Assembly (NCBI GenBank): GCA_045637805.1
Contig: JAZUAE010000012.1
Span: forward strand, 135,532 to 199,531
Direction of reading: 5' to 3'
From: Clostridia bacterium
GTDB taxonomy: Bacteria > Bacillota > Clostridia > Christensenellales > UBA1242
Length of the DNA: 64,000 nucleotides
Part shown: positions 1 through 64,000 of the stretch, in pieces
How the letters are laid out: every line of letters starts with the position of its first letter
How positions within the stretch are numbered: position 1 is the stretch's first letter
The notes under the pieces: generated by a model
Told to the model about the DNA's origin: nothing
Seen by the model: the letters and a program-made list of their open reading frames with translations, nothing else
The model's database searches: none
Made by a program: the position numbers and the translations under genes

Positions 1-3000
1 CATTTGCACTTAAAGATAAAGTAAACTCTTCATGGGCAGGTGAGACTGGAGAAGATGAGACAAAAGATATTGTTTACACTTGGAACATTGTTGTTAAAAA
101 ATATGCTAGACCTACAATAGATGCTAGCAAAAACTTTGTGTATGATAAAAGCGCAAAGAACGCTCCTGTTCTGGGTTTTGATGATCAAGCGATGAACTAT
201 ATTGCAGAATCATGTTTAACAGAGACAAATGCTGGAACATATTCGGTTATTGTTGAGCTTGACAGCACTTATGCTGGTAATATTGCTTGGGCAGAGGCTG
301 GTGACGAAACAGTATCTTTAATTTGGACAATTAGTAAGAAAATTGTTGCTAACCCAACAGCTGTTTCTAAAACTTATACATACTCAGGATCAGAGCAAAT
401 TTTTGCAATAAATGGCCTAACTGATGTAATGATTGTTAATGGTAACAAAAGAACTGACGCTGGCACAACCGAAGTTGCTGTTTCTTTAGTGAGCACAAGC
501 AACTATGAGTGGAAAACTCCGGTTGATGGTAATGTTGTTAAATTTGAATGGACTATAAATAAAAAGATTCTTACAAATCCAACAGCGGTGAATAAGATCT
601 ATACTTATACTGGATCAGAGCAAACTTTTGAAATGAATGGCATAACCGATGCTATGATAGTAAGTGGTGACAAGTTGACAAACGCTGGTTCAAGCGAAGT
701 TGCTGTTTCTCTAAATGATGCAAACAACTATGAGTGGAAAACTGCAGTTGATGGCAATGTTGTTAAATTCACTTTTGTTATCCAAAAAGCTCCAGCTGAA
801 GCTGTTGCACATAAAGTTTTATCTGGAACTTATGATCCGGACAAGACATTAGTTGATTATGTATTAGATTCAAATTATGTTTGGGTAGATAGTACAATTA
901 AACCAACTTGCGATGTTACACAGTATGCTGCGAAATATAATCCAGATTCTAGCAATTATACTGATACTACTGTATTTGTTACAATTAATGTTGCAAGAGC
1001 AACACTTGTAAAACCAGAGTTTGAGGCTCCAGACTTTACTTATGATGGAACTGAAAAAACTATTGAGTATACTGGCTTTGATGAAAACACGATGACTATT
1101 GCAAATGTGTCTAGAACAAATGCTGGAACATCTATCGCGACAGTTGCAATCAAGGATAAAGTTAACTATATGTGGGAAGACAGCACAGATGCTGATGTAA
1201 CTTTTGAATGGGAAGTTAAGAAGGCGCAAGCTGTAGCTCCTGTGGTTGAAGCAATGAGCGGAACTTATGATCCTGCAAAAACTTTAGCAGATTACGCTTT
1301 ACCTGCAGGCTTCGCATGGGTAGATCCTGAATCCACCCCAACTGTGCCTGTTAACAAGTATAATGCTAAATATAATCCAGATAGCGTTAACTATCTTGAT
1401 GCGAGTGTTGAAATTACTTTAAATATTGCTAAAGCTAATCCAACTGTACCAACAGTTGAGGCAATGAGCGGAACTTATGATCCAGCAAAAACCTTAGCGG
1501 ATTACGCTTTACCTACAGGCTTTGTTTGGGTAGACGAGGAAACTCTTCCAACAGTAGCAGTTAATAAATATGCAGCAACTTATATTCCAAGCGATATAGC
1601 TAACTACAATGTTATGAGCGCTGAAATCACAATTAACATTGCTAAAGCTAATCCAACTGTACCAACAGTTGAGGCAATGAGCGGAACTTATGATCCTGCA
1701 AAAACCTTAGCAAATTACGCTTTACCTACAGGTTTTGCTTGGGTAGACGGGGAAACTCTTCCAACAGTAGCAGTTAATAAATATGCAGCAACATATACTC
1801 CAAGCGATACAGCTAACTACAATGTTATGAGCGTTGAAATCACAATTAACATTGCTAAAGTACTTTTAACAAAACCTGACTGGAAAACAATAAGGTTCTC
1901 ATATAACAAATCAGAGCAATCTATTGAATTAAATAGCTACTTTGATAAAGATTTAATGAATATTTCAGGTAACACTGGAGTTAATGCTAACGACTATACA
2001 GCTATTGTTTCAATCAAAGACAAAGTGAACTACGCTTGGGCTGATGAAACAAATGATGATATTGAATTTGATTGGGTTATTACAAAATGCAAGCTTACAC
2101 AGCCATGGGCAATGCCTGATGGAGATGAGTTTACATATAACGGCGAAGAACACCAAGTTGTACTCTCTGAAACTTTTGATGCTGAGATAATGAACGTTAC
2201 TGGTAACAAAGCAACAGACGCTGGCACTTATACTGCTATAATTTCTATTAAAGAGGAATGCAAAGCAAACTATACTTGGATCGACTTCAAAGGAGAACCA
2301 GTGGAAGCCGATGTTGAAGTTGTTTGGGTAATCAATAAGGCAGTTGTAAACAGGCTATCTGGAACTTTTGAAACTGAATGGACAAGCGAAGAAATTACTT
2401 TTGTTCCGGAAGACTTTGACGACACAGTGTTTGATATTTCAGGAAACAAAGAAACTGAAATTAATACATACACAGCTACTATATCGCTAAAAGACACAAA
2501 GAACTATGTGTTTGATGATGGAACTTCATCTTCAACACTTGAATGGGCTATTACAAAAGCTACACCAACACTCGAATTTACCAAATCTCTTGATAAAGAG
2601 TATGATGGTTTTGGTTTGAACTATCCAAGATTTGAATTGAATGAATTGTATGAAGCTGAATTAATCGGACAGTATGGAGATGTTGTTTGTAATTTCGATT
2701 ATAAAAACTTAGACGATGAGATTTTGTATTATGCAAGCCAAATAACTGAGGTTGGAATATATAAAATATGCATGAGCTTTTTTGAAACAACTCACTTTAA
2801 ATCATTTACTGTTGATAAACAATTTTGTATATATCAAGTTGCAGATAGAAACCTTGTTAATTTCAATTTAAACTCATATCAATTCGAATATACAGGCGAC
2901 GAAATTAAACCAGAATTTACACTTACATTTAACATGACTGGCGAGCCTGTGGACCCTAGCTTATACACAGTTGAATATGTTGATAATGTAAAATATTGTA

Positions 3001-4817
3001 GTAAGGGCAAAATTGTTATTAAGTTTAACGCACCATATCGCGGAGAGATTTATGAAGAATTCCAAATTTTACCTGTAGCTGATGAAATGCTTGAAAGCGT
3101 AACAGTTGATGGACAGGTGGTAACAGGTGATACCGCTTACGTTGACACAGGCAAAGATACTGTTACTCTAACACTTAAACTAGCAGAGGCTTATAAAGAT
3201 GCTGCGGGACAGTTTTTGGTTATGGGTTCTAACTGTTATGGCGGCATTGCAATGACACCAACTGAGATTGATAATACAACCCTAACATTCACTCTTTCTA
3301 AGAACATAGCTGGCTTTGCTGTAACTTATGTAGAAAATGGAGTAGGTGCAGATGGTTGTTTGTGCACTCTTAATATTATGCCAAAAGAAGAGCTTCAAAA
3401 CGCTACATATATTGATATGAACTTTTTAAGTATAGGCGAGCATGGTATGCGCGAAAACGGTAGCTATAACTTCATTGAAATTGTAGAAGACAATGCTTTG
3501 GGTTTAAAAACAATACTTGTTAACGGTCTTGTTGGAGAGGAAAATGCTAGCAGAATTTTAGCTGAAGGGTATACTCTTTCTGAAGGTGGAATTGTGCTCA
3601 ATGTTGACGAGACAAAATTAACAATTACGCTTACAAAAGAAGATGCTGAAAACATAGTTTTAACTTATGACATTTATGATATGCGTGGTGTAGTATCTGT
3701 TCAATTGGACGAGGTTTTTGTGGATTCAATGGGAAAACCTGTATATTATTCATTTAACTCTTCTAATGAGCTTACAATCCCTAAATTTATAACAAATGGT
3801 GATACATTTAACATAACTATTAGTGATCGGGCAAGTGTTCGCGACTGGAAAGTTTATAAGGGTGACAAATTGTTCGACGAGTATGATATGGATAATGGTC
3901 GCTTAAGACATATTGAGTTTGGTGGCATTACTGAGGCTGGCAAGTATACAGTAAGGCTTTTCGTAGATGAAACTATATATGTTGATTACTATGTTAATAT
4001 CCAAGCTGTAGATGATACTCCAGCTTTCGAAATTACTTATGGCGGTAACAAATATTCATTAAATGAAACTATGACTGGTGGAATATTAATGAATTTCGGA
4101 TATGATGTTTACTTCTATATGTACTGCGGCCCAGTTGCTACGAGTGTGACTGAAATAACCATCTCAATCGATAGTATTTTAACTGATATTTTCGATAAAG
4201 ATATGCAAAAGTTTGCAAACCTTAAGGCTGCAAAACTTCAAGTTCTAAGCTCTGATGAAGGCAAATATTGTATGATTTATATCGGCTTTGATGGGGAAGT
4301 TGTGCCTTTATATATCTATCTATACAACGAGCCAGCTCAAAGTACTAGCACAAATATGGTAGACTTCACGATCGGGGACGTGGAATTTGGTTTTGATCTA
4401 GATTATACAACAACAACCGAAAATGGCTTTAATCGTTACTGGTTTGGAGATCTCTTCACATTGTATGATCCAACTGAGAAACTTGAAACTCAAAGTGTAA
4501 TAACACTTAATAAAACAATCAATCTTTCTGAAATGGGCGACTTTATGTATGGCAGGGATAATACCGTAACTGCAAAAGTTAAATTTTACAGCCAAGATGT
4601 GTTTATCTTTACTAATATGGCTTCAGTATCATCAGGTGTTGGCGCTTATACAGGAAAAGATGCGATTGAATTAGGCGTAGTGAAAGATGGTGGGGTATTT
4701 GACCCAACAGTAGACGTTCGTTATATGATTGATTTCATGATTAGTGTTTACGATATGGAAACTGGACTAAATCATAGATTCATGGTTATGCTTCGTATAA
4801 ATAACGACGTAGATTAA
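1..4817 (+). CDS. Large repetitive cell-surface protein, 5'-partial (MBG/Ig-like ~70-75 aa repeats)
   Basis: Frame 3 is open from nt 3 (FALKDKVNSSWAGETGEDETKDIVYTWNIVVKK...). It already shows the repeat motif, so the GTG at 138 in the ORF track is internal and the true start is upstream of the window. TAA at 4815-4817 is followed by a terminator. Repeats carry Y(T/S/D)G...NAGT...NY.W...W.I.K signatures typical of adhesin repeats. Confidence 0.85.
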   Translation, partial: FALKDKVNSSWAGETGEDETKDIVYTWNIVVKKYARPTIDASKNFVYDKSAKNAPVLGFDDQAMNYIAESCLTETNAGTYSVIVELDSTYAGNIAWAEAGDETVSLIWTISKKIVANPTAVSKTYTYSGSEQIFAINGLTDVMIVNGNKRTDAGTTEVAVSLVSTSNYEWKTPVDGNVVKFEWTINKKILTNPTAVNKIYTYTGSEQTFEMNGITDAMIVSGDKLTNAGSSEVAVSLNDANNYEWKTAVDGNVVKFTFVIQKAPAEAVAHKVLSGTYDPDKTLVDYVLDSNYVWVDSTIKPTCDVTQYAAKYNPDSSNYTDTTVFVTINVARATLVKPEFEAPDFTYDGTEKTIEYTGFDENTMTIANVSRTNAGTSIATVAIKDKVNYMWEDSTDADVTFEWEVKKAQAVAPVVEAMSGTYDPAKTLADYALPAGFAWVDPESTPTVPVNKYNAKYNPDSVNYLDASVEITLNIAKANPTVPTVEAMSGTYDPAKTLADYALPTGFVWVDEETLPTVAVNKYAATYIPSDIANYNVMSAEITINIAKANPTVPTVEAMSGTYDPAKTLANYALPTGFAWVDGETLPTVAVNKYAATYTPSDTANYNVMSVEITINIAKVLLTKPDWKTIRFSYNKSEQSIELNSYFDKDLMNISGNTGVNANDYTAIVSIKDKVNYAWADETNDDIEFDWVITKCKLTQPWAMPDGDEFTYNGEEHQVVLSETFDAEIMNVTGNKATDAGTYTAIISIKEECKANYTWIDFKGEPVEADVEVVWVINKAVVNRLSGTFETEWTSEEITFVPEDFDDTVFDISGNKETEINTYTATISLKDTKNYVFDDGTSSSTLEWAITKATPTLEFTKSLDKEYDGFGLNYPRFELNELYEAELIGQYGDVVCNFDYKNLDDEILYYASQITEVGIYKICMSFFETTHFKSFTVDKQFCIYQVADRNLVNFNLNSYQFEYTGDEIKPEFTLTFNMTGEPVDPSLYTVEYVDNVKYCSKGKIVIKFNAPYRGEIYEEFQILPVADEMLESVTVDGQVVTGDTAYVDTGKDTVTLTLKLAEAYKDAAGQFLVMGSNCYGGIAMTPTEIDNTTLTFTLSKNIAGFAVTYVENGVGADGCLCTLNIMPKEELQNATYIDMNFLSIGEHGMRENGSYNFIEIVEDNALGLKTILVNGLVGEENASRILAEGYTLSEGGIVLNVDETKLTITLTKEDAENIVLTYDIYDMRGVVSVQLDEVFVDSMGKPVYYSFNSSNELTIPKFITNGDTFNITISDRASVRDWKVYKGDKLFDEYDMDNGRLRHIEFGGITEAGKYTVRLFVDETIYVDYYVNIQAVDDTPAFEITYGGNKYSLNETMTGGILMNFGYDVYFYMYCGPVATSVTEITISIDSILTDIFDKDMQKFANLKAAKLQVLSSDEGKYCMIYIGFDGEVVPLYIYLYNEPAQSTSTNMVDFTIGDVEFGFDLDYTTTTENGFNRYWFGDLFTLYDPTEKLETQSVITLNKTINLSEMGDFMYGRDNTVTAKVKFYSQDVFIFTNMASVSSGVGAYTGKDAIELGVVKDGGVFDPTVDVRYMIDFMISVYDMETGLNHRFMVMLRINNDVD
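339..788 (+). repeat. Two tandem 225-bp (75 aa) coding repeats inside the surface protein
   Basis: The two units are KIVANPTAVSKTYTYSGSEQ...NVVKFEWTINK and KILTNPTAVNKIYTYTGSEQ...NVVKFTFVIQK. They are in phase and clearly homologous. Confidence 0.8.
1221..1856 (+). repeat. Three tandem 210/213-bp coding repeats (70-71 aa), the last two about 95% identical
   Basis: Units start at 1221, 1431 and 1644 (KA..VP.VEAMSGTYDPAKTLA.YALP.GF.WVD...). I count about 10 mismatches in 213 bp between units 2 and 3. A diverged fourth copy starts near 786. Confidence 0.85.
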
Positions 4818-4826
4818 TAAGTAAGC

Positions 4827-4860
4827 AAAAAGCGGCAGGGGAACCCCCGCCGCTTTTGTT
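4827..4860 (+). terminator. Rho-independent terminator
   Basis: GCGGCAGGGG-AAC-CCCCGCCGC hairpin followed by TTTTGTT. Confidence 0.8.
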
Positions 4861-4960
4861 GATTTTGCTTTAAATAAAGATCTTTGATTTAAGAAGTTTT
4901 TTATATCCTATTGACTTTAATTGTTTAAAATGGTTTAATATATAACAAAAAGAGAATAAA

Positions 4961-5431
4961 ATGAAAATTATTTTAGAAAATAACGATAAAATTTCTTTTA
5001 AACAAGTCTACAAGATAGCTAGTAAGCAAATGTGGGGAGACAGGGAAATTACAATATATGAAACAGAATGCAGATGTTCAATCATCGACGGTAATGCGTA
5101 TAATGCTGGAAACATTGCAATGAATTGTGGAGATGAAAAAGTTAAAGACATGACAGCTGAGGTTTTATTTGCTGAAATCTGTAACACACAAAAATATGGG
5201 GTTGCGCATGATATCGTTGACTATATTGCTAAGTTGTCAGGTTTTGAAATGTATAAGGAAGAAGAACAAGGGAGTGTTATAAATATTAAATCCGGCAAAG
5301 ATGGTATTATGTTGGAAATTAACAACCAAACATTCACTCCTGAACAATTAAAAAAATCAGCAATAAATTTTAAAAGTGGTCAAGGAAATGATTTGGATTC
5401 TAACTTGATAAACTCAGAACCAAATTTTTAA
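4961..5431 (+). CDS. Hypothetical protein (156 aa)
   Basis: Intact ORF between two terminators, with ATG start and TAA stop. No recognisable motif. Confidence 0.6.
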   Translation: MKIILENNDKISFKQVYKIASKQMWGDREITIYETECRCSIIDGNAYNAGNIAMNCGDEKVKDMTAEVLFAEICNTQKYGVAHDIVDYIAKLSGFEMYKEEEQGSVINIKSGKDGIMLEINNQTFTPEQLKKSAINFKSGQGNDLDSNLINSEPNF

Positions 5432-5477
5432 ACGAATTTCTATAACAATTAATGATTTTTAAAATTTTCGGGCAGAT

Positions 5478-5510
5478 TAAAAAATGTCGCAGCGTTGCGA
5501 CATTTTTTTA
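5478..5510 (+). terminator. Rho-independent terminator
   Basis: ATGTCGCA-GCGT-TGCGACAT hairpin followed by a T7 run. Confidence 0.8.
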
Positions 5511-5664
5511 TTTAATAATAATCCGTAAACTTTTTTAGATTTGAAGTTGTGTGCAGTGTTGTATAAATTTGTTAAGTTTTCGTTTGCGTTTACGCTTTGA
5601 GATTTGATATAATGTAAGTATAAATGGGCGCTGTGGCGCATAAAAACGAATTTTAGGGGATAAT

Positions 5665-7641
5665 ATGGCTGAAAAGAAAACAGAAGTTAAAAAGAAAAGT
5701 TATGACGCGAAAGATATACAAGTCCTAGAAGGCTTAGACGCTGTTCGTCTTCGTCCTGGTATGTATATCGGTACTACCAGTCAAAAGGGTTTGAATCATT
5801 TGCTTTGGGAAATTGTGGATAACGCTATCGATGAGGCGGCTAACGGTTTTGCAACACGAGTGATGGTTACAATCAACAAAGACGGCTCTGCAACTGTTGA
5901 AGATAATGGTCGTGGTATTCCTGTAGATATGCACCCAACACTTAAGGTTTCAGCTGTTGAAGTAGTTTATACACAGCTTCATGCCGGTGGTAAATTTAAC
6001 AATGAAAACTATTCGTTCTCGGGCGGACTTCATGGTGTTGGCGCGAGCGTTGTAAATGCTCTCTCTGAGTGGCTCAAAGTTGAAGTTTGCCGTAATGGTA
6101 AAAAATACGAGATAGAGTTCGAGAGTAAGGAAGATAAAAAGGGCAAGATACGTGGCGGCGTGCCACTTTATCCATTACGCGAAGTGGGCAAGGCTGTAAC
6201 TACTGGAACAAGAGTTACATTCAAGCCTGACGGCAGAATATTTGAAACAACTGAGTTTGATTTCTCTAGCATTAAAAAGCGTTTAAAAGAGCTTGCGTTC
6301 TTAAACAAAGGCTTAGAAATTGTTTTAACTGATGATAGGGACGATGAAAAGCCACTCACTTATTCATACAAGTATGACGGCGGTATTGTCGATTTTGTTA
6401 AGTACTTAAACGATTCGAAAACCACACTTTATTCTGAGCCTATTTATCTAGAGGGCGAGTCTAACGGGATACGTGTTGCGTGTGCTATTCAGCACACAAC
6501 AGATTACAATGAAGGCGTGTTCTCTTATGTTAACAACATTCCTACTAGCGAAGGCGGTATGCATGAGGTTGGTTTCCGCAGTGCTATTACTTCTATATTT
6601 AATGAGCAAGCTAGAAAGACGGGTGCTTTAAAAGAAAAAGATGCAAATCTTCTCGGTGATGACTTCCGTGAAGGTCTTACTGCTGTCCTCGTTGTACACA
6701 TGAAAAATATCCAGTTCGAAGGTCAAACAAAGGCAAAACTTGGTAGCCCAGAGGCACGTCCTGCTGTTGAAGGCGTTGTTAAGGCTAAGCTTAACGAGTT
6801 CTTTGGTGGCCGCGGAACGGGTAAGACATTGTCTTCAATTATTGATAAGGCTATGGGTGCGGCTAAAGTTCGTGAAGCGAGCCGTAAAGCTAAAGAAATG
6901 GCTCGTCAAAAAAACAGCATTGAAAACTTGACACTGGTTGGTAAACTTGCAAGCTGTACGAGCAAGAACTATGCAAACAATGAGCTTTTCATAGTTGAGG
7001 GTGATTCGGCTGGTGGATCTGCTAAGCAGGCTCGTGATAGGCATTTCCAAGCAATTTTACCACTTCGTGGTAAACCGCTTAATGCTGAGAAAAAGCGTAT
7101 AGATCAAGTTCTCCAAAATGAAGAGTTTAGAACACTTATTTCGGCACTTGGTGCTGGCATAGGTGATGACTTCAAGGTTGATAACCTAAAATATCACAAG
7201 GTAATCATTCTTGCCGATGCTGACCAAGATGGTGCGCACATTAGAGCTATACTTTTAACATTTTTCTATAGATATATGAAAGAGCTTATAACTGAGGGGC
7301 ATGTTTACATAGGTATGCCTCCACTTTACCGTGTTTCTAAGCGCGATGTTCATGAGTATGTATACTCAGACGCAGAGCTTGCAGAGGCTACAGCAAAAGT
7401 GGGTAAGGGTTATGAAATCCAACGCTATAAAGGTCTTGGTGAAATGGACCCTGAGCAGCTTTGGTCTACAACTATGGATCCAACCGAGCGTACACTCGTT
7501 AGGGTTAACATAGATGACGCAGCTAACGCTGAAAAATTGATTGCAACTCTCATGGGTGACAATATTGAAGCGCGTAAAGCATACATTCAAGAGAATGCCG
7601 ATTTTAACAAAGTAGATAACTTTAAGGCGAAAAGAGGATAA
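5665..7641 (+). CDS. parE: Type IIA DNA topoisomerase subunit B (ParE-like; GyrB not excluded)
   Basis: GHKL ATPase motifs (LEGLDAVRLRPGMYIG, EIVDNAIDE), Toprim EGDSAGGSAKQ, PLRGKPLN and DADQDGAHI; 658 aa. The ParE subtype is inferred from the ParC-type partner downstream. Confidence 0.9.
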   Translation: MAEKKTEVKKKSYDAKDIQVLEGLDAVRLRPGMYIGTTSQKGLNHLLWEIVDNAIDEAANGFATRVMVTINKDGSATVEDNGRGIPVDMHPTLKVSAVEVVYTQLHAGGKFNNENYSFSGGLHGVGASVVNALSEWLKVEVCRNGKKYEIEFESKEDKKGKIRGGVPLYPLREVGKAVTTGTRVTFKPDGRIFETTEFDFSSIKKRLKELAFLNKGLEIVLTDDRDDEKPLTYSYKYDGGIVDFVKYLNDSKTTLYSEPIYLEGESNGIRVACAIQHTTDYNEGVFSYVNNIPTSEGGMHEVGFRSAITSIFNEQARKTGALKEKDANLLGDDFREGLTAVLVVHMKNIQFEGQTKAKLGSPEARPAVEGVVKAKLNEFFGGRGTGKTLSSIIDKAMGAAKVREASRKAKEMARQKNSIENLTLVGKLASCTSKNYANNELFIVEGDSAGGSAKQARDRHFQAILPLRGKPLNAEKKRIDQVLQNEEFRTLISALGAGIGDDFKVDNLKYHKVIILADADQDGAHIRAILLTFFYRYMKELITEGHVYIGMPPLYRVSKRDVHEYVYSDAELAEATAKVGKGYEIQRYKGLGEMDPEQLWSTTMDPTERTLVRVNIDDAANAEKLIATLMGDNIEARKAYIQENADFNKVDNFKAKRG

Positions 7642-7656
7642 AAGGAGGAAAGAAAA

Positions 7657-10242
7657 ATGAGTGAACATGATGAAAATGAAATCTTAAATTCAAGTGAAAA
7701 TTTAGACAGCCTTCTTGATGGCCTTGACACAAAAATTGAAAACATGACCGAGGGTATGGCCGAGGAAGAAAAGAAAGAGAATAAGAAGAAACTCAAAGAG
7801 CAAATTTTAGTTCAGGCTGGTCTTGGTAAAAACGTACTTGAAAAAAACATTGACGTTGTTATGCATGAGTCAATGATGCCATACTCTGAGCACGTTATTA
7901 TGGATCGTGCTCTTCCACGCGTTGAGGACGGACTTAAGCCTTGCCAAAGACGTATACTTTACTCAATGCATGAGCTTTCTCTTACACCAGATAAGCCATT
8001 TAGAAAATGTGCTAAAATCGTCGGTGACGTTCTTGGACGTTATCACCCTCACGGTGACTCGTCAGTTTATGGTGCGCTCGTACGTATGGCGCAAGACTTT
8101 AACATGAAAGAACGCTTGGTTGACGGACATGGTAACTTTGGTTCTATCGATGGTGATGGGGCTGCAGCTTATCGTTATACTGAGGCGCGTCTTTCACCGA
8201 TTGCTCTTGAAATCTTGAAAGATATCGATAAAGATACGGTTAAATGGCAATTAAACTTTGATGATACATTAGAAGAGCCTGTAACTCTTCCTTGCCGTTT
8301 TCCTAATCTCTTGGTTAATGGCGCAAACGGTATTGCTGTAGGCTTGGCTACTAACATTCCTACACACAACCTGTCTGAGGCTGTGTCTGCCTGTGTTGCG
8401 CTCATCGATAACCCTGACATGGATCTTGATGAGATTATGAAATATATTAAGGGACCAGATTTTCCAACAGGTGGATATATAATTGCGGGTGAGGAACTTA
8501 AGAAAGCGTATGAGACTGGTAAAGGCAAGATTATTATGCGTGCTAGAATCCATGTCGAGGGCAATGGAAACGATAAGAAAAATATCGTAATCGATGAAAT
8601 TCCATACCAAGTAAACAAGGCTTCACTTCTTGAAAAAATTGCGGAACTTCGCGAGAGTAAAAAAGACATACTCGGTTCTATTTATGAGGTTTGTGATGAA
8701 TCTGATAGAAATGGTATGCGTGCCGTTATTCGCGTTAAAAAGGACGCTGACGTAAACGCGATTATTAACTATTTAATGAAATATACTGACCTTCAGGCAA
8801 CTTTTGGTATAAACATGGTTGTTATTGCTGACGGTAAACCTCAACAATTAGGTTTAAAAGATATTTTAACCTACTACATAAATTATCAACGTGACGTTGT
8901 TTATCGCAGAACTAAGTTTGAACTTGACCAAGCAAAAGAACGTCAACATATTTTGCAAGGTTTAGTAATTGCTGTTCGTAATATTGATGAAGTTGTTGCT
9001 ATCATTAAAAAATCTTCATCAACTAGCGAGGCAAAGGTTAGACTTCGTGAGCGTTTTGACTTATCTGATCGTCAAGCGCAGGCTATTTTAGATATGCGTC
9101 TTGCACGCCTTACAAGCCTAGAGATTATTAAGCTTGAAACTGAACTTCTTGAAATTGAGGAATTAATACGCAAGCTTACAGCGATTGTATCTAGTAAACG
9201 TGCTCAATTCGAAGTTGTTAAAGATGAAATGCTTGAAATTCGTAAGAAATATAAAGAGGCAAGAAAATCAGAAATTATTACAAACGTGGAAGAATACTCA
9301 ATCTCTAGCAGCAACACTGCACGTCCTGCTGAAAACGTTGTTATTTCAATTTCAGACAAGGGCAATATTAAGAGTATGACGGCACGTCACGTAGCTGGTG
9401 TGGGTAAGGCTTGGACAGATAGATCGGGTGCGCATGAGGCATACACTTGCCTGCTTCAAACTGTGTCAAATAAGCAGCTTTTATTCTTCACAAATATAGG
9501 TAATGCTTATAAGATTGATGCAAGCATTATCCCTGACCTGAAATGGCATGATAAAGGACCACTCCTTGAAAAGATATTGCCACTCGCTGGAAAAGGTGAA
9601 AAAGCGGTTAAAGTTATTGAGCTTGACGGCGATCTTTCTAAACAACCTGACCTGTTATTCTTTACCTCTTGTGGCATGATTAAAAAGTCTGCAATGAGCG
9701 AATATAACTTATCTAAGACTGGATATCAAGCTGTTAAACTTAAAGAAGGCGACGAGCTTATTAATGTTGAGCTTGACAAGCCTGACACAACTCTTTTATT
9801 TATAACAGAACAAGGCATGGCGCTTAACTGTGAAAAGAGCGATATTCCTCTTCAAGGCAGGGTGTCAGGCGGAGTTAAAGGCATGATGCTTTCAGACTCA
9901 GACAAAGTAGTATTTGTTTCTCAAATAGAAAAGAATGCGAGTGTAATCGTTGCATCTAACACCGCTTATGCTAAATGTGTAATGACTGGAGAAATTGATG
10001 TTTTAGCAAGGTATAGAAAAGGCGTTAAGATTTTTGATCTTAAGGGTGACGCAACTAGCGGCTCTAGAGTTGTTGGTGCTGGTCTTAAAAAGGACGAAAA
10101 CACTGATGTTGTATTTATAATTGATGAAACCGACTCGGCTTGTATAAACGCGTCTAACATTCCAGAAGATACAAGAACAAGTAAGGGCTCTAAAGTGAGC
10201 GTTGAGAATAAACTAATACAAAAAATAGTTGTACGTAATTAA
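7657..10242 (+). CDS. parC: Type IIA DNA topoisomerase subunit A (ParC-like) with ~58 aa acidic/Lys-rich N-terminal extension
   Basis: Active-site region [21 protein letters not shown] has Gln as in ParC KPVQRR, not GyrA KPVHRR. I found no GyrA box (QRRGGKG) in the C-terminal domain. AAGGAGG RBS lies 7 nt before ATG 7657, 15 nt after the subunit B stop. Confidence 0.88.
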
Positions 10243-10268
10243 AAAAAGCGGGTAGACCCCGCTTTTTT
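10241..10268 (+). terminator. Rho-independent terminator
   Basis: AGCGGG-TAGAC-CCCGCT hairpin with flanking A and T runs. Confidence 0.8.
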
Positions 10269-10330
10269 AATTGACCTTAAAATTTTATATTGTTATAATA
10301 ATTTTATAAAAGTAGGAGATTATTGTCTTT

Positions 10331-11695
10331 ATGGCAGGTAAGCAAAAAATGAATTATGGTGATTTGCTTGGTAACCTTTTAAGTAAAGGTGTTAGTACTG
10401 TTGACAAAAATAAATACGAAAAGGACAAAACTACCATAGAGAAAGATGATAAAAAATTAAATGATTCTTCCAAAAAGCCTGAAGTAAATGAAGAAAATCC
10501 AAAATCTAAAAAACCTAGGGCTAAAAAAGAAGTTGAAACAAAAATACCTGTAAAAGATGATCCAAAAGAAGTGAAAGTTAATGAAACAAAAGAGGAATAT
10601 TTAAACAATAATGTTACTCATGTTTCTGCTGAAGAAGTTGCTGCTGCAAAAGCTGATTTCGAAAAATTAAAAACCTTTGAGCCTGAAGTAGAAAAAAAAG
10701 AGGAAGAAAAGAAAGAAGAACAACCTATCAATCTTGAGATAGAAAACGAAACAACTCCTGTAAAAAGGGAGTTTACGCCTGAAGAACTAAAAAAACAAAA
10801 ACGTGACGAAGAGTTGTTGTCTAAGCTTGATGAACAAACTAGAAAAGAGTATGAATATCTTGCAAGAAAATATTCGCGTAACCCTATAAAAAACAATGCT
10901 AATGAAATTATAATTAAGGGTGAATATAACGAAATATTTGACTTTGAGAAACGCACGGACATTAAGAAGGTGAGTTTCGCTGCTAAGAAAAAACCACTCA
11001 TTATCTCGCTAGTTGCTTTAACTTTGGTCCTTGCAATATTCTTGCCATTATATTTCTTTGTTTTCAACAAGGAAAAAGTTGAGCCTGTTGTGTTGACAGG
11101 GGTTACAATAAATCAAAACAATTTGTATCAGTATAGTGGCACATATATTGAACTGGATAATGTATGTATGGTTGCATCATACAGCGATGGCAGTAAAAAA
11201 GTGATTAAGTGTACAGAGAAAAATCTTATATCTAAACCAAGTTATATTAGCAATGATTTATTTATCAATAAGGACACAAATAGTACTGGTGCAAACTTAC
11301 AATTTGAACATGAGGGCAAAATTGTAACGCTCAAGATTAACATTTGCAAAGTGTCACTTTCAGGTATTGACGCAAGGGTATATAACACTCAAACTGCTGA
11401 GGTTGGAAAACTATTTAGTTATAAAAACTTTGATATATTTAAGTCTTGCAGTTCAAGTGGTACAGTTGATGCGGACGGTGTTGAAAGATTGCCAAGCACA
11501 TTCAACAAAATATTTGATGAGTCTGAATACTCTAATTTATTAGTTACAATTACAAAGAACGGCAATGCGTATGTGTCTACCAACTTTGCGAATATGAAAG
11601 CAAGGGGTGGTGTAAACTTTGATGGAAGCGGTGAATATATATTCAATTTTATATATCAAGGAAAAATGGATAGTATAACAATAACTGTAGCTTAA
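10331..11695 (+). CDS. Single-pass membrane protein: Lys/Glu-rich cytoplasmic N-terminus, one TM, extracellular C-terminal domain
   Basis: 454 aa. Low-complexity KE-rich first ~210 aa, then a hydrophobic segment LIISLVALTLVLAIFLPLYFFVF, then a beta-rich C-terminal half. Confidence 0.7.
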   Translation: MAGKQKMNYGDLLGNLLSKGVSTVDKNKYEKDKTTIEKDDKKLNDSSKKPEVNEENPKSKKPRAKKEVETKIPVKDDPKEVKVNETKEEYLNNNVTHVSAEEVAAAKADFEKLKTFEPEVEKKEEEKKEEQPINLEIENETTPVKREFTPEELKKQKRDEELLSKLDEQTRKEYEYLARKYSRNPIKNNANEIIIKGEYNEIFDFEKRTDIKKVSFAAKKKPLIISLVALTLVLAIFLPLYFFVFNKEKVEPVVLTGVTINQNNLYQYSGTYIELDNVCMVASYSDGSKKVIKCTEKNLISKPSYISNDLFINKDTNSTGANLQFEHEGKIVTLKINICKVSLSGIDARVYNTQTAEVGKLFSYKNFDIFKSCSSSGTVDADGVERLPSTFNKIFDESEYSNLLVTITKNGNAYVSTNFANMKARGGVNFDGSGEYIFNFIYQGKMDSITITVA

Positions 11696-11696
11696 G

Positions 11697-11722
11697 CTCT
11701 AAGGGAAACCTTAGAGTTTTTT
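11697..11722 (+). terminator. Rho-independent terminator
   Basis: CTCTAAGG-GAAA-CCTTAGAG hairpin followed by T6. Confidence 0.8.
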
Positions 11723-11844
11723 ATTGTTTGCATAATTTTAATTTCTTCGCAATACATTGTATTATACACTTTTCGACGTTTTACTAAAGTTAATTATTTG
11801 AAAACAATATCTAAACGTGGTTATAATAGGAGAGTATTTGCGAA

Positions 11845-12618
11845 ATGAAATTTATAACAATAAAGCTTAAGACTTTGCGATACGCGTTAACGTTAACGCT
11901 CATTGTTCTTTTGCTATCAATTTTTACACTTAGTATAAATGCTGAAACAATATACTTTGGCTACAGTGAAAGAAAAGTGCCAGTGTATAGTGTTGATACC
12001 GGTGGCGAAAAGAAAGTTGCTCTTTCATTTGATGCTGCTTGGGGCGCAGATAAAACTAGTGAAATCATTAAAATTTTAAAAGATAATAATGTGGGCGGCA
12101 CATTCTTTTTAGTTGGGTTTTGGAGCGAAAAATATCCAGATAAAATCAAAGAAATTCATGCTGCTGGACTCGACATAGGTACGCACTCAAACACACACCC
12201 TAAAATGAGTACTTTGTCTGAGTCACAAATAATTTCAGAACTCACTATTTCGCGTGAGCTAATTACAAATATTACAGGACAGCCTGTAAGGTTTTTTAGA
12301 CCGCCATTTGGAGATTATAATAATCTGCTGCTAAAAACTGCAGATAGTTTAGGGCTTCAGACAATTCAGTGGAGCGTTGATTCTCTTGACTGGAAAGGCT
12401 TGAGTGCTGCACAAATTTTAGAACGCGTCAAAGCTGGCGTGCACAGTGGTGCAATAATACTTTTCCATAACAATGCTGATCACATTGTTGAGGCTTTGCC
12501 ACTCGTTATTTCTTGTTTAAAAAGTGAGGGCTATAGCATGGTTGGTTTAAGTGATTTAGTGTTACAAAGCGATTATACAATCGATAATCATGGCGTTCAG
12601 AAACGGGCTTCGGGTTAA
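11845..12618 (+). CDS. Polysaccharide deacetylase (NodB homology domain, PdaB-like)
   Basis: N-terminal TM/signal segment. NodB motifs ALSFDAAWG and HSNTHP, plus RPPFG. AGGAGAG RBS. Confidence 0.85.
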   Translation: MKFITIKLKTLRYALTLTLIVLLLSIFTLSINAETIYFGYSERKVPVYSVDTGGEKKVALSFDAAWGADKTSEIIKILKDNNVGGTFFLVGFWSEKYPDKIKEIHAAGLDIGTHSNTHPKMSTLSESQIISELTISRELITNITGQPVRFFRPPFGDYNNLLLKTADSLGLQTIQWSVDSLDWKGLSAAQILERVKAGVHSGAIILFHNNADHIVEALPLVISCLKSEGYSMVGLSDLVLQSDYTIDNHGVQKRASG

Positions 12619-12619
12619 A

Positions 12620-13327
12620 ATGGAGAAATTAATGAGTAACTATTCAGACAAAAATAATATGGTTATTCTCAAAGGACAAATAGCAAGTAAGCCGGTGTTC
12701 TCACATTCATGCATGGGCGAAACTTTCGAAGAGATTATATTAAAAGTTCCACGTCTTTCAAGTGAGTGCGATTATATTCCGCTAACTATTTCTAGTAGAC
12801 TCTCTGCTGGGCTAGAACTTGGACAAATGATAGGTGTGGTAGGTAATTTTAGGAGCTACAACAAACTCGTTGACGGCAAGAGTAAGCTTTTACTTACGGT
12901 GTTTGTGCGCTCATTTGCCGACCCTGACACGATTGAAAATTCTAATCAAATTAATGTGACAGGATATGTTTGTAAAGACCCTATCTACCGCACTACGCCT
13001 TTTGGTAGGGAAATAACTGATTGTCTTATCGCTGTGAATCGTGGGTATAATAAAAGTGATTATTTACCATGTATAGCTTGGGGTAGAAATGCTGTTTTTG
13101 TTGCGGGTATCCCTGTTGGTGAAAAGATTGAACTGACTGGGCGAATCCAAAGTAGAGAGTATCAAAAACGTTTGTCTGATACAAACATTGAAACTCGAAC
13201 AGCTTATGAGGTTTCTATTTCTAATGTTGCACTTGTATCGTCTTATTCAAATAAGCAAGAGGAAAATGAAATTTATCTAGATGAAAAAGATGAGTCCGAG
13301 GGCGAAGTTTGCTTTGTAACAAATTAA
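12620..13327 (+). CDS. Tandem OB-fold SSB-family protein
   Basis: Start moved to ATG 12620, just after the upstream stop. The second half (NQINVTGYVCKDPIYRTTPFGREITDCLIAVNR...YLPCIAWGRNA...GRIQSREY) matches the SSB OB-fold pattern, and the first half is a diverged copy. Acidic C-terminal tail without a canonical DDDIPF tip. Confidence 0.65.
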   Translation: MEKLMSNYSDKNNMVILKGQIASKPVFSHSCMGETFEEIILKVPRLSSECDYIPLTISSRLSAGLELGQMIGVVGNFRSYNKLVDGKSKLLLTVFVRSFADPDTIENSNQINVTGYVCKDPIYRTTPFGREITDCLIAVNRGYNKSDYLPCIAWGRNAVFVAGIPVGEKIELTGRIQSREYQKRLSDTNIETRTAYEVSISNVALVSSYSNKQEENEIYLDEKDESEGEVCFVTN

Positions 13328-13353
13328 CAGGAGGTCATGCCTCCTGTTTTTTT
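13327..13353 (+). terminator. Rho-independent terminator
   Basis: ACAGGAGG-TCATG-CCTCCTGT hairpin followed by T7. Confidence 0.85.
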
Positions 13354-13409
13354 CTTTTGATTGACTTTAAATGCACTGTGTGTTAGACTTATACACAAGT
13401 GAGGTAATT

Positions 13410-14864
13410 ATGACTAAAGAAATTAGAACAAGGTTTGCACCAAGTCCTACAGGATTTATGCATGTGGGTAACTTACGTACAGCTCTTTATACTTATTTAG
13501 CTGCCAAATCTCAGGGGGGTAAATTTATTCTTAGAATAGAGGATACTGACCAAAAGCGATTTGTTGAAGGTGCAACTGATGTAATTTATAATACATTAAA
13601 AACCACAGGTATTACTTGGGACGAGGGGCCTGATATTGGTGGTGCGTTTGGACCTTACGTTCAAAGCGAACGCAAACCACTTTACAGAAAATATGCTGAG
13701 GAACTTGTTGCAAGAGGTCACGCATATTACTGTTTCTGTTCTGACTCTAGCCAGGAAGATGTTGTGGATGAAAATGGTGCTACAATATATGGTTATGGTA
13801 GAAAATGTCGAAACTTGTCTGAGGCTGAAGTTAAGGCAAAAATCGAAAGCGGCGCAAGCTACGTTATCAGGCAAAAGATACCACTAACTGGCACAACTAC
13901 ATTTGTTGACGAAGTGTATGGTGAAATTACCGTTCAAAATGATACACTTGATGACCAAGTACTCTTAAAGAGTGACGGTATGCCAACATACAATTTTGCC
14001 AACGTTGTGGACGACCATCTTATGGGTATTACTCATGTTATGCGTGGTAGGGAGTATATTTCATCTACACCAAAGTATCAACTTTTATATGAAGCTTTTG
14101 GTTGGGAGGCTCCAAAAAATGTTCACTTATCACTTATTATGGGGCAAAATGAAGACGGCACAATCTCTAAACTTTCAAAGCGTCATGGTTCAACAACCTT
14201 TGACAAGCTTATAGCTGATGGTTATCTTCAAGAGGCTATCATAAATTATATTGCATTGCTTGGTTGGAGTCCAAAAGATGAACGTGAAATTTATACAATC
14301 GACGAGCTTGCTAAAATTTTCTCAATTTCAGGTATTACTAAATCTAATCCAGTATTTGATTACAATAAACTTGCATGGGTAAATAGTGAATACATCAAAA
14401 AAATGCCCATTGACACTTTTATTTCTTATTCAAAAGATTACTTAAACGGATTATCTAAATTTGTGGCTGATAAATGGGATTTTGCGGCTAGTTTAGCGCA
14501 GGGTAGAATATCAAAGTTCACTGATATACCAGCACTCTTTGCATTTCTTGATAGCTTTGGTGATTTTGATGTATCAATCTTAGAGAATAAAAAGAACAAG
14601 TTGGATCTTGTCGGCGCGAAAGCGGTACTTGAAGATGTTATTCCAAAACTTGAATCTTTACAGACATGGAACTGTGAAAATATTAATAGTATTTTAACTG
14701 ATTATGCCGCAGTGCATGAGGTGAAACTTGGACACCCTATGTGGGCAGTGCGTATCGGCGCAACAGGTTGTGCAGTTACTCCTGGCGGAGCTGGGGAAAT
14801 GCTTTACTTACTTGGCAGAGATGAAACAATTAAACGTTTAAATAAAACATTAAGTAGAATATAA
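13410..14864 (+). CDS. gltX: Glutamate--tRNA ligase
   Basis: Class I motifs PSPTGFMHVGNLRTAL (HIGH-type) and KLSKRHG (KMSKS-type); 484 aa. Start placed at ATG 13410 behind a GAGG RBS rather than the upstream in-frame ATG of the ORF track. Confidence 0.93.
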   Translation: MTKEIRTRFAPSPTGFMHVGNLRTALYTYLAAKSQGGKFILRIEDTDQKRFVEGATDVIYNTLKTTGITWDEGPDIGGAFGPYVQSERKPLYRKYAEELVARGHAYYCFCSDSSQEDVVDENGATIYGYGRKCRNLSEAEVKAKIESGASYVIRQKIPLTGTTTFVDEVYGEITVQNDTLDDQVLLKSDGMPTYNFANVVDDHLMGITHVMRGREYISSTPKYQLLYEAFGWEAPKNVHLSLIMGQNEDGTISKLSKRHGSTTFDKLIADGYLQEAIINYIALLGWSPKDEREIYTIDELAKIFSISGITKSNPVFDYNKLAWVNSEYIKKMPIDTFISYSKDYLNGLSKFVADKWDFAASLAQGRISKFTDIPALFAFLDSFGDFDVSILENKKNKLDLVGAKAVLEDVIPKLESLQTWNCENINSILTDYAAVHEVKLGHPMWAVRIGATGCAVTPGGAGEMLYLLGRDETIKRLNKTLSRI

Positions 14865-14889
14865 AAAAGACCCGCTTGGGTCTTTTTTT
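14864..14889. terminator. Bidirectional terminator between convergent genes
   Basis: A-run, AGACCC-GCTT-GGGTCT hairpin, T-run. The same stem is used by the terminator at 19636-19662. Confidence 0.8.
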
Positions 14890-14898
14890 ATTCTATAA

Positions 14899-15642
14899 TT
14901 ATTCGTTTACGTTTTCGTTTTCCTCTTGATTTTTTGTGTTTTTTTGATTTGATTTATTATGCATTAATCTCTTTGAGAAAATTTTCAATGTGTCTTTTGC
15001 ATTATTCACAACCCATTTGCTTGTGTCTGTTAAAGGGTCGTCCCAGTACAATTCAGACTCTAAACCAACTCCGATGCCTGCTATTAAAGGTCCTACGGCA
15101 ATAGATAGTGTTGTTGCACCATTAACGACGTTGCAACCGTCAACACACAAAAGAACACCTTTTCTTCCGTCAAGTTCTATCGGCTGACCAACCATTCTTT
15201 TTAATTGAGCGGTTACCTTGTCGTCTTCTTCGCAAAGTTCGGTTCCATTTTGCTTTTGACGTTGTTTTAACTTTTCATTGTTTCTTTTTGCAACCAATTC
15301 AATTGCTAGACTTTTAGGGTTGGTGTAGATTTTGTTTTTTTGTTCATCTTCTAGTTCAAAAATCATCAAGCCTTTTCCAAACTCTAAACCGCAGCTGCTA
15401 AAGTTTATAGAGAATGGAGCATAACATTCTGAACGGGCTCTTCCATGTTTTCTTAATTCATGTCGTTCTCCAAACTCAACCATAATCCAGTCTTGATAAA
15501 TTGCCGGATCGCCATTATCATTTACAGTAATTTTTCCTTTAGTTTCAAATGTGTCTCCACAAGCACTTATTCCTCTTATGGTAAGTGTTTGATCTTTTTC
15601 CCAAATATCTAAAAGTTTTGCATATTCTTCTTTTGAAAACAT
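14899..15642 (-). CDS. Hypothetical protein (247 aa)
   Basis: AGGAGG RBS, ATG start, TAA stop. No recognisable motif. Confidence 0.65.
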   Translation of the reverse strand: MFSKEEYAKLLDIWEKDQTLTIRGISACGDTFETKGKITVNDNGDPAIYQDWIMVEFGERHELRKHGRARSECYAPFSINFSSCGLEFGKGLMIFELEDEQKNKIYTNPKSLAIELVAKRNNEKLKQRQKQNGTELCEEDDKVTAQLKRMVGQPIELDGRKGVLLCVDGCNVVNGATTLSIAVGPLIAGIGVGLESELYWDDPLTDTSKWVVNNAKDTLKIFSKRLMHNKSNQKNTKNQEENENVNE

Positions 15643-15741
15643 TGTATTGCCTCCTATAATTCATAAAAAATATAACATATTTAAATCTAAAAGCCAAGGT
15701 GTGTTGTTTTTTGTATCAATATTGTTTAACTTGTTTCAAAT

Positions 15742-16248
15742 TTATAATTTTATTATATCTAAGCCATGTTTTTTTGCGTAGCCCACAGTTGATGCTGCAC
15801 CACCAGTATCTTTGTGAGAGTAGGCGATTAAAATTGATGAGTTGTCTACCATATATTTATTGCGTATGTGTGTGCAGCCGTTAAAATAATGATCTTTTGT
15901 TACAAAGTAGAGTTTATCAAATGTGGTTTTGAGAGTTTCATATAAAGATTTATTTTCATCTTTATAGTATTGTGCCTGATTTCCGCAAGGGATACAGCCG
16001 ATTATGTAAACAGGATAGTCTTCGCTTTTAAGTTCGGTTAAAACTTCGCCAGCTAGCATATCAAAGCCCTCTGCAAGACCGTTGTAAAAAGTATTAATGC
16101 CACTATCAATTAGTTTTATCAATATTTCTTTGAGTTTTGTTCTAAGTTTTATGCAATCAGGGTGCGATGTGTTGTAACCCCAAGGCAAGTCCTTTGGTCT
16201 ATGCCCTGTAAAACATGCTGATTGCTGTTTAGTTCCTTTCTGAATCAT
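15742..16248 (-). CDS. SLOG-fold protein, DUF1273/YpsA-like
   Basis: N-terminal ACFTGHRP motif and alternating beta-alpha layout, as in DUF1273 proteins. The start overlaps the upstream SDR stop by 20 nt. Confidence 0.6.
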   Translation of the reverse strand: MIQKGTKQQSACFTGHRPKDLPWGYNTSHPDCIKLRTKLKEILIKLIDSGINTFYNGLAEGFDMLAGEVLTELKSEDYPVYIIGCIPCGNQAQYYKDENKSLYETLKTTFDKLYFVTKDHYFNGCTHIRNKYMVDNSSILIAYSHKDTGGAASTVGYAKKHGLDIIKL

Positions 16249-17056
16249 CTTTTAATCCTTTAAAATTTTCTTCGCCTGAAGAAGTTAATACGTTTGTCAT
16301 AATTCTTGAAATTGTGTTTGGGAAAATTCTTGAAAAGGTGCGAAGCAGTTTTCCGTCAAACCCAACGGTTATATGTCTTCTCTTTCTATTGATCTTGTTT
16401 AAAATTTTAGCAGCTGTTTTGTCTGCATCGCTCGCAAACTTTTCTATCTTACCTGTGAGCTTTCCGTCACGAAATAGTTCAGTTTTAATAAAGCCTGGAT
16501 AAACCCCTGCAATGTAAACACTTTGATTTTCTTCACGGAGCGCATCAGTAAAAGCTTTGAGTGCTGCCTTGCTTGCCGAGTACATGCTTGTGCCGATTAC
16601 TGCAGCAAAAGCGGAAGCACTTGATATGTTTATAATTGAGGCGTCTTTGCTTTGCTTTAAAATAGGCAATAAGTTTTTACAAGAGTAGACGCTGGAAAAT
16701 AGGTTGGTATCAATGACCAGAGCTGCTCGCTCTAGGCTCAAATTTTCAAACCTTCCAAATGGTGGCATGATGCCTGCGTTGTTAATCAAAACATCAATTT
16801 TTATTGATTTTTCAGCAATTTTTGATGAAAATTCTTCCCATTTTGCGTTTTTTGACACGTCAAACAAGAATGGAGTAAAGTTTGAAGAATTTAATTCTTT
16901 TACAAGCAAATCCATTTTTTCTTTATTTCTTGCAATGCCGATTACTTTTGCAGAGTAACGCGTAAGCAAAAGTTTAGTAAGTTCTTTTCCAAGCCCGCCA
17001 GTCACACCTGTAATTACTATTGTTTTTCCGTTTAACCAACTTTTCTTTTGTTTCAT
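16229..17056 (-). CDS. Short-chain dehydrogenase/reductase (SDR) family oxidoreductase
   Basis: TGVTGGLGK (TGxxxGxG), NNAG and YSASKAAL (YxxxK) motifs; 275 aa. Confidence 0.88.
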   Translation of the reverse strand: MKQKKSWLNGKTIVITGVTGGLGKELTKLLLTRYSAKVIGIARNKEKMDLLVKELNSSNFTPFLFDVSKNAKWEEFSSKIAEKSIKIDVLINNAGIMPPFGRFENLSLERAALVIDTNLFSSVYSCKNLLPILKQSKDASIINISSASAFAAVIGTSMYSASKAALKAFTDALREENQSVYIAGVYPGFIKTELFRDGKLTGKIEKFASDADKTAAKILNKINRKRRHITVGFDGKLLRTFSRIFPNTISRIMTNVLTSSGEENFKGLKDDSERN

Positions 17057-17194
17057 AACTTTATTTTAACAAATATCGACAATTCTTGCAATCGTTTTAA
17101 TGTATGGATTCGTAGATAAATGTCGAAAATGATATAGATAATTTTATTTGCTTCAAATTTTTGTATATGTTAAACTAAATCTATAGGGGGAATT

Positions 17195-19453
17195 ATGAAA
17201 CAAGTAGATAGTGAGCTTATTGCTCTTGAAAATGAGTTTGGTGACTGGTTTAACAAGGATAAATTTATAAGTCCTAAAATGACCAAAAAACTCTATCCTT
17301 ACCGTGAGATGTTTAAACCTATTAAGGTCAATAGTCTTGAGATAAAAAATAGAATCGTTATGGGACCTATGGGAAATGTTAATATGGCAGACGAAACGGG
17401 TAGACCTAGCGAAAAAATGATTAAATATTTCGAAGAACGTGCAAAAGGTGGCGTTGGACTAATTACTACAGGACTGGTGCCAACTACTTATGGTATTGAT
17501 AGTACAATTATTGAACAGGATAAATTGTCTTACTTTCCACGTGTCGACCGCAGCCGCACAAACCTTGTTGGGTGGAGAAATTTAGCTTATGCGGTGCATA
17601 ATCACGGGTCTAAGATATTTATTCAATTAACTGCGGGACTTGGGCGTGTAGGTAACCCTGAGTGCTTGATTAAGCAATTTAAACTCCCAGTATCAAGTTC
17701 TTGGAATCCTAATTTTTATATTTCAGCAATACCTTGTAGAAAACTTTCTGACGGGGAAATTAAAAAAATTATTAAAAAGACTGGTCAGGCTGCTGCAGAC
17801 AGTAAGGCGTGTGGTTTGGACGGGGTGTATTTACATGGACATGAAGGGTATTTAATTGAGCAGCTTACAAACCCTGCTTTTAACCGCAGAAAACTTGGTA
17901 GATATAGAAACTACAAGCAGTTTGGTATTGATTTAATAAAACACATACGTGAACGTGTTGGTGCTAAGTTTCCGATTATGTATAGAATTGATTTATCACT
18001 CATGCTTGGTGCAACCTATGGCGAGCGTTTAGGCAGCATTAAGCAATTAAAGAAGTTTAAAAACGAAAGGAGCATTGCTGAAACTCTAGAGTATATGAAA
18101 GATCTCGTTAAAGCAGGCGTTGATATGTTTGACGTAGATCTTGGCTGTTATGATAACTGGTGGTTGCCACACCCACCCTCATCTATGCCATCTGGTTGTT
18201 TCCTTGATATCAGTAAGATTGTTAAAGATTATTTTAAAGCAAACAATGTGCTTTCAAATGCTGGGTTTGAAGTTCCTGTTGTTGGTGTTGGTAAGCTTGG
18301 TTATCCAGATTTGGCAGAAAAAGCACTCAGAGATGAAAAATGTGATATGGTAATGCTTGCGCGTCCGTTACTCGCTGATAGTGAGTGGGTAAACAAGGCG
18401 TACAAAGGCGAAGTTGATTCTATTCGTCCTTGCATAGGTTGCCACGAGGCGTGCATAAAAGAGTTTGTTGAAGGTGGACATCCACAATGTGCTGTCAACC
18501 CATTAACGGCATTTGAAAGTGAACTTGGAAAATTATCTAAGGCTGAGAAAAGTAAAAGGGTGGCTGTGGTAGGCGCAGGCCCTGCGGGCATTATTGCGGC
18601 CAAAACTCTGATTGCTAGAGGACACTCGGTTGATTTATATGAAAAGAGTGCGAAAGTGGGCGGAACGCTTATCCCTGCATCGGTACCTAAAATTAAGTAT
18701 GAGCTTGCTAACTATGTTGCTTATCTTAATGGTCAGGTTAAGGTTTTACAAAAAGATAAGAAGTTTAAGCTTTTGCTTAAAACTCCTGCAACGGAAGAGA
18801 ATTTAAATGGCAAATATGATGCTATTGTTTTTGCAACAGGGTCATATATGTCGCAGCTTCCAGTACCTGGTGCTGTTCAAAAGCACGTTAAGACAACAGT
18901 TGAAGTTTTGTCTGACTTAAAGCTAATTGAAAAAGCTGATAACATTGTCGTTATCGGTGGCGGCGATGCTGGAGTTGAGGTCGCGTACTGTGCAGCTTAT
19001 GAGTACGGCAAAAATGTTTCAATTGTAGAACTTGAGCCTTATCTTATGAAACATACATGTACGGCTAATCGTGGGCACTTATTGCATTATCTAGAAAAGG
19101 CTGGGGTACAGGTGTACAACTGCTCTAGTGTTACCAAAATTGATGATGACAGTGTTGAAATCTTGCGTAACTTTAGCAAGACTGTTCCAAGTCCATTTAA
19201 TACTTGGACGCCAGTTCTTCCTGATAATATTAAGAACCCGCTTGCGCCAAAGATTCGCAAAGATATGCGTGCAATGTCGCTTCCAAGTGATCTTGTAATT
19301 GTGGCTGCGGGAACAAAATCAAATAATGAACTATATCAACAAGCTGTTCAAAATAGATATGCAAAAGAACTTTACAATGTAGGTGACAGTAATATTTGTG
19401 GCAAAGTTTACACAGCAGTAAAGTCTGCGTTTAATAAGGCAAGAGTTGTATAA
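17195..19453 (+). CDS. OYE-family NADH:flavin oxidoreductase fused to FAD/NAD(P)-binding domain (2-enoate / 2,4-dienoyl-CoA reductase-like)
   Basis: N-terminal TIM-barrel flavin oxidoreductase region, CIGCHEAC Cys motif, and dinucleotide folds VAVVGAGPAGIIAA and VVIGGGDAGVE; 752 aa. Confidence 0.85.
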   Translation: MKQVDSELIALENEFGDWFNKDKFISPKMTKKLYPYREMFKPIKVNSLEIKNRIVMGPMGNVNMADETGRPSEKMIKYFEERAKGGVGLITTGLVPTTYGIDSTIIEQDKLSYFPRVDRSRTNLVGWRNLAYAVHNHGSKIFIQLTAGLGRVGNPECLIKQFKLPVSSSWNPNFYISAIPCRKLSDGEIKKIIKKTGQAAADSKACGLDGVYLHGHEGYLIEQLTNPAFNRRKLGRYRNYKQFGIDLIKHIRERVGAKFPIMYRIDLSLMLGATYGERLGSIKQLKKFKNERSIAETLEYMKDLVKAGVDMFDVDLGCYDNWWLPHPPSSMPSGCFLDISKIVKDYFKANNVLSNAGFEVPVVGVGKLGYPDLAEKALRDEKCDMVMLARPLLADSEWVNKAYKGEVDSIRPCIGCHEACIKEFVEGGHPQCAVNPLTAFESELGKLSKAEKSKRVAVVGAGPAGIIAAKTLIARGHSVDLYEKSAKVGGTLIPASVPKIKYELANYVAYLNGQVKVLQKDKKFKLLLKTPATEENLNGKYDAIVFATGSYMSQLPVPGAVQKHVKTTVEVLSDLKLIEKADNIVVIGGGDAGVEVAYCAAYEYGKNVSIVELEPYLMKHTCTANRGHLLHYLEKAGVQVYNCSSVTKIDDDSVEILRNFSKTVPSPFNTWTPVLPDNIKNPLAPKIRKDMRAMSLPSDLVIVAAGTKSNNELYQQAVQNRYAKELYNVGDSNICGKVYTAVKSAFNKARVV

Positions 19454-19478
19454 AAGTAAAAAGATTTCACTTTTATAA

Positions 19479-19635
19479 ATGAAGATTCCTTACGGACATG
19501 AAAGTTGCTAGTCGCAACATGGTTGACCCTTGGTAAATTTCTGCCTTTATGCAAACTGAAAGTTTGCACTTAATGGCGAGCGAATGTGAGCATCTTCATT
19601 AGTGTGGCGGCTTCATGTGTTTTAGCACTCTTAAT
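19479..19635. repeat. Heptamer-plus-hairpin mosaic repeat, ORF-less copy (both arms abutting)
   Basis: Left arm: ATGAAGA-ttccttacggac-ATGAAA-GTTGCtagtcGCAAC-ATGG-ttgacccttggtaa. Centre: GCAAACT-gaa-AGTTTGC. Right arm: ggcgagcgaatgtgagca-TCTTCAT-tagtgtggcggc-TTCAT-gtgttttagcac-TCTTAAT. The modules match those at 47206-47301 and 47714-47813 in reverse order. Confidence 0.8.
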
Positions 19636-19662
19636 TAAAAAAAGACCCTTTCGGGTCTTTTT
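19636..19662. terminator. Bidirectional terminator
   Basis: A7, AGACCC-TTTC-GGGTCT hairpin, T5. Sits between convergent genes. Confidence 0.8.
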
Positions 19663-20506
19663 ACATTTCTGGTTCATCTTCTTCGTTTGTGCTAGCTTTG
19701 CATTTTGTAAATGAAGATTGAGTTCTTGGTGTAACTTCAATTATTGATTCTTCGTACTTTGTAGTAGATGTTGTGAATGTGTTTTGAGTTGGGATTGTAG
19801 TGCGATCTTTTGAAGAATCCTTGCTTGTGTCAGTTTCAACTAAACATTTTAGGTCGTTATAAAAAGGGTGGTCTTTTGGAATAAATGTTAAGATGTCGCT
19901 GCCAAATATTGAAATTTGTTGTATTAATAATCTTGTAGGCAATGATTTAATGCATCGATTAAAATCTGCTTGGCCTTTTTCTGCTGCTTCTTTTGTAGAA
20001 AACATTGTGTTCAAGTCTACAATATTGCTTGAAATTTTTAAAATGTTATTAGAACTATATGTTCTTATTAATTTTTCTATAAATTCTGGATTTACAGCAG
20101 CTTCGTAATAATTTTCAAGAATATCCTGTATGTCCTCATCGTTATAATTAGGATAAGGTCCGCTTTTTATTTTGCCATCAAGATATGCGAGCATTAAATT
20201 TACATTCTTTTGATGTTCAATATTTTCTGGGCTAACAGGGTAGTAAATGGTCATAACAGGTTTTGTGTTGTAAAGTTTTTCCATAAAATTAGCATCATTT
20301 GTGTGAGCTTTTGATAATTGAACTTTATGAAAATTAGATTTTATGTCGCTAATGTAATTTATTATTTTATTGTCAATGGTTTGAGGGCTGTCAGTGAGCT
20401 TAGCACCGGCATTTGTTAACAATTTTACATATCTTCTTGTGTTTAGCAGTTGTTGTTTTTCTGCTTTCTTTTGCTCTTTAGCTAAGCGTATAATTTTTCT
20501 TTTCAT
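19661..20506 (-). CDS. Hypothetical protein (281 aa)
   Basis: AAGGAT RBS, ATG start, TAA stop. Last gene of a three-gene minus-strand cluster with two GNAT genes. Confidence 0.65.
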   Translation of the reverse strand: MKRKIIRLAKEQKKAEKQQLLNTRRYVKLLTNAGAKLTDSPQTIDNKIINYISDIKSNFHKVQLSKAHTNDANFMEKLYNTKPVMTIYYPVSPENIEHQKNVNLMLAYLDGKIKSGPYPNYNDEDIQDILENYYEAAVNPEFIEKLIRTYSSNNILKISSNIVDLNTMFSTKEAAEKGQADFNRCIKSLPTRLLIQQISIFGSDILTFIPKDHPFYNDLKCLVETDTSKDSSKDRTTIPTQNTFTTSTTKYEESIIEVTPRTQSSFTKCKASTNEEDEPEM

Positions 20507-20519
20507 ACTAAATCCTTTT

Positions 20520-21158
20520 TTAATAAATTGAGTTTACGAGTTCGTCCTCGTTTGTCTTACTTGTGTTTTTTTGTTTATCAGACTCTTTTATGATTTTTAC
20601 GAACTTTATGCTGTCGTCCGCGTTCGCTCTAAAAATAATAGGTACAAATCCGTTTTTTAAATAAAAACATTCATTTGCGTCCACTTCTTGCTCTGGGTTG
20701 ATTTTGTTTTTTCTAAATCGTGCGATTGCGTTAAGTCTAAATGTATCAAATCCACGCTCCGCTGCTAATGATTGTAAGAACTTTACCATCTCTGATCCGA
20801 TTCCTCGATCCCTTAGGTTTTCTTCAACAAATAAGGTTGCAAGATAAAAAGTGTCAGGCTTGTTGTCTCGATATATTTCATCAACTGAAGCTCTTGCAAT
20901 TTTTACATACTCATAATCACCAAGAGGGTTTTTGAATAATGTATATCCGGTGTAAACGGATAAATATTCGTTTATGGTAGACCTTTCGCGTTCTTCAATA
21001 AGGATAAAAAATTCGCCATTTTTTGTTTTTAGAATTGAACCTAATAAACCATTGTTTAAAAATGACATTATCATGCTAGAATCAGCGATTTGGTCGTCAT
21101 TATTAACGAATTTGATGTTATTTTGCGACATTTTCAAATATTTCTCCATGCTTTTCAA
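20520..21158 (-). CDS. GNAT family N-acetyltransferase
   Basis: RDRGIGSEMVKFLQSLAAERGF matches GNAT motif A. The start is ambiguous: TTG 21158, ATG 21149 or ATG 21131, all overlapping the upstream gene end. Confidence 0.75.
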   Translation of the reverse strand: MKSMEKYLKMSQNNIKFVNNDDQIADSSMIMSFLNNGLLGSILKTKNGEFFILIEERERSTINEYLSVYTGYTLFKNPLGDYEYVKIARASVDEIYRDNKPDTFYLATLFVEENLRDRGIGSEMVKFLQSLAAERGFDTFRLNAIARFRKNKINPEQEVDANECFYLKNGFVPIIFRANADDSIKFVKIIKESDKQKNTSKTNEDELVNSIY

Positions 21159-21843
21159 GTTTGTTTATTAAAAAGGCACTTATTTGTCTAGATTCGTTTT
21201 CTATTCTAAGTGCTCTAGGTTTTTCCTCGCCGTTATATTTGATTGCGATAGGTTGAGTGGCGTTGCGAGCATAAACTCTGAGGTTGGTGGCGTTTGATTT
21301 AGTTTGTTTGTATGTACCAACGTCTCTAAATCCGCAGCTTTTGAAGAATTGTTCTGTGCGGTCACCAAGGCTTTGGCTTTCAGTAACTTTATTGTTTATA
21401 TTTTTAAATGAAATAATAGGGTCTGCAGGAGCGTAGGCAATGAGGTACTTAAATCCCTGTTTTGCAGCAAGCTCAACGGCAACAGCGGCCATACGTGAGG
21501 CGTAGTGGTTGCCACGATACAAATAATCTAATTCAAGATTCAATATATTTAAAGCGTCCTTGTCTGAACTAACTGAACGCAAGTTCATTTTTCCAAGATC
21601 TTTTACAAAGTATCCGTCAGTTGCTGACTTTCTAATTGTGCGCACTGAAATTGTAGCAAAGTAGCCACGTTTCTCGTGTGTTTCACTGACTGTAAGCAAT
21701 GCGATTTCTTTATTCTTATTGAAAAACACATACGATGCTGTGTTTGTTTCATTATTAATATTTGTCAAAGGTTTTTCCTTGATTGTTTTAAGTAATAATT
21801 TGTATGCGCCTAATGTGTTGTATTCTGTATTTGCAATTTTCAT
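21118..21843 (-). CDS. GNAT-like acetyltransferase
   Basis: AAGGAG RBS. YRGNHYASRMAAVAVELAAKQGFKYLIAYA resembles the GNAT acetyl-CoA binding core, though more weakly than the neighbouring gene. Confidence 0.55.
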   Translation of the reverse strand: MKIANTEYNTLGAYKLLLKTIKEKPLTNINNETNTASYVFFNKNKEIALLTVSETHEKRGYFATISVRTIRKSATDGYFVKDLGKMNLRSVSSDKDALNILNLELDYLYRGNHYASRMAAVAVELAAKQGFKYLIAYAPADPIISFKNINNKVTESQSLGDRTEQFFKSCGFRDVGTYKQTKSNATNLRVYARNATQPIAIKYNGEEKPRALRIENESRQISAFLINKLEKHGEIFENVAK

Positions 21844-21985
21844 AACTAGTACTCCTTGTTTTGTAAGGTAGCATGGATTATAACATGCAAAATCTAATAT
21901 TTCAAGGGGGTTTTTGAAAAAAAATTCGACAAAATTTTTATGGTTATAAGGGTATAAAATTATTTAGTTATGTAATAATTAAAAT

Positions 21986-22495
21986 ATGAAAACGTGGTTG
22001 TGGTTGGTGTGTATATTTTCGGTTATAGGACTATGTGTGTTTTTCACTATTTACTTTAATGCAACAAGTGTGAAATATGAAAAAGAGTTTCAGGTGTATG
22101 CTGAAAAATTTAAAATAGACAAGGCACTTGTGATGGCTGTTGCAAAAACTGAGAGTGGGTTTGATAAAGATGCAAAAAGTAAAGCGGGAGCGATAGGTGT
22201 TATGCAGCTTATGCCAGCAACGGCCCAGTGGGTTGCAGAATCCATTGGAGAGGAATATAAAGAGGAAAGTTTGTGCGATGCTGAAACAAGTATTAAGTAC
22301 GGAAGTTTTTATTTATCCTATCTTATAAATAAGTATGAAGATTTGATTTATTCACTTGCGTGTTATAATGCGGGCGAGGGCACTGTTTCTAGTTGGGGAG
22401 TTCCTGGTGAAATGATGGTTGCAGATATTTTATATACTGAAACACAAAATTTTGTTAAAAAGGTGCTTAAAAATTACGAAATGTTTAAAAAGTAA
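21986..22495 (+). CDS. Lytic transglycosylase (SLT domain), membrane-anchored
   Basis: N-terminal TM segment. AVAKTESGFDKDAKSKAGAIGVMQLMP matches the catalytic ES plus AGAxGxMQ motif, and YNAG follows downstream. Confidence 0.85.
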   Translation: MKTWLWLVCIFSVIGLCVFFTIYFNATSVKYEKEFQVYAEKFKIDKALVMAVAKTESGFDKDAKSKAGAIGVMQLMPATAQWVAESIGEEYKEESLCDAETSIKYGSFYLSYLINKYEDLIYSLACYNAGEGTVSSWGVPGEMMVADILYTETQNFVKKVLKNYEMFKK

Positions 22496-22767
22496 AATTT
22501 GCATAAAAATAACTAAAAATTGCAATTTTGATAGTGTTTTTCACTTTTAAAACGTAAATTTTGCGTTTTTTATAAAAACATATACTGTTTATTTTTGAGC
22601 CATGCTTTAGTAAAAGATGGTGTTTAATAGTGTAATTTCGAAGAGTTGTGGGCGAAAAAAATTATGTTATGAAAATATAAAATGTTTAAAAATGTCATTT
22701 TTATCCTTGCCAACAAGTTTGCGTTATGTTATACTCTTTATTATACAAATAATAAAGGGCGATAGCT

Positions 22768-23757
22768 TTGGATACACAAAAGATAAAAAATCAAGACAGG
22801 GAAAATACAATCCTTGGTCGTGGAATTGCAGGCAAAGAAACTCAAATTGAGAGTGATAACACTCTCACTTTTTCTGATTCCAAAAAAGAAAAAAAGCCTT
22901 TTGTTTTAAAAAGGTTTTTAGTCAATATTATTGTTGTTATTGCTCTTGCTGTTTTCTCTGGTGTGCAAGTGGGTTTGTTTTATCTTGACACCTTTGTAAA
23001 GTCTTATGCACCTCCATCTGTTGCTGAGGAGTCTATTCGTGATGATACACTTGCCATATATTCTTCCAGTGTGGGCAAGTCTCCTGATGAGCTATCTGCA
23101 ATCAATGCTGTGATTGTGGCTGATTATCTTTTGACAAAATCAACCTCTGTTCAAAAAACTGTTTATGGTAAAGTTGTGGCGATGGGTGTAACTCAGGAAA
23201 TGTCTGCAGTGAAAAAGAGAGTTGGGGATAGGATTTATTCTGAAAAACTTTCTACCGGAATTTTAAGTGTTGGTAACGCTCATTATCATACACTTGGCAG
23301 CAATCTTTTTGAGTTTTATCAAGGCTCTAATGTTACAATTAATAGCGCTACTTGGCCAAGCAGTCCAAACTATACTTGGAGCTATGACGAATATATTTCT
23401 CATTTCAAGAGCAAGCCGGAATATTTCATCAATTACATCATTAGTAGCAAGACTGTTCAGGCAGCATCTATGACAAAAACTAGTGATGGAAACTTCAAAG
23501 TTTCCCTTGACCTTGACGCTGTTTATAGTGTTATAAATTATGTTTATGAAATTCGTGAAACATCGGGATCGTCTAAGTTTCCAAACTTTAAATCAGTACA
23601 TTTGGATATTGTGATGGACTCTGCATATCGCATTCTTACAATAGACATAAACGAACTTTATGATGTTGCTGTTGCTCAGCTCGGTGGTGGTTATGTTGAA
23701 ACCCGCGCTATAATGCAAGAGAAATTTTCATACGAGGGGGTAGTGATAGATGGCTAA
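22768..23757 (+). CDS. Membrane-anchored protein (329 aa), translationally coupled to the 2295-aa protein
   Basis: TTG start behind AAAGGG. One TM (FLVNIIVVIALAVFSGVQVGLFYL). The stop overlaps the next start (ATGGCTAA, 8-nt overlap). Candidate TTGCCA-17-TATACT promoter near 22709. Confidence 0.7.
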   Translation: MDTQKIKNQDRENTILGRGIAGKETQIESDNTLTFSDSKKEKKPFVLKRFLVNIIVVIALAVFSGVQVGLFYLDTFVKSYAPPSVAEESIRDDTLAIYSSSVGKSPDELSAINAVIVADYLLTKSTSVQKTVYGKVVAMGVTQEMSAVKKRVGDRIYSEKLSTGILSVGNAHYHTLGSNLFEFYQGSNVTINSATWPSSPNYTWSYDEYISHFKSKPEYFINYIISSKTVQAASMTKTSDGNFKVSLDLDAVYSVINYVYEIRETSGSSKFPNFKSVHLDIVMDSAYRILTIDINELYDVAVAQLGGGYVETRAIMQEKFSYEGVVIDG

Positions 23758-26700
23758 GAAACGAAAAAAGCTATTTAGCAAGACCGCTCTTGTTTATGTG
23801 CTCACATTTTTTGTTGTTACATTTTGTACAGCGTTTTTAACTGTGACTGTTAATTATGACAATTATCTTTTAAACAATTCGTCTAATCTTATGGCAAATA
23901 CTGGCAATGCAGGATCGTCTGCGTTGTCTACAACCATTTCTAACCTTATGAGCATTACTGGTGGAAATGTGAATGTGTCGATGTCTGCCGAAAGTGAAGA
24001 GGGTGAAAGTTTAGACATTGACGCTAACATTAAGCTCAAAATGCAGGGTGGACTTGATGGGTTTGAATGCAGCATTGATCTTGTACTCTATTTTAATGAT
24101 GAGCCTTTTGTTTTAAGGGTGGCTTGCATTAAAGGAATGGTATATATATCCGTAAATGATTCACACTTAAAGTTTAAGGCTGACAAATTTACGGACACTA
24201 TAGTTGGAATACTTGGCGTTGTTGGAATGGGCGCGGACGGTGCTGCTAGTATCGCATCTATGTTTGATATGAACTCTCTTATGAGTATTGCGTCATCTAT
24301 TCGCGAAGTTGCAATGGATAACGGTACAAGCCTCAAGGTTGAGGACGCAAACATGAACGTTTCAATGAATGTCGACGATAATTATATGTTGCAATCGGTT
24401 GATATATCTAGCATTGCCGTTGGTGGTTACACCGCATCAGGTGCAGTTACTATGAGTGACATTAACTCATCTAACATTGTGATCGAAACCCCATTAGATG
24501 ATACCGATTATGAAGACATTTCAGTGCCTATCAGGCTGTTTAGTGCGATTGCAAGTCTTTCAAACATGGACTTTGTTGCTGATGCTAGGGTAGACGCTTT
24601 AGGTGCAACTATTGATAGCAAGATTATTTATGATAAAAATCGCAACATCGGTAAGGTGAGCGTTGGCGCTGGTGCACTCGATTTTGATATTTATTTTAAT
24701 AATGGATCATTCTATCTAAACTCTAACAATGCGAAAATAAAAGCTGAAGATTTATCTGCTACAAGCTTTATTGCTGGACTCGGTGTTCTTTCAAATGAGG
24801 TGGGTAGCTACAGCGAAAGTGGAACAGCGTTCGACGCTTCGACTTTAACCAAACTTGATTTATCTAAGATTTTTAATCACTTCACGCTTGATGGTGACAA
24901 GATAAAGGTTTCTATGCTGCCGCAAGATATTTATTTTACACTAGACAGCAGTGACAAAATAACCAACATTTCGACAAATGGCGACATTTCTTGCAATATT
25001 GATTTCTCTTACACTGATCAATCAATTTACTTTGATGATTTTGGATATGTTCCGATTCAGGAAATGAACTGGGTGCTTAAACCTATTATGAATTTCTTGC
25101 AGGCAAGGCAGTTTAGTGCAACCATTGAATTTGACTATGGCGAGCTTTCAGGTGAGCTTATGATACGTGTTGACCTTGCAGATAGAAGAGCAATTCAGAT
25201 AAATACTGAGCTCTTTGGTAAGAAAATCGAAGTTATTGTTGAGGAGGATTATATACTCCTTCGAATTGATAAAGAGTCTACTAAAATAAGAAGTCAAGAT
25301 TCATTACTACTCGCACTTGCTATATTTGATAAATTCTCTGGCGAGATTGAAATTGATACTGCCATTAATATCCAAAATGTTTTGGATAACGCGATGCAAC
25401 TTGTTTTTGCCGATAAAAATGCACTCTTAATGCAGGGTAAAAATTCACGTCTTCAATATTCAGCTGATGGAACGATCTTGTTTGAAGGAGTTATCCTTGA
25501 CAAAAACCTTAGACTATTTATAGATATTGATAAAACCCCACGCAAAATCCGCGATTATGCGTTGAATCTTTATAGCGATTTTGTGTTTACGTCTGAGCTT
25601 GCACAAAACACTATCAACTATATCAATGGTAAGGTTTATAACTTTAGCATTTCGGGCGAGTATGATGGTAACAAGGTAGATGCTAAAATATTTGCAGACT
25701 TAAACGATTCAAGGTACGTTCTGGATATATCTTTTAATAATGAAAGTGTCAACATTGTTTGTCAAGACGACGTGTATTATGTTCAGTATCGTCAGTTTAA
25801 GTTCTATGGCAACCTAGAAAGCGCAATGGGATTACTTTGCAGCGCAATATCTGCATCTTCTGCTGATAAAAAGCTCGCGTCATCTATTGAAAGCATAGTG
25901 GCTGAGTTTGCTGCAAATATGCAAGATGTCGATATAATTGACGTTATAACAGGTATCAAAATAGGTGAGATTAATATAGCTGATAACAGCTTTGAAATCT
26001 CAATGGAAAAACTTGCTGGGCTTGAAAAAGTACTCGATATCCAAAATATTAAATTCAAACTTGTAACAGAGCAACACAATATAAAAACTGTTGGTGTGGA
26101 TTGTAAGGACACCAAACTTCAAATAGGCATTTCTAAGAAAATTGAGCCAAGGCTCACTGAAACTGAAATGGCAGCATACACAATCAGTTTAGACGACTTG
26201 TACGCTCTTGCAATTAATACTTATGATTATGTTCAAGGCGGTGCGTATATATTTGATATCTTCGCAGAGTATAACCAGTACTCAGTTGAGGGTAAACTTA
26301 GTGTTATAAATAGCGCTCTATTAGCCGACATTGCAATTAACATTCAAGGCGAAGAGGTGTTTGTAAAAATACTTGAAGGTAATATGTATATTAACTATGC
26401 AAACCTTGCATTTATAGCAGACCTTAATGATTTAGGTTTACTCATGAGTATTGCAAACAAGCTTGGTATTAACATAACTGAGAAAGATTTAGTTGGATTA
26501 ATGGGTCAACTTTTAGGCGCTTCTAAGTTAAAGTTTGGTGAAAACTCATTTGCTGAATTACTTAGTAAAATAAGCATAGACAAAATCGTGTTTAATAGAA
26601 ATGAAAGCAAATACAATGTAGGTTATGGCTACTATTTATTTACAGTTAATGCAGTTGACAACAAACTCAGCGGTGTTTCAACAAATATGCTTGGAACTGC

Positions 26701-29700
26701 TGTACAAATAACGCTTAGTGATGCATTTGACGTAACCCCTGTTGGTGACTATGTTGCTGTTAGTGACATCTTAAAAATTCTTTCAAATGAAATTGACTAC
26801 GCTAAAGGTGACATGGCGTTTAATATTGATTTTGAACTTAATGGCAAGCCTATAAACGGTAAGATTTACGTTTCAGGCGGAGTAGCTTCGGCTGTTATCC
26901 AAACTAAAGTTATGGGTCAAAAGTTTGAAGTTAAACTTATAGGTGATACACTTTACTTTGATATTAATGGTCTCAAGATTAGAGGCAATGCTTCCGATTA
27001 TGATAAGCTGTCATATATTGTCAATAAGTACACGGGCATTAATCTTCCAAGCATTACATCATTTAATATTAACGAAATCTACGAATTCTACAATGAGCTT
27101 ACTTTATTCGCTGAAAATAATCTTGGATTAAAATTGCCAGAAATTGATAAGTCTAATGTTGAAGAAAATATCGATCCATTAATGCTTCTTGGCGCATTGA
27201 AAAACTTAATAATTTCAAACACTGATGAAGGATACGGAATAAGTCTTGGCGGTCAAACTGTTTATGTAGAAACTGATAATGATAAGTTTGTAGGCTTATT
27301 TACAAATATTGCTGGCACAAACGTTAGCGCTTATAAAGATGATTTTGTAAAACTTACAGTTAACAAAGATTCGTTCATGATTGCGTCAGATGTAATTAAT
27401 GTTGTAGATAAGACAGTTAATACGCTTTCAACTAAGTGCATGACTGGGGAGATAGATTTATACTTCTACTTTGAGGGTATACAGCACAAGGTTGAAATTG
27501 ATTACAACATCAACTTTGAGAACTTGAATGATATTAGGGCAAAGATTAATGCTAAATTCAAGGGCGTTGATGCTGAAATTATTTATATAGATAAAATACT
27601 TTACATTAATGCTGCAGGACTTAAGTTCTATGCAAACATTGATGATTATAAGGATATCCTAGACTTTGTTCGCACAAGGTTTGGTGTTGAAACAGGTATT
27701 GAGGATATGCTTGATGAAATTACTCAAAACTTTAAAAACTTCGAATTTATTGAAGGTTGGATCTTTGACGATAAAGCTTCTGAGTTTAGTTTGAAGGGTG
27801 GACTTAAAATAGGACTAAACTACAGTGTTGATAAGATTTCATCAGTTGACTTTGCTCAAGGTTTAACGAGTGCACACATTACTCTTACACCTCCAGAGGA
27901 AATGGTTACTATTTCGGAGGTTACAGGTAATTATATTCATTATTCTGAAATCTTTGACTTAATCGATACAGTGATTTCAATGGGTGATGAAGAAGGCTTT
28001 AGTGTTAACGCGAATGCTACAGTATTCGAGGGTGAAAATGTAAAATTTGACATAGGTATTGACCTTGATTTAACAATCAAGAATATGTTAGGTTTCTATG
28101 GCAACGCAAAAGTTAAAGACGGAAATGATAAATTGTTATATGATGTTGAGGTTGCTCTTGAAAATCAAACAATTTATGTAGACTTTGACGGCCTCAGACT
28201 TGCAATGCATCAAAATAGCTTGCGTGAAATTTTTGTAATCGGGCTTTCAGTGCTTGGCATTGATGCCACAAGTATACCTTGGCTCAACGCTGTAGACGAA
28301 GAGTTTAAGGTGGTTCCAGAAAACTTGAAGAATATTATACCTGTATTAAAACTGGATACGCTTGGTATGATTTCAATAATTCAGTCTATGAGCTTTGAAA
28401 ATGAGATATTTGAAATTACACTCAAAGGTGAATTAATTTCAGAGCAGTCTACAAGACCTATGACTATTTCAATCGATTTCACTGGTGGTCAAATTAACTC
28501 TATTAATCTAGTTGATATTTATACTGGTGTAACTGATAGCGAATATTTTAATCTTTACCTTGAATTTGAAGAATTTGATTCAGTTCCTGTTATTGATAAG
28601 GTTGATGAAAATGGTAGAAAGTTTAACGATATCTCTGATTCAAGCGACTTGTTTAAGGCACTAATCAATACAACCGAACTCAATGATTACACAATTAATG
28701 GTACAGTTACATTCAACGCTGTTGATTTAATAAACATGAATATATTTGTTGAAGCGACAGTTAAGAAAATTGCAGATAGTTTCTACGCTGAAATTAATCT
28801 TTCAAACATTCCCGTTATTTCTTTATTAAACGGTACATTAGGAAAGACTATTAAAGATAGACGATTTAGTATTTATATGTACGACAACATTGTTTATTTA
28901 CATAGAACTGAGTATGAATATATTGACCATTGGTTCAGCGAAGACGAGTATATATTAATAGAAAAGAAACTCGCTATAACCATGGAGCAGTTCATGGGTG
29001 ATATGCTCGATTATATTATGTGCTTTGGTTTAGGATTTAAAGAAGATGGCAAGATAATGGAAGCAATTTATGCTTCAATAAAACAGCGTCCAGCAAACGA
29101 CCCTATTGACTTGGGTAACGTACTTGAACATTATGAGAAAGATGTGAATGGATTGCATTACTTGATTTTAAACATGAAAGAGATTGCATACAACAACGAC
29201 TTAAAAACTTTATCTGCTTGGATAGGTACAGTTAACTCGGCTGATACAGGGAATAAAGATTATGTTGGATTATTAAAGTTTGCTCTTGATATGCAGGTTA
29301 TGGGATTTGCCAACCTTAAGCTTTCGTCAAATGACTTACAGCTTATTAATATAGGAAAAGATGCAGATGTAAGCTATGCCGTTGATTATATCAATTCATA
29401 CAAATATAAGCTTGGTGAATGTTATGTAATATCTAATGGCAAAGAAACTTTGGAGTCTAACCTTACATACTTTGCATACTTCTATAACGGCACAGAGATT
29501 GTAAGAACTCAGGAGCTCAATACTGGCGAGGCATTAGATTTATCTGGTGTAAACAAGCCTGACGCTTATATAGGCGAAGTTAAGTACGCTTATACATTCA
29601 ATGGTTGGTACACAGACGCTGAATGCACTAAACTCTATACACAAACAACAATGCCTACCGGTGGAATAGCTCTTTATGCAGGCTTTACGCCAACAGCTTA

Positions 29701-30637
29701 TAGGTATGTGTACTTTGATGAGCAGGGTGGTGGATATGTTGATTATATTTGCACCCTTGCAGGAAACACTGTTCAAATCCCAACTCTTGCAAATAAGTTT
29801 GAAACAATAGGTGCTTACACTTATGAATATAAGCATGTCGGTTGGGTATTTGAAGGTGAAACTTACATTGACAGCTTTATACTCCCAGACAAAGACGTAA
29901 TACTTGTAGCCGAGTGGGAGTATGTGGGTCAGACTGCTGCAACTGCGCTCCTAACCATTGTGTTTGGTGACGGAAGCAAAGTGGAAGACAGAATTGAAGT
30001 GGGAACTACAATCAACTTTAGTCAATATGATGGCGTAGTATCTACGACAAAATTCTATAAAGATAACGCATTTACAACTTTAAACGATGTCACAGTAATG
30101 CCTTTTGAAAATATTGTACTATACGCTGCAAACGTTTATACTATTACGTTTAGTACTGGAACAAATCAAAAGGTAATTGAAAAAGAAGCCTATGAGGGTG
30201 AAAATGTATATCTTGAAACAAATGTCACAAGAGCGTACTACGATGATGGCTCTGTTAGAATAGATTATACATTCCTTGGTTGGTACTTTGCTGATGATGC
30301 TGACACGCTCTATAATGGATCGATAAAAATGCCAAACGGCGGCGGTCAATTGATTGCCAAGTGGAGAGAAACAACTAGAAATTATGTTACTATATCTTTC
30401 AAAGTTGATACAATCAGATCAATATACACCTGGCACTACTCAGCTGCGCCAACATCTATAAAATGGCTTGAGGGTGAGTATTTTGAAATAACTGTTCCGC
30501 AACCTACTGCTTATAGAAATAAACTATTTGGTGGTACCCAAAATGCAACATTCAAAGGCTGGAAGTATAACGGCTCAGTTGTTCCTGGATTCTATGTAAA
30601 TGGTAATACAACTCTAGAAGCTTCATGGAGTACTTAA
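23750..30637 (+). CDS. Giant surface protein (2295 aa): N-terminal TM anchor, ~9 repeats of a ~190-aa module, C-terminal Listeria-Bacteroides (InlB B-repeat type) repeats
   Basis: GAGGGGG RBS. TM segment ALVYVLTFFVVTFCTAFLTVTV. Recurrent module ending in ...LY(I/V/F)..(N/D)G.K.....(D/E)...L. C-terminal Y.V.FD..GG...F.GW....L.A.W units (e.g. YTFNGWYTD, TFLGWYFAD, TFKGWKYNG). Confidence 0.85.
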   Translation: MAKKRKKLFSKTALVYVLTFFVVTFCTAFLTVTVNYDNYLLNNSSNLMANTGNAGSSALSTTISNLMSITGGNVNVSMSAESEEGESLDIDANIKLKMQGGLDGFECSIDLVLYFNDEPFVLRVACIKGMVYISVNDSHLKFKADKFTDTIVGILGVVGMGADGAASIASMFDMNSLMSIASSIREVAMDNGTSLKVEDANMNVSMNVDDNYMLQSVDISSIAVGGYTASGAVTMSDINSSNIVIETPLDDTDYEDISVPIRLFSAIASLSNMDFVADARVDALGATIDSKIIYDKNRNIGKVSVGAGALDFDIYFNNGSFYLNSNNAKIKAEDLSATSFIAGLGVLSNEVGSYSESGTAFDASTLTKLDLSKIFNHFTLDGDKIKVSMLPQDIYFTLDSSDKITNISTNGDISCNIDFSYTDQSIYFDDFGYVPIQEMNWVLKPIMNFLQARQFSATIEFDYGELSGELMIRVDLADRRAIQINTELFGKKIEVIVEEDYILLRIDKESTKIRSQDSLLLALAIFDKFSGEIEIDTAINIQNVLDNAMQLVFADKNALLMQGKNSRLQYSADGTILFEGVILDKNLRLFIDIDKTPRKIRDYALNLYSDFVFTSELAQNTINYINGKVYNFSISGEYDGNKVDAKIFADLNDSRYVLDISFNNESVNIVCQDDVYYVQYRQFKFYGNLESAMGLLCSAISASSADKKLASSIESIVAEFAANMQDVDIIDVITGIKIGEINIADNSFEISMEKLAGLEKVLDIQNIKFKLVTEQHNIKTVGVDCKDTKLQIGISKKIEPRLTETEMAAYTISLDDLYALAINTYDYVQGGAYIFDIFAEYNQYSVEGKLSVINSALLADIAINIQGEEVFVKILEGNMYINYANLAFIADLNDLGLLMSIANKLGINITEKDLVGLMGQLLGASKLKFGENSFAELLSKISIDKIVFNRNESKYNVGYGYYLFTVNAVDNKLSGVSTNMLGTAVQITLSDAFDVTPVGDYVAVSDILKILSNEIDYAKGDMAFNIDFELNGKPINGKIYVSGGVASAVIQTKVMGQKFEVKLIGDTLYFDINGLKIRGNASDYDKLSYIVNKYTGINLPSITSFNINEIYEFYNELTLFAENNLGLKLPEIDKSNVEENIDPLMLLGALKNLIISNTDEGYGISLGGQTVYVETDNDKFVGLFTNIAGTNVSAYKDDFVKLTVNKDSFMIASDVINVVDKTVNTLSTKCMTGEIDLYFYFEGIQHKVEIDYNINFENLNDIRAKINAKFKGVDAEIIYIDKILYINAAGLKFYANIDDYKDILDFVRTRFGVETGIEDMLDEITQNFKNFEFIEGWIFDDKASEFSLKGGLKIGLNYSVDKISSVDFAQGLTSAHITLTPPEEMVTISEVTGNYIHYSEIFDLIDTVISMGDEEGFSVNANATVFEGENVKFDIGIDLDLTIKNMLGFYGNAKVKDGNDKLLYDVEVALENQTIYVDFDGLRLAMHQNSLREIFVIGLSVLGIDATSIPWLNAVDEEFKVVPENLKNIIPVLKLDTLGMISIIQSMSFENEIFEITLKGELISEQSTRPMTISIDFTGGQINSINLVDIYTGVTDSEYFNLYLEFEEFDSVPVIDKVDENGRKFNDISDSSDLFKALINTTELNDYTINGTVTFNAVDLINMNIFVEATVKKIADSFYAEINLSNIPVISLLNGTLGKTIKDRRFSIYMYDNIVYLHRTEYEYIDHWFSEDEYILIEKKLAITMEQFMGDMLDYIMCFGLGFKEDGKIMEAIYASIKQRPANDPIDLGNVLEHYEKDVNGLHYLILNMKEIAYNNDLKTLSAWIGTVNSADTGNKDYVGLLKFALDMQVMGFANLKLSSNDLQLINIGKDADVSYAVDYINSYKYKLGECYVISNGKETLESNLTYFAYFYNGTEIVRTQELNTGEALDLSGVNKPDAYIGEVKYAYTFNGWYTDAECTKLYTQTTMPTGGIALYAGFTPTAYRYVYFDEQGGGYVDYICTLAGNTVQIPTLANKFETIGAYTYEYKHVGWVFEGETYIDSFILPDKDVILVAEWEYVGQTAATALLTIVFGDGSKVEDRIEVGTTINFSQYDGVVSTTKFYKDNAFTTLNDVTVMPFENIVLYAANVYTITFSTGTNQKVIEKEAYEGENVYLETNVTRAYYDDGSVRIDYTFLGWYFADDADTLYNGSIKMPNGGGQLIAKWRETTRNYVTISFKVDTIRSIYTWHYSAAPTSIKWLEGEYFEITVPQPTAYRNKLFGGTQNATFKGWKYNGSVVPGFYVNGNTTLEASWST

Positions 30638-30668
30638 TAAAAAAGTTGGAAAAATCCAACTTTTTTAT
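30638..30668 (+). terminator. Rho-independent terminator
   Basis: AGTTGGA-AAAA-TCCAACT hairpin followed by T6. Confidence 0.8.
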
Positions 30669-30722
30669 TTTGTTTTTTTGTTTTATTTGCTTGCCTTATT
30701 AAATAAGTGATATAATTAATTT

Positions 30723-31250
30723 ATGACAATAGGATATATTATTTCTCAAATCATTGTTTTGTTTGCAATTTTGTGTTGCGTTCTTTCATATTTTACAAAA
30801 AATAGAACGCTTATACTCGTGCTTAGAATTATTACTGCGTTATCTTATACTACAAGTTATATATTGCTTAACGCTATAGCAGGCGCTATAACAAATATAG
30901 TTGCAATATCACTTGCAGTTGTTTTATTCTTTTACACTAAAAAGGATAAAGATTGTCCGCTTTGGTTGTTGTTAGTCTTTGAGTGTATGATTGTAACGAG
31001 TTGTGTCATCTTTTGGGACGGGTATGCTACTATTTTTGTGCTCGCAGCACACATAGTAGATATGTATTCGGTTTGGCAAAAAGATGTTAAAATTTATAGG
31101 TGGCTTAGTTTGCCAGTTAGTGTGTTTTTTGGCGTGTATAGTGTGCTTTATGCGTCATACGTGGCGGCTATTTTTGAAGTCGTTGTTCTTATGTTTAAAA
31201 TACTAAGTATTGTTGATTACTATAAATTCAAGAAAAAACAACAAAATTAA
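30723..31250 (+). CDS. Polytopic inner-membrane protein (possibly YgjV-like)
   Basis: 175 aa with about five hydrophobic helices. The family call is only from overall resemblance. Confidence 0.6.
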   Translation: MTIGYIISQIIVLFAILCCVLSYFTKNRTLILVLRIITALSYTTSYILLNAIAGAITNIVAISLAVVLFFYTKKDKDCPLWLLLVFECMIVTSCVIFWDGYATIFVLAAHIVDMYSVWQKDVKIYRWLSLPVSVFFGVYSVLYASYVAAIFEVVVLMFKILSIVDYYKFKKKQQN

Positions 31251-31338
31251 GCACGAAAAAGCACTTAATTTGTCGAAGATATTGTAAAAGTTGGCTTATT
31301 ATGTTATAAATGGTTTATAAACAAAAGGAGAATTATTT

Positions 31339-32478
31339 ATGACGGTTAAAGAGTATTTAATTAATGAGTTTGGGTTTACTGAAAGCAAAGCTGAGGATAT
31401 TTTAAGAGTATCAAGAATGACAGATATTGAGCTTGTAAAAAGTAAACTTAAAGAAATTTCACATTTCTTAAATCTTAATGTAAACGAACTAAAGAAGACT
31501 ATTTCTAGCTGGCCACAAACATTAAACATTAGCGTAGAAAATGTAAAAGGAAAGGCTGAGTTTTATAAAAAAGAGTATGGCATGACCCTGCCTCAGTTTA
31601 GAAAGATGGTTAAAATTAATTTTGCGCCAATTCATGCGTCAACCAAAAAAGTGAAAGAACTTGAAGATTACTATTACGTGGCTTGGGGCATGAGTAAAGA
31701 GCAATTTGTTGCTAAAATGAAACGCGTGCCAGGATTTGTCGGTATGACTCCTGAAAGCGTAGATAAGAGAACAAGAGAGATAGGGTTGCAGTATGGTATG
31801 AGCCATGGTGACCTTGAAAAGCTAGTTAAGTCTGGAACAAACTTTCCATGCGTTGCTCTAGATAAAATATATGAAATGGCAGATTTCTTTGAAAGAGAGT
31901 TTTTTATAGATGGAGATACTTTTGGGAAAATGCTCGTTTCAGGCAAACCTATTTCTTACACAAAAGAAAAGATTACTGAAAATTATGAGTATCTTAAAAA
32001 AAGATTTGCGCTTTCTAAATTGCAATATGGCACAATGATTCAAAGATGCCCAACAGTGCTCGGTTTTTCATCAAAAACGCTTGAGGGACGTATTGCTAAA
32101 CTTCAAGAACTTGGTTTAGACTTAGACACAATAGTGGATAGGGCGCGCACTCTAACCGTTAACCAGAGCAAAATGAAGGCAAGATACATGTACGCTAAAC
32201 TTAATGGTTGCACAGAAGATAAATTTCTAAGTAACGGTTTTATGTATGATATTAAGAACGTACATGCAAGAACTGTGTATGTAAAAAATGAGAATTTGCC
32301 GATGAGTTATATCTATCTTCCTGAAAAGAAGTTTGCTATGCGTACAGGTGTAAAAACTGCCGAAATTATAAGTGAAAATTTCAATATGAATGATTTATAT
32401 GAATATTTGCAATCACAATATAATGCATCATTTGAAGATGGTGTAACTTTAGCTGAGGAGGATATGGTAAATGACTAA
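31339..32478 (+). CDS. mTERF-like helical-repeat protein (379 aa)
   Basis: AAAGGAG RBS. About 9 consecutive ~35-aa units of the form G(M/F/L)(S/T)..(Q/E)(F/L)..(M/L)(V/I)...P.(V/I)(L/G)..S...(L/V)..(K/R)...(L/F). Example: RCPTVLGFSSKTLEGRIAKLQELGLDLDTIVD. Confidence 0.6.
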   Translation: MTVKEYLINEFGFTESKAEDILRVSRMTDIELVKSKLKEISHFLNLNVNELKKTISSWPQTLNISVENVKGKAEFYKKEYGMTLPQFRKMVKINFAPIHASTKKVKELEDYYYVAWGMSKEQFVAKMKRVPGFVGMTPESVDKRTREIGLQYGMSHGDLEKLVKSGTNFPCVALDKIYEMADFFEREFFIDGDTFGKMLVSGKPISYTKEKITENYEYLKKRFALSKLQYGTMIQRCPTVLGFSSKTLEGRIAKLQELGLDLDTIVDRARTLTVNQSKMKARYMYAKLNGCTEDKFLSNGFMYDIKNVHARTVYVKNENLPMSYIYLPEKKFAMRTGVKTAEIISENFNMNDLYEYLQSQYNASFEDGVTLAEEDMVND

Positions 32479-32755
32479 GAAAACTCTCTTATATTTAAAA
32501 GATCTTGGTCTTTCTGCTGAAGACGTTGAAATTCTCTTGGAGGTCGCTCCAGAAATAATGGACGCAGCAGATGACGATATTATAAAAAATATTGAACTTG
32601 TGATCAGTTATGGTTATCCGAGATTAGATATCGGAACCTTAATTCAGGTAAACCCATTATTTTTAATCATTTCTGAGGAACTTTTAGATGACTTGCTCAG
32701 AGATCTCGGCTCAAACATTGAGGAAAAATTAAAAGCAAACCCATTCTTGATTTAA
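32471..32755 (+). CDS. Small mTERF-like repeat protein (94 aa)
   Basis: Start overlaps the upstream stop (ATGACTAA). YLKDLGLSAEDVEILLEVAPEIMDAADDDIIKNIELVISYGYPRLDIGTLIQVNPLFLIISEELLDDLLRDLG closely follows the plant/animal mTERF motif (FL..LG.S...I..I....P.IL..S.E..L). Confidence 0.6.
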   Translation: MTKKTLLYLKDLGLSAEDVEILLEVAPEIMDAADDDIIKNIELVISYGYPRLDIGTLIQVNPLFLIISEELLDDLLRDLGSNIEEKLKANPFLI

Positions 32756-32781
32756 TATTAATAGTTAAAAGTAGGTGAGTT

Positions 32782-33363
32782 ATGAATATTGAAAAAGAAG
32801 TACGCTATAGAGTAAATAAACAGCAAATTAAGAACATTCTTGTGGCTACAGAGGCTTATAAAGAAAGAGTAAGAATGTTGGACATGACTTTTGGTTATAA
32901 TGGTTTCGAATCTCTATCAAAATTTGGTTTTATTTGTAGAATTAGGCAAAAACCAAACAAAATTGCACTTGAAGTAAAGAAGAAAATTCCTGAGGGGTGG
33001 CTTGAACAAGAAATTAAGCTTGATAATCTCTCTGATGGCATTAATTACTTTAATCTTGTTGGAATGACTTGCTATATGTATCTTGATAGATATAGAGAAG
33101 TGAGAAAGTTTGGCAATTTAAAAATATTTATCGACGAAATTGATGTTGTGGGTGATTTTGTTGAAATCGAGTATCAAGATTCAAATGAAGGAAAATTAGA
33201 AATAAACTCTTTTCTAAAAAGCGTAGGACTCCAAAATGCAAAAGAAGAGGAGCTCTATGGTGATATTATTAAAAAACAACTAGAGACTGACAGCGACTTT
33301 GCAGAAAAATATAAAAAGGGACTAGAAGGGATAATTAATAATTCAAAAACAAACTGTTTTTAA
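32782..33363 (+). CDS. CYTH-domain protein (CyaB/ThTPase superfamily)
   Basis: N-terminal EKEVRY (ExExK/R signature). Central ...LEVKKK... and C-terminal IFIDEIDVVGDFVEIEY strands typical of the CYTH tunnel fold. Confidence 0.7.
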   Translation: MNIEKEVRYRVNKQQIKNILVATEAYKERVRMLDMTFGYNGFESLSKFGFICRIRQKPNKIALEVKKKIPEGWLEQEIKLDNLSDGINYFNLVGMTCYMYLDRYREVRKFGNLKIFIDEIDVVGDFVEIEYQDSNEGKLEINSFLKSVGLQNAKEEELYGDIIKKQLETDSDFAEKYKKGLEGIINNSKTNCF

Positions 33364-33379
33364 TGTACAGGCTAGATTA

Positions 33380-33407
33380 TTGACAATATATGAAAATCTG
33401 ATATAAT
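33380..33407 (+). promoter_or_regulatory. Sigma-70 type promoter (TTGACA-16-TATAAT)
   Basis: Perfect -35 at 33380-33385 and perfect -10 at 33402-33407. This places the GTG at 33408 from the ORF track outside the likely transcript. Confidence 0.65.
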
Positions 33408-33434
33408 GTGAATAATAAAATTTTGAGGTGTTTT

Positions 33435-34223
33435 ATGGCAATTCAAAAGGTGAATGGAATAATTCCTAAAGAGATTGTTGATGCTGTGGCAAATAATGGT
33501 GTTGAAGAAATTATAGGCTTATCTATAAAACAAGATGTGTCACAACCACAAAAATTGTCTAGAGCAGATAAAAAATTCAACGCATTAAGACAAAAAATGA
33601 TAGCAGAGGCTTTTTGTATATCAAAAGAAGAACTTGCAACTTTTTATGCTGATTACGAGGCGGGATTAAATGGTGACACGAGAAAAAATGATAATAGAAT
33701 AGACAAACTTAGACGCCAACGTGGTATTTTTCGTGTTCAGCGAGGTTCTAATATTAATGATAAAAATGATACAATTAGAAATGCTGTTACGAATATCACA
33801 ACGTTGTTTTTAGGTGTAATTATACCTAATGAGTTTATAACACTACCTATAAGATTCGCCGCTTGTTCTATAGGTATAGGGTATAGTGTTTATAGATATA
33901 ACAAACGTAAACATGGTAATCGTTGTGATGAATTTGCAAAACAAGAAAGTTATGAAAAAAGTTTAAATGCGTTTATTGAAGACGCTAAAAGACTTGATCA
34001 GGCAATGTATGAAGATAGGGAATATATTAGCGATGCAAAAAAAGCTTTGAGCAGACGTGAATATAATGAATTTAGAAAAGAGTATTTAAAAGAAAAAATT
34101 GAAGAGCTAAATATTGAATCTCCATTTTTAACAGACAAAAAGATTAAACAAAAGTTGAAAGATATGCCAAGCAATGTAAATGCTGGTTTTAATAAAAGTT
34201 TATTTGCTGAGGTGGTTGTGTAA
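33435..34223 (+). CDS. Membrane protein (262 aa) with central hydrophobic hairpin and coiled-coil-like C-terminus
   Basis: Start moved to ATG 33435 behind TGAGGTG. Hydrophobic stretch NITTLFLGVIIPNEFITLPIRFAACSIGIGYSVY. Confidence 0.65.
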   Translation: MAIQKVNGIIPKEIVDAVANNGVEEIIGLSIKQDVSQPQKLSRADKKFNALRQKMIAEAFCISKEELATFYADYEAGLNGDTRKNDNRIDKLRRQRGIFRVQRGSNINDKNDTIRNAVTNITTLFLGVIIPNEFITLPIRFAACSIGIGYSVYRYNKRKHGNRCDEFAKQESYEKSLNAFIEDAKRLDQAMYEDREYISDAKKALSRREYNEFRKEYLKEKIEELNIESPFLTDKKIKQKLKDMPSNVNAGFNKSLFAEVVV

Positions 34224-34480
34224 TGTTTGTATCGAAAATCGGTGATATAATAAGTTGTGATAACGGTGTGTACGAAGTTATTCATCAGTTTACATACAAT
34301 GGTGAAGAGTTTGTATTGCTGAGCACACTATCTGCTAGTTTTATTGATGTGTTAACGGAGCAAGTTCCAGTGTATATAGCAAAAGAACTGGTTTCAAAAG
34401 ATGGGGAACAATACGCTTTAGATTTTAGTGAAGACAAAAAATTAATAAAAAATATTATTGAATATTTAAAACAAAAGTAA
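34223..34480 (+). CDS. Small acidic protein (85 aa; DUF1292-like resemblance only)
   Basis: TAATG stop-start overlap with the upstream gene; followed by a terminator. Confidence 0.55.
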   Translation: MFVSKIGDIISCDNGVYEVIHQFTYNGEEFVLLSTLSASFIDVLTEQVPVYIAKELVSKDGEQYALDFSEDKKLIKNIIEYLKQK

Positions 34481-34522
34481 AAATAAAAAACTTGATTTAA
34501 GCTTCGACCCCAACCAGACAAT

Positions 34523-34552
34523 AAAAAAAGCGGGCAAAATGCCTGCTTTTTA
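34523..34552 (+). terminator. Rho-independent terminator
   Basis: AGCGGGC-AAAAT-GCCTGCT hairpin followed by T5. Confidence 0.8.
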
Positions 34553-34663
34553 ATTTGAGCGAAAATTATTTATAATTTTTACAACAAAAAAACAACAAAC
34601 AAAAAATCGGGGTCCCCGAAAAGTTTTTTGTAAAAAACTTTATGGGGAAAGGAAAAGCAGTGC

Positions 34664-34698
34664 ATAAAAAAACCAAATAGCATTTTTGCTATTTGGTT
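34664..34698 (-). terminator. Terminator downstream of tRNA-Leu(CAA)
   Basis: 12-bp stem AACCAAATAGCA-TTTT-TGCTATTTGGTT, with a U-run on the minus strand (the A7 run on plus). Confidence 0.75.
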
Positions 34699-34721
34699 TA
34701 CCAAAGCACTTGCTTTGACGC

Positions 34722-34807
34722 TGGTGCCGGTAGTCGGGGTCGAACCGACATGAAGTTTCCCTCGGCAGATTTTGAGTCTGCTGCGTCTGCCATTCCGCCA
34801 CACCGGC
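34722..34807 (-). tRNA. tRNA-Leu (anticodon CAA), CCA encoded
   Basis: Reverse complement is GCCGGTGTGGCGGAATGGCAGACGCAGCAGACTCAAAATCTGCCGAGGGAAACTTCATGTCGGTTCGACCCCGACTACCGGCACCA. It has a 7-bp acceptor stem, anticodon loop CTCAAAA, a long variable arm and a GGTTCGA T-loop. Confidence 0.92.
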
Positions 34808-34925
34808 TAGATAACTGTAATTTTATCACATACAAACTTAAATTGCAACAAACTTTACAATTTTGCAAAATGTTTTTGCATTATATTTTGTTTTTTGATA
34901 TACTAATAATATATAGAGGTGCGTT

Positions 34926-35288
34926 ATGGAAGATATTTTTACAATGAGATTAGATAAAGAATATTTTGATCTGATTTCTTCTGGCAAAAAAACTTATGAA
35001 ATAAGATTGAACGACGCTAAAAGAAGAGAGATTCAAGTTGGTAATTATATTACATTTATAAGCCGAGAAGATGAAAATAAAACTTGTGATTGTGTTGTTG
35101 AGCAATTACTATATTTTGATTCTTTTGTTGAATTGTTTAGTTCTATACGCAAAGAGGATTGCGGATTTAAAAACTCGCTTACTGCTGACCAAATTGAAGA
35201 TATCTTCTTAAAATTTTATACAGCAAAAGAGTTAGACGAATACGGAATTGTAGCCATTAAGATAAAGAAAATAAAAATTACAAAATAA
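34926..35288 (+). CDS. ASCH (PUA-like) domain protein
   Basis: GAGGTG RBS. MRLDKEYFDLISSGKKTYEIRLNDAKRREIQVGNYITF matches the ASCH N-terminal pattern (yf..I.sGkKt.E.Rlnd.kr..i..Gd.i.f). Confidence 0.7.
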   Translation: MEDIFTMRLDKEYFDLISSGKKTYEIRLNDAKRREIQVGNYITFISREDENKTCDCVVEQLLYFDSFVELFSSIRKEDCGFKNSLTADQIEDIFLKFYTAKELDEYGIVAIKIKKIKITK

Positions 35289-35300
35289 ATCAAAAAACTC

Positions 35301-35329
35301 TTTACAAATTACAATCGATGAGATATAAT
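35301..35329 (+). promoter_or_regulatory. Promoter for tRNA-Leu (TTTACA-17-TATAAT)
   Basis: -35 at 35301-35306 and -10 at 35324-35329, about 23 nt upstream of the tRNA 5' end. Confidence 0.55.
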
Positions 35330-35351
35330 AATTTCATTCCACCAAAGATAT

Positions 35352-35437
35352 GCGAGGATGGCGGAATCGGTAGACGCGCTCGTTTAAGGGGCGAGTGGTT
35401 AACAGCCGTGAGAGTTCGAGTCTCTTTCCTCGCACCA
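35352..35437 (+). tRNA. tRNA-Leu, anticodon AAG by canonical hand fold, CCA encoded
   Basis: GCGAGGATGGCGGAATCGGTAGACGCGCTCGTTTAAGGGGCGAGTGGTTAACAGCCGTGAGAGTTCGAGTCTCTTTCCTCGCACCA. Acceptor GCGAGGA/TCCTCGC. Anticodon stem CTCGT/GCGAG leaves loop TTAAGGG (U33, A34-A35-G36, G37). Long variable arm and TTCGAGT T-loop. Confidence 0.85.
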
Positions 35438-35447
35438 CAAATAAAAG

Positions 35448-35472
35448 CAACCACGAAAGTGGTTGTTTTTTT
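35448..35472 (+). terminator. Rho-independent terminator after tRNA-Leu
   Basis: CAACCAC-GAAA-GTGGTTG hairpin followed by T7. Confidence 0.85.
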
Positions 35473-35494
35473 GTGGTAAAATTTATAAATAATT

Positions 35495-35620
35495 TTCGCT
35501 CAGAACTCAGTTCGTAAGTGGCTCGCCTTTGGATCAAACCAAAGCTCACTTTACTCACTGACTGCGTTGTTCGCTTATTGTGTCCACCGGACACCGCTCA
35601 CATACTCGTCCTCGCACCAT
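35495..35620. repeat. Chain of short hairpins, possibly a degenerate relative of the heptamer-hairpin repeat
   Basis: Hairpins GAAC-TCA-GTTC, CTTTGG-ATCAAA-CCAAAG and GTCC-ACC-GGAC. Strings shared with the other loci are TAAGTG, GCTCGCC and CGCTCACA. It lacks ATGAAGA linkers. Confidence 0.3.
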
Positions 35621-35621
35621 T

Positions 35622-35651
35622 AAAAAAGCAGGCTTCATGCCTGCCTTTTTT
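35622..35651 (+). terminator. Rho-independent terminator
   Basis: GCAGGC-TTCAT-GCCTGC hairpin followed by a T-run. Confidence 0.75.
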
Positions 35652-35830
35652 AATGTTTGAAAAAGACTTGACTGGAATATGCTCTAGCGTGACGAGTGTA
35701 AACAAAATCTATTGCGGAAAATGACAAAGCAACAGATTTGGTAAGATTTGCGAAGTAGTTTTGTTAAAAACTTAAAATTAAAAACTGTAAAAAATAAAAT
35801 AAAAAGATGTCGAAAAACTTTGTGTTTTAG

Positions 35831-35858
35831 TTGACTCGGGGGGGGTATATGATACACT
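35831..35858 (+). promoter_or_regulatory. Candidate promoter with G8 homopolymer in the spacer (TTGACT-16-TGaTACACT)
   Basis: -35 TTGACT at 35831-35836, G8 at 35838-35845, and an extended -10 TG-a-TACACT at 35850-35858. It lies 50 nt upstream of the lipoprotein ATG. Confidence 0.5.
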
Positions 35859-35907
35859 TTCCTTAAGTGTAAAACGCTGAAAGCGTTTATAATAAAAGGA
35901 GAAAAAA

Positions 35908-36693
35908 ATGAAAAAGAAATTGTTAAGTATTGTTGTTAGCATTTGTTTCATACTACCTTGCGCAATTATGCTAGCAGCTTGCGGTGCTAATCCTAATAAT
36001 CCTCATACCCATGTGTATGATGAGGCTTGGACAAAAAACGAAACACATCACTGGCATAAATGTAAAGGTTGTGATGAAATAAAAGAAAAAGCAGAACACA
36101 ACTGGGACGATGGTGAGATTACAACACCTGCTTCGCCAACAACAGACGGTGTAAAGACTTATACTTGCGAAGATTGTGAAGCAACAAAAACTGAGCCTGT
36201 TGAGTATGTTCCAAGAGCTACAGTTACAGACGATGAATGGACTGACGCTTTAGCATTTCATTTGATAGCTAATTATCAGATGGAAGCTCTTATGGGTGAT
36301 TCAGAAATGGTTGTAGTAAAGAATGGCGATAAAATTAAAGTTTATGTGCCAGGACAAGAAGATTTTGCTGAATATTATGTAAAAGATAATGATAAATATT
36401 ATAAATATTATATCGATAGTGAAGAATATAAAGTAGAAGAAACGACAAAAGAAAGTTTTGATGCGTATGCTAACATATTTACAGGTGTTGATATAAATTT
36501 TGCTGATTTTGAATATCAAGCTGATGAAAAATTATATTTTATTGAACAACTTGGTGGCATGACAAATGTTAACTTCTATTTTGAAGATGGTGTACTTGTA
36601 AAAGGAACAGGTGAAATGTCAGGAACAAATGTTGTATATACTTTTGAATATGAAAATATAGAGGTTAATCTTCCTGAAGTGGCAGGAGAATAA
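35908..36693 (+). CDS. Lipoprotein (261 aa)
   Basis: AAGGAG RBS. Signal peptide MKKKLLSIVVSICFILPCAIMLAAC with a lipobox (LAAC). Cys/His-rich segment HHWHKCKGCDE...YTCEDCE. Confidence 0.85.
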   Translation: MKKKLLSIVVSICFILPCAIMLAACGANPNNPHTHVYDEAWTKNETHHWHKCKGCDEIKEKAEHNWDDGEITTPASPTTDGVKTYTCEDCEATKTEPVEYVPRATVTDDEWTDALAFHLIANYQMEALMGDSEMVVVKNGDKIKVYVPGQEDFAEYYVKDNDKYYKYYIDSEEYKVEETTKESFDAYANIFTGVDINFADFEYQADEKLYFIEQLGGMTNVNFYFEDGVLVKGTGEMSGTNVVYTFEYENIEVNLPEVAGE

Positions 36694-36733
36694 TAAGGTC
36701 AAAATTTAACGATTCTATTTTTAAAACAAAAAC

Positions 36734-36779
36734 AAAACTCACAGTTGTTTACGATTAGTAAACTACAGTGAGTTTTTTT
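36734..36779. terminator. Bidirectional terminator with conserved hairpin tip
   Basis: Outer stem AAAACTCAC/GTGAGTTTT, inner stem GTTTAC/GTAAAC, loop GATTA. The 17-nt core TTTACGATTAGTAAACT (36748-36764) is identical to 46221-46237. Confidence 0.75.
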
Positions 36780-36780
36780 A

Positions 36781-37626
36781 TTACATATCAAATGTGTTTG
36801 ATTCGGCATCAGATTTAGCTGCTGCGTTTCTTATTTTTCTTTCTCTTACAGCGACATTGCTAAATTGTTGGTTTGTAGAAATGATTTCTTTGCCGTTTAT
36901 GTCAAGATAAGTATAAGATTTATCTTTTTCATTGTAGCCTAGGAAAACGTTTGGAGATTCGTATTTGATTTGTGTAAAGAAGTTAGATACACGAGTGTTA
37001 CCATTCTTCACTATAGCATCAACGTGTTTGTTGTCTATGCTAAAGTATCTGCGAATCTTATTGCCGTTTTTATCCTCGTTTGTTTCATAAATAAATGGAT
37101 GAGAGATAACGTTGAAGTCATTATCAATGTAGTAATACAATCCACTTTCATGTCTGATTACACGTTGACCATACTTATTTACATTATAAACCTCATTATA
37201 TACTGGGCTGATTGAACGATCTTTTACGTTTATAATCATCTTGCCGCCGCCATAAACATTGTTTACTAAAATTTCGCTGCTAGATAAAATTGTACCGTAC
37301 ATAAATGGTGTCCTGTAATCATATTTAGTTACGGCTGTTTCCATAACAAGGCCGTTTGGTGTAAGGCAATCTCCATAGTAATCATAAATCATTAATTTTT
37401 GATCAGCTGTTTGTGCGCAAATGTGTGCTACAGGATTAAAGCTTGAGCGATTAATAAGGCTTGATGTAGCCCAAGCAACATCGCTGCGCAAAACCTTACC
37501 CTCTAAAAGTAAGGCCTTTTTAAGACCTACACCTTTATAATATCCAAGTTCAAATCTATTTTCCCTGTCAAGTGCTTCTATGTTTTTGAATCGAATGTTG
37601 TTAATAATGTTATCAATTTTATTCAT
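36781..37626 (-). CDS. Hypothetical protein, WG-repeat-like; paralog of 40818..41630
   Basis: AGGAG RBS. N-terminus MNKIDNIINNIRFKNIE aligns with MGKINNVINKMRFKNFE of the paralog. Beta-rich repeats of the Y..V..(F/Y)...G...V......(Y/F)YI(D/N) type. Confidence 0.7.
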   Translation of the reverse strand: MNKIDNIINNIRFKNIEALDRENRFELGYYKGVGLKKALLLEGKVLRSDVAWATSSLINRSSFNPVAHICAQTADQKLMIYDYYGDCLTPNGLVMETAVTKYDYRTPFMYGTILSSSEILVNNVYGGGKMIINVKDRSISPVYNEVYNVNKYGQRVIRHESGLYYYIDNDFNVISHPFIYETNEDKNGNKIRRYFSIDNKHVDAIVKNGNTRVSNFFTQIKYESPNVFLGYNEKDKSYTYLDINGKEIISTNQQFSNVAVRERKIRNAAAKSDAESNTFDM

Positions 37627-37813
37627 AGCGTACTCCTAAATTTATATTTGCTTAATTATATAACAATAAAAAATTTTGTCAATACTGAAAGTCTTAAAAA
37701 GTGCATTTTATGAGTAAAAAATTGCCATTTTGCCATATTTTTGACCATTTTTAAGTCAAATTGTTTGCCTTAATTCGGTTTTTATATTAAACTTAATGTT
37801 GTAGGAGAAATGT

Positions 37814-38470
37814 ATGAACGAGATCGATGCAATTAAAAATAGACATTCAGTAAGAGAGTATTTAGACAAACCTATCGAGGAAGAAAAGGTTAAAAAGCTT
37901 CGCTTCGAGATAGAAAAAATAAACGCAGAGCAAAATCTCAACATTCAGCTTGTAATAGGTGACGCCGAGACTTTTAACGGCAACAAGCCACATTATGGCA
38001 GGTTTGTTGGTGTGAAAAATTACATTGCGCTCGTTGGTGAAAAATGCAAAGATTTAGATTTTAAGCTTGGTTATTTTGGTGAAAAACTTGTACTTTTAGC
38101 GCAGATTCTTGGGCTTAACACGTGTTGGGTTGCTTTGACTTACAGGAAAAACAAAGCTAAAGTTAAGGTTATGCCTTCTGAAAAACTTGTGTGTGTAATT
38201 GCTTTAGGGTATGGAAAAAATAGTGGAGTACAGCATAAAAGTAAGGATATATCCAAGGTGTCAAACGTGACAGCTGCGTCGCCTGAGTGGTTTAAAAAGT
38301 CTGTGGAGCTTGCGCTCCTTGCGCCAACAGCTATAAACCAGCAACAGTTCTTTTTCACTCTTACTGGCGAAAACGTTACTTGTAAAGCTGGAATAGGCTT
38401 TTATGCAAAAGTGGACCTTGGCATTGTAAAATACCACTTCGATGTCGGACTTAAAGAGTATAAGCTGTAA
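37814..38470 (+). CDS. Nitroreductase family protein
   Basis: AGGAG RBS. N-terminal AIKNRHSVREYLDKPIEEEKV motif; 218 aa. Confidence 0.8.
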   Translation: MNEIDAIKNRHSVREYLDKPIEEEKVKKLRFEIEKINAEQNLNIQLVIGDAETFNGNKPHYGRFVGVKNYIALVGEKCKDLDFKLGYFGEKLVLLAQILGLNTCWVALTYRKNKAKVKVMPSEKLVCVIALGYGKNSGVQHKSKDISKVSNVTAASPEWFKKSVELALLAPTAINQQQFFFTLTGENVTCKAGIGFYAKVDLGIVKYHFDVGLKEYKL

Positions 38471-38477
38471 TGAGTAT

Positions 38478-38502
38478 AAAACAGGGCAAACCCCTGTTTT
38501 TT
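38478..38502 (+). terminator. Rho-independent terminator
   Basis: ACAGGG-CAAAC-CCCTGT hairpin followed by T6. Confidence 0.8.
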
Positions 38503-38577
38503 GTTCTATAAAAATAATCTGCCTATTGAATTACAAATAATATGGTGGTATAATAGTTCTTGCTAAAAGGAGAAAGT

Positions 38578-40047
38578 ATGGCAAATATTTCACTAAACAG
38601 GCTTTATGAACTTTTTATGTCTGAAGAAAATCCTATTGTGTGTGATAATATGCTTAAGTCTTATGTTGATTTTTGCAGCGAAGACAGTGGGGTATTGTTC
38701 GAGGCAAAAGAGTACGTGCAAAAAAATTTGGGAGCGATTCCTAACTTTTTTAAAAGCACTGAAAATTCTGAGTTTGAAAATAAGGGGCTGAAGAACCTTA
38801 GAAAAGTTTTTCAAAATCTGGCTTATGCTGTAGACAATTATTTGTCAGACGTTCGCAGCGAAGTTGTTGAAAAATTAAAACAAGAAGATGACGAAACTGA
38901 AAAATATATTTCAGACCTTTATGAAGATGCAAAAATTATCGAGCCACAACACTTGTTTTCAATTTCGCCTGAAAGAATAAAGGCGGCATATAAAGCTTAT
39001 TATTCACAGATTGATAATATTCCACCTCAAGCTGTAGCAGAAGTCATTGCTCTTATCAAACGCGTACAAGATGATGGCGTGCTTGATAAACTTTTCGCGT
39101 CAAACGGATACGAAAATGTTACTATTGATGATCTTCTCTTTTCATTATACGATTATTACAATAAAAACGATGAGACTTTTAAGACAAGTTTTGAAGATTT
39201 ATACCCTGATGACGATTCTTTTTATGTTCGTAATTATTTCAACAATATTAAAAATGGTGAAGTGGTAGGTGAGATTGAATTTAAGAAATATAGACCATCA
39301 CTTATTTCAAAACGTGGGTTTAATACAGACCTTAATAAAATGGTTTTTGCTCGTAATCTATTGTCATACAAAAAGAGTGGAATTATGCCATCACCAAACG
39401 GACTAATTGATTTTTATGTTGGCGAGGAAGAAGAGGACGATTTGACAAATAGGCTTTGCTGCGAATATAGCAAAAGATTTGATAACGATAAATTTAAATC
39501 TATGCAAAGCAGTCCCATTTTTATTATAGAAAATAGCCTTGTTAAGCCTGAACGTTTAGAAAAAATGAAGGGCGTTCGAAAGGGGAAAGGTTTAGCGCTG
39601 GGCGCGCTGCTTTCTAGCCCTTGCAGTGTTGTAAATGAGTTTGTGCGACAATTTTATTTAATACATATCTATATAGATGATGTGACTGATGATAAGTGTA
39701 AATATGAAATTCAACTTAATATCATTCCTGAAGCTCGTTTTGATGCTAGAATTCAACTTATGCGTCTTGATAACTGGAAAGATTTACAGTCGCACAAAAA
39801 TATAGGATACAAGTTGCAGACAACTACGCATGTGCATTTGTATAACCACCTAGATCTTCTCCGTGGAAAGACTGATGGGGCGTATGATATTGCATACAAC
39901 TTTAATGAAGACAGCACAAAGTTTGACGATTCATTAAAGGCGTTTTTAAAAATGATGGGTGCTGATCCAGCGCTTGAGGCAAATCTTTACAAGAAAATTA
40001 TGAAAGCAAAAGACGATGTCCAAAAATACATAGAAAGAGAAATGTAA
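38578..40047 (+). CDS. Hypothetical protein (489 aa)
   Basis: Start moved to ATG 38578 behind AAAGGAGAAAG. TTGAAT-17-TATAAT promoter upstream. No recognisable motif. Confidence 0.7.
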   Translation: MANISLNRLYELFMSEENPIVCDNMLKSYVDFCSEDSGVLFEAKEYVQKNLGAIPNFFKSTENSEFENKGLKNLRKVFQNLAYAVDNYLSDVRSEVVEKLKQEDDETEKYISDLYEDAKIIEPQHLFSISPERIKAAYKAYYSQIDNIPPQAVAEVIALIKRVQDDGVLDKLFASNGYENVTIDDLLFSLYDYYNKNDETFKTSFEDLYPDDDSFYVRNYFNNIKNGEVVGEIEFKKYRPSLISKRGFNTDLNKMVFARNLLSYKKSGIMPSPNGLIDFYVGEEEEDDLTNRLCCEYSKRFDNDKFKSMQSSPIFIIENSLVKPERLEKMKGVRKGKGLALGALLSSPCSVVNEFVRQFYLIHIYIDDVTDDKCKYEIQLNIIPEARFDARIQLMRLDNWKDLQSHKNIGYKLQTTTHVHLYNHLDLLRGKTDGAYDIAYNFNEDSTKFDDSLKAFLKMMGADPALEANLYKKIMKAKDDVQKYIEREM

Positions 40048-40168
40048 ATTAGTGAAAACTTGAATATTTAATAAAAGTATGTACATGGTTTGACAATTCA
40101 TCTTAAAAAGTTGACAAGCTTTGGCAAAATGAGTATATGTAAAGTAATAAGTTTAAAGGAGACGATTA

Positions 40169-40732
40169 ATGAAAAAGACTCTATATTCTATTAACCCACA
40201 AGAATATCCAAATATAGAAATTGATTTTGTGGAAACTACTGCAAATGGCGCTAGAAGTTATACAACTGGTCAAGTTGTTGAAGCAAAAAAAACAGCTGAA
40301 GTTCAAGCCGTACGATTAAAAGAAGAAACTATTGTGGATACAAGGGTAAGAGCGGTTGTTGATGGAAAAGTGTATGTATTTGAAGAAACTAAGAATAAAG
40401 CTCCAGCAGGTGCTATAGTTATAACTAATCCTGATGGAGAACAATATGTTATTAAAGATAAATTCAAAGACGGTCAATTGATTAAAAGTGCAATAGATCA
40501 GTTCAATGATAAATATATTAAAACTAAAACTGGTTTTGTTTCTAAAGAGGGCCTTAGACATTTTATGACAATTACACAAAACATTACATTTAAAGCTAGT
40601 TGGGGAGAACAAGTTTTTGCTCCTGCGGGTTCAATGCTATGTATTGAATATGGCGAAGGCGAAGAATATTCAGTAACAAATTCAGCTTTTAAAAGTACAT
40701 ATGAATTAGATTCTTCTGTAATGTCTTATTAA
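40169..40732 (+). CDS. Hypothetical protein (187 aa)
   Basis: AAAGGAG RBS, TAA stop, followed by a terminator. Confidence 0.7.
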   Translation: MKKTLYSINPQEYPNIEIDFVETTANGARSYTTGQVVEAKKTAEVQAVRLKEETIVDTRVRAVVDGKVYVFEETKNKAPAGAIVITNPDGEQYVIKDKFKDGQLIKSAIDQFNDKYIKTKTGFVSKEGLRHFMTITQNITFKASWGEQVFAPAGSMLCIEYGEGEEYSVTNSAFKSTYELDSSVMSY

Positions 40733-40737
40733 TGCAA

Positions 40738-40773
40738 TAAAAAACACCTTAATTTGTAGTAAGGTGTTTTTTG
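40738..40773. terminator. Bidirectional terminator
   Basis: CACCTTA-ATTTGTAG-TAAGGTG hairpin flanked by A6 and T6. Confidence 0.8.
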
Positions 40774-40817
40774 TTTTCGTTAGTTCTAAAATTACTAAAT
40801 TTATCTCGCGTCTTTAT

Positions 40818-41630
40818 TTAAAATAAGTTTTCTTCCTGCTCGCAAACGGCGTAATTTAGATTTATAAGTTCTCTAGAAGTGTATGGCTTGTTTGTTGTTG
40901 CAATAGGTTGACCGTTTTTGTTGAGGTATGTGCATTTTTGTGAGTGACATTCTGTGGCAAGATAGATTGTGCCTTCTTGATGACTTATGTTGTCATAATA
41001 TTTTGAAATACGATTGTTGTTATTGAAAATAGCCTCTATGCCATCACCATGTGCATTGAATGTTGAACGTATTGTGTTGCCATTTTCGTCAGGCTCGGTC
41101 TCTTTTAAAAATGGACCAGAAGTTTTTTCAAAATTCTTATTGATATAAAAATAAATATCGTTGTTAAATCTTATACGTCTATAACCATTTTCATTGTATG
41201 ATTTAACCTCTGCGTAATGAGGGCTAACTGCGAGTGTGTTTTTGTTTATAATTATCGAATTTTTGTATCTGTTAATATTGTGAACAATAATTTCGTCTCC
41301 GTCTACTGTTCCATAAATTTGATTGTTGTTTTGAGGGAGTGAGTTGTTTTCTTGCACTAATAAACCACAAGGCGTTAAATTTTTACCAAGATTATTAAAA
41401 AGATATAATTTGTCACCAGATCTGATAGGTAAGTGCAATATTTTGTCAGTAGTATTTAACTGCATAGTTGTACTTGCCTGAGTCACATTCTTACATACAA
41501 CTTTGCCATTATATAAAAGTACTTTTTCAGGTGAGTTTTTATATTCAGCTAAAACATATGTTCCGTCGTTATTTAGTTTTTCAAAATTTTTAAAACGCAT
41601 TTTGTTTATAACATTATTAATCTTTCCCAT
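40818..41630 (-). CDS. Hypothetical protein, WG-repeat-like; paralog of 36781..37626
   Basis: AAGGAG RBS. TTGACA-16-TATAAT promoter on the minus strand at 41651-41678. Confidence 0.7.
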   Translation of the reverse strand: MGKINNVINKMRFKNFEKLNNDGTYVLAEYKNSPEKVLLYNGKVVCKNVTQASTTMQLNTTDKILHLPIRSGDKLYLFNNLGKNLTPCGLLVQENNSLPQNNNQIYGTVDGDEIIVHNINRYKNSIIINKNTLAVSPHYAEVKSYNENGYRRIRFNNDIYFYINKNFEKTSGPFLKETEPDENGNTIRSTFNAHGDGIEAIFNNNNRISKYYDNISHQEGTIYLATECHSQKCTYLNKNGQPIATTNKPYTSRELINLNYAVCEQEENLF

Positions 41631-42131
41631 ATATACTCCTTATGGCTTTTATTATATACCTCTTAAAATAATTGTCAATATCTAAACCATTAAAAAATGC
41701 AATTTTAAATCTTAAATCATAAAAATCGTGTTTAATTTTGTATTATATTAAGGATATAGGCGTTCATAATAAATAAAAAAATTTGCTTTGTGTTTAAATG
41801 TGAGGTTTTGTCTACACTAAAGTGGGTTATCAACAGGTGTGAAATTTATTTCGAATATAATTAATATATGTTGGTAATAAATTGCCAGGAAGGCTCCTTG
41901 CTGCGTAATAAATTGCTAAAGTTTATGCAATAAATTTCCAAAGCAAAGAAAAGAGAAAAGAAACAAAAGAGAAAAGTAAGTAAATTAATTTGTTTATAAT
42001 ATAAGTTATATATTAACAATAGGGTGGAATTTAAAATTGTATGTTTTAAAAAATTTAAAAAGAGGTCACTTTTTCTTTACGACATGCTGTTTGTTTTGGT
42101 ATAATACCAGTATAAAAAAGTGAGGTGTCTT

Positions 42132-42842
42132 ATGGATAGAGAACAAAGAAATAAACTTTATAACAGAATTACATATTTTCTTTTCACCTGTCTTCTTATT
42201 GCTACAATTATCTTTCCGATGTTTAGCATTAAAACTATTACAGGTGCGTATAGCGAAGAAAGTTGTTCTTCAGTTTCAGCTTATCAGTTAATTAAAATAG
42301 GTTTGATGAGTGAAGAGGGGCGTTCTAGTGAGGCAAGTATGCTTGCTGAAGAAATCGCTGAGTTTGGACTTAAACTTGAAAAAGAAGGCAAGTCTGATGA
42401 AGATATTTTAAAAGCACTTAAAACAAACTCTGCTTATAACGAGTTTATGCTTATAAACGTATGCAAAGTTGATGATAGCGAAGTAAAATCTATGGCTATT
42501 TGCTTACTTATAACATATATTGTACTTGGCGTGCTTGCACTTATGTTTATTGCTAGCATGATTGTTAGAAAAGATATATTTGACATGGTTAACATATTTG
42601 CTGCAGCTGCGGCTTCAGTTGTTGCAATTGTTGCACTTATAATATCTTTCACATTAACAATAGAGATTATTCCAAACGCTCAAAGTTTTGTAATTTGCAG
42701 CGAAATGATCATGTATGTACTAGCAATAGGTCCTGTTGCGTTGACAGTTGTTGAGGCTGTTCAGTTCTTCTTAGCTAGAAAAAAGAGAAAACTCTTAGAA
42801 AAAGAAATTATTAAACCTTTCACTGGTGAAGCTGAGGAATAA
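42132..42842 (+). CDS. Polytopic membrane protein (236 aa), paralog of the next gene
   Basis: Start moved to ATG 42132 behind GTGAGGTG. One N-terminal TM, a charged helical loop, then three C-terminal TMs. Confidence 0.7.
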   Translation: MDREQRNKLYNRITYFLFTCLLIATIIFPMFSIKTITGAYSEESCSSVSAYQLIKIGLMSEEGRSSEASMLAEEIAEFGLKLEKEGKSDEDILKALKTNSAYNEFMLINVCKVDDSEVKSMAICLLITYIVLGVLALMFIASMIVRKDIFDMVNIFAAAAASVVAIVALIISFTLTIEIIPNAQSFVICSEMIMYVLAIGPVALTVVEAVQFFLARKKRKLLEKEIIKPFTGEAEE

Positions 42843-42844
42843 TT

Positions 42845-43552
42845 ATGGCAGAGAAAAAAACAAGCCTTATCAGCAGAATTTTTACCATTGTAATTGCCTT
42901 GGCTCTTGGTTTGTTTGTCTTTATTCCTACCTTTGCTATAAATGTTAAGGTTGATACGCTTTCTGGAACTGAGACGGTATTTTCTACAAGCGTTTCGGTT
43001 AAAGATGTTTTATCAGTGGCTTTTTTAAGTGATGAGGCGAAGAAAGATAAGCGCGAAGAGCTTTTTCTCAAGCGTGAAGAGGCAAGGGGTGAGCTTATCC
43101 TTGACGGCAAGACTGACAAAGAGGCAGACGCCGAGCTTAACAGTTACTCATACTCTAAGGAATATGCTCTTCTTAAGTATTTTTCAAACGACACTGAGGA
43201 CGCGGTGCTTGGCATTGCAACGCATACATGGTTAATAATTATCTCAGTGCTTGAGATTGCTATGTTACTTGCATTGTTACTTAATATTTTATACTCGTAT
43301 ATGAGTATGCAGTATGACAATGTTTCGTATCCTAAAACAAACAAAATTTGTGCGCTTATTGCTGGCGTGCTTGGCGTTATCATTTCGCTCGTTACTATGA
43401 TTTGTCTAAAGGAAGATAATGCGGGGCTTATAGCCACTTCTGCAATCAATGTTTTTGGATATATTTTTATGGCACTTTCGATTTATCTTCCTGTTCATAC
43501 AGCTTTGATTTTCAATGGCAAAAAATCTTATATGCAATCTAAAAAGAAATAG
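42845..43552 (+). CDS. Polytopic membrane protein (235 aa), paralog of the previous gene
   Basis: Same topology as the previous gene, starting 2 nt after its stop. TAG stop. Confidence 0.7.
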   Translation: MAEKKTSLISRIFTIVIALALGLFVFIPTFAINVKVDTLSGTETVFSTSVSVKDVLSVAFLSDEAKKDKREELFLKREEARGELILDGKTDKEADAELNSYSYSKEYALLKYFSNDTEDAVLGIATHTWLIIISVLEIAMLLALLLNILYSYMSMQYDNVSYPKTNKICALIAGVLGVIISLVTMICLKEDNAGLIATSAINVFGYIFMALSIYLPVHTALIFNGKKSYMQSKKK

Positions 43553-43555
43553 TTT

Positions 43556-43586
43556 TTCAGCGCTAGACAGCGCTGAATACTTTTTT
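43556..43586 (+). terminator. Rho-independent terminator
   Basis: TTCAGCGCT-AGAC-AGCGCTGAA hairpin followed by TAC and T6. Confidence 0.8.
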
Positions 43587-43620
43587 ATTATTTGACTAAA
43601 ATTTAATTACTGGAGTGTTT

Positions 43621-46161
43621 ATGGCTAAACAAAACAAACTTATAATTGTTGATGGTAACAGTATTTTCTATAGATCATTTTACGCGCTTCCGCTCCTTAA
43701 AAATCCTAAGGGGCAGCCTTGTAATGCTATCTATGGTTTTTTTATTGAGCTGGTTAAAATTATTCAAAATTATCAGCCTACACATTTAGCAGTAGCTTTT
43801 GATAAATCTAGGTCTAAGCTTAGAAGTGATCTTTATAGCGAATATAAGGCAAACCGTAAGAAAGCTCCTGATGAACTTTTATCTCAATTAACACTTATTC
43901 GTGAATGCTTGGACGTTGCGGGCGTAAAACACTTTGCAATCGATGGCGTAGAGGGCGACGATGTTGTGGGCTCACTCGCACGTAGGTTTGAAAAGGAATG
44001 TGAAACATTTATTATTTCTTCTGACCGTGACCTCTTTCAGCTCATTAGCGAGCATACTAAAATGCTTTATGTAAAAAAGGGTATGAGTGATGTGCGTGAG
44101 CTTGACCCTAAGGCTCTGTGTGACCTTATGGGGTTTGCGCCTAGCCACGTCGTGGATATAAAAGCCCTTGCTGGAGATACTTCAGATAACATACCTGGCG
44201 TTGAAGGTATAGGTGAGAAGAGCGCTATTGAACTTGTTACGAAATATGGCTCAATAGAGAATATATTGTCGAACATTGACGAAATTAAGCCAAGGCAAAA
44301 AACTGCGCTACTTGGCAAGGAAGATGTTTGGCAGCTTTGCCGCAAACTGGCGACAATTTATACCGATGCGCCTTTGGGAGATGTTACTCTTAATGATTTG
44401 GTGTACACATATCCGTTTAATCAGGCAACGAAAGAAATGTTCACTGAGTTTGGGTTTAGAACGCTTATAAATAAGCCTGAAATTTTTGCAAGCGGAGATA
44501 GTAGCGTAGGGCTCGTGAATGTAAGTGTTGACGAAGTGCATGAGCGTAAGCTTGTAAACACAATGTCTGAGCTTGTCGCTGTGCTTTCTATTATAAAAAA
44601 AGAGGGCGAGTGTGCTGTTTATTTTGGAGACGAACTCGAAATTTTTGCAGGCGGAAACGCTTTCACTGTGAAAGTTGATTTTGACATGTATCGTGAGATC
44701 GCGTGCAAGGTGTTAAGTGATAAAAATATCCGCAAATTTGTGTTAGACAATCGCAAAGCACGTGAGTTTGTGCGTGACTTTTCTTGCGTCTTAGAGGGCG
44801 AAATCTTTGACTTCATGATTGCTGACCACTTGCGTTCGGGTAGGGTTATTAAGTCTGAGGAAGACGTTATAGCTAAACATTCGTCAAAGGACAGGATAAT
44901 CTTTGACCTTATTCCGCTTTGCCAAGATGCTGAAAAAGACCTTAAGGATAAAAACCTCTATGACCTTTATGTGAATGTTGAGCTTCCTCTTTCAGAAGTC
45001 TTGGACGATATGAGTGTTCAAGGGTTTAAGGTTAAGTGCGGCACTTTTGTTAAGCTTAATACCAAAGTTGACCGTGAGCTTGAAAGCCTTAGCAGGGAGA
45101 TTTGCAAGATGTGCGGCGTGGACTTTAATATTCGTTCACCAAAGCAGCTCGCTGATGTTTTATTTGGCAAGCTTGGTCTTCCAAATGGCAGCAAAGGCTC
45201 GACAAGTATTGATGTTCTCGAGTGGCTGGAAGATAAGCACCCAGTAATCCCGCTAATTATTCGTCATAGAAAGCTGGGTAAGTTTATGGGTACATATCTC
45301 GATGGCTTCCTTCCATATATTTCGGAGGACGGTTTTGTTCATACTATCTTTAATCAGACAATGACTAATACTGGTAGGCTTTCGTCTTCTGAGCCTAATC
45401 TGCAAAATATCCCAGTTAGGAGCGAGGATAGTCAGGAAATACGCGCGCTATTTTGTCCGAGAAGTCTGGATCATGTTTTAATCGATGCAGATTATTCGCA
45501 AATCGAGCTCAGACTTCTTGCTGCGTTTTCAGGTGATGAGCAAATGATTGATGCCTTTGCAAAGGGTAGGGATATTCACACCGAAACAGCATCTAGCGTT
45601 TTTGGTGTAAAGCCTGAGCTTGTTACTAGTCAAATGCGTAGAATAGCAAAGGTTGTAAACTTTGGTATTATTTATGGAATTAGCGGTTTTGGCTTGGCTC
45701 AGGACCTTAAGATTACTCCAAAACAAGCAAAAGCATATATCGATTCTTTCTTTGAACTTCATCCAAAAGTTAAAGAGTATATGGATAAAGTAATATCTGA
45801 TGCAAAATCTACAGGTAAGGTTTATACCATGCTTGGCAGGTTCCGCAATATTGACGCTGAAATTAATTCACATAATTTTATCATACGTAGTGGTGCAGAG
45901 CGCGCTGCTCAAAATATGCCGCTTCAGGGCTCTGCCGCAGATATTATAAAGATGGCTATGATTAATGTTTATAAGCGCTTAAGGCGTGAAAAACTTGAGG
46001 CAAAACTTATTTGCCAAGTGCATGATGAACTAGTTATAGATGCTCCAAAATCTGAAGAGGAAAAAGTAAAGAAACTTTTGAAAGAGGAAATGGAGAATGT
46101 TGTAAGCCTAGCCGTGCCATTAGAAGTGGAAGTGTCGTCGGGGTCCCTTTGGCAACATTAA
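43621..46161 (+). CDS. polA: DNA polymerase I
   Basis: 5'-nuclease domain (LIIVDGNS, GDTSDNIPGVEGIGEKSA). Polymerase motifs DYSQIELRLLA, RRIAKVVNFGIIYG and QVHDELV. Start at ATG 43621. Confidence 0.93.
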   Translation: MAKQNKLIIVDGNSIFYRSFYALPLLKNPKGQPCNAIYGFFIELVKIIQNYQPTHLAVAFDKSRSKLRSDLYSEYKANRKKAPDELLSQLTLIRECLDVAGVKHFAIDGVEGDDVVGSLARRFEKECETFIISSDRDLFQLISEHTKMLYVKKGMSDVRELDPKALCDLMGFAPSHVVDIKALAGDTSDNIPGVEGIGEKSAIELVTKYGSIENILSNIDEIKPRQKTALLGKEDVWQLCRKLATIYTDAPLGDVTLNDLVYTYPFNQATKEMFTEFGFRTLINKPEIFASGDSSVGLVNVSVDEVHERKLVNTMSELVAVLSIIKKEGECAVYFGDELEIFAGGNAFTVKVDFDMYREIACKVLSDKNIRKFVLDNRKAREFVRDFSCVLEGEIFDFMIADHLRSGRVIKSEEDVIAKHSSKDRIIFDLIPLCQDAEKDLKDKNLYDLYVNVELPLSEVLDDMSVQGFKVKCGTFVKLNTKVDRELESLSREICKMCGVDFNIRSPKQLADVLFGKLGLPNGSKGSTSIDVLEWLEDKHPVIPLIIRHRKLGKFMGTYLDGFLPYISEDGFVHTIFNQTMTNTGRLSSSEPNLQNIPVRSEDSQEIRALFCPRSLDHVLIDADYSQIELRLLAAFSGDEQMIDAFAKGRDIHTETASSVFGVKPELVTSQMRRIAKVVNFGIIYGISGFGLAQDLKITPKQAKAYIDSFFELHPKVKEYMDKVISDAKSTGKVYTMLGRFRNIDAEINSHNFIIRSGAERAAQNMPLQGSAADIIKMAMINVYKRLRREKLEAKLICQVHDELVIDAPKSEEEKVKKLLKEEMENVVSLAVPLEVEVSSGSLWQH

Positions 46162-46163
46162 TT

Positions 46164-46289
46164 AATCGGGGCAACAATTCATCATTTTAGTGCAGAAAAT
46201 CAAAAAAATCCAAACAGTCTTTTACGATTAGTAAACTCCTGTTTGGATTTTTTATTTTCTTTCTAAAATACTAAATTCTTGCCCCGATT
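46164..46289. mobile_element. 126-bp element bounded by 16-bp inverted repeats (MITE-like), enclosing a terminator
   Basis: AATCGGGGCAAcAATT at 46164-46179 and its complement ending at 46289 match at 15/16, with an 11-bp perfect core. The left end starts 3 nt after the polA stop. Confidence 0.4.
46204..46258. terminator. Terminator with conserved hairpin tip
   Basis: 14-bp outer stem AAAAATCCAAACAG/CTGTTTGGATTTTT, inner stem TTTAC/GTAAA, loop GATTA. Core TTTACGATTAGTAAACT at 46221-46237. Confidence 0.75.
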
Positions 46290-46317
46290 GAAATAAACAT
46301 CAATCTTACAGTGTTGC

Positions 46318-46797
46318 CTAGTAAATGTTTATTAGTGACGTGTGTGTTGATTCTGCATAATAGTAGGCTTGTTTGGTAATCTCTTCAGGTGAAAGGGGAT
46401 TTGAAACACTGTCTATTTTATAATTTAGTGGTGCATAAATGTATTCATTATAATTAAAGATACAAAAATCGCTTGAATCTATTACTTTTTTATCAAGTTC
46501 GAAATTTTGTATCAATTTATCATCTAACATAAATTTTTCTTCCAACTCTAAGCTGTTAAAAGTCTTAGAGTTTTCTTTTGTCAAAAAAGCAATTCGTTTA
46601 ATGTAAGGAAAGGTTTGTTTTAACTTTGATATACAGTTGTATGCTAATTTTTCAAAAGGACTATAGCTATAGAAAATAAAAGTTTTATAATTATCAAAGT
46701 ATATTAGTGGCAATAAGAATTTTTCCAGTTTGTCTTGTAATTGTTTTTCATTTTCTAAGGTGGCGTATCCTATAAAAGAGCAAGTATTTGTATTCAT
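46318..46797 (-). CDS. Hypothetical protein (159 aa), possibly a second degenerate SLOG/DUF1273-like protein
   Basis: AAGGAG RBS. The N-terminal CSFIGY...KTFIFYS layout loosely resembles the CFTGHR...start of 15742..16248. TAG stop. Confidence 0.6.
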   Translation of the reverse strand: MNTNTCSFIGYATLENEKQLQDKLEKFLLPLIYFDNYKTFIFYSYSPFEKLAYNCISKLKQTFPYIKRIAFLTKENSKTFNSLELEEKFMLDDKLIQNFELDKKVIDSSDFCIFNYNEYIYAPLNYKIDSVSNPLSPEEITKQAYYYAESTHTSLINIY

Positions 46798-46849
46798 TTT
46801 TTACTCCTTTTCATCTCATATTATTTTTGCATAATCGAAAACAAAAGTC

Positions 46850-46908
46850 AAGGATATATCCCTGAATATTTCCAAGTGCAAATGATACACTAAAATAAAG
46901 GATATATC
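46850..46908. promoter_or_regulatory. Two copies of AAGGATATATC (palindromic core GATATATC): candidate operators in the divergent promoter region
   Basis: Exact 11-mers at 46850-46860 and 46898-46908, 48 bp apart, between the divergent 159-aa gene and the XRE regulator gene. Confidence 0.5.
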
Positions 46909-46920
46909 GTGGGGTGAAAA

Positions 46921-47160
46921 ATGAAAGTTACTGATGCAATTACACATAGAATAATTAATTTATGTAAGGAAAGGGAAATTACACCAAACAAACTTGGCAC
47001 AATTTCAGGAGTAGAGCCAAGCACAATTACCAGTATATTTTATGGAAAAAGTAAAAATCCAGGAATCGTGACAATAAAAAATTTGTGTGATGGTTTTGGT
47101 ATATCATTATCAGACTTTTTCAATGATGAGATTTTTAAAGATAAAAACCTAGAAGAGTAA
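46921..47160 (+). CDS. XRE-family helix-turn-helix transcriptional regulator
   Basis: 79 aa. The pattern ...REITPNKLGTISGVEPSTITSIFYGKSKNP.IVTIKNLCDGFGISLSDFF is typical of Cro/C1-type HTH proteins. Confidence 0.85.
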   Translation: MKVTDAITHRIINLCKEREITPNKLGTISGVEPSTITSIFYGKSKNPGIVTIKNLCDGFGISLSDFFNDEIFKDKNLEE

Positions 47161-47205
47161 AAAAGTTTCCGGTAGGTACTTTTTTGTATATAAATATAGG
47201 TAATA

Positions 47206-47301
47206 ATGAAGACGCTCACAGATGTTCGCTATGAAGCCGCTACGCTAATGACGAGGCTCAATTCTTTCGCCATGAAGAGCAAACTGAAAGTTTGCATGAA
47301 G
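47206..47301 (+). repeat. Heptamer-plus-hairpin mosaic repeat, 5' arm (ATGAAGA orientation)
   Basis: ATGAAG(A) at 47206, 47231, 47272 and 47296, with a truncated ATGA at 47248. The heptamers are separated by 11-20 nt segments. The last segment is the perfect hairpin GCAAACT-GAA-AGTTTGC (47279-47295). Confidence 0.85.
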
Positions 47302-47348
47302 TCAAGAAAATTATACCATTTAAAAATTCAAAAGGATAAATAAAATAA

Positions 47349-47651
47349 ATGTTAACAAAAGAAAATAAATTACTACAATTATCAAAAGAATTTGCTATTG
47401 ATGTTATTGAATGACAAAAACAATTAAAGAATAAAAATGAAAATATCATATCTAATCAAATAGGAAGAAGTGGCACAAGTATTGGTGCAAATATTAGTGA
47501 AGCACAATATGCTCAAGGGAAGGCTGATTTTGTTTCAAAATTAAAGATAGCTTTAAAAGAGTGTAATGAAACTTTATACTGGTTAGATCTTGGGCTAAAC
47601 ACAAAATATATAGATGAAAAAGTTTATGAAACTTTAAATAAAAATGTTTAA
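47349..47651 (+). pseudogene. Four-helix-bundle protein (23S rRNA IVS protein / Avd family) with in-frame TGA at codon 22 and short C-terminus
   Basis: Translation is MLTKENKLLQLSKEFAIDVIE*QKQLKNKNENIISNQIGRSGTSIGANISEAQYAQGKADFVSKLKIALKECNETLYWLDLGLNTKYIDEKVYETLNKNV. RSGTSIGANI.EA and KADF..KL.IALKE..ET.YWL are the family signatures. TGA is at 47412-47414. Confidence 0.8.
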
Positions 47652-47713
47652 ATATTAGGGTTTTGCTGATAAAATCTTGTAAAACCGCTCAAAATTAAAA
47701 TAACTTTTTAAAG

Positions 47714-47813
47714 TTACCGTAAGGTCAATAGTGTTGCGTCTAGCAACTCTTCATGTCCGATAGGACTCTTCATGCGCGTTAGCGTTCTTCATGTATCGTC
47801 AGATATTCTTCAT
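47714..47813 (+). repeat. Heptamer-plus-hairpin mosaic repeat, 3' arm (TCTTCAT orientation)
   Basis: Hairpins TTACC-GTAA-GGTCAA, GTTGC-GTCTA-GCAAC, GTCC-GATA-GGAC, GCGC-GTTA-GCGT and GTATC-GTCA-GATAT. The last four are each followed by exact TCTTCAT (47748, 47767, 47786, 47807). Confidence 0.85.
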
Positions 47814-47828
47814 TAACATTTAGACATT

Positions 47829-47857
47829 AAAAAAGAGAGCAATTAGCTCTCTTTTTT
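47829..47857. terminator. Bidirectional terminator (stem AGAGAGC/GCTCTCT)
   Basis: A6, AGAGAGC-AATTA-GCTCTCT, T6. The terminator at 49721-49750 uses the same stem. Confidence 0.8.
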
Positions 47858-47880
47858 ATAAATGATGATGTTGACTTAAT

Positions 47881-48750
47881 TTAACGCTTATTAGAAGTAT
47901 AAACTAACCCAACAGCGCCAGGTCCGCAGTGTGTGCCGATTACCGGTCCGATGGTCAGGCGTTTTATTTCAACCTTGCCGTCAACAACTGGTGCGATTAA
48001 GTTTTCAATCATGTCGGCTACTGGTTTGTTTTCAGCGTCTATTATGTAGATAGGGCAGGTAGATTCCTTTATATAGTTATCTGCAAAGTTCTTAGCGATG
48101 ATGCTTGCAGCTTTTTTAGTACCGTTACCAGCAGCTATTTTAACAATCTTACCCTCGTCAGACACGTGAAGGATAGGTTTTATGTTTAAAAGTCCGCCGA
48201 TTACAGCTGCTGCTGCAGAAAGACGGCCACCACGCTTTAAATGGGTTAAGCTGTCTACCATAAACTGGCAGGCAACTGTTGGAGCAAACTCTTCGCAGAA
48301 TGCTAAAAGTTCTTCGTCTGTTGCACCTGCTGCTTTCTTTTTAGCAGCCTCAAGTACAACCAAACCACCACCAACGCAAATACTCTTTGTATTAAATGTA
48401 ATAACTTTTCTTTCTGGATATTTTTGTTTAAGCTCGTCAAGGGCAAGTTTCATGTAATTAAATGTACCTGATAACTGGTCAGAAAAGTGAATATAGAATA
48501 TATCTTCGCCAGCTTTGAAAATAGGTTCAAAATAGTTTACATAGTCTGCAGGGTTAAGAGCAGCAGTTAGTGGCATTGAACCTTCACGTACTCTTTTATA
48601 GAAGTGGGCAATAGCCTCTTCATCTTTACCCATATCATAAACCTTTTCCTCGCCATCTAGAATGTAAGGCATGCCAAGCACATGAATGCCATATTTCTCA
48701 ACATCTCTCCAGTCCATTTCGCAATCTGTATCTGTAAATAAAACGCTCAT
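47881..48750 (-). CDS. DegV family fatty-acid-binding protein
   Basis: 289 aa. N-terminal LFTDTDCEM, and C-terminal GPVIGTHCGPGAVGLVY typical of DegV. AAGGAG RBS. Confidence 0.85.
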   Translation of the reverse strand: MSVLFTDTDCEMDWRDVEKYGIHVLGMPYILDGEEKVYDMGKDEEAIAHFYKRVREGSMPLTAALNPADYVNYFEPIFKAGEDIFYIHFSDQLSGTFNYMKLALDELKQKYPERKVITFNTKSICVGGGLVVLEAAKKKAAGATDEELLAFCEEFAPTVACQFMVDSLTHLKRGGRLSAAAAVIGGLLNIKPILHVSDEGKIVKIAAGNGTKKAASIIAKNFADNYIKESTCPIYIIDAENKPVADMIENLIAPVVDGKVEIKRLTIGPVIGTHCGPGAVGLVYTSNKR

Positions 48751-48879
48751 TAGTATAAACTCCTTTTTTCAACAAATTAATATTGTTTGTAGATTTATTA
48801 TATAACTTTTTAATTCTTTTGGCAAATCTTTTCTACAGTTATTTATTAAATGTTGAACATTTTATTTTGCGTTTGCATC

Positions 48880-48908
48880 TTGAAAAAGAAGTTGGTGTGT
48901 GTTATAAT
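48880..48908 (+). promoter_or_regulatory. Sigma-70 type promoter (TTGAAA-17-TATAAT)
   Basis: -35 at 48880-48885 and perfect -10 at 48903-48908. The ATG at 48918 is only 9 nt downstream, with no SD. Confidence 0.6.
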
Positions 48909-48917
48909 GTAAGTGTT

Positions 48918-49700
48918 ATGGAAAATTTGAATTTGAACAAAAGAAAATTTAAACTCTATAATGACAATGCGGAATACGCAGGTGAGGCTATGCGTAACTT
49001 TCTTGATTTGTACAGAGGATCGCTTGGCAACAACATTAATAATTGTATTTCACAGATTGAACATACTCATAAAAATGATATGTATGAAATGCTAATCTTT
49101 TTTAAAGACGGCTTGTTTGACGAGTATGGTGCGTTTGCCGTGCCATCAGTTGATTTGAATAAAAACCTTAGCGATGATGAGATTAAAAAAATTGCATACT
49201 CAACGCCTTGTTTTGATAAAATGGCCAAGTTAAATGGTTGGATAGTTGACACGTCGGGCAATATTTATCCTGCGAAAAATCACCCTAATTTTATCAATTT
49301 TTTAACCTTGTTTGGGGTTGATTGTTCATCGTTTATAAGGGTAACTAATGCGCCTATCGGGCTTGCTCCGCTTAATTTTTCAAGTGCATCGCATTATATT
49401 GATGTAGAGAGGAGTGAAGTTTTAACAAAAGAGCAAGTTTTAGCTCTTTATAATTTGAAAAGAATATACGAATTAAGATTTGAAAACTGTGCATTAAGAC
49501 TTCAAGATTATATACTAGACTCAATGCTTGGTGGTTACTTGCATGAAAACGGTGATTTGTATAATATGGACAATTTAAAAACCATACAAAAGTATTGTCC
49601 TGAAAATTTTAGCGCAAACGAAACATATAAAAACTTTTTGTATTACTCAAAGCATAAAGAGAGTTATGAGGAGGACTTTGGCGCCGAGCTTAGAATATAG
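48918..49700 (+). CDS. Hypothetical protein (260 aa), probably leaderless or near-leaderless
   Basis: Start moved from 48783 to ATG 48918 (MENLNLNKRKF...) because the consensus promoter lies inside the upstream extension. TAG stop, followed by a terminator. Confidence 0.6.
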   Translation: MENLNLNKRKFKLYNDNAEYAGEAMRNFLDLYRGSLGNNINNCISQIEHTHKNDMYEMLIFFKDGLFDEYGAFAVPSVDLNKNLSDDEIKKIAYSTPCFDKMAKLNGWIVDTSGNIYPAKNHPNFINFLTLFGVDCSSFIRVTNAPIGLAPLNFSSASHYIDVERSEVLTKEQVLALYNLKRIYELRFENCALRLQDYILDSMLGGYLHENGDLYNMDNLKTIQKYCPENFSANETYKNFLYYSKHKESYEEDFGAELRI

Positions 49701-49720
49701 GTTAGGGCAAGTTGTTATCT

Positions 49721-49750
49721 AAAAAAAGAGAGCGATAAGCTCTCTTTTTT
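49721..49750. terminator. Bidirectional terminator (stem AGAGAGC/GCTCTCT)
   Basis: A7, AGAGAGC-GATAA-GCTCTCT, T6. Confidence 0.8.
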
Positions 49751-49766
49751 AGATATAAATATATTA

Positions 49767-49840
49767 ATGAAGAGTCCTAACGGACATAAAGAGCGATGTT
49801 TCGCGCTCTCTACCGAACCGCGTGCGAATATTCACCGCAT
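49767..49840. repeat. Heptamer-plus-hairpin mosaic repeat, partial single-arm copy
   Basis: ATGAAGA-GTCCtaacGGAC-ATAAAGA-GCGatgtttCGC..., then GC-rich hairpin-prone sequence up to the stop of the 601-aa gene. The first module is near-identical to 47755-47773 (reverse complement) and 19479-19503. Confidence 0.7.
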
Positions 49841-49846
49841 CTTGAC

Positions 49847-51652
49847 CTAATCTTTGTTTATTTTCTTGCGGACGGCAAGTATTATAACCAAGAATATCAG
49901 GTTTATGACAACCAGTACCATGCCAAGTATTTGTAGCATTGACCAAGAGTCGGTTTCAACCGCTGAAGCTAACACGTAGCCAGTAATTTCATTGCCGTCA
50001 AGGTCGTTGTATTTAACTTGCAGGTACTCGCTGTCTATTCGGCGTGTTTGTATAACGCGCAATCTATCACCACTTGCGAGTTTACCGATAACCTCACTGT
50101 TTCCGTCAGCATCTTTATAGACATTGACGCCTGTTTTAAGGTAGGCATTTGTTACAACTAGGTTGTAGTTAATATACTTACCATAAACTCGGTCTTCTAG
50201 AATGAATCCCGTCTTGCCGTTGACTTCAACTAACAAGAATTTGCGCCCGCCCATCTCAGCATCGCACAGGGGTGATAAAATCCTCACTTTGTCGTTCTTT
50301 GAAATAGTTGCGAGTATACTGTTGCCCTCAGCTTCACCGGTCACATTTGTTGGAAGGGTGAAGAGGGAAGTGCCTTCTATTACATAAACATAATTATGTG
50401 GATAATTTGTGGCTTGGAGCGAAGAAAGCTCTGAGCTTTTTATATATCCGAAAATATTTGCTCCGCTATAAACTGCTAAGCAATAGCTGTATCCAAAGTC
50501 GGCGCCATCAGCTGTTGGTATTGAAAGCAATGCTACGTGCGTGCCTTCTGGAAGCGTGGTGCCTTGACTTGAATAAGGCGATAAGTAACAAACCTGCTCG
50601 CTTGTGAGCTTGTAATACTTAATCGCGCCAACATCATAGTCCTCGTTTGTAAACAGCTTGTTTGAAATAGTTTTTTGAAGCTCAAGTTCTATTACAAAAG
50701 GCTCAGTATTAGTTTTATTTAATGTGCAAATGTTTGCTTTAAACTCAGCTTCATTTAATTTTAAAACAAGCTTGTTTTTATAAGCGGAGGCGACTGATGT
50801 GTTTGTTATTTGGCTTGTGCCAAGACTAGTTAGTGCTGGCGAATCCGATGTGTTATATGTGTAATAGTTGATTGATGTGTCGGATATTGTTAAAATTACC
50901 GTTTCACTATCGATTGCAGAAACGTATAGATTGTTTGCTGCACTGTCAAGTGAGAGTGTTGTCCAAGTATCGATAGTGTGAGGTGAAGAGATATTATACG
51001 AAAAAGTATAATAGTTTGATGAAGATTGTAAGAGGATTTGTGCGTTTCCGCTATCCTCAGAAAGAATATATGCAGCGTTTATTCCGCCTGATAAGCTTTC
51101 AAGGAATGACTGACCAAAAGAAATGTTTAGCGCAGATTCAATCTTTGAGTTTTCCAAATTGATAGAAAGCAGCGTGAGAAGAGTTGTTTCTTCAGCCTTT
51201 GGGATCAAAAGTAACAAAATCTCAGTTGCTGACTTTTCAAATAAGGAAACGCTTTCAACGCTTTCAAAAGAGGTTGTTTCGGTTAAATTTTCAACCGAAA
51301 CTGGCTCTAATGTTGCTGCGTTATATACTTTTACTTCATCATTTGTAAGAACAAAGAGGTTGGAGGCTGATGCGGCAATGTCAATAGGTGAGTTAACAGC
51401 TATTGACTCGTTTACTGCAACAGTGTCTTCGCTCATGTCTAATTGTTTGATTTTACCATCTAAATCATCATAGACAAAGATGTAGCTTTCGTTATTACAG
51501 ATAATTGATGAGTCGCGAACAAAGAGGGTAGAAATCTCTACACTTTCTGCACTTGCGCTAGAAAGCACATTCTGCGAGCCAAAAAAGCCCATCGATAATA
51601 TAATGAGAATAAAACAAATTAAATATGTTGTAAATTTTTTGGCTTTTGTCAT
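49847..51652 (-). CDS. Surface protein with signal peptide, C-terminal SH3b-like domains and C-terminal TM anchor
   Basis: N-terminal signal/TM KKFTTYLICFILIILSMGFFGS...ASAES. SH3b-like units end in GYIKSSEL, TGFILEDRVY and TGYVLASAVE. C-terminal TM LQILGMVLVVINLIFLVIILAV followed by RKKINKD. Confidence 0.8.
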   Translation of the reverse strand: MTKAKKFTTYLICFILIILSMGFFGSQNVLSSASAESVEISTLFVRDSSIICNNESYIFVYDDLDGKIKQLDMSEDTVAVNESIAVNSPIDIAASASNLFVLTNDEVKVYNAATLEPVSVENLTETTSFESVESVSLFEKSATEILLLLIPKAEETTLLTLLSINLENSKIESALNISFGQSFLESLSGGINAAYILSEDSGNAQILLQSSSNYYTFSYNISSPHTIDTWTTLSLDSAANNLYVSAIDSETVILTISDTSINYYTYNTSDSPALTSLGTSQITNTSVASAYKNKLVLKLNEAEFKANICTLNKTNTEPFVIELELQKTISNKLFTNEDYDVGAIKYYKLTSEQVCYLSPYSSQGTTLPEGTHVALLSIPTADGADFGYSYCLAVYSGANIFGYIKSSELSSLQATNYPHNYVYVIEGTSLFTLPTNVTGEAEGNSILATISKNDKVRILSPLCDAEMGGRKFLLVEVNGKTGFILEDRVYGKYINYNLVVTNAYLKTGVNVYKDADGNSEVIGKLASGDRLRVIQTRRIDSEYLQVKYNDLDGNEITGYVLASAVETDSWSMLQILGMVLVVINLIFLVIILAVRKKINKD

Positions 51653-51671
51653 AATTTCACCTGTAATTTAT

Positions 51672-51701
51672 ATTTTACTCTGACAATTAAGTGTTTGTCA
51701 A
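51672..51701 (-). promoter_or_regulatory. Promoter for the SH3b protein gene (TTGACA-18-TAAAAT on the minus strand)
   Basis: Reverse complement of 51696-51701 is TTGACA and of 51672-51677 is TAAAAT. A hairpin (TAGCTACTAGG/CCTAGCAGCTA) lies between it and the giant gene stop. Confidence 0.5.
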
Positions 51702-51770
51702 ATTTTTGTTTAGCTACTAGGATTTTCCTAGCAGCTAAACTGTTTGTGTTTGTTCCAGTTAGAAGTTGTC

Positions 51771-54700
51771 TTACATAAAGATATTTCTAAATGGAGAGTT
51801 GTTTGGCAATTTGTTAATGAGGTTATCAATAAGAGCTATAGTATAGACTGCAACGCCAGCTACTGAAAGGGCTAAGAGAACTGTACCGATTACTGTTGTT
51901 GCAAGACCAGCAGTGAAGTAGGTTAATAAACCAACACCAACAGCTGTAACTGTTGCGATACCAATAATTCCAGCAGGAATTTCGTCCCAGTCACGGTCTT
52001 GGTAGTAGATTCTTTGGGTATCGTCGAGTGATATTTGAAGATGAGTAATATCTTTACCGATCGATCCTCCAAATGCATTCTTTTCAGGAGTTGTTGATGT
52101 GAACGCTAGGGTTTCAGCCTCTACTTGTGGACCTTGTTTTAATGAAAGTATATTAATAGCTTCTTGTATTGTCATTTCATTGCTTTGAGAAGAACTATTA
52201 AGTGCAGATGTACTTTTTGCATCGTGTGTTCCAAGAACACTTGTTATTGTGAAACCACAATTTGTAAGAGTTTTATAATATTTATAACCCTTGTCAGCCC
52301 ACCAAACAATTCTAGGTAAAATCCATGTCTTTTCCGAAACTGATAAATTTGTCTGTTCAGCGTTATGGACTGTTACGTAACTATCAAACCTGATTGTATC
52401 ACCAAAGTTGTAGTTGGTTGCAATAAGGTCAGCAAAGTTAGACGATTGATAATTTTTTACATTTCCACTTGTATAAATGTCACTATTTAAGTATTCCATG
52501 TATTTTCCTACGTTAATAGTTTTGTACTCGAAGAAATTGTTTAAATCATCATAACCTTTAAAGTTTGTATCAAACAATATGTTAATAAGTCTATCTATGT
52601 TTAGGAAACGTTTAATGCTTACATCGCCACCATGATCAAGTATATCTGTAATGTTAACATATCCAGTTGAAAGTATGTTGTTTTGTATGTCTTCATTTAT
52701 ATCAACTGAAGATAAGATATTGATCAGTTGAACAATGAATGTGTAAGCTGCAGCATATAAGTTGTTTCTTTGTTCTGATCCATTAAATCCAACACCCCAA
52801 ACAATATTTCTTTTAAGTTCTTCCGCAAAAGATCTTTCGTTTTCTAGGAAAGCATCTACATGATTTTTAGGAGTATCAGCAGGGTTAGGGAAGTATGTGT
52901 CAAGCATAGCGTTTAGTCTTGAAAGATAAGTTTCAGTACCCTTAATGATTGTTACATACATTCCTGAAAAGTTGTTTGTAAATTGTTTATATGCATTTCT
53001 AAAAGTATCCTGATCTTTATATAACTCTCCAAGATAGGTTACTGTTTTCGCATTTTTGCCTTCCCAGTATTTATTGTGGCAATCAGCTTTTGGATAATTA
53101 TTATTATCTGGTTCACCACCGATATCAGTAAACTTTAAATCGACGATTTGCGCGTTATACATGAAGTTTGCCTTAATATTAAGGTTTATGTTAGATGGCA
53201 TAGGGTCGGTGTCTTGTCGGTTGATGTAGAAGCCACTAATTTGATTACTTGATGTTGAGGTTGGCATATTTGTGCTGAGAATGTTTTTACCAGAGTATAA
53301 GTCGTAAGCATAGCTGTCGTTTTTAGTGTAATCTACAGCAGAAACATTGAATGAATGCGCCGTTACAACATTGTCTTGGATAAGGCTATTTTTTGTACCC
53401 ATTTGAACGTTTACAACAGGGAACGCTCCATTTTCGTTTTGTACGAAAAGTTTGATGGTGATAGTCTTATTATCAAAGTCTATGTCTAAGCGTACTCTTT
53501 TCTTTACGTCGTTATAATATGTGTTGATATCTTCTGGTGTTGAACCGAAAGATATGTTGATTAAGCCTTCAATTAATGAGTAGCCTTCATCTTTAATGCG
53601 ATCATTGTTATCAACCTTTTCAATGTAATCGTTAATATGGGTAAGCGTTGTGTTTGAGTAGTAAGACATTATAGTGTATATCTGAATATTTTTGTTGTTT
53701 TCAGGATTGTATATTTCACTTAGTCCGTCGAAATCCGTCTCATCTTCAATAGGAGTGTATTTGATATAGTAGTTAGAACCACTGGCATGTACAAGATAAC
53801 CGCCATCGTACATATATCTAAAGTAAGGATCTGAACCGTCAGATATGCCATTTACGTAAACAGGTTCATTATTTTTATAAATGAGGTGACCGGTTGCTTT
53901 TGATTTTGCAAGGTCGATGAGGTTAAGACCGATTTTTGTAAAGTATGGTAGCTTATGTCCTGAGTCATCAACGTTTGTATATACATAAGGTGAAAGTGAA
54001 TTTACGTCTTCCTCTTTATTAATCTTGTGAACTTCCTCTGTGAATACAATTTCAGTTGAAGATTCTCCTTTGTCGGTAAGAGTTGTTACACCTAAGATTT
54101 CAGCAAGTTTAATATTAATTACAAGAGACTCAGACAGATAGAACGCGTTGATGGTTATATCTTCTGTAACTGCATAAACCTTAAGGTTGTTTCTGCTCGA
54201 AAGCTGAGATTCAACTGCGTTAATTTGCATTGTCTTGTTGTAAAGACGGTTTTCGGTATCACCGGTAATTGCTTGTGGGTTATAGATGCTATACGATTTT
54301 GTCGTAGCCTTTAAGCCGTCGTAGTCTATGTTCATTTGATTTTTATACGATGATATATCTGCATCAAGGTCTGAACCGTTGTTAAATTGTATATCGCTAC
54401 CTGTCCAAGAAAGAACTTGTGATGAAAGTGCTGTGTTTGTATCAACCCAAGCTGTATTTGTGGTTTTATAACCTGTCCAACCAACGATCTTAAATCCAGG
54501 GTAGTTGATTGATGCAAACATTGCGTTACTGTTAGCTTCAACTAAAAGGTTACCAGTAACTGAACCAAGATCTGAGTTGTGAACTGAGTAATCTGTTGGC
54601 TCAATAACGATTTGTTGATCTTCTTCATCAAGAATAGGAGATTCTCCATCTAATGCAACAGAGGCTTCAACATTGTTAACTGTAATCTTGAATGTTTTAG

Positions 54701-57700
54701 CTTCATATAGAGCAAAAATTAATGTATCTGCAGAAATTGTTGCATCAGCTGTGTAGTAATTACCAGATATATTGTAGTTTGAACCTATTTTAATCAAACT
54801 CATGAGTGAGTTTAATGGAGAAGTAGGCTCAGACACTGCATCTATATAATGGTTCAACACTTCCTTGTTTGAAAGGTTAGTCGTAACATTTGAAAGTGGA
54901 CTAACGTATGCACTTGTAACGGAATAGAAACCTTTGAAGAAATAATTATCTTTAATCTCAGCTTTGAGTGTAACAGATGTATCCTTTGCAATTATTACGC
55001 CAGAATTATTAAGACCTGTGTACTTGTTAAAGATATAATCAGTTGTCTTATTACTTGAAGCAGATGTTGAAACTTCTGCTTTTTGATCAGAAGATAGTGC
55101 TGCATCTTCTTGAACACCTATATCAGTAGTTTGATTCTTATCGGCAAGTGATAGAATATATGTATCTTTAGTTTTCCATGAATTGTTAATTAATTCATAT
55201 AAATATTTATTGCGAAGTGCAACAAATTCCTCGCCGCCATCAGCTTTAGTACTGTCATATAGATTCTTCAACTGATTTATTATTACGTCGATTCCGGTTG
55301 AGAAGTAGTTGACATTGATTATTTTTGAAAGTAATGCGTAATCTATTCCAAGTTCAATATTAAATTTTGTTTGGATAGGTGTGTTATAAGTTTCGATATC
55401 GATAGCTTTTACGTCACGAATCATTTTTGATATATATTCTTCTTGTGCTCCAGTTGGGAATTCCGTTATCAAAATAGCACTGAGTGGATTTTTATCCAGT
55501 AGAGGATATGTATCAAACGAGAAGTTGTCTTTAGAGTATGTGCTTCCTTCAATCATATAGCCAAGACCATGAAGCGCTGAAAGAACTATAACAAATTTGT
55601 TTTGAGGAATTGATTCATGATAGTTGAATGTAATAGCTGTATCTGCATTTGCTGTAAATACATGAGTAAGTGTTTGAGCAAGTATAGTTTTGCCATCACT
55701 GTCTAATGTGTTTTGTATCGTATTAAATGCGGTAATATCAGACAATGATTTGTTAACTTTCTTGGTTGCAGATAGTATATATGGGATAGAATCATTATTC
55801 TTACGTGTGTACGTAGAACTTACACGAACGAGAAGGTGAGGCTCTACATAAGCACCAGTTGTAGAAATTTGTTGCCATGAGCTGTTATAGTAAACTTCAA
55901 GTTTTTGTGTATAATCACCATCATAAGTTGTAGTATTAGTGCTTTTAACTACATTAACGCTTGGAGTAACTAGTTTTATTGTCTGAATTTGAATTGTTGA
56001 GTCAACTAAGAAATTTTCAGTATTGATTGAAATAGAATTGTCGTATTTATTTGTGTTTAAAATTTCTAATGTTTTAGCATTAACAAAGTTCGTTATGCGG
56101 TAGTGGTTATACTCATAAACAGATGCTCCGCTTAAAATGTCTGTTGTTTCTATAAAATCACATGGGGTAATAGTGAATTCAGAGTATCTACCAACAGGAT
56201 AAACAATAGTTTTGTTAGAGCCTTTTAATTGATAAGTATAATTATTCTCGCTTTCGATATACGAAACTTGTGTATCTGCGCTCAACTTATAGTTATAACG
56301 ATTATTTTCTGTTGATTTTTGTTCATAGTCTTTATTGTTTATGTAGATATCATTATCGAAATCTATTGAAATTGTACGAGTATTGATTGTTAGATGTGCG
56401 TATAATGAATATCTGTAACCCGATTGACTTCCAACTGTTGATCCCGCATGAATGCCATCTGAAAGGGTAACGCGGCTGCTTGTTGTAAATATTCCTTTAG
56501 ATAAATCACGAGAATTTGAATAACCATTCATTGTGAATGAGTTGTTTACGGCATAAATCTCAAGTGCGTGAGCATCTGATAGGTGACAATAAACACTTTT
56601 GAATGTTATTTCTGTTGAAGTAAATTCTGTAATTTCAAGTTCTTCAGTGCTTCCGTCAGGGTAAACTATTCGAGCTTTAATTAAAGAATTGATGTCTGTA
56701 TTAAACTCTTTAATATCTGCTATAGCATAGATTTGATAAACGATATACCTTGAGTGGTTAATCATAACCTGATGAATTGATGAGTTTGAAGTTGTAGGAT
56801 TGAATATTATTTCATCTACAGCTCCAACAATATTAAACGTCATATCAAATTTGTCGTTGTTGTAAGAAACATTTACGAAAGAGTCTCTTGCTATCTTTAA
56901 GAAGTCATCATCTGATTTACTAGATAAAGCTAATATTACACTCTTCAAATCAGATTCGTAGAAGTCACCAGATTTAAGTGAACTTATATAAGGATCAGAA
57001 TTTGATTCACCTGTCCAGTTAGCGGTATCAGTGTTTGAATCAGCGTCATACATATAATATGTGTAAGTATCTTCATCAAGGGTGTAATCGTTAGGATCAA
57101 TACCATTAATGTAAAGTGATACAAGTTTAACATAATATGGTTTGATTTGAACGTCATATTTTGCAAGAAGCTCATTACTTATAGTTATCTTTATTGCCTT
57201 AATTGCATAGCCATCGCTTGTAGGTAATAATGATGGATACTTTGTTACTATAATAGATGTAGGTGCAACGTCTGTTATTCCATAAGATTCGCCTTTTGAT
57301 GTCTCTGTGAAACTTTGATTAAGTATCTGGAAGTCACTATCAACGCCATTAACCTTAATCATTACGTGACTGATTGCGTAGCCATCAATGCTTGAAATGT
57401 TAACAACGTTGCGGTCAAGTTCTGTTACACCAAAGCCGAATGTGTCTTCTTGGTTTTCAACAATAACTTGATGTTCAATTCCAACAGTTGCAACAATATC
57501 TTTTGAATCAAAGTTTAAAGCATAGAACTGATAAGCTGGGGTTTTGTTAGATCCAGGAATTTCAATATTATTCACTGTGTATGACATGTGCATATCAATC
57601 TTGTTTCGGTTTAGAAGGTAGATTGTGATAAGTTCGCCGTGTTTAGCAGTAAACTTAGCAGTATCATTTGTTTCCTTTGTAAAGTTGAATGATTGAATCT

Positions 57701-60700
57701 CTTTTCCACTGTATATGTCGTTAACTATTACAACGTATTCAACATCAGACTCTTCATTACCTTCAACTTTGAATGTAAATTCGTATTCGTCTCTAGTTGT
57801 TGATTCCTTTATGATAGATGATATGTCTACAACTTTTGTTATGGTGCTTGAGTAGTTACCATTAGAAACTTTGTAAGTAATGAGATAACCAACTTGTACT
57901 GTTTCAAATGAGTGGGCAACATCTGTTATAGCTATTTCACCGACTTCGTCAAGTGTCATGTCGTTGACATCACCTTTTTGAGCAAATCCATTAATTACGC
58001 TACCAGTAAAATTATAACTTGTGCCAGCTAATACTTTAAAGTGATAGCTGTTATCATTATATGCAGATGATAGGAAGTTGCCTAATGCGCTTTGAACATA
58101 TGATGATGCTATGTTACCAGTTATGTTGTATGTATTTAGGTCAAGTGTGCCATCGAGTGTAACGTTATATGTGATATCAACTAATTTAACAAACCTTGCA
58201 ACCTTGTGGATAATACCATTAGATATTGCGCTGTTGTAATTATTTGAAATCTTGATGTAAGAAGATCCTGTCTCCTTAATTTCAGCATACCAACCGATGA
58301 ATAGGTAAGTATTGCCGTTATAAGTTACTGTCGGAATTGACGCATCAAGCATTGTAAGAGCTGATTTGTTAACCTTTGTAAAGGTTGAGCCATTGTCAGA
58401 AATTTCAAAGCTTTCAGATTTCTCATAAGTGTCTGGAGCTGCTGTCTTGTCATACTTAGCAATTGTTGCTATGTTTTTCTCAACTGTGAATGAAAAACTG
58501 TTTGAATATGAGTACACAGAGATAGAACTTGATGGTTGTTCATTATTGTAAATATAGAAACCTTGGAAATTATAGTTTACATTAACCTGATTATTAATGT
58601 TATCTTCTGTTTTTCTTATATTGATCTCAGTGCCGTAAGGAACACTTGTTGTGTAAGAAAGGACAGATGATTCAGGTTTATACAGTGTAAGAGGTATAGT
58701 AGCATTGAAAGTTTCTGAATAAGGATATTTGAAAGCAATAAGCAATGTTTGGTTTAGGTCGTCGGCATAATCATTGCCTCCGATGAGATCTATAACTGAA
58801 TCGGCATAGTTACTATTTTCAACAGCTAAACGAATATCTATGTTGAAGTTTTTAACAAATCTTGCTTCTATAACAAGGTGATTTGCTGCATTGAATGTAT
58901 AATCAACATTTGCAATATTGCTATAGCTACCAAATTTATATTCGCCGTTAATAAAGTAACCTACGAATGTGTATCCTGTATTAACATATACTTCTGGAAG
59001 TGTAATACTTGTACCGATATCGCTTACAGTGAATATTGTTTTTTCAGGGGTGCTAATTGTACCACCGATTGCATTGCTTTCAGCCTCGCCATTGATTGTT
59101 CTAGTAACGTATGAAATGTTGTATTTTGTAGCATATTTAGCAGTAACTTTTGCGGTGTTTAAATAGTAAGATGTTCCTGAAAGGGTATAGTTAAAATCAG
59201 ATGAAACAAATTCGTCATTTACATACCAACCGAGGAATATATGTGTCTTAATGTTGTCCGCAACTAACATTAAATCAATATTTTTTCTTATTATAAACTG
59301 TTTGCTTTCATAATTATCAAGACTAATAGAATTAATTTCACTGAAAATGCCTTGCTTTGAATCTGTTGCTGGATCAATGTAATCGTGAACAAAAGAACCA
59401 AGTGCTTTAACTGTTAGGCTTGAGTTGTTTGAAAGTTCGCCATCAACTTCACGAATTACAGTTACGACATTTGTTTCAAGGAACTTAGCAACAATCATCA
59501 ATTTTTTAGTTTCGTTAGTCATGTCTTTTGTGATTGTAAAACCTTCGTTAGATGAAACAAACTTGCCGTTTACATACCAACCAGCAAATGTTAATTTGCT
59601 AGACTTTTCAATCATTGTTATAGTTGGCTCGATTGTTTTAGGGTAAGCAATTTCTTCAGCATATGAAAATGTTTTTTCAAATGATCCATCGAAATGGAAT
59701 TTAAATATATATGCATTTGTTGGTTGACCGTCAACCTCAGGTATGAAGTTAACAACAATTGCGCCTGTAATTCTGATTAATATATTAGTAGAGTCGCTTG
59801 ATTGCTCTATAAAATATTGATCAGCATAAGGTGTATCTATATATTTAGTAACAATAGGTTCTTTTGCAGAATAGAATGTGAATGAGTTTTTATACACATT
59901 ACCTGTAAGACCTTTAGTAAACAATTCATTGCTTAAAGTTACAGTTTTGTTGTGTCCGTATATATCCACATAGGCGATATGGATTTGGAACGTATTTTTC
60001 ATATCGTCTAAAGTATCGCCATCGTTTAAGAACACTTCAGTATTGTATGTGTATTGTTTGTATTTATTATATTCAAACAATAAATCAACAGTTTTTCCAG
60101 CATTTTGACTGATTGCTGGTACTTGATAGTTAAAGTTAGTGTCGGTAGAAATTAGTGTGCCGTTAGCCTTCATTCCAGTAAAGGCGTAACTAAACAGTGT
60201 TGTAGTTACATATTTGCTAGGAACATCAATGTTTATAACAGTGCCTGCAGGAACTTTAAATGAGTCCCTTAGTATTATATGTTCAACTTCTGAACCATAC
60301 TGATTTTTGTATCTAAAGTATAATGATTGTAAGTATAAATAATAATTATCACTAGGTACTTGTTGGCTAACGTTTATTGTAATGTATGGAACATAACATA
60401 TTTTAATATCCATGTCGCCAGTAACAGTTGCTTCATATGAACCATCTGATGGGATATTTTCTTGCTCTCCGTTAACAAATATTTTAACAGGGATTAAGCC
60501 GTTTATTTCAGTTGTTAAATTTCTAATCGTGAATTCATCACCGATTTCTAGTGAGTCTATAGAAAATGTCGATACTTTTGGTGATGACGGTTGCAATATA
60601 GCCAAATGGTAACCATCGAAATTAAAATATGCTTTAAACGCTTTTGGTTTTCCTTGGAGTTCAACACTGTCATATTCTAATAATTGAATATTTGCTTTAT

Positions 60701-63700
60701 AGACTATAGTGTAATTAATAACAATATTGTTTATATCTTTATCAAAGTAATTACTATTGATACGAAGAGTGAGGTCGTCAATGTTGTCAATTTTTTGTTG
60801 ATTAACTGTTATGCTATCTACTTCGAATGAGTCTTGAGTTGTTATTTCTATGTTAAGACTTGTGCCGCTCATTATATAAGTTTTATTATTATAGTTAACA
60901 ACGTTGTTACAAGAATCATTAACTGATAAGTTGTATTTGCTTTGTGAGATATCATAAGAACCAGCTCCTTCAAAGCCTTCAGCATTTGTGAGAGTAATTT
61001 CTTTTATGAGTACAAATTGCGCTGTAACATTTGAAAATCTGATTTGTGAAGCTTGAATTGTAAATATTGTTTCACTAGATAGACAAATATAATCAGTGAA
61101 CCAACCCATGAATGCATACAATTTTCCATCATGTTCAATTATTGTATTGTCAATGGAGAATGTAATTTTTGTTTCGTCATCAAAAGCGAACACAGAACTA
61201 TAATTAATACTTGCATACCCATTCATAGCCCCAAGACCTTCACCAGTTGTGCCAACGTATTGACCATTATATGTTAGGTTTATTATATTCTCAAAAGTTG
61301 TATCACTACTTATTATAGGTGAAGCATTTGATGTGCTCACTGATTCATAGAGTGATGTATCAACTGTTATTTCTACTATTGCAGGGATATGAGCTTTAAT
61401 ATGATAGAGCATATTATCTGCACTTAGATTGTATTCGTTATTAATTTTATTATCTTCGTACAAGAACTTGATAGGGAATGGGTTAGCATGAACATTATAA
61501 AATACATCATTTTCGTCCTTAAAACCTTCAGATGTTGTTTTTGCACTATTGTTGATATAGTAATTTTCAAGCTTATCATTTAATCCTGAATTTACGATTT
61601 CAAGGTCAGATCTTTCTCTATCAAAGTAGCCATAGATGTGTAGGTCAAGACCTTTGAGCTCTGCAGTGAGGAGCGCGTTAGTATCATCTTTTGCGAATTT
61701 AATAAACGATCCAACAGTAGCGTCTAAGTTGCTAGAAATAGATCCATTAGTCGCAAAGTAGTTGCCAAGAGTAAAGTTTGCACCATTATGATAATTCTTA
61801 CCATTTTCTATTTTATAGAATCCGGCTACTTCAAAGTAGAAGAGTAGGATAGGTTTAACGTCATCAAACTCGAGAGAAATTGCGTTATTTGGAATGTCAA
61901 GCACGCCGTTTTCGTTTTTGTCTTCACCGTCGTCAAGCTTGCCGTTTCTATTTAAATCTTCATTCACTACGAATAAGAATTGACCCATGTCGATTGTGAA
62001 TGTGTTGGTGTCATTTAACACAACATCTGCGCATTTTATTGCGTCGCCGAGGTAGTTTCTAACGTTTGTGGTTAAAATAGTATCAGTTATCTGTTTTTCA
62101 CCGTTTGTACCTGTAAGTTTAATGTTGTCATTGCTTAGACTGAATCTATATCCGCCGTTTGGTGTTACAGTGATGTCAATATCTTGGTCGATGAATACTT
62201 TACCAGTAATTGTTGTAATATTATCAACTGTAGTATATGTGAACGATTTACCATCATATTGATATGAATGAATAATAACGTCCATCATAGTGTTGTCGAA
62301 CTTGAATTCGAAGTCTCTTATTCTCTTGAATAGGGCAATGATACTTGTGTCGGCATTAGAGTGAGTTACATAAGGAAGGGTGAGATCACTGCTCATAAGC
62401 TCATAATCTGTCCACTTTCTTGAGATTGCACCATACTCATCAATAACTTCTTCACATTTAGCTTCATACCAGCCAAGGAATGCAACGTCGTCTGGAAGTG
62501 TAAAGCCTTCAAACCCTTTAAGTAAGAGCATTGTGCTTTCTACTATTGAAAGGTCTTGTGTTTGATAAGAATTTACAGATTCATTATTTTTAGGTATGTA
62601 TATCGGCATTTGGAACTCTTTATAGAAGTTCATTGTAGTTGAGCCCGCAATGTCGGTATAAACAATAGGGTCAACGAGAGTTGTTTCAGTGTCAACTGCG
62701 TTCATGAACAAATATCCGAGCATACCGCCATCAGCATATATGGTTGATGAAAACTCTGGAATGCTATCTGTATTGTAAATAAGTGAACCATTAGCGTTTA
62801 CGCCATCGATAAGCATTGATTGTATGTTGAATGTGTAGATTACAAGTCCAGAAAGGTTGAAGTAGTTAACAATGCCTGACATGAATGGGCCAACGCCTTT
62901 TGCTAAATAAGACTTTGTTTCATCATAACCATTCTTAGCGAAGTTTGCATATTTGATTATTGTCTTTATTGATTCAAATATTTGATCCATGTCGGTTGTT
63001 ATCTCGGTAATTTTACCACCAAATAAATCAAATAAGAATTCACCATTTTGATCAGCATATACATCTTTTGTTGTAACGCCGCCAACAAAGAATGCAAATT
63101 CATCTTTAACGGCTCTGTTCAGCTCAACCATAATATTTGTGAATTCTTCGCTGTTTGCAGATTTCTTTTGTGCTTTAATGTAGCTTCCTTCACTAATTCT
63201 CGTATTTCCTGATTCAGGACTTAAAATATCTTTTACATCCGCCCAGTTTTTCAAGCTGAAGAGTTTTGTTGTTGAATTATAGTTAATATAATTTGTTAAC
63301 AATACACCTTCATTATCATATAAGTTGAAGAATTTTTGGTAGAAGTCATAGTCACGACCGGCTAGAATGTCACCAACGAGTGACATAGCACGGTATGGGT
63401 GACGGATAAGATGAGCATTGTCGTTTTCAGAAGTGTCTGCATTTCTATCAAAAGTTATCTTGAATATATAATAGAAATAGTCAACTTGTTCGACGCCATC
63501 GCCCTGTTGATTTTGAGTATGTAAATCAATATAACTTTCTTCAGGCTCTAGGATAGGGGTTACGTTGTATGCAGTTGAGCCAAGGCCGAGAGTATGTATC
63601 GCTAGGCTGTAACCACGTTTTACTTTAACAACATAGATTGTGGTTGTGTTAACATCAAAGAAGAAATCAGTGTTTGTTAATAATGAATTATCTTGATCTT

Positions 63701-64000
63701 TATTGTCAACATCGCCATCATTATCTATATCACGATCGCTTAAGTGATTGATCCAGTAGCTTGTTCCACTGTTTGGAGCTAGTTGATTTTTTAATTCTAA
63801 CCAAGTTGTATTAGTATTAAATTTGTAATTTCCTGATGTCGCTATGTCATTGAGGGTCGTTGATAAGCCTTTGGCATCATCATAAATATTGTAGGTTTCA
63901 GCATAAGAATTATTCAAGCCTTTAACCTGTTTGTCTGTTTGTGTTAAGTCGTCTCCGTAGAGGTCTGTTCTTATATTATTTGATGTTCTGTCACCTTTGA
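51771..64000 (-). CDS. Giant surface protein, 5'-partial (more than 4070 aa in window), many InlB-B/Listeria-Bacteroides-type repeats, Ca-binding-like Asp-rich loops, C-terminal double TM anchor
   Basis: The frame stays open beyond the TTG at 63917 to the window edge (KGDRTSNNIRTDLYGDDLTQTDKQVKG upstream). More than 8 F.GW(Y/F) repeat units (FLGWYEAK, FMGWFTDY, FAGWYVNG, FLGWYVND, FVGYFING, FIGWYAEI...). DIDNDGDVDNKD and NRNGKLDDGEDKNENGVLD loops. C-terminal hydrophobic pair GIIGIATVTAVGVGLLTYF...VIGTVLLALSVAGVAVYTIALI. TAA at 51771-51773. Confidence 0.88.
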   Translation of the reverse strand, partial: KGDRTSNNIRTDLYGDDLTQTDKQVKGLNNSYAETYNIYDDAKGLSTTLNDIATSGNYKFNTNTTWLELKNQLAPNSGTSYWINHLSDRDIDNDGDVDNKDQDNSLLTNTDFFFDVNTTTIYVVKVKRGYSLAIHTLGLGSTAYNVTPILEPEESYIDLHTQNQQGDGVEQVDYFYYIFKITFDRNADTSENDNAHLIRHPYRAMSLVGDILAGRDYDFYQKFFNLYDNEGVLLTNYINYNSTTKLFSLKNWADVKDILSPESGNTRISEGSYIKAQKKSANSEEFTNIMVELNRAVKDEFAFFVGGVTTKDVYADQNGEFLFDLFGGKITEITTDMDQIFESIKTIIKYANFAKNGYDETKSYLAKGVGPFMSGIVNYFNLSGLVIYTFNIQSMLIDGVNANGSLIYNTDSIPEFSSTIYADGGMLGYLFMNAVDTETTLVDPIVYTDIAGSTTMNFYKEFQMPIYIPKNNESVNSYQTQDLSIVESTMLLLKGFEGFTLPDDVAFLGWYEAKCEEVIDEYGAISRKWTDYELMSSDLTLPYVTHSNADTSIIALFKRIRDFEFKFDNTMMDVIIHSYQYDGKSFTYTTVDNITTITGKVFIDQDIDITVTPNGGYRFSLSNDNIKLTGTNGEKQITDTILTTNVRNYLGDAIKCADVVLNDTNTFTIDMGQFLFVVNEDLNRNGKLDDGEDKNENGVLDIPNNAISLEFDDVKPILLFYFEVAGFYKIENGKNYHNGANFTLGNYFATNGSISSNLDATVGSFIKFAKDDTNALLTAELKGLDLHIYGYFDRERSDLEIVNSGLNDKLENYYINNSAKTTSEGFKDENDVFYNVHANPFPIKFLYEDNKINNEYNLSADNMLYHIKAHIPAIVEITVDTSLYESVSTSNASPIISSDTTFENIINLTYNGQYVGTTGEGLGAMNGYASINYSSVFAFDDETKITFSIDNTIIEHDGKLYAFMGWFTDYICLSSETIFTIQASQIRFSNVTAQFVLIKEITLTNAEGFEGAGSYDISQSKYNLSVNDSCNNVVNYNNKTYIMSGTSLNIEITTQDSFEVDSITVNQQKIDNIDDLTLRINSNYFDKDINNIVINYTIVYKANIQLLEYDSVELQGKPKAFKAYFNFDGYHLAILQPSSPKVSTFSIDSLEIGDEFTIRNLTTEINGLIPVKIFVNGEQENIPSDGSYEATVTGDMDIKICYVPYITINVSQQVPSDNYYLYLQSLYFRYKNQYGSEVEHIILRDSFKVPAGTVINIDVPSKYVTTTLFSYAFTGMKANGTLISTDTNFNYQVPAISQNAGKTVDLLFEYNKYKQYTYNTEVFLNDGDTLDDMKNTFQIHIAYVDIYGHNKTVTLSNELFTKGLTGNVYKNSFTFYSAKEPIVTKYIDTPYADQYFIEQSSDSTNILIRITGAIVVNFIPEVDGQPTNAYIFKFHFDGSFEKTFSYAEEIAYPKTIEPTITMIEKSSKLTFAGWYVNGKFVSSNEGFTITKDMTNETKKLMIVAKFLETNVVTVIREVDGELSNNSSLTVKALGSFVHDYIDPATDSKQGIFSEINSISLDNYESKQFIIRKNIDLMLVADNIKTHIFLGWYVNDEFVSSDFNYTLSGTSYYLNTAKVTAKYATKYNISYVTRTINGEAESNAIGGTISTPEKTIFTVSDIGTSITLPEVYVNTGYTFVGYFINGEYKFGSYSNIANVDYTFNAANHLVIEARFVKNFNIDIRLAVENSNYADSVIDLIGGNDYADDLNQTLLIAFKYPYSETFNATIPLTLYKPESSVLSYTTSVPYGTEINIRKTEDNINNQVNVNYNFQGFYIYNNEQPSSSISVYSYSNSFSFTVEKNIATIAKYDKTAAPDTYEKSESFEISDNGSTFTKVNKSALTMLDASIPTVTYNGNTYLFIGWYAEIKETGSSYIKISNNYNSAISNGIIHKVARFVKLVDITYNVTLDGTLDLNTYNITGNIASSYVQSALGNFLSSAYNDNSYHFKVLAGTSYNFTGSVINGFAQKGDVNDMTLDEVGEIAITDVAHSFETVQVGYLITYKVSNGNYSSTITKVVDISSIIKESTTRDEYEFTFKVEGNEESDVEYVVIVNDIYSGKEIQSFNFTKETNDTAKFTAKHGELITIYLLNRNKIDMHMSYTVNNIEIPGSNKTPAYQFYALNFDSKDIVATVGIEHQVIVENQEDTFGFGVTELDRNVVNISSIDGYAISHVMIKVNGVDSDFQILNQSFTETSKGESYGITDVAPTSIIVTKYPSLLPTSDGYAIKAIKITISNELLAKYDVQIKPYYVKLVSLYINGIDPNDYTLDEDTYTYYMYDADSNTDTANWTGESNSDPYISSLKSGDFYESDLKSVILALSSKSDDDFLKIARDSFVNVSYNNDKFDMTFNIVGAVDEIIFNPTTSNSSIHQVMINHSRYIVYQIYAIADIKEFNTDINSLIKARIVYPDGSTEELEITEFTSTEITFKSVYCHLSDAHALEIYAVNNSFTMNGYSNSRDLSKGIFTTSSRVTLSDGIHAGSTVGSQSGYRYSLYAHLTINTRTISIDFDNDIYINNKDYEQKSTENNRYNYKLSADTQVSYIESENNYTYQLKGSNKTIVYPVGRYSEFTITPCDFIETTDILSGASVYEYNHYRITNFVNAKTLEILNTNKYDNSISINTENFLVDSTIQIQTIKLVTPSVNVVKSTNTTTYDGDYTQKLEVYYNSSWQQISTTGAYVEPHLLVRVSSTYTRKNNDSIPYILSATKKVNKSLSDITAFNTIQNTLDSDGKTILAQTLTHVFTANADTAITFNYHESIPQNKFVIVLSALHGLGYMIEGSTYSKDNFSFDTYPLLDKNPLSAILITEFPTGAQEEYISKMIRDVKAIDIETYNTPIQTKFNIELGIDYALLSKIINVNYFSTGIDVIINQLKNLYDSTKADGGEEFVALRNKYLYELINNSWKTKDTYILSLADKNQTTDIGVQEDAALSSDQKAEVSTSASSNKTTDYIFNKYTGLNNSGVIIAKDTSVTLKAEIKDNYFFKGFYSVTSAYVSPLSNVTTNLSNKEVLNHYIDAVSEPTSPLNSLMSLIKIGSNYNISGNYYTADATISADTLIFALYEAKTFKITVNNVEASVALDGESPILDEEDQQIVIEPTDYSVHNSDLGSVTGNLLVEANSNAMFASINYPGFKIVGWTGYKTTNTAWVDTNTALSSQVLSWTGSDIQFNNGSDLDADISSYKNQMNIDYDGLKATTKSYSIYNPQAITGDTENRLYNKTMQINAVESQLSSRNNLKVYAVTEDITINAFYLSESLVINIKLAEILGVTTLTDKGESSTEIVFTEEVHKINKEEDVNSLSPYVYTNVDDSGHKLPYFTKIGLNLIDLAKSKATGHLIYKNNEPVYVNGISDGSDPYFRYMYDGGYLVHASGSNYYIKYTPIEDETDFDGLSEIYNPENNKNIQIYTIMSYYSNTTLTHINDYIEKVDNNDRIKDEGYSLIEGLINISFGSTPEDINTYYNDVKKRVRLDIDFDNKTITIKLFVQNENGAFPVVNVQMGTKNSLIQDNVVTAHSFNVSAVDYTKNDSYAYDLYSGKNILSTNMPTSTSSNQISGFYINRQDTDPMPSNINLNIKANFMYNAQIVDLKFTDIGGEPDNNNYPKADCHNKYWEGKNAKTVTYLGELYKDQDTFRNAYKQFTNNFSGMYVTIIKGTETYLSRLNAMLDTYFPNPADTPKNHVDAFLENERSFAEELKRNIVWGVGFNGSEQRNNLYAAAYTFIVQLINILSSVDINEDIQNNILSTGYVNITDILDHGGDVSIKRFLNIDRLINILFDTNFKGYDDLNNFFEYKTINVGKYMEYLNSDIYTSGNVKNYQSSNFADLIATNYNFGDTIRFDSYVTVHNAEQTNLSVSEKTWILPRIVWWADKGYKYYKTLTNCGFTITSVLGTHDAKSTSALNSSSQSNEMTIQEAINILSLKQGPQVEAETLAFTSTTPEKNAFGGSIGKDITHLQISLDDTQRIYYQDRDWDEIPAGIIGIATVTAVGVGLLTYFTAGLATTVIGTVLLALSVAGVAVYTIALIDNLINKLPNNSPFRNIFM

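Follow-up and report, generated by a model that had tools for sequence, protein, structure and literature searches.

A terminator-associated palindromic repeat related to the Gut-1 motif in a Clostridia bacterium, with and without an enclosed ORF

Described systems of similar design

The Correia, RUP and BOX elements of Neisseria and Streptococcus are small and non-coding, with inverted-repeat arms, multiple intergenic copies and presence/absence differences; those of the BOX type, in addition, vary in how many internal modules they contain and are predicted to fold strongly. The element described here, from a 64,000-nt stretch of the genome of a Clostridia bacterium (the window), is likewise small, non-coding and multi-copy, with inverted arms and differences in presence or absence. 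Its ~19-nt periodicity of heptamers and hairpins and the four-helix-bundle gene linked to it have no counterpart in Correia, RUP or BOX elements, however, and unlike bacterial MITEs it has no cognate transposase, its extreme termini are not inverted repeats, and there is only a candidate target duplication. With the REP, BIME and REPIN sequences of proteobacteria it shares short extragenic palindromic units that combine a conserved short word with a hairpin, an arrangement in direct and inverted clusters, and a multi-copy, non-coding occurrence at gene ends and terminators. REPs, however, have a hairpin sequence that is conserved throughout, and these elements are tied to a RAYT Y1 transposase gene, whereas here only the heptamer is conserved, the hairpins vary, and the linked gene encodes a four-helix bundle.

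The family is related to Gut-1 (Rfam RF01706), a motif of gut Clostridia, which was described as a likely non-coding RNA with covariation, an orphan associated with no gene (PMC2864571), and which has stood in Rfam since 2010 as an orphan motif with neither partner nor function. Both have a conserved heptamer of the (R)UGAAAU type alternating with short hairpins that carry UUCG-like loops, and both occur in gut metagenomes, often right after a terminator. They differ in that the model in Rfam is limited to three hairpins from a single arm, and in that the copies in the window use ATGAAGA, not GUGAAAU. Seen in this analysis, but not found reported for Gut-1, are an association with PF05635 genes and with tRNA or tmRNA genes, a palindromic design of two arms, and an absence of strand bias.

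Members of the family usually stand beside an S23p-type four-helix-bundle gene of the kind found inside 23S rRNA intervening sequences (IVS). An S23p homopentamer and the terminal inverted repeats of IVS have been described, and the S23p ORFs in the IVS of Leptospira, Coxiella and Brucella belong to the same protein family, PF05635 (PMC4990558). IVS further resemble the present family in having ORF-containing and ORF-less forms, in an ORF that is often poorly expressed or decayed, and in a sporadic distribution that suggests mobility; a likeness confined to the long copy of the window is an ORF enclosed by terminal inverted repeats, here predicted to form a long stem. On the other hand, IVS lie in helix 9, 25 or 45 of 23S rRNA and are excised from the precursor by RNase III, whereas the window contains no rRNA and the element is flanked by protein genes and terminators. 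Its arms are built as modular arrays of heptamers and hairpins rather than as a simple 28-bp stem, and in most relatives the ORF is outside them.

PF05635 also resembles Avd of diversity-generating retroelements (DGRs), which has a homologous pentameric four-helix-bundle fold (PMC10053308). Avd is the nucleic-acid-binding partner of a structured RNA in its retroelement, and the protein of the present family might, hypothetically, bind the element. Unlike at Avd loci, neither a reverse transcriptase nor a template/variable repeat pair lies beside any locus examined here.

Copies of the element in the window

Three copies were found (Table 1): a short one at about 19.5 kb, a long one at 47.2–47.8 kb, and a truncated third that was absent from the original prediction. 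All consist of ATGAAGA-type heptamers alternating with palindromes, the Gut-1 pattern of three or more short hairpins set apart by a repeated UGA-containing heptamer, and each is found either immediately behind an intrinsic terminator or in the interval from a gene's end to such a terminator. Three loci within 30 kb make the family multi-copy, as had been proposed. Among the proteins encoded in the window, an oxidoreductase has an identical counterpart at NCBI (P0121), and the nearest named DegV, at 60% identity, comes from Christensenellales, which places the organism in an uncultured Clostridia lineage.

Table 1. Positions of the copies and of the features around them in the window.
Feature	Position	Strand	Remarks
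Short ORF-less element	19465..19635	.	From the sequence and the match to the long copy
Heptamer ATGAAGA, short copy	19479-19485
Hairpin TTCCTTACGGAC, short copy	19486-19497
Heptamer ATGAAAG, short copy	19498-19504
Hairpin GTTGCtagtcGCAAC, short copy	19504-19518	.	GTTGC-tagtc-GCAAC; kept in long copy at 47733-47747
Hairpin GCAAACTgaaAGTTTGC, short copy	19551-19567	.	GCAAACT-gaa-AGTTTGC; kept in long copy at 47279-47295
Heptamer ACTTAAT, short copy	19568-19574
Heptamer TCTTCAT, short copy	19593-19599
CTTCAT, short copy	19611-19616
Weak hairpin GTGttttagCAC, short copy	19617-19628
Heptamer TCTTAAT, short copy	19629-19635
A/T-rich hairpin TATAAAAGT...ACTTTTATA	19449..19477	.	Overlaps stop codon of upstream gene (19451-19453); abuts first heptamer
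Direct repeat TAAAAAGA	19457..19464	+	Repeated as TAAAAAAAGA at 19636-19645
Bidirectional intrinsic terminator AAAAAGACCC tttc GGGTCTTTTT	19638..19662	.	Common to convergent genes 17195-19453 (+) and 19661-20506 (-)
Long copy, left arm	47204..47313	+	ATGAAGA, ATGAAG, ATGACGA, ATGAAGA, ATGAAG and intervening palindromes, including GCAAACTgaaAGTTTGC (47279-47295)
Four-helix-bundle pseudogene (PF05635/TIGR02436, S23p/Avd-like)	47349..47698	+	72% identical to P0001
Long copy, right arm	47714..47815	-	Four TCTTCAT on + strand: 47748, 47767, 47786, 47807
Bidirectional terminator beside right arm of long copy	47828..47858	.
Third, truncated copy	49767..49804	+	ATGAAGA-GTCCtaacGGAC-ATAAAGA-GCGatgtttCGC

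The original prediction held that both halves of the short copy match the reverse-complemented arms at 47 kb, and that the short copy is the inverted long element minus its ORF segment. Alignment of 19454-19662 with the reverse complement of 47190-47860 (blastn, word size 7) supports both points. Two colinear blocks at 81% identity, covering 19479-19616, were found, one between query 26-87 and subject 88-151 (E 7e-12) and the other between query 81-163 and subject 548-630 (E 5e-17); subject 152-547, the ORF segment of ~396 bp, is skipped between them. The local score of the short against the long copy was 48 (left half 36, right half 45), against 18 for a same-strand control and a mean of 12.3 and maximum of 24 over 1000 dinucleotide-preserving shuffles. 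What lies at 19.5 kb is a genuine copy, lacking the ORF, of a palindromic repeat element. A chance resemblance between AT-rich intergenic sequences might be suspected in a genome of ~35% G+C in which single heptamers are common (ATGAAGA occurs 30 times in the window), but is refuted by the blastn blocks and the shuffle test; with the same architecture recurring at ~60 independent loci, its probability is practically nil. At the junction a short direct repeat is seen, aaaATTATACC on the left and aaaGTTACC on the right of the long copy's ORF segment and aaaTTTACC in the short copy, which is compatible with either deletion of the ORF from the short copy or its insertion into the long one.

The short copy has four heptamers of forward type (ATGAAGA, ATGAAAG and, read on the - strand, two degenerate ones) and four of reverse type (ACTTAAT, TCTTCAT, CTTCAT and TCTTAAT), small palindromes alternating with the heptamers. 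The suggestion that its heptamers can still pair with each other is correct as worded: the minimum free energy structure pairs ~19478-19486 with ~19593-19600, but the copy as a whole folds no better than shuffles (z -1.1 on the + strand and -1.8 on the - strand). It lies between the stop codon of gene 17195-19453 and the terminator of that gene, so it is presumably transcribed as part of the 3' UTR; no promoter-like site above chance was found at this copy. The terminators at 19638-19662 and 47828-47858 were recognized by another analysis and from the sequence itself, both having been missed by a consensus scanner because it extends the stem into the A/T tracts.

In the right arm of the long copy the TCTTCAT heptamers alternate with hairpins GTCCgataGGAC, CGCgttaGCG, TATCgtcaGATA and GTTGCgtctaGCAAC, plus ACCgtaaGGT, and in the predicted fold the two arms pair around the ORF (z -3.7). 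The third copy starts 16 nt past the T-run of a terminator at 49721-49750, and its leader, agatataaatatatta, resembles gtatataaatataggtaata, the leader before the left arm of the long copy.

The ORF of the long copy matches PF05635, the 23S rRNA IVS protein (E 1.9e-25), and its 117-aa product is a four-helix bundle from a pentameric family (PDB 2RLD, five chains, E 7e-31). It is interrupted at codon 22 by an in-frame TGA (47412-47414; Leu in homologues) and broken again by a frameshift near 47640, and the C-terminus CLNIRVLLIKSCKTAQN and its stop are in another frame. Genetic code 4, suspected from the in-frame TGA, was rejected because 33 of 37 long ORFs are without TGA and genes are intact under code 11. 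Domain searches, covering ~15 of the window's proteins, revealed no transposase, recombinase or nuclease domain in this ORF, PADLOC gave no match for its protein, and no transposase, recombinase or reverse transcriptase was seen beside any copy.

These results bear on the proposal that the 47-kb copy is an autonomous-looking master, with a mobility ORF, and the 19.5-kb copy a MITE-like element that it mobilises, derived by internal deletion. In favor of it, the copies are colinear and differ precisely by the ORF segment, with a junction repeat TTA(T)ACC, the arms are inverted, related species have empty sites, 8-bp direct repeats surround both complete copies, and an older proposal has IVS ORFs encoding a mobility factor (cited in PMC4990558). 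The role of master nonetheless finds no support in the ORF, the only one in the long copy, which belongs to PF05635/TIGR02436, not a known transposase family, and is disrupted. Although the arms are inverted arrays of one heptamer, no inverted repeat is formed by the outermost bases of the inserted segments. As for the direct repeats, those of the long copy are TAAAAAAG/TAAAAAAG, one at 47828-47835 in the terminator beside the right arm and the other at 47158-47165, at the opposite end of the element. Like those of the short copy (TAAAAAGA/TAAAAAAAGA), they are A-tracts such as any terminator has; the 8-mer occurs 24 times in the window, and one such A-tract is present in the empty site described below. 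The pair at the short copy is thus ambiguous, a candidate 8-bp target duplication or merely a terminator A-tract.

The presence/absence difference that was to be sought among related strains was found between species, not strains. Related species whose flanking genes are at 85–89% amino-acid identity have terminators only at all three sites, so the elements have been gained or lost; since different species are compared, loss in the relatives could also account for the difference. At the site of the short copy (L101) the intergenic region is 41 bp long (4766-4806) and reads taaTAAAAAAGAACTCC, with the terminator in the same place as at 19638-19662, and the element is likewise absent from L103, L104 and L107 at the sites of the long and third copies.

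Layout of the family in metagenome relatives

The four-helix-bundle 'IVS protein' family is very large: a protein search with a query from the clade of the long-copy ORF by itself gave 6990 matches at E<=1e-5. Through close homologues of the ORF, 80 metagenome loci were collected, of which 66 non-redundant ones were used for layout counts. In nearly all 80, both the heptamer and its reverse complement are over-represented, at fixed positions (-220 to -140 and -130 to -30), and each arm is an array in which RTGAWG / CWTCAY heptamers alternate with hairpins bearing compensatory changes. The whole unit is ~150–190 nt long, with 3–5 heptamers (RTGAWGN; ATGAAGA here) on one side, each followed by a 10–16-nt hairpin, and 3–5 complementary heptamers on the other, each preceded by a hairpin, in a periodicity of ~19 nt; read inward, the arms are alike. 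A single word is kept by all heptamers of one element, and across all three copies in the window, whereas the intervening hairpins vary. Spacers with stems scoring at least 4 number 41 of 89 in the 5' arm (2.1 in shuffles) and 75 of 103 in the 3' arm (4.5 in shuffles), and the relatives' elements fold with a mean z of -4.3.

A family model (R1) of the 5' arm, built from relatives only and run on the whole window, has its two best matches in the arms of the long copy. The right arm, read inward on the - strand, matches it over the full length (23.3 bits, E 2.8e-4), and the left arm scores 17.2 bits (E 0.017). The short copy taken by itself goes unrecognised by R1 (10.2 bits, E 1.7), and its assignment to the family comes only via the 81% match to the long copy. 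Profiles run with nhmmer also rank the two window loci first, with weak E-values of 0.005–0.4, and comparing the window arms with the relatives by blastn yields marginal similarity, with nothing at E<=1e-3 and the best relevant match, in L012, at E 0.003; a hairpin of that locus, gcaaacaagtttgc, resembles the short copy's hairpin at 19551-19567. Nothing was found by blastn of the short copy against plasmids. A pattern scan of genome contigs with ATGAAGANTCCTNNCGGACAT gave 10 matches, all single; the two that were read (Neobacillus, L007 and L009) are in coding sequence, and the others come from unrelated phyla. The best cultivated relative in the plasmid collection (Monoglobus, 45% identity), in a type I R-M operon, is uninformative: the gene before it is only ~70 nt away, and nothing resembling the arms is seen.

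In 57 of the 66 loci the two arms stand together in front of the ORF; in only one does the ORF lie between them. The compact ORF-less layout is therefore the canonical unit and not a deletion product; intact as it is with the ORF outside, it needs no deletion to arise. The short copy, with its fused arms, has the basic form of the family, and the long copy, with the ORF inside, is the exception; mobilisation of a MITE-like deletion derivative by a 47-kb master is quite unlikely.

Just upstream of the first heptamer (0–3 nt), the relatives have a terminator or strong hairpin, and in 32 of 45 the element is just downstream of a tRNA or tmRNA gene. In several, the ORF starts 10–20 nt past the last heptamer. 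Tandem and partial duplicates occur in L082, L057, L025 and L113. A nested insertion considered for L082 is better described as a tandem partial duplication, since the truncated first ORF (residues 1–22) does not resume downstream.

As to the link to Gut-1, RF01706 scores 72.9 and 69.4 bits (gathering score 50) directly upstream of a PF05635 ORF in L113. Sub-threshold matches on the 5' arms of relatives are at 24–37 bits overall (37.4, 34.6 and 30.7), the 3' arms of L113 are matched on the opposite strand (38.4 and 37.3 bits), and the flanks of the Gut-1 seed carry the same reverse-complement heptamers. The copies in the window fall below the 50 bits of RF01706 membership: an Rfam scan at the gathering threshold returned only a tRNA for the window, and at E<=10 RF01706 had no match in 19380-19720 or 47100-47900. 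RUGAUGA was also considered as a box C/D or k-turn motif, an idea rejected since its partner heptamers are not CUGA but match it as exact Watson-Crick complements.

Given this relationship, the copies could be paralogs of a functional RNA of the Gut-1 class, either a leader controlling the four-helix-bundle gene or a protein-binding sRNA, so that the gene and not mobile DNA would have been duplicated. Rfam and Weinberg et al. (2010) class Gut-1 as a likely ncRNA with covariation. A leader would act through two helices that covary in the relatives, hp1 (97% paired, 16 double changes) and the competing long-range helix P1 (95% paired, 23 double changes); they share one strand and are mutually exclusive, as in attenuators and riboswitches. 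The hairpins of the 5' arm have mostly UNCG-type loops (TTC, TGC or TAC closed by C-G), and where the ORF follows the last heptamer closely there is no space for a separate promoter. The loops of the 3' arm, however, are reverse complements of those of the 5' arm, the Gut-1 model matches both strands, and a test of G-U usage shows no asymmetry between strands: such pairs bring -5.3 against -5.0 kcal/mol (p 0.69), with 11 G:T against 6 A:C, which leaves the folded or transcribed strand unassigned. Nor does the terminator or hairpin before the first heptamer leave space for a promoter, and the short copy has neither a promoter-like site nor a fold better than shuffles. The copies in the window are without P1, and relatives do without the element at orthologous sites. 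Duplication of a functional RNA gene is, in sum, rather unlikely.

The positions of the copies might instead reflect domestication as a terminator-proximal element of the REP/BIME type, stabilising convergent 3' ends or reinforcing bidirectional termination, with the four-helix-bundle gene a bystander. All three copies in the window are suitably placed at a gene end or terminator, and a quasi-symmetric design with the same fold on both strands would suit a site between convergent genes. Such a role leaves unexplained the strict linkage with one PF05635 clade, the identical heptamer word within each element and the preference for tRNA and tmRNA genes, however, and relatives manage without the element at the same sites; it is very unlikely.

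Interpretation and wider significance

The reading we favor, with some reserve, is that the short locus represents a compact copy, complete though decaying, of a Gut-1-related palindromic repeat family. We read the element itself as a terminator-associated palindromic repeat that multiplies in genomes, its copies in the window being in decay. In single-stranded form, as a transcript of either strand or as ssDNA, the heptamers would pair as rungs of 6–7 bp and the spacers would extrude as hairpins, giving a rod of stacked junctions that in the long copy would enclose the ORF, as in a 23S rRNA intervening sequence. Units would multiply and rearrange at terminator-proximal sites through machinery supplied in trans, for which the four-helix-bundle pentamer is the foremost candidate as partner, given that the heptamer word is kept within each element and among the three copies of this genome while the hairpins differ. 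In this genome the system appears to be dying, to judge from the broken ORF, the degeneration of two of the four heptamers on one side of the short copy, and a fold of that copy like that of shuffled sequence.

A broader proposal, which we consider unlikely as it stands, is that the S23p/Avd-like pentamer and the heptamer-hairpin arrays belong together as a single selfish nucleoprotein system, in which the protein recognises the modules and promotes their copying next to terminators and tRNA or tmRNA genes. Recognition of the modules by the protein would explain why every heptamer of an element has the same word. The form with the ORF in the loop would then be the free-living counterpart, and possibly the source, of ORF-containing 23S rRNA intervening sequences. 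To our knowledge, the origin and mobility of the latter have gone unexplained since 1990, and we know of no role for the four-helix-bundle 'IVS protein' family outside DGRs. If the proposal were true, the orphan Gut-1 motif would gain a partner and a biology.

For the window itself the result is modest, since its copies are relics with a broken ORF, degenerate heptamers and a weak fold. Beyond it, members of one PF05635 clade nearly always have a two-armed Gut-1-like element in front of them, in most cases just behind a tRNA or tmRNA gene and its terminator. The element behaves as repetitive DNA that is gained or lost, unlike a single-strand RNA gene, and the association suggests a possible link to the origin of ORF-bearing 23S rRNA intervening sequences.

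Homology of the copies in the window

The ORF-less element near 19.5 kb (short copy) was originally predicted to be the reverse complement of the ORF-bearing element at 47.2-47.8 kb (long copy) with the ORF segment removed. On re-reading, the short copy has the series of modules claimed for it, and the same modules occur in the same order on the minus strand of the long copy. Pairwise alignment (blastn, word size 7), as proposed with the prediction, finds two blocks in colinear order, each 81% identical (E 5e-17 and 7e-12), which jump over subject positions 152-547, the ORF segment of the long copy. The prediction was to fail if the match were no better than shuffled sequence; the local score is 48 (left half 36, right half 45), against a maximum of 24 in 1000 dinucleotide-preserving shuffles and 18 in a same-strand control. 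The colinear blocks and the shuffle test together confirm the observation. A third, truncated copy, not listed originally, has two heptamers and two hairpins; a terminator ends 16 nt before it, and its AT-rich leader is similar to that preceding the left arm of the long copy. Relaxed heptamer-cluster scans found no further copies in the window.

The ORF of the long copy belongs to the PF05635 (23S rRNA intervening sequence protein) family, with a further assignment, shown for its homologues, to TIGR02436 ("four helix bundle protein"); it is not a transposase. PADLOC gave no match for the protein. The nearest solved structure is 2RLD, with five chains; proteins of this family are known to form homopentamers of four-helix bundles (PMC4990558), and the DGR protein Avd is one of their relatives (PMC10053308). 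The nearest homologues (72-66% identity, typical length 117 aa) all have Leu at codon 22, where the window ORF has TGA, likely from a TTA to TGA change. The last 17 residues are missing from the frame and are encoded in another (CLNIRVLLIKSCKTAQN, followed by a stop, ending at 47698), which places a frameshift near 47640. The stretch 47349-47698 is a pseudogene, disrupted by one nonsense mutation and one frameshift, unless it contains sequencing errors. A non-standard code was rejected in favor of the standard one, since 33 of 37 long ORFs in the window have no in-frame TGA. Three of the ORFs without one are very large, and in a related contig (L104) the equivalent position is taken by a gene of 7128 aa. 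The window otherwise resembles a low-GC Firmicute chromosome (PolA, DegV, SDR, and GNAT genes; G+C ~35%).

At one related locus, L082, the first ORF copy ends with residue 22 and gives way to a remnant terminator (cttGTCaggtaGACAAAAG) and a second element. The TGA of the window pseudogene, within TGACAAAAAC, is at the same codon; the coincidence may reflect chance or a recombination hotspot. A more distant, unannotated gene of the family (L125, 45% identity) sits within a type I restriction-modification operon, flanked by hsdS and hsdR; other genomic contexts exist for these proteins. There is no sign of heptamer arms in the ~70 nt separating it from hsdS.

Positions and arrangements of features in the window and in loci from other contigs and metagenomes (L numbers)
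Source	Feature	Position	Strand	Remarks
Window	Short copy	19479-19635		
Window	Long copy, left arm (R1 match)	47204-47266	plus	17.2 bits, E 0.017
Window	Long copy, right arm (R1 match)	47815-47729	minus	23.3 bits, E 2.8e-4, full length
Window	Long copy, ORF	47349-47651		PF05635, E 1.9e-25
Window	Codon 22 (TGA)	47412-47414		
Window	Third copy	49767-49804		
Window	Terminator before third copy	49721-49750		
Window	Weak R1 match	4061-4127		15 bits, E 0.067
Window	Large ORF	138-4817	plus	1559 aa
Window	Large ORF	23750-30637	plus	2295 aa
Window	Large ORF	51771-63917	minus	4048 aa
Window	tRNA-Leu	34722-34807	minus	ARAGORN; also Rfam at gathering score
Window	tRNA-Leu	35352-35437	plus	ARAGORN only
L082	Two units in a row, 22-codon ORF stub between	874-939 (ORF copy ending after residue 22)		
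L057	Unit truncated by another terminator and unit			
L025	Second 5' arm after the ORF			
L113	Tandem Gut-1 units			
L100	Element and ORF downstream of a tmRNA gene	28-378 and 410-578		
L103	Different direct repeat	3960-4260		
L125	Four-helix-bundle gene	80879-81217		Monoglobus pectinilyticus NZ_OY725736.1
L017, L030, L043, L045, L047, L058, L068, L080, L087	TTTGTC...GACAAA stem			

Layout of the family and its relation to Gut-1

Loci with close homologues of the ORF (relatives) were gathered from 10 contigs with the two best homologues, 80 metagenome loci, and 16 viral-contig loci. In nearly all with enough upstream sequence, the top enriched hexamer with its reverse complement also present is ATGAAG, ATGATG, GTGAAG, or GTGATG. 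Heptamer positions relative to the start of the ORF are stereotyped, with forward heptamers (3-5 copies, spaced 18-20 nt) between -220 and -140 and reverse-complement ones (3-5 copies, spaced 20-26 nt) between -130 and -30. After removal of redundancy, 66 loci had 260 nt or more ahead of the ORF; in 57 of these both arms are upstream of it, so that head-to-head fused arms are the normal unit of the family; just one locus (L051) has its ORF between the arms, like the long copy. The ORF is a neighbor of the two-armed unit, not its core.

The first heptamer begins 1-3 nt after a strong hairpin, which is usually an intrinsic terminator, and the spacers between heptamers are themselves hairpins directly abutting them. 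Stem scores of at least 4 were found for 41 of 89 unique 5'-arm spacers (2.1 expected) and 75 of 103 3'-arm spacers (4.5 expected). The stems vary between units and between loci. Among 5'-arm hairpins, TTC, TGC, and TAC loops with a closing C-G pair (UNCG-like) predominate; 3'-arm hairpins mostly have the reverse complements of these loops (GAA, GCA, GTA) or AAA. Terminator hairpins 30-60 nt upstream of the first heptamer, behind different tRNA genes, have a conserved inner stem in common (TTTGTC...GACAAA), which suggests that the terminator moves together with the element rather than being in place beforehand.

A permissive Rfam scan of the relatives placed Gut-1 RNA (RF01706) exactly on the 5' arms, at 37.4, 34.6, and 30.7 bits, below the gathering score of 50. 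L113, whose ORF shares 54% identity with the query profile, uses GTGAAA as its heptamer; there, two elements in tandem reach 72.9 and 69.4 bits, with 38.4 and 37.3 bits for their 3' arms on the other strand. The 2010 description of Gut-1 presents it as a likely ncRNA from human-gut metagenomes only, without function or gene association (PMC2864571); its seed alignment includes terminators upstream, reverse heptamers downstream, and tandem copies. RF01706 does not match the window copies even at E<=10. With a model built from the 5' arms of the relatives alone (R1), the arms of the long copy, each read inward, are the two best matches in the window. For the short copy the score is no higher than 10.2 bits (E 1.7), and it is the 81% match to the long copy that places it in the family: it is a member, in a broad sense, of a Gut-1-like two-armed heptamer-hairpin repeat family. 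A weaker R1 match with three AATGA-type words, inside the 1559-aa ORF, is probably due to chance.

Folding and strand

On either strand, the folds of elements from the relatives are far stronger than those of shuffled sequence (mean z -4.3 and -4.0). In the RNAalifold consensus, forward heptamers are paired to reverse ones, and the pairs show compensatory A/G and A/T changes; because a single word is used throughout each element, this covariation does not identify the individual forward and reverse partners, and it is equally expected from one DNA word in two orientations. Canonical elements also have two mutually exclusive helices, both conserved with compensatory changes: P1, a long-range pairing of the first heptamer and the 5' strand of the first hairpin with a central segment (95% paired, 23 double changes; columns 5-14/107-116 of the alignment, A3), and hp1, which is that hairpin itself (97% of cells paired, 16 double changes; columns 9-14/23-28). 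The alternation is reminiscent of attenuators. The window copies are without P1.

The covariation shows that hairpins are under selection in a single-stranded state, which RNA of either strand and single-stranded DNA both fit. Several features argue against a conventional one-strand RNA gene: the folding-energy gain from G-U pairs is alike on the two strands (-5.3 vs -5.0 kcal/mol, p 0.69), P1 and hp1 together show no clear G:T excess (11 G:T, 6 A:C), the arms are mirror images, loops included, there is no promoter space between the upstream hairpin and the first heptamer, and a scan of the short copy found no promoter-like site above chance.

In the predicted fold of the long copy, the arms pair along their length around the ORF (z -3.7), a geometry like that of an ORF-bearing 23S rRNA intervening sequence (PMC4990558), although the element is outside rRNA, with an HTH gene on one side and DegV on the other. 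In the short copy, two heptamers of one side are degenerate (ATTAAG), the other side has only two or three good ones, and the predicted fold is no stronger than for shuffled sequence. Taken with the broken ORF, this indicates that the family is decaying in this genome.

Genomic context, gain or loss, and possible role

In 32 of 45 relatives with enough flank, a same-strand tRNA or tmRNA gene ends no more than 120 nt upstream. These comprise 15 different tRNA identities plus a tmRNA, so the unit has come to sit behind many different genes. Tandem and partial duplications are also seen among the relatives (L082, L057, L025, and L113 in the table). At L100 the element and ORF are directly downstream of the tmRNA gene; tmRNA genes are classic integration targets of integrative elements. 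Unlike tRNA genes of the relatives, neither of the two divergent tRNA-Leu genes in the window has a heptamer element behind it.

The presence/absence comparison called for in the original prediction was made between species, not strains, and all three copies are absent from the orthologous sites. At the short-copy site in L101 (oxidoreductase 87% identical), the convergent genes are 41 bp apart with only a bidirectional terminator (taaTAAAAAAGAACTCCaaacGGAGTTCTTTTT) between them. The long- and third-copy sites in L103, L104, and L107 (DegV 85-89% identical) have only terminators or unrelated sequence; downstream of DegV in L103 there is a different direct repeat of ~100 bp (tttttgaccttattaaacttttattatcaaatttt...). 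These absences fit insertion in this lineage, with loss in the relatives also compatible at such evolutionary distance. Direct repeats of 8 bp flank the short copy (TAAAAAGA / TAAAAAAAGA) and the long copy (TAAAAAAG on both sides). They look like target duplications of the terminator A-tract, but A-tracts are in any case expected beside terminators, and the 8-mer is found 24 times in the window.

The short copy had been interpreted as a MITE-like derivative of a master element. Part of this holds: the element is repetitive, its presence varies by gain or loss, and forms with and without an ORF both occur. The central claim is wrong, as the ORF is no mobility gene of known kind, and with 57 of 66 loci having both arms upstream, the compact form does not derive from a longer one. 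The ORF segment is bounded by a short direct repeat, TTA(T)ACC, which would fit a compact unit that received an ORF cassette in its central loop as well as one from which the cassette was deleted. Judged by the layout across the family, the compact unit is the older form; for the event in the window, either direction may apply.

Overall, the family is associated with terminators, tRNA/tmRNA genes, and a clade of S23p/Avd-like four-helix-bundle genes; its spread and role we can only infer. Each element keeps to one heptamer while the hairpins in between diverge, a contrast that points to a trans-acting partner with sequence specificity, for which the linked pentameric protein is the obvious candidate.

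Follow-up and report, generated by a model that had tools for sequence, protein, structure and literature searches.

Gene pair and expression signals

The window analysed here is a stretch of 64,000 nt from a 229-kb contig of a Clostridia metagenome-assembled genome (MAG), which is 1.10 Mb in size and 96% complete. Its forward strand carries two overlapping open reading frames (ORFs) at positions 31339-32478 and 32471-32755, which encode proteins of 379 and 94 amino acids, referred to below as the long and the short protein. The two ORFs have 8 nt in common, ATGACTAA (32471-32478), and the short gene starts there inside the stop region of the long gene. These sizes and this overlap are exactly those given in the original prediction, as confirmed by the ORF list and by direct reading, and the two peptides that it quoted were located at residue 8 of the short protein (YLKDLG...SYG) and at residue 236 of the long protein (RCPTVLG...IVD). 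Direct reading of the forward strand also revealed a Shine-Dalgarno sequence for each gene. AAGGAG (31325-31330) is found 8 nt 5' of the ATG of the long gene, and GAGGAGG (32455-32461) is found 9 nt 5' of the ATG of the short gene, within the 3' end of the long ORF. The translational coupling that had been proposed for the two genes fits both the 8-nt overlap and the position of GAGGAGG inside the long ORF.

Upstream of the pair, a candidate promoter was read on the forward strand at 31282-31310. It consists of a -35 element TTGTAA (31282-31287), a 17-nt spacer and an extended -10 element, TGTTATAAA (31302-31310). This element was not reported by the promoter scan, because the scan accepts only -10 hexamers that end in T. 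Clear sigma-70 promoters were found at the equivalent position of two orthologous loci, L014 (TTGCAA-16-TATAAT) and L041 (TTGTCA-17-TATAAT), so that together with the locus of the window a sigma-70-type promoter lies directly 5' of the long gene in three orthologous loci. From these motifs, the pair probably has its own promoter. A 7-bp palindrome over the putative -10 element was considered as an operator candidate and dropped, since it is not conserved in the orthologous loci L014 and L041.

A gene for a CYTH-domain protein (32782-33363, forward strand; Pfam CYTH, 28.1 bits) lies 26 nt 3' of the short gene. No terminator was predicted between the two, and a perfect consensus promoter is found at 33380-33407, 3' of the CYTH gene. 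The CYTH gene is possibly co-transcribed with the pair in the source genome. Among the loci compared, CYTH adjacency was seen in the source genome only; the gene 3' of the pair differs in relatives, and the CYTH gene is outside the conserved module.

Repeat architecture and family membership

[quoted passage not shown] It is basic (pI 8.7, net charge +5). Pfam family PF02536 matches it over three stretches with 53.6 bits (E 2e-14; cut-off 23.1), and its relatives score between 43 and 169 bits. NCBIfam gave no match for the long or the short protein. The AlphaFold model of the long protein is all helical (pLDDT 88.4, pTM 0.77). When this model was searched with Foldseek, complexes of human MTERF1 with DNA came out on top (E 3e-7, TM 0.47-0.53, about 350 columns), followed by MTERF3, the Tetrahymena mitoribosomal mTERF mS93 and MTERF4. 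The 11 best matches are all mTERFs, and TAL effectors rank after them. Moreover, a profile built from the orthologues returned mTERF proteins alone from all PDB sequences.

The repeat units of the long protein were delimited by the ends of the helices in its AlphaFold model. They form a contiguous series of about seven canonical and 2-3 degenerate 36-residue units, which align with one another and with the three short-protein units. The pattern common to the units of both proteins is V..K...Y..EYGM(S/T)..EF.KM....P..L..S, and within each repeat the models of both show a long, a medium and a short helix, in that order. According to the model and the repeat alignment, the canonical region spans residues 30-275 (31426-32163, forward strand) and contains seven units, six of which carry the hallmark mTERF proline (residues 59, 97, 131, 170, 204, and 238). 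The remaining ~100 residues (276-379; 32164-32475, forward strand) form a C-terminal module of two degenerate repeats and terminal helices. Its motif is ..K.RY....(F/W)(M/I).S..K..AR..YL.....E..F.K..G, and R311, F332 and Y361 are invariant columns in alignment A1.

The short protein (32471-32755, forward strand) contains three mTERF repeats, as indicated by the ORF, Pfam, AlphaFold, Foldseek and the orthologue profile. It is strongly acidic (pI 4.1, net charge -11.5). The hallmark proline is found at residues 28, 62 and 91. The third repeat is cut just after its proline, and the protein therefore terminates in the conserved sequence NPFLI. Its PF02536 score of 22.7 bits (E 5e-5) falls just below the cut-off of 23.1, and its orthologues P0007-P0009 have a precomputed PF02536 match. 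The AlphaFold model (pLDDT 95.2) has eight helices that make up about three repeats, and its 17 best Foldseek matches are all mTERFs, with a TM of 0.80 and an rmsd of 2.7 Å for MTERF3. Short proteins from 15 loci form a tight orthologous group, scoring 94-121 bits on their own profile, and share the motifs GYP, NP and D(I/V)E..LK.NPF.I.

The original prediction had described both ORFs as built from units of ~30-35 amino acids of the mTERF motif. Contiguous 36-residue repeats were indeed found in both proteins, and the motif was recognized by PF02536 in the long protein, above the cut-off, and just under it in the short one. The structural comparison placed mTERF structures first for both proteins, not TPR or HEAT proteins. 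Given the significant PF02536 match and the mTERF-first folds, the outcome named at the outset as a refutation, namely no mTERF hit and a fold of another helical-repeat class, is set aside. At the level of sequence, the mTERF match is far beyond chance, with E values of 2e-14 (long protein) and 5e-5 (short protein), and the pair is conserved across many genomes.

Both proteins have the three-helix repeats of ~30-36 residues with a proline and spaced hydrophobics that define mTERF proteins, both models predict a superhelical solenoid, and the long protein passes the PF02536 threshold for membership in the mTERF family. mTERFs are, however, also defined as nuclear-encoded organellar proteins, whereas the genes described here lie in a bacterial chromosome with bacterial neighbours and Shine-Dalgarno sites. 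The pair thus belongs to the mTERF fold and sequence family and not to the organellar functional class.

That mTERFs are confined to eukaryotes, as the original prediction had largely assumed, is still stated in recent papers, two of which, both on plants, describe the family as absent from prokaryotes. This part of the prediction does not stand, since prokaryotic mTERF-like tandem-repeat binders from Bacillota MAGs, the pTERFs, were published in 2024 (Hu et al., Nucleic Acids Res 2024, PMC11417379). The pair agrees with the description of this group in its prokaryotic origin (mostly Bacillota MAGs there, a 1.1-Mb Clostridia MAG here), and the long protein agrees with it in its tandem array of 3-11 mTERF-annotated units of ~35 residues.

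Conservation, distribution and divergence

Fifteen pair loci, each from a different genome, were examined. In all of them, a gene for 93-99 amino acids lies directly 3' of a long mTERF gene and in the same orientation. The junction between the two genes ranges from -22 to +20 nt in the 15 pairs, with the real start used in three loci whose ORFs were over-called. The long protein varies from 334 to 608 amino acids across these loci through its number of repeats, and in genome G089 the long gene is duplicated in tandem. A profile of the short gene was run on the 201 genomes of the family and detected a stand-alone frame of ~95-130 amino acids in 34; 29 of these are among the 36 genomes with a Pfam mTERF match.

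These data bear on whether the pair might be an artefact, that is, a single gene split by a frameshift error or a eukaryotic contaminant of the MAG. Overlapping frames could come from an indel, and mTERF is otherwise a eukaryotic family. Nevertheless, the split recurs in 15/15 loci with differing junction sequences, the short gene has its own ribosome-binding site, and the 229-kb contig is bacterial, with bacterial genes on either side of the pair and a gene order shared with a sister species. Eukaryote-like matches, moreover, do not have the clade-specific C-terminal module. The conservation data refute an artefact, and the chance that one underlies the pair is negligible.

A marked charge asymmetry accompanies the gene order. 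In 13 of the 15 pairs a long protein of pI 8.7-9.5 is combined with a short protein of pI 4.0-5.1, the short pI values of the other two being distorted by over-called N-termini. Net charges range from +5 to +29 for the long and from -2.5 to -15.5 for the short proteins, and no clear pattern of charge compensation between the subunits was seen across the 15 pairs.

No such constancy was found around the pair. An all-against-all comparison of 173 flanking ORFs gave no conserved third gene, and the flanking genes are ordinary housekeeping genes that vary between genomes, including those for an amidase, a SpoU methylase, RNase III, QueH, NDK, TsaD, ArgRS, L20 and others.

The nearest relatives by lepA are uncultured gut Clostridia MAGs from human, rabbit, chicken and ruminant hosts, labelled Christensenellaceae, Candidatus Scatosoma or Borkfalkiaceae, which points to a Christensenellales-type family with small genomes. 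Within the GTDB family of the source genome, PF02536 was found in 36 of 201 genomes and 23 of 58 genera. It was found in none of ~287 genomes from other families of the same order, in one further genome of ~390 from the class outside the family, and, in a phylum sample of 401 genomes, in three outside the family, one of them a strong match. A survey of the distribution in Bacillota, which had been suggested originally, thus showed PF02536 to be patchy within the family, absent from the rest of the order and sporadic elsewhere in the phylum. mTERF genes are present in only some species of a genus, so that this lineage-restricted distribution is patchy even within genera.

A wider view was obtained with HMMER. 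An exhaustive search, covering 1.84 billion representative proteins, gave 1153 matches at E ≤ 1e-3 and 285 at E ≤ 1e-10. The best 150 matches are mixed. Most are AT-rich and bacterial-looking, and a minority are GC-richer and eukaryotic-looking, with starts that resemble signal or transit peptides. The C-terminal module was detected in 110 of 157 representative proteins, mostly at the C-terminal end, and in none of the GC-rich eukaryote-like ones. Judged by these sequences, the module marks a distinct bacterial clade.

The same genomes were used to examine links with other elements. MTERF1 is a terminator, and the bacterial mTERFs could be substitute terminators that make up for a loss of Rho in the lineage. 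The source genome indeed lacks Rho (best match 18.8 bits), and across the family all genomes score below the Rho cut-off. However, mTERF is absent from the majority of these Rho-less genomes, and divergent Rho-like genes (32/201) and mTERF (36/201) overlap in 6 genomes where 5.7 are expected. As this overlap equals chance, there is no complementary pattern of Rho and mTERF, and replacement of Rho is disfavoured by the phyletic pattern across the 201 genomes and considered very improbable. The original prediction had also speculated that a modular binder could be a partner of repeated sequence motifs. This link was not borne out for the heptamer-hairpin/Gut-1-type repeat family (RF01706), repeats of which had been noted at other places in the source genome. 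RF01706 was found in 16 of 201 genomes and coincides with mTERF in 3 of them against 2.9 expected; the source genome gave no RF01706 match at the threshold of the family-wide search. A role as a group II intron splicing factor was likewise rejected, as the source genome has no RF00029 match.

Comparison of the two species of the genus revealed how rapidly the mTERF proteins diverge. Identity is 87.5% for lepA, 83% for RarA, 82% for a helicase and 80% for GDPD. It is 40% for the long mTERF, 36% for the short mTERF and 38% for the single-chain mTERF described below, with 40% for the giant surface protein that adjoins the pair. Based on this fast divergence, the variable number of repeats and the patchy distribution, the pair has the profile of a dispensable cassette that diversifies rapidly, and not of a core factor.

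The source genome encodes a third mTERF protein of 534 amino acids on another contig (G000:C19:32077-33681). It represents a single-chain form of 520-560 amino acids in which repeats, C-terminal module, linker and a short-like C-terminal domain follow one another in the same order as in the operon. Its gene is syntenic in G001 and G048, flanked by genes for a lipoprotein-like and a membrane protein in the vicinity of lepA. G048 and four g72 genomes have the single-chain form as their sole mTERF, and all of these are without a separate short gene. Since its domain order mirrors the gene order of the operon, the single-chain form suggests that the long and short proteins may work as one particle. 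The short family aligns with the C-terminus of the single-chain form with an hhalign score of 72, with an internal repeat of the same form with 69, and with repeats of the paired long proteins with about 51; the short profile gives E 3e-10 for the C-terminus and 1e-9 for the internal repeat. Moreover, the short-like domain of the single-chain form is not acidic. Because the internal repeat matches nearly equally and the fused domain is not acidic, the fusion is suggestive only and was rejected as a Rosetta-stone proof of subunit association.

Proposed role and relation to known systems

The pTERFs are the closest known kind of protein and, as far as the published description extends, provide the only experimental evidence on the type of ligand (PMC11417379). 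pTERF1 (GenBank MBQ3414883.1), from a ruminant-gut Clostridia MAG, was reported to bind ACTNNNAGTC with a Kd of 1.9 nM, and pTERF2 to bind a different motif; both recognize specific motifs in double-stranded DNA (dsDNA) with nanomolar affinity. As described there, pTERFs resemble the present pair in their origin from uncultured gut Clostridia or Bacillota MAGs, in their three-helix units of ~35-36 residues (3-11 per protein) with an MTERF1-like AlphaFold fold, and in an identity of ~10-20% to eukaryotic mTERFs (PMC11417379). On the other hand, the pTERF section of the paper mentions no small acidic partner gene, C-terminal module or single-chain form (PMC11417379). In addition, pTERF1 was reported to be without the canonical proline and hydrophobic pattern (PMC11417379), a pattern that the long protein keeps. 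As the long protein has the canonical prolines, it may belong to a bacterial subfamily other than that of pTERF1.

Among proteins of known structure, human MTERF1 (PDB 3MVA/3MVB) is the best structural match (Foldseek E 3e-7; profile E 5e-6). It is a repeat solenoid that wraps nucleic acid, and such a fold is predicted for the long protein. MTERF1 differs in being nuclear-encoded, imported into mitochondria and a single chain, and its identity to the long protein is only about 11-12%. Human MTERF3 is the best PDB sequence match (E 7e-7) and the best match of the short protein (TM 0.80). MTERF4 is a precedent for an mTERF that functions as a heterodimer with a partner protein, although its partner NSUN4 is an rRNA methyltransferase and not a mini-mTERF. 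Both MTERF3 and MTERF4-NSUN4 bind mitoribosomal rRNA. The bacterial pair has no conserved adjacent methyltransferase. TAL effectors and TALE-like proteins (dHax3, PthXo1, BurrH) follow as second-tier structural matches, with E 6e-4 to 6e-2. These bacterial solenoids use one repeat per DNA base, but they belong to another repeat family, with units of 33-35 residues, two helices and hypervariable di-residues. By comparison, the repeats of the long protein are degenerate and have no obvious code positions.

From these comparisons, the role considered most likely, with roughly even confidence, is that of a non-essential regulator or roadblock, in which the long protein would be a solenoid that binds DNA sequence-specifically and the short protein its coupled subunit. 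The two genes would form a self-contained cassette that encodes a bacterial mTERF-fold particle. In this particle, the long protein would be a superhelix of about ten tandem 36-residue repeats, closed by the clade-specific C-terminal module, and by analogy with pTERF1, pTERF2 and human MTERF1 it would bind a specific dsDNA site along its inner surface. Once bound, it would act as a lineage-specific, non-essential regulator or as a roadblock to transcription or replication. Through translational coupling, the short protein would be made in fixed proportion to the long one. It would bind the long subunit and either extend or cap the solenoid beside the C-terminal module, or tune access to DNA. 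Physical association of the subunits and a regulatory role of the pair are thereby inferred, and the analogy points to DNA rather than RNA as the ligand. Among eukaryotic mTERFs, RNA binding is as frequent as DNA binding, which counts against a DNA ligand.

Alternatively, the pair could encode an RNA-binding assembly or processing factor comparable to MTERF3, MTERF4-NSUN4, mS93 or the plant splicing mTERFs, with a function in the maturation of rRNA, tRNA or structured RNA in a reduced genome. MTERF3, MTERF4 and the mitoribosomal mS93 of Tetrahymena are likewise among the structural matches of the long protein, and MTERF3 is its best sequence match in the PDB. Moreover, 3 of the 15 loci have a SpoU/RlmB-type rRNA methyltransferase gene in the vicinity of the pair, in G053 immediately 3' of it, and QueH, TsaD, RNase III, ArgRS and L20 genes are among the neighbours. 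These RNA-related neighbours are not conserved, however, and genes of this type are frequent in a genome of 1 Mb. Most genomes and genera of the family also lack the pair, as do some species of a genus, and the pair diverges at the speed of a surface protein; in its patchiness and fast divergence it is therefore unlike core ribosome-biogenesis factors. Furthermore, the source genome is without a group II intron, and dsDNA is what the only bacterial relatives tested were reported to bind (PMC11417379). An RNA-directed function is accordingly regarded as possible but rather unlikely.

The charge asymmetry allows yet another explanation, in which the pair functions as a module of the conflict or addiction type. 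In it, the basic solenoid would be harmful or directed against invaders, and the acidic mini-mTERF would neutralize it as a nucleic-acid mimic or in an antitoxin-like manner. Tight coupling of a gene for a large basic protein to one for a small, very acidic partner would be expected of such a module, as would patchy distribution, fast divergence and a variable number of repeats. Against this, Pfam gives mTERF alone for the pair and no enzymatic domain is present, and the pair is surrounded by housekeeping genes, not by defence islands or genes of mobile elements, which does not agree with a toxin-antitoxin or defence system. Searches for a phage or defence origin with tblastn against phage genomes and with PHROGs and PADLOC defence models gave nothing meaningful. 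The short-like domain is, moreover, permanently attached in the single-chain form, which is a poor fit for an inhibitor. A conflict module is consequently judged improbable.

An extension of the favoured DNA-binding role gives the short protein greater weight. The acidic mini-mTERF would be an obligate subunit of a DNA reader that is natively bacterial and encoded in repeats, and it would gate or complete this reader. The two proteins would then make up a two-component programmable system, of which the main text of the pTERF report gives no description, and the clade with the C-terminal module would be an old sister of the eukaryotic mTERFs rather than a recent transfer from eukaryotes. This combined proposal is tentative and, taken as a whole, unlikely.

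New in these findings are the organization of the pair as a conserved two-gene unit, a C-terminal module specific to the clade, the single-chain form and the sharp restriction to one lineage. In one lineage of gut Clostridia with genomes of ~1 Mb, mTERF is normally one half of a conserved two-gene unit. If the short subunit controls or completes DNA recognition, part of the system would escape in vitro work on the large subunit alone, and the role of the small subunit matters both for the targets that are regulated and for attempts at re-programming. The restricted and patchy distribution also bears on the origin of the eukaryotic mTERF family.

mTERF genes of other forms in the same genome, its relatives and the phylum

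A third mTERF gene of the window's own genome (contig C19 of G000, 32077-33681, equivalent to 6078-7682 of locus L013) encodes a 534-aa protein of the single-chain form, which carries the short-like domain at its C-terminus. The synteny of this gene is kept in the related genomes G001 and G048, where it lies near lepA and a UvrD-like helicase gene.

Variant mTERF frames were also found in relatives of the same family. In two of them (G211, contig C17, 3126-4263; G189, contig C61, 64596-65724), mTERF repeats are located within frames of 900-1361 aa, and the small partner gene is still found 3' of these frames. In one further relative, the mTERF frame (G079, contig C15, 8143-8838) contains five in-frame stops and is probably a pseudogene.

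The phylum sample yielded an mTERF pair of different architecture in G1167, whose genome of 2.8 Mb belongs to a different family within this phylum. Here, on the minus strand of contig C57 (L033, 5066-7123), a 441-aa gene is followed by the gene for a 154-aa mTERF protein with a gap of 267 nt between them, unlike the arrangement of the window's pair. The 441-aa protein is a more canonical mTERF (144 bits with PF02536), and the pair is surrounded by bacterial genes, for example one for a response regulator.

mTERF-repeat proteins lacking the C-terminal module

Among the representative proteins compared, P0036, P0050, P0064, P0089, P0109, P0135, P0149 and P0151 are AT-rich, 590-870 aa long and matched in the mTERF repeat region, and the C-terminal module is missing from all of them. 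Their N-termini are alike (e.g., ...KPTFKQIDLSENEK). These proteins may constitute a further mTERF subfamily, so far undescribed.

Other features of the window

ARAGORN called a tRNALeu gene with an AAG anticodon (A34) at 35352-35437 (+). At the gathering threshold, the Rfam tRNA model matched only the other tRNALeu (34725-34807) and not this one, and the AAG gene therefore seems atypical. Directly 5' of a 271-aa gene (33408-34223), for which a Pfam search returned no match, a promoter that agrees perfectly with the consensus was found by sequence match (33380-33407, +); it reads TTGACA-16-TATAAT and has a TG upstream. Very large ORFs of 2295 aa (23750-30637, +), at least 4048 aa (51771-63917, -) and at least 1604 aa (3-4817, +) are carried in this 1.1-Mb genome; the 2295-aa protein shares only 40% identity with its sister-species counterpart.

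Rho in the family

In a profile search, none of the 201 genomes of the window's ~1-Mb-genome family reached the curated Rho cut-off. In 32 of them, a Rho-like gene is retained at full length but has diverged strongly (72-197 bits), in some cases with an in-frame TAA. Rho seems to be lost or decaying throughout the family.

Follow-up and report, generated by a model that had tools for sequence, protein, structure and literature searches.

The locus at 47206-47813 of the window (the whole 64-kb stretch of DNA that we analysed) is tentatively read, with a probability of roughly 45%, as a decaying copy of a small selfish 'IVS-protein' cassette whose inverted heptamer arrays are cis-acting ends. 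Such a cassette would consist of a gene for a four-helix-bundle protein of ~115 aa (PF05635/TIGR02436, a relative of Avd) placed between two inverted heptamer arrays, and these arrays would be modular terminal inverted repeats in which, in this Clostridia clade, heptamers alternate with short variable hairpins.

Results

Two complementary arrays surround the window ORF

The 5' arm (47206-47302, plus strand) carries five ATGAAGA-like heptamers with segments of 10-18 nt between them: ATGAAGA at 47206-47212 and 47272-47278, ATGAAGC at 47231-47237, ATGACGA at 47248-47254 and ATGAAGT at 47296-47302. The original prediction had counted five ATGAAG(A) heptamers here; there are indeed five, but one of them is ATGACGA. 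It had also given both strands a hairpin at each rung of a ladder of paired heptamers, which does not hold, since the sole good hairpin of the 5' arm is its last segment, the perfect GCAAACT-GAA-AGTTTGC at the inner end (47279-47295, plus strand). This hairpin is found again at 19551-19567, and the first hairpin of the L024 unit, CCAAACT-GAA-AGTTTGG, resembles it. The arm as a whole is homologous to the 5' arm of the intact relatives L216 and L217 and to the ORF-less copy at 19561-19616.

The 3' arm (47714-47813, plus strand) begins with a weak ACC-GTAA-GGT stem and continues with four hairpin-plus-TCTTCAT modules. Its four exact TCTTCAT heptamers start at 47748, 47767, 47786 and 47807, at spacings of 19, 19 and 21 nt, and each is preceded by a different hairpin, as predicted: GTTGC-GTCTA-GCAAC (47733-47747), GTCC-GATA-GGAC (47755-47766), GCGC-GTTA-GCGT (47774-47785) and (G)TATC-GTCA-GATA(T) (47793-47806). 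The loops GTCTA, GATA, GTTA and GTCA are all of the G..A type. What had been listed as the first hairpin of this arm, ACC-GTAA-GGT, has 3 bp only. On both strands of the window TCTTCAT occurs 30 times, compared to 14.4 ± 3.2 times in shuffles, and six of the 30 occurrences lie in the main locus. Only six hexamers reach four copies per ~110 nt in the window; TCTTCA, CTTCAT and ATGAAG are among them and the other three are unrelated. The main locus is not a CRISPR array: such arrays consist of direct repeats of ~23-50 nt with unique spacers of similar length, whereas here the constant word measures 7-10 nt, the 'spacers' are palindromes of 10-18 nt and the arrays are inverted.

The enclosed ORF is a pseudogene of a very large family

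Between the arms lies a pseudogene of the PF05635/TIGR02436 four-helix-bundle family ('23S rRNA IVS protein'; 47350-47698, plus strand). Profile searches, for which the ORF was mended at both a stop codon and a frameshift, matched PF05635 with 95.1 bits (cut-off 33.8) and TIGR02436 with 98.6 bits (cut-off 24), and thus bore out the predicted family. The RxxxSxxxNxxE helix motif that is conserved in the PF05635 family (PMC3936711) is present in the translation as RSGTSIGANISE. The nearest solved relative of the protein is PDB 2RLD (E=3e-31), which was deposited with five chains. The ORF is broken: it is interrupted by an in-frame TGA at 47413-47415 and by a frameshift near 47641-47650, after which the last 18 codons (KCLNIRVLLIKSCKTAQN) continue in another frame to the end at 47698. 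There is also no convincing promoter between the 5' arm and the ATG. The window ORF is a dead gene, not an intact and expressible one, and this copy no longer functions as a gene. We rejected recoding of TGA, as the other long ORFs of the window read normally with table 11, the ORF has a second lesion and its nearest relative, L011, has an independent frameshift of its own. A defence system was likewise rejected, since neither the PF05635 protein nor any of five variable downstream ORFs had a PADLOC match. More than 7,000 cluster representatives at ~40-70% identity came out of a single word-limited search; PF05635/TIGR02436 is a huge family to which no function has been assigned outside the Avd proteins of DGRs.

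Partial copies lie elsewhere in the window

Four related loci had been expected in the window. We found three, namely the main locus and two, rather than three, ORF-less derivatives. The first derivative is an ORF-less ('mini') copy in a convergent intergenic gap (19479-19635, minus strand), with counterparts of the 5' arm at 19616-19561 and of the 3' arm at 19519-19479; relative to this copy, the main locus carries its ORF segment (47303-47709) exactly at the apex. The second is a one-armed copy (49767-49810, minus strand) between the stop codon of a 601-aa gene and a terminator; read on the minus strand it comprises an AGAGCG..CGCTCT hairpin with TCTTTAT, followed by GTCC-GTTA-GGAC with TCTTCAT. 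At the second site no array is present in L220 and L224, which are 85-88% identical relatives, and L222 is too diverged to judge. A scan of the window for hairpin density, run for a fourth locus, returned only the flanks of a tRNA-Leu gene.

The main locus is flanked by protein-coding genes, an XRE-type gene and, as convergent neighbour on the side of the 3' arm, a DegV gene (47881-48750, minus strand). The gap that separates the latter from the 3' arm contains a perfect 13-bp, A/T-flanked hairpin, TAAAAAAGAGAGC-AATTA-GCTCTCTTTTTTA (47828-47858, no strand assigned), which is a bidirectional intrinsic-terminator-like element, and a near-identical copy of it at ~49726-49750 stands beside the one-armed copy. 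Our consensus promoter/terminator scanner overlooked A/T-extended terminators, this one included, and terminators were read from the sequence instead. In relatives with a DegV of 85-89% identity the element is absent downstream of that gene; the intergenic DNA of the relatives is too diverged for a target-site duplication to be defined in the window. None of the window copies has an adjacent tRNA or a direct repeat of a tRNA 3' end, and an Rfam search of 46000-49000 at E<=10 returned no rRNA and nothing else relevant.

The same design recurs around PF05635 genes of many phyla

The prediction of further copies proved right, both within the window and in many genomes besides. Of 87 distinct PF05635 loci of other genomes, 52 have arrays of a lineage-specific 6-10-mer in inverted arrangement beside or around the gene, scored as at least two exact hexamers per arm, compared to 2 of 87 shuffles and 1 of 51 distant flanks. 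The design recurs in many phyla, many gut bacteria included, with about a dozen heptamer families. The heptamer itself is not conserved, since the word changes between lineages, but the arms stay complementary in every family, whatever the heptamer. Arms have 3-5 modules with a mode of 4, which speaks against the earlier suggestion that five heptamers per arm are sites for a pentamer. The spacing of the heptamers has its mode at 20 nt in one arm and at 23 nt in the other and ranges from 17 to 27 nt. We rejected helical phasing on double-stranded DNA on the grounds of these differing modes and this wide range.

The ORF in an apical loop, as predicted for the window locus, is real there but is a minority layout among relatives: the ORF stands between the arms in the window locus, L014, L043, L023, L027, L028 and L030. 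In most Clostridia both arms precede the ORF and occupy the gap between an intrinsic terminator and the promoter of the ORF itself; these upstream units begin 0-2 nt after the T-run of the terminator and directly precede a TTGAxx-17-TATAxT promoter. In 64 of 90 loci, which correspond to 55 of 80 species-level loci, the end of a tRNA on the same strand lies 170-460 nt upstream. Further stable-RNA neighbours are tmRNA (two loci), 5S (one) and a truncated tRNA (one), and at least 59 of the 80 species-level loci have a tRNA, tmRNA or 5S gene immediately upstream on the same strand. Direct repeats of 20-54 nt of the tRNA 3' end, beginning in the T-loop or the anticodon loop, bound the cassette in L024, L062, L047 and L032. 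One and the same block of terminator, unit and ORF occurs behind different tRNAs (L047/L062 versus L049), module combinations are mosaic between L047, L056, L062 and L049, and ORF-less units with other heptamers occur inside the same loci in L013, L042 and L211. L027 is inserted between two closely spaced same-strand genes, and such operon insertions have plain tandem-heptamer arms.

Searches for a known genetic partner were negative. No integrase or transposase was found inside any cassette, nor an integrase within 10 kb in L211 or L213. Near the loci that were inspected for gene content no reverse transcriptase and no template/variable repeat pair was seen; the ORFs of the window were not domain-scanned. 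In Rfam searches of 35 related loci only tRNA, tmRNA and 5S reached the gathering score, and neither Rfam nor the literature searched holds a description of such a repeat family, in agreement with the original prediction. A metagenome scan with the pattern TCTTCATN{10,16}TCTTCATN{10,16}TCTTCAT returned coding sequence and tandem repeats, with no window-like unit among the 120 matches listed. In viral collections, tblastn against phage records gave two unannotated metagenomic matches and IMG/VR gave four loci, and in a viral scan for GATTACAT arrays one of 53 matches was a true unit, the rest being plain tandem repeats. A phage origin was rejected, and the metagenome scan and two viral-contig scans added almost nothing.

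Folding signatures of the arms and their modules

The predicted nested pairing of AUGAAGA with UCUUCAU is part of the minimum-energy fold of 671 nt around the main locus (z=-4.3), in which 47197-47300 pairs with 47733-47820. However, in zipping up the arms this fold opens three of the four hairpins of the 3' arm, so that the clean ladder of four-way junctions that had been proposed does not form. When the arms were folded alone, all four nested heptamer pairs formed. Nested heptamer helices are present in the minimum-energy folds of the window locus, L047, L034, L037 and L063, and in the RNAalifold consensus arm motifs are linked by a long-range helix of 11 bp. On inspection, variant heptamers showed no covariation with their nested partners. 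The side hairpins keep their geometry, with double compensatory changes in 5-7 of 15 sequences, as the prediction of conserved geometry required.

Across 142 module hairpins there are only two internal G.T and two internal A.C pairs, whereas the adjacent terminators do have G.U pairs on the sense strand. Triloops dominate; the loops comprise GNA triloops and GNNA loops, in which purines are not preferred at the third position. The arms are mirror images of each other in loop class (22:1 versus 1:24 in the ATGTAA family; Fisher p=3e-10 overall), and the polarity is reversed between two clades. Kissing loops between the arms were rejected, as five complementary loop pairs were observed and 10.6 expected. 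Of 44 units, 33 have a more stable fold on the sense than on the antisense strand (mean -2.5 kcal/mol; Wilcoxon p=6e-4, an optimistic value since the sequences are related), and over the 44 units there are 174 G.U pairs on the sense strand versus 110 on the antisense strand. We withdrew an asymmetry of 19 G.T versus 3 A.C pairs on the sense strand as evidence for RNA, because it came from the terminators and not from the modules.

Discussion

We propose that the ends of the cassette would work as a single-stranded fold-back, in which the heptamers pair across the arms and the hairpins are extruded, and that host enzymes, the oligomeric PF05635 protein or both may recognise this fold-back. Since the hairpin modules have the behaviour of DNA palindromes, we favour a role on DNA, in recombination or mobility of the cassette. 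Where one transcript spans both arms and the ORF between them, as in the window locus and in rRNA IVSs, their complementarity would yield a long stem, which RNase III could cut to free the insert from the host transcript. Several observations stand against the cassette reading. There is no transposase or integrase inside the cassettes and PF05635 has no known catalytic activity. Furthermore, the stability bias points to a sense-strand molecule, possibly RNA, the clade-reversed loop polarity is predicted by no simple DNA model, and the copy number is low, with three copies in 64 kb.

A somewhat unlikely alternative, which is the model of the original prediction, is that in all copies the arms act as structured sense RNA and pair within one transcript, so that 7-10-bp helices would form the rungs of a ladder from which side hairpins branch; this ladder would serve as an RNase III processing stem and/or as a docking platform for a pentameric protein. 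Nested pairing in the minimum-energy folds, the long-range consensus helix and the greater stability and G.U content of the sense strand all argue for it, as do the fixed orientation relative to strongly transcribed stable-RNA genes and the operon-inserted relatives such as L027, which must transcribe their arms. Avd, a member of the family, binds RNA as the partner of a reverse transcriptase. Pairing of the arms and excision by RNase III are, moreover, established for rRNA IVSs (PMC4990558). However, in most relatives the unit follows a strong intrinsic terminator and precedes the ORF promoter, so that it neither brackets the ORF nor lies on its mRNA. The module stems are almost free of G.U, unlike the neighbouring terminators, triloops dominate, the tetraloops are GNNA rather than GNRA, and loop classes are reverse complements between the arms with no loop-loop complementarity; the lack of covariation among variant heptamers and of an Rfam match point the same way. 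Thus, the DNA-like hairpins together with the terminator-to-promoter position in most relatives leave a single sense-RNA ladder only partly supported.

We consider it distinctly improbable that the arrays are a boundary or insulator acting on double-stranded DNA or on transcription, in which terminator, array and promoter together would insulate the cassette from the adjacent stable-RNA gene and vice versa, whether as fail-safe bidirectional terminators, as a REP/BIME-like supercoil buffer or as operator- or iteron-like sites for autoregulation by PF05635. The constant position after the terminator T-run and before the promoter fits such a role, as does the recurrence of the same block behind different tRNAs; dyad symmetry would serve traffic from both sides, and each window arm adjoins a gene end, mostly with a terminator-like hairpin between. 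However, sequence-variable palindromes would mean nothing to a protein that binds double-stranded DNA, the spacing is not helically phased and no U-tracts follow the module hairpins. Moreover, an insulator fits neither the loci whose arms enclose the ORF nor the operon insertions with their plain tandem-heptamer arms, and the ORF-less copies have no promoter to insulate. Finally, under chance, low complexity or coding periodicity the heptamers would be an accident of AT-rich intergenic DNA or the remnant of a coding repeat. In favour of this, the window is AT-rich (35% G+C) and a 45-aa ORF (47206-47343) crosses the 5' arm with three of the ATGs in frame, but the reading is refuted by four exact heptamers at 19-21-nt spacing with a complementary array, by the absence of any heptamer-plus-hairpin array from five shuffles of the window, and by the 52 of 87 loci against 2 of 87 controls.

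From this locus three regularities emerge that we have not found described: inverted, lineage-specific heptamer arrays that are often interleaved with hairpins, Clostridia cassettes behind stable-RNA genes, and ORF-less derivatives. They tie the long-standing puzzle of ORF-bearing rRNA IVSs to the broader biology of selfish elements, and they provide, in the heptamer/hairpin modules as DNA or RNA, a concrete candidate ligand for the PF05635 protein. They may also explain why PF05635 genes occur in unrelated operons, for example in cas loci (PMC3936711). A bolder version, which we regard as unlikely, is that PF05635 cassettes are a previously unrecognised class of mobile elements that lack a transposase or integrase gene of their own and home to stable-RNA genes, inside rRNA as IVSs and behind tRNA, tmRNA and 5S genes; their heptamer (and hairpin) ends would be assembled on the pentameric four-helix-bundle protein, which would be their own mobility or maintenance factor. 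More speculatively, a repeat-adding polymerase might generate the ends, the same repeat being found on both 3'-ending strands in a telomere-like geometry. If the mobile-element reading is true, it would give a very large orphan family its first function and explain the origin of rRNA intervening sequences.

Several known systems share parts of this design. In REP/REPIN-RAYT systems, modules of a conserved word and a palindrome are arranged in inverted pairs that flank one small gene, which encodes an HUH/Y1 transposase. The arrays described here share the word-plus-palindrome modules and the inverted pairs around one small gene, as well as ORF-less copies in intergenic gaps by terminators and a repeat type that tracks the protein clade. 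They differ in that the associated protein is a PF05635 four-helix bundle at every locus, in that the linker word is constant and the palindromes variable, the inverse of REP, and in their low copy number (three in 64 kb). Inverted arms, an internally deleted copy and presence or absence relative to related genomes recall TIR transposons and MITEs, but no transposase was found. Relatives situated exactly at a tRNA or tmRNA 3' end, some of them bounded by 20-54-nt direct repeats, resemble integrase-less tRNA islands and Xer 'dif modules' in being cassettes of 1-3 genes with no recombinase of their own, bounded by short repeated sites. The window copies, unlike such islands, have neither tRNA nor direct repeats; no integrase was found in the cassettes or near those checked (L211, L213), unlike in tRNA-targeting integrative elements of the tyrosine integrase type. 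One relative is placed behind a 5S rRNA gene, no classical att site, and the heptamers do not resemble dif. Avd of DGRs belongs to the same four-helix-bundle superfamily, forms a pentamer and reportedly acts on structured nucleic acid beside its own gene (in part PMC10053308), whereas neither a reverse transcriptase nor a template/variable repeat pair was seen near the loci inspected for gene content.

The remaining comparison is with the 23S rRNA IVSs of Leptospira and Coxiella burnetii. The window element differs from these in lying outside any rRNA gene between protein-coding genes, in arms that repeat a single heptamer and alternate it with variable hairpins, where the IVSs appear to have a simple stem, and in having ORF-less and one-armed copies; in most of its relatives, furthermore, both arms are upstream of the ORF behind tRNA, tmRNA or 5S genes. 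It is like them in its basic plan, a segment of ~0.4-0.7 kb with a PF05635 ('S23p') ORF between terminal inverted repeats that are able to form a long stem, with complementary termini and, in the window locus, the ORF in the loop. Excision by RNase III is known for the IVSs of Coxiella, Leptospira and Salmonella, and the Coxiella IVS has a 28-bp stem, is excised by RNase III and carries an ORF under reductive evolution (PMC4990558). Both kinds of element are taken to be selfish and share a tendency of the ORF to decay.

The main copy is a decayed PF05635 gene between inverted arrays

The main copy (47206-47813) consists of two inverted heptamer arms enclosing an ORF. In profile searches this ORF matched PF05635 and TIGR02436, the 23S rRNA intervening-sequence (IVS) protein, with PDB entry 2RLD as a structural relative, which bears out the family assignment (Avd/23S-IVS) in the original prediction. 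Two lesions, an in-frame TGA at 47413-47415 and a frameshift near 47641-47650, make the ORF a pseudogene; other long ORFs of the window read normally in the standard bacterial code. An independent frameshift affects the same region in L011 (Candidatus Onthoplasma, Christensenellales), the nearest relative. In the sequence of the 5' arm (47206-47302), ATGAAGA, ATGAAGC, ATGACGA, ATGAAGA and ATGAAGT are separated by 10-18 nt, while the 3' arm (47714-47813) contains four exact TCTTCAT copies at 47748, 47767, 47786 and 47807 (spacing 19, 19 and 21 nt), each preceded by a distinct 4-5-bp hairpin whose loop is of the G..A type (GTCTA, GATA, GTTA, GTCA). The predicted heptamer arrays of both arms were present, with ATGACGA as one variant in the 5' arm, and so were four 3' hairpins, but the 5' arm has a single real hairpin, formed by its last segment (GCAAACT-GAA-AGTTTGC, 47279-47295). 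A perfect 13-bp terminator-type hairpin (47828-47858) lies between the 3' arm and the convergent DegV gene. The 5' arm and ORF together are flanked by a 16-nt direct repeat with 81% identity (47162-47177, AAAGTTTCCGGTAGGT; 47710-47725, AAAGTTACCGTAAGGT), which may be due to chance or may record how the ORF segment was placed between the arms.

Sensitive blastn of the window followed by alignment identified an ORF-less copy oriented opposite to the main copy (19479-19635) and a one-armed copy at 49767-49810, giving three loci rather than the four originally counted. Relative to the ORF-less copy, the main-copy ORF segment (47303-47709) falls exactly at the apex. The main copy has GAA as the loop of the GCAAACT hairpin, where the ORF-less copy, read in element orientation, has TTC.

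We also folded the 671-nt main-copy region, in which the arms were predicted to pair over long range (-151 kcal/mol, z=-4.3); in an arms-only construct all four of four nested heptamer pairs were predicted to form. Because three of the four 3' hairpins melt in favour of cross-arm pairing, the main copy is an interrupted stem and not the clean ladder of heptamer helices and side hairpins that had been proposed; such a ladder was predicted for the better-preserved loci L047, L034, L037 and L063. Across 15 aligned sequences of the ATGTAA family, side-hairpin pairing is maintained through double changes in 5-7 of them.

Inverted arrays recur beside PF05635 genes

Gut metagenomes are rich in homologues of ~70% identity. 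We examined 10 related loci reached via two metagenome homologues, and GTDB genomes supplied a further 80 species-level loci. Inverted arrays beside the PF05635 gene, in which a 6-10-mer recurs about every 17-27 nt, 3-5 times per arm, were found in 22 of 90 loci by strict criteria. By looser criteria, with two exact copies per arm as the minimum, 52 of 87 distinct loci contained arrays, compared to 2 of 87 shuffles and 1 of 51 distant flanks. The same design does occur outside this genome. Arm complementarity is constant and the repeated word varies with lineage: ATGTAATC is commonest, and others include GTATGT, ATGGAA, GCATGG, ATGATGT, ATGAAG, GTGAAG, GCGAAAT (Akkermansia), the 10-mer GATTCAATCC and GAAGCAC. 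In Bacteroidota and Oscillibacter the ORF lies between plain tandem heptamers without hairpins, e.g. (AGTCACT)n, and at L027 TAGGAAT/ATTCCTA surround an ORF squeezed between two same-strand, operon-like, closely spaced genes. A scan with GATTACAT also surfaced tandem 13-nt repeats (GATTACATGTTGT) at the termini of several viral contigs of the 100-kb class (IMG/VR L235, L244, L249, L276), which have no relation to the units.

The cassette travels as a block behind stable-RNA genes

In most Clostridia both arms form one 150-200-nt unit upstream of the ORF, starting 0-2 nt past the T-run of an intrinsic terminator and ending at the ORF promoter (TTGAxx-17-TATAxT). A same-strand tRNA gene, of many different kinds, ends 170-460 nt upstream in 64 of 90 loci (55 of the 80 species-level loci); other upstream genes are tmRNA (two loci), 5S rRNA (one) and a truncated tRNA (one). 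One and the same block of terminator, unit and ORF follows different tRNAs (L047/L062 versus L049), and therefore the block travels as a whole. In L024 (1774-1793/2510-2529), L062 (1698-1722/2701-2725), L032 (250-303/2183-2236) and L047, a 0.7-1.9-kb cassette lies between direct repeats of the tRNA 3' end, 20-54 nt long, which begin in the T-loop or anticodon loop, start points typical of integrase att sites. A tRNA 3'-end fragment lies between tRNA and unit in L018, L077, L049 (repeat pair 1541-1564/1688-1711) and L089 (1522-1542/1713-1733), the last two also with part of the tRNA T-arm in an extra, inverted copy. The cassettes and their surroundings yielded no integrase gene, with gene content inspected around L211 and L213, and cassettes were essentially absent from the phage collections searched.

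Intact relatives have a further ORF downstream, whose start overlaps the PF05635 stop codon as ATGA (L001 1851-2045, L005 1851-2225, L211 10351-10683, L213 10351-10836). These ORFs encode 64-161 aa, differ at each locus, and gave no significant Pfam match (one weak, pyrophosphatase-like) and no PADLOC match. The overlap suggests that the PF05635 gene is translationally coupled to variable cargo. In class A units (for example L047 1742-1942 and L049 1744-1947) the first hairpin (CCAATCC-GAA-GGATTGG) and apical hairpin (CAATCC-TTCG-GGATTG) are mutual reverse complements, and the first arm is therefore bracketed by a 17-nt inverted repeat.

Units with other heptamers and without a PF05635 gene are present in the same loci (L013, L042, L211), and module combinations are mosaic among copies. 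Downstream of DegV, relatives with 85-89% identity in this protein lack the element. Where the window has the one-armed copy, relatives L220 and L224 pass almost directly from stop codon to terminator, without the ~95 nt that the window has in addition; the remaining intergenic DNA is too diverged in relatives for junctions to be defined.

The DegV-PolA interval is a variable hotspot (window 46161-47881; L220 10871-12754; L222 10871-11366; L224 10871-11148), holding in these relatives, at 85-89% DegV identity, an SDR gene, a 164-aa ORF and an HTH gene, or ~100-nt direct repeats only, or a 91-aa ORF; in the SDR version the XRE/159-aa pair is inverted relative to the window. A hairpin-rich ~115-nt insertion (35506-35620; GAACTCAGTTC, CTTTGGATCAAACCAAAG, GTGTCCACCGGACAC) follows tRNA-Leu(+) (35352-35437) and its terminator; it is unrelated in sequence to the heptamer arrays and represents a separate repeat family. 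The paralogous stretch 34556-34590 (aaatttataaataattttcgctca plus terminator), beside tRNA-Leu(-) (34722-34807), is without it. The window also holds three very large ORFs, 51771-63917 (-, 4048 aa), 23750-30637 (+, 2295 aa) and 138-4817 (+, 1559 aa), the first conserved beside an SH3-domain gene in relatives.

The modules resemble DNA palindromes

The arms could act purely as one structured sense RNA, a possibility that we regard as rather unlikely. It has a precedent in the Coxiella IVS, whose 28-bp terminal stem is cut by RNase III (PMC4990558), and is consistent with the predicted nested pairing and with the more stable folding of the sense than the antisense strand in 33 of 44 units. However, the unit usually sits between terminator and promoter, and module stems are strictly Watson-Crick (2 internal G.T and 2 A.C in 142 hairpins), whereas the adjacent terminators, which act as RNA, do have sense-strand G.U. 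Furthermore, most loops are GNA triloops or GNNA tetraloops without purine preference at the third loop position, and the two arms are mirror images in loop class (for the ATGTAA family, G..A at 22:1 in one and T..C at 24:1 in the other, with the same pattern in the GTATG family). Loop-loop complementarity between arms is absent, and heptamer spacing shows no helical phasing. A first-pass G.U asymmetry on the sense strand was traced to terminators, not modules. These stem, loop and spacing features are as expected for DNA palindromes read on either strand, although no simple DNA model predicts the reversed loop polarity of the ATGATG/ATGAAG/GTGAAG clade, which includes the window.

That the arrays serve as insulators or operators appears distinctly improbable, and a small residual probability falls to other mechanisms. 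A chance origin is excluded: shuffled windows contained no heptamer-plus-hairpin array, the window contains TCTTCAT 30 times (six of them within the main locus) versus 14.4 +/- 3.2 in shuffles, and TCTTCA, CTTCAT and ATGAAG are three of the six window hexamers clustering at least four times within ~110 nt, the remaining three being unrelated.

A proposed IVS-type selfish cassette family

The main copy is best read as a decayed member of an IVS-type selfish cassette family, recognisable by a PF05635 gene whose cis-acting ends are modular inverted arrays of heptamers. PF05635 proteins have been termed functionally uncharacterised (PMC11270868) and are recorded inside cas operons (PMC3936711) as well as in rRNA insertions. 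In the literature searched we found no description of repeat arrays beside PF05635 genes or of their tRNA adjacency, and Rfam held no matching family for the arrays. The cassettes are of considerable interest because they suggest that a very large orphan protein family has a general architecture.

The most likely reading, with a probability of about 0.45, is that the arrays fold back as single strands and that the fold-back would be recognised by an oligomeric PF05635 protein and/or host enzymes, the hairpin modules operating at the DNA level. Where one transcript carries both arms with the ORF between them, as can happen in rRNA IVSs and in the main copy alike, arm complementarity would additionally yield an RNase III-type stem.
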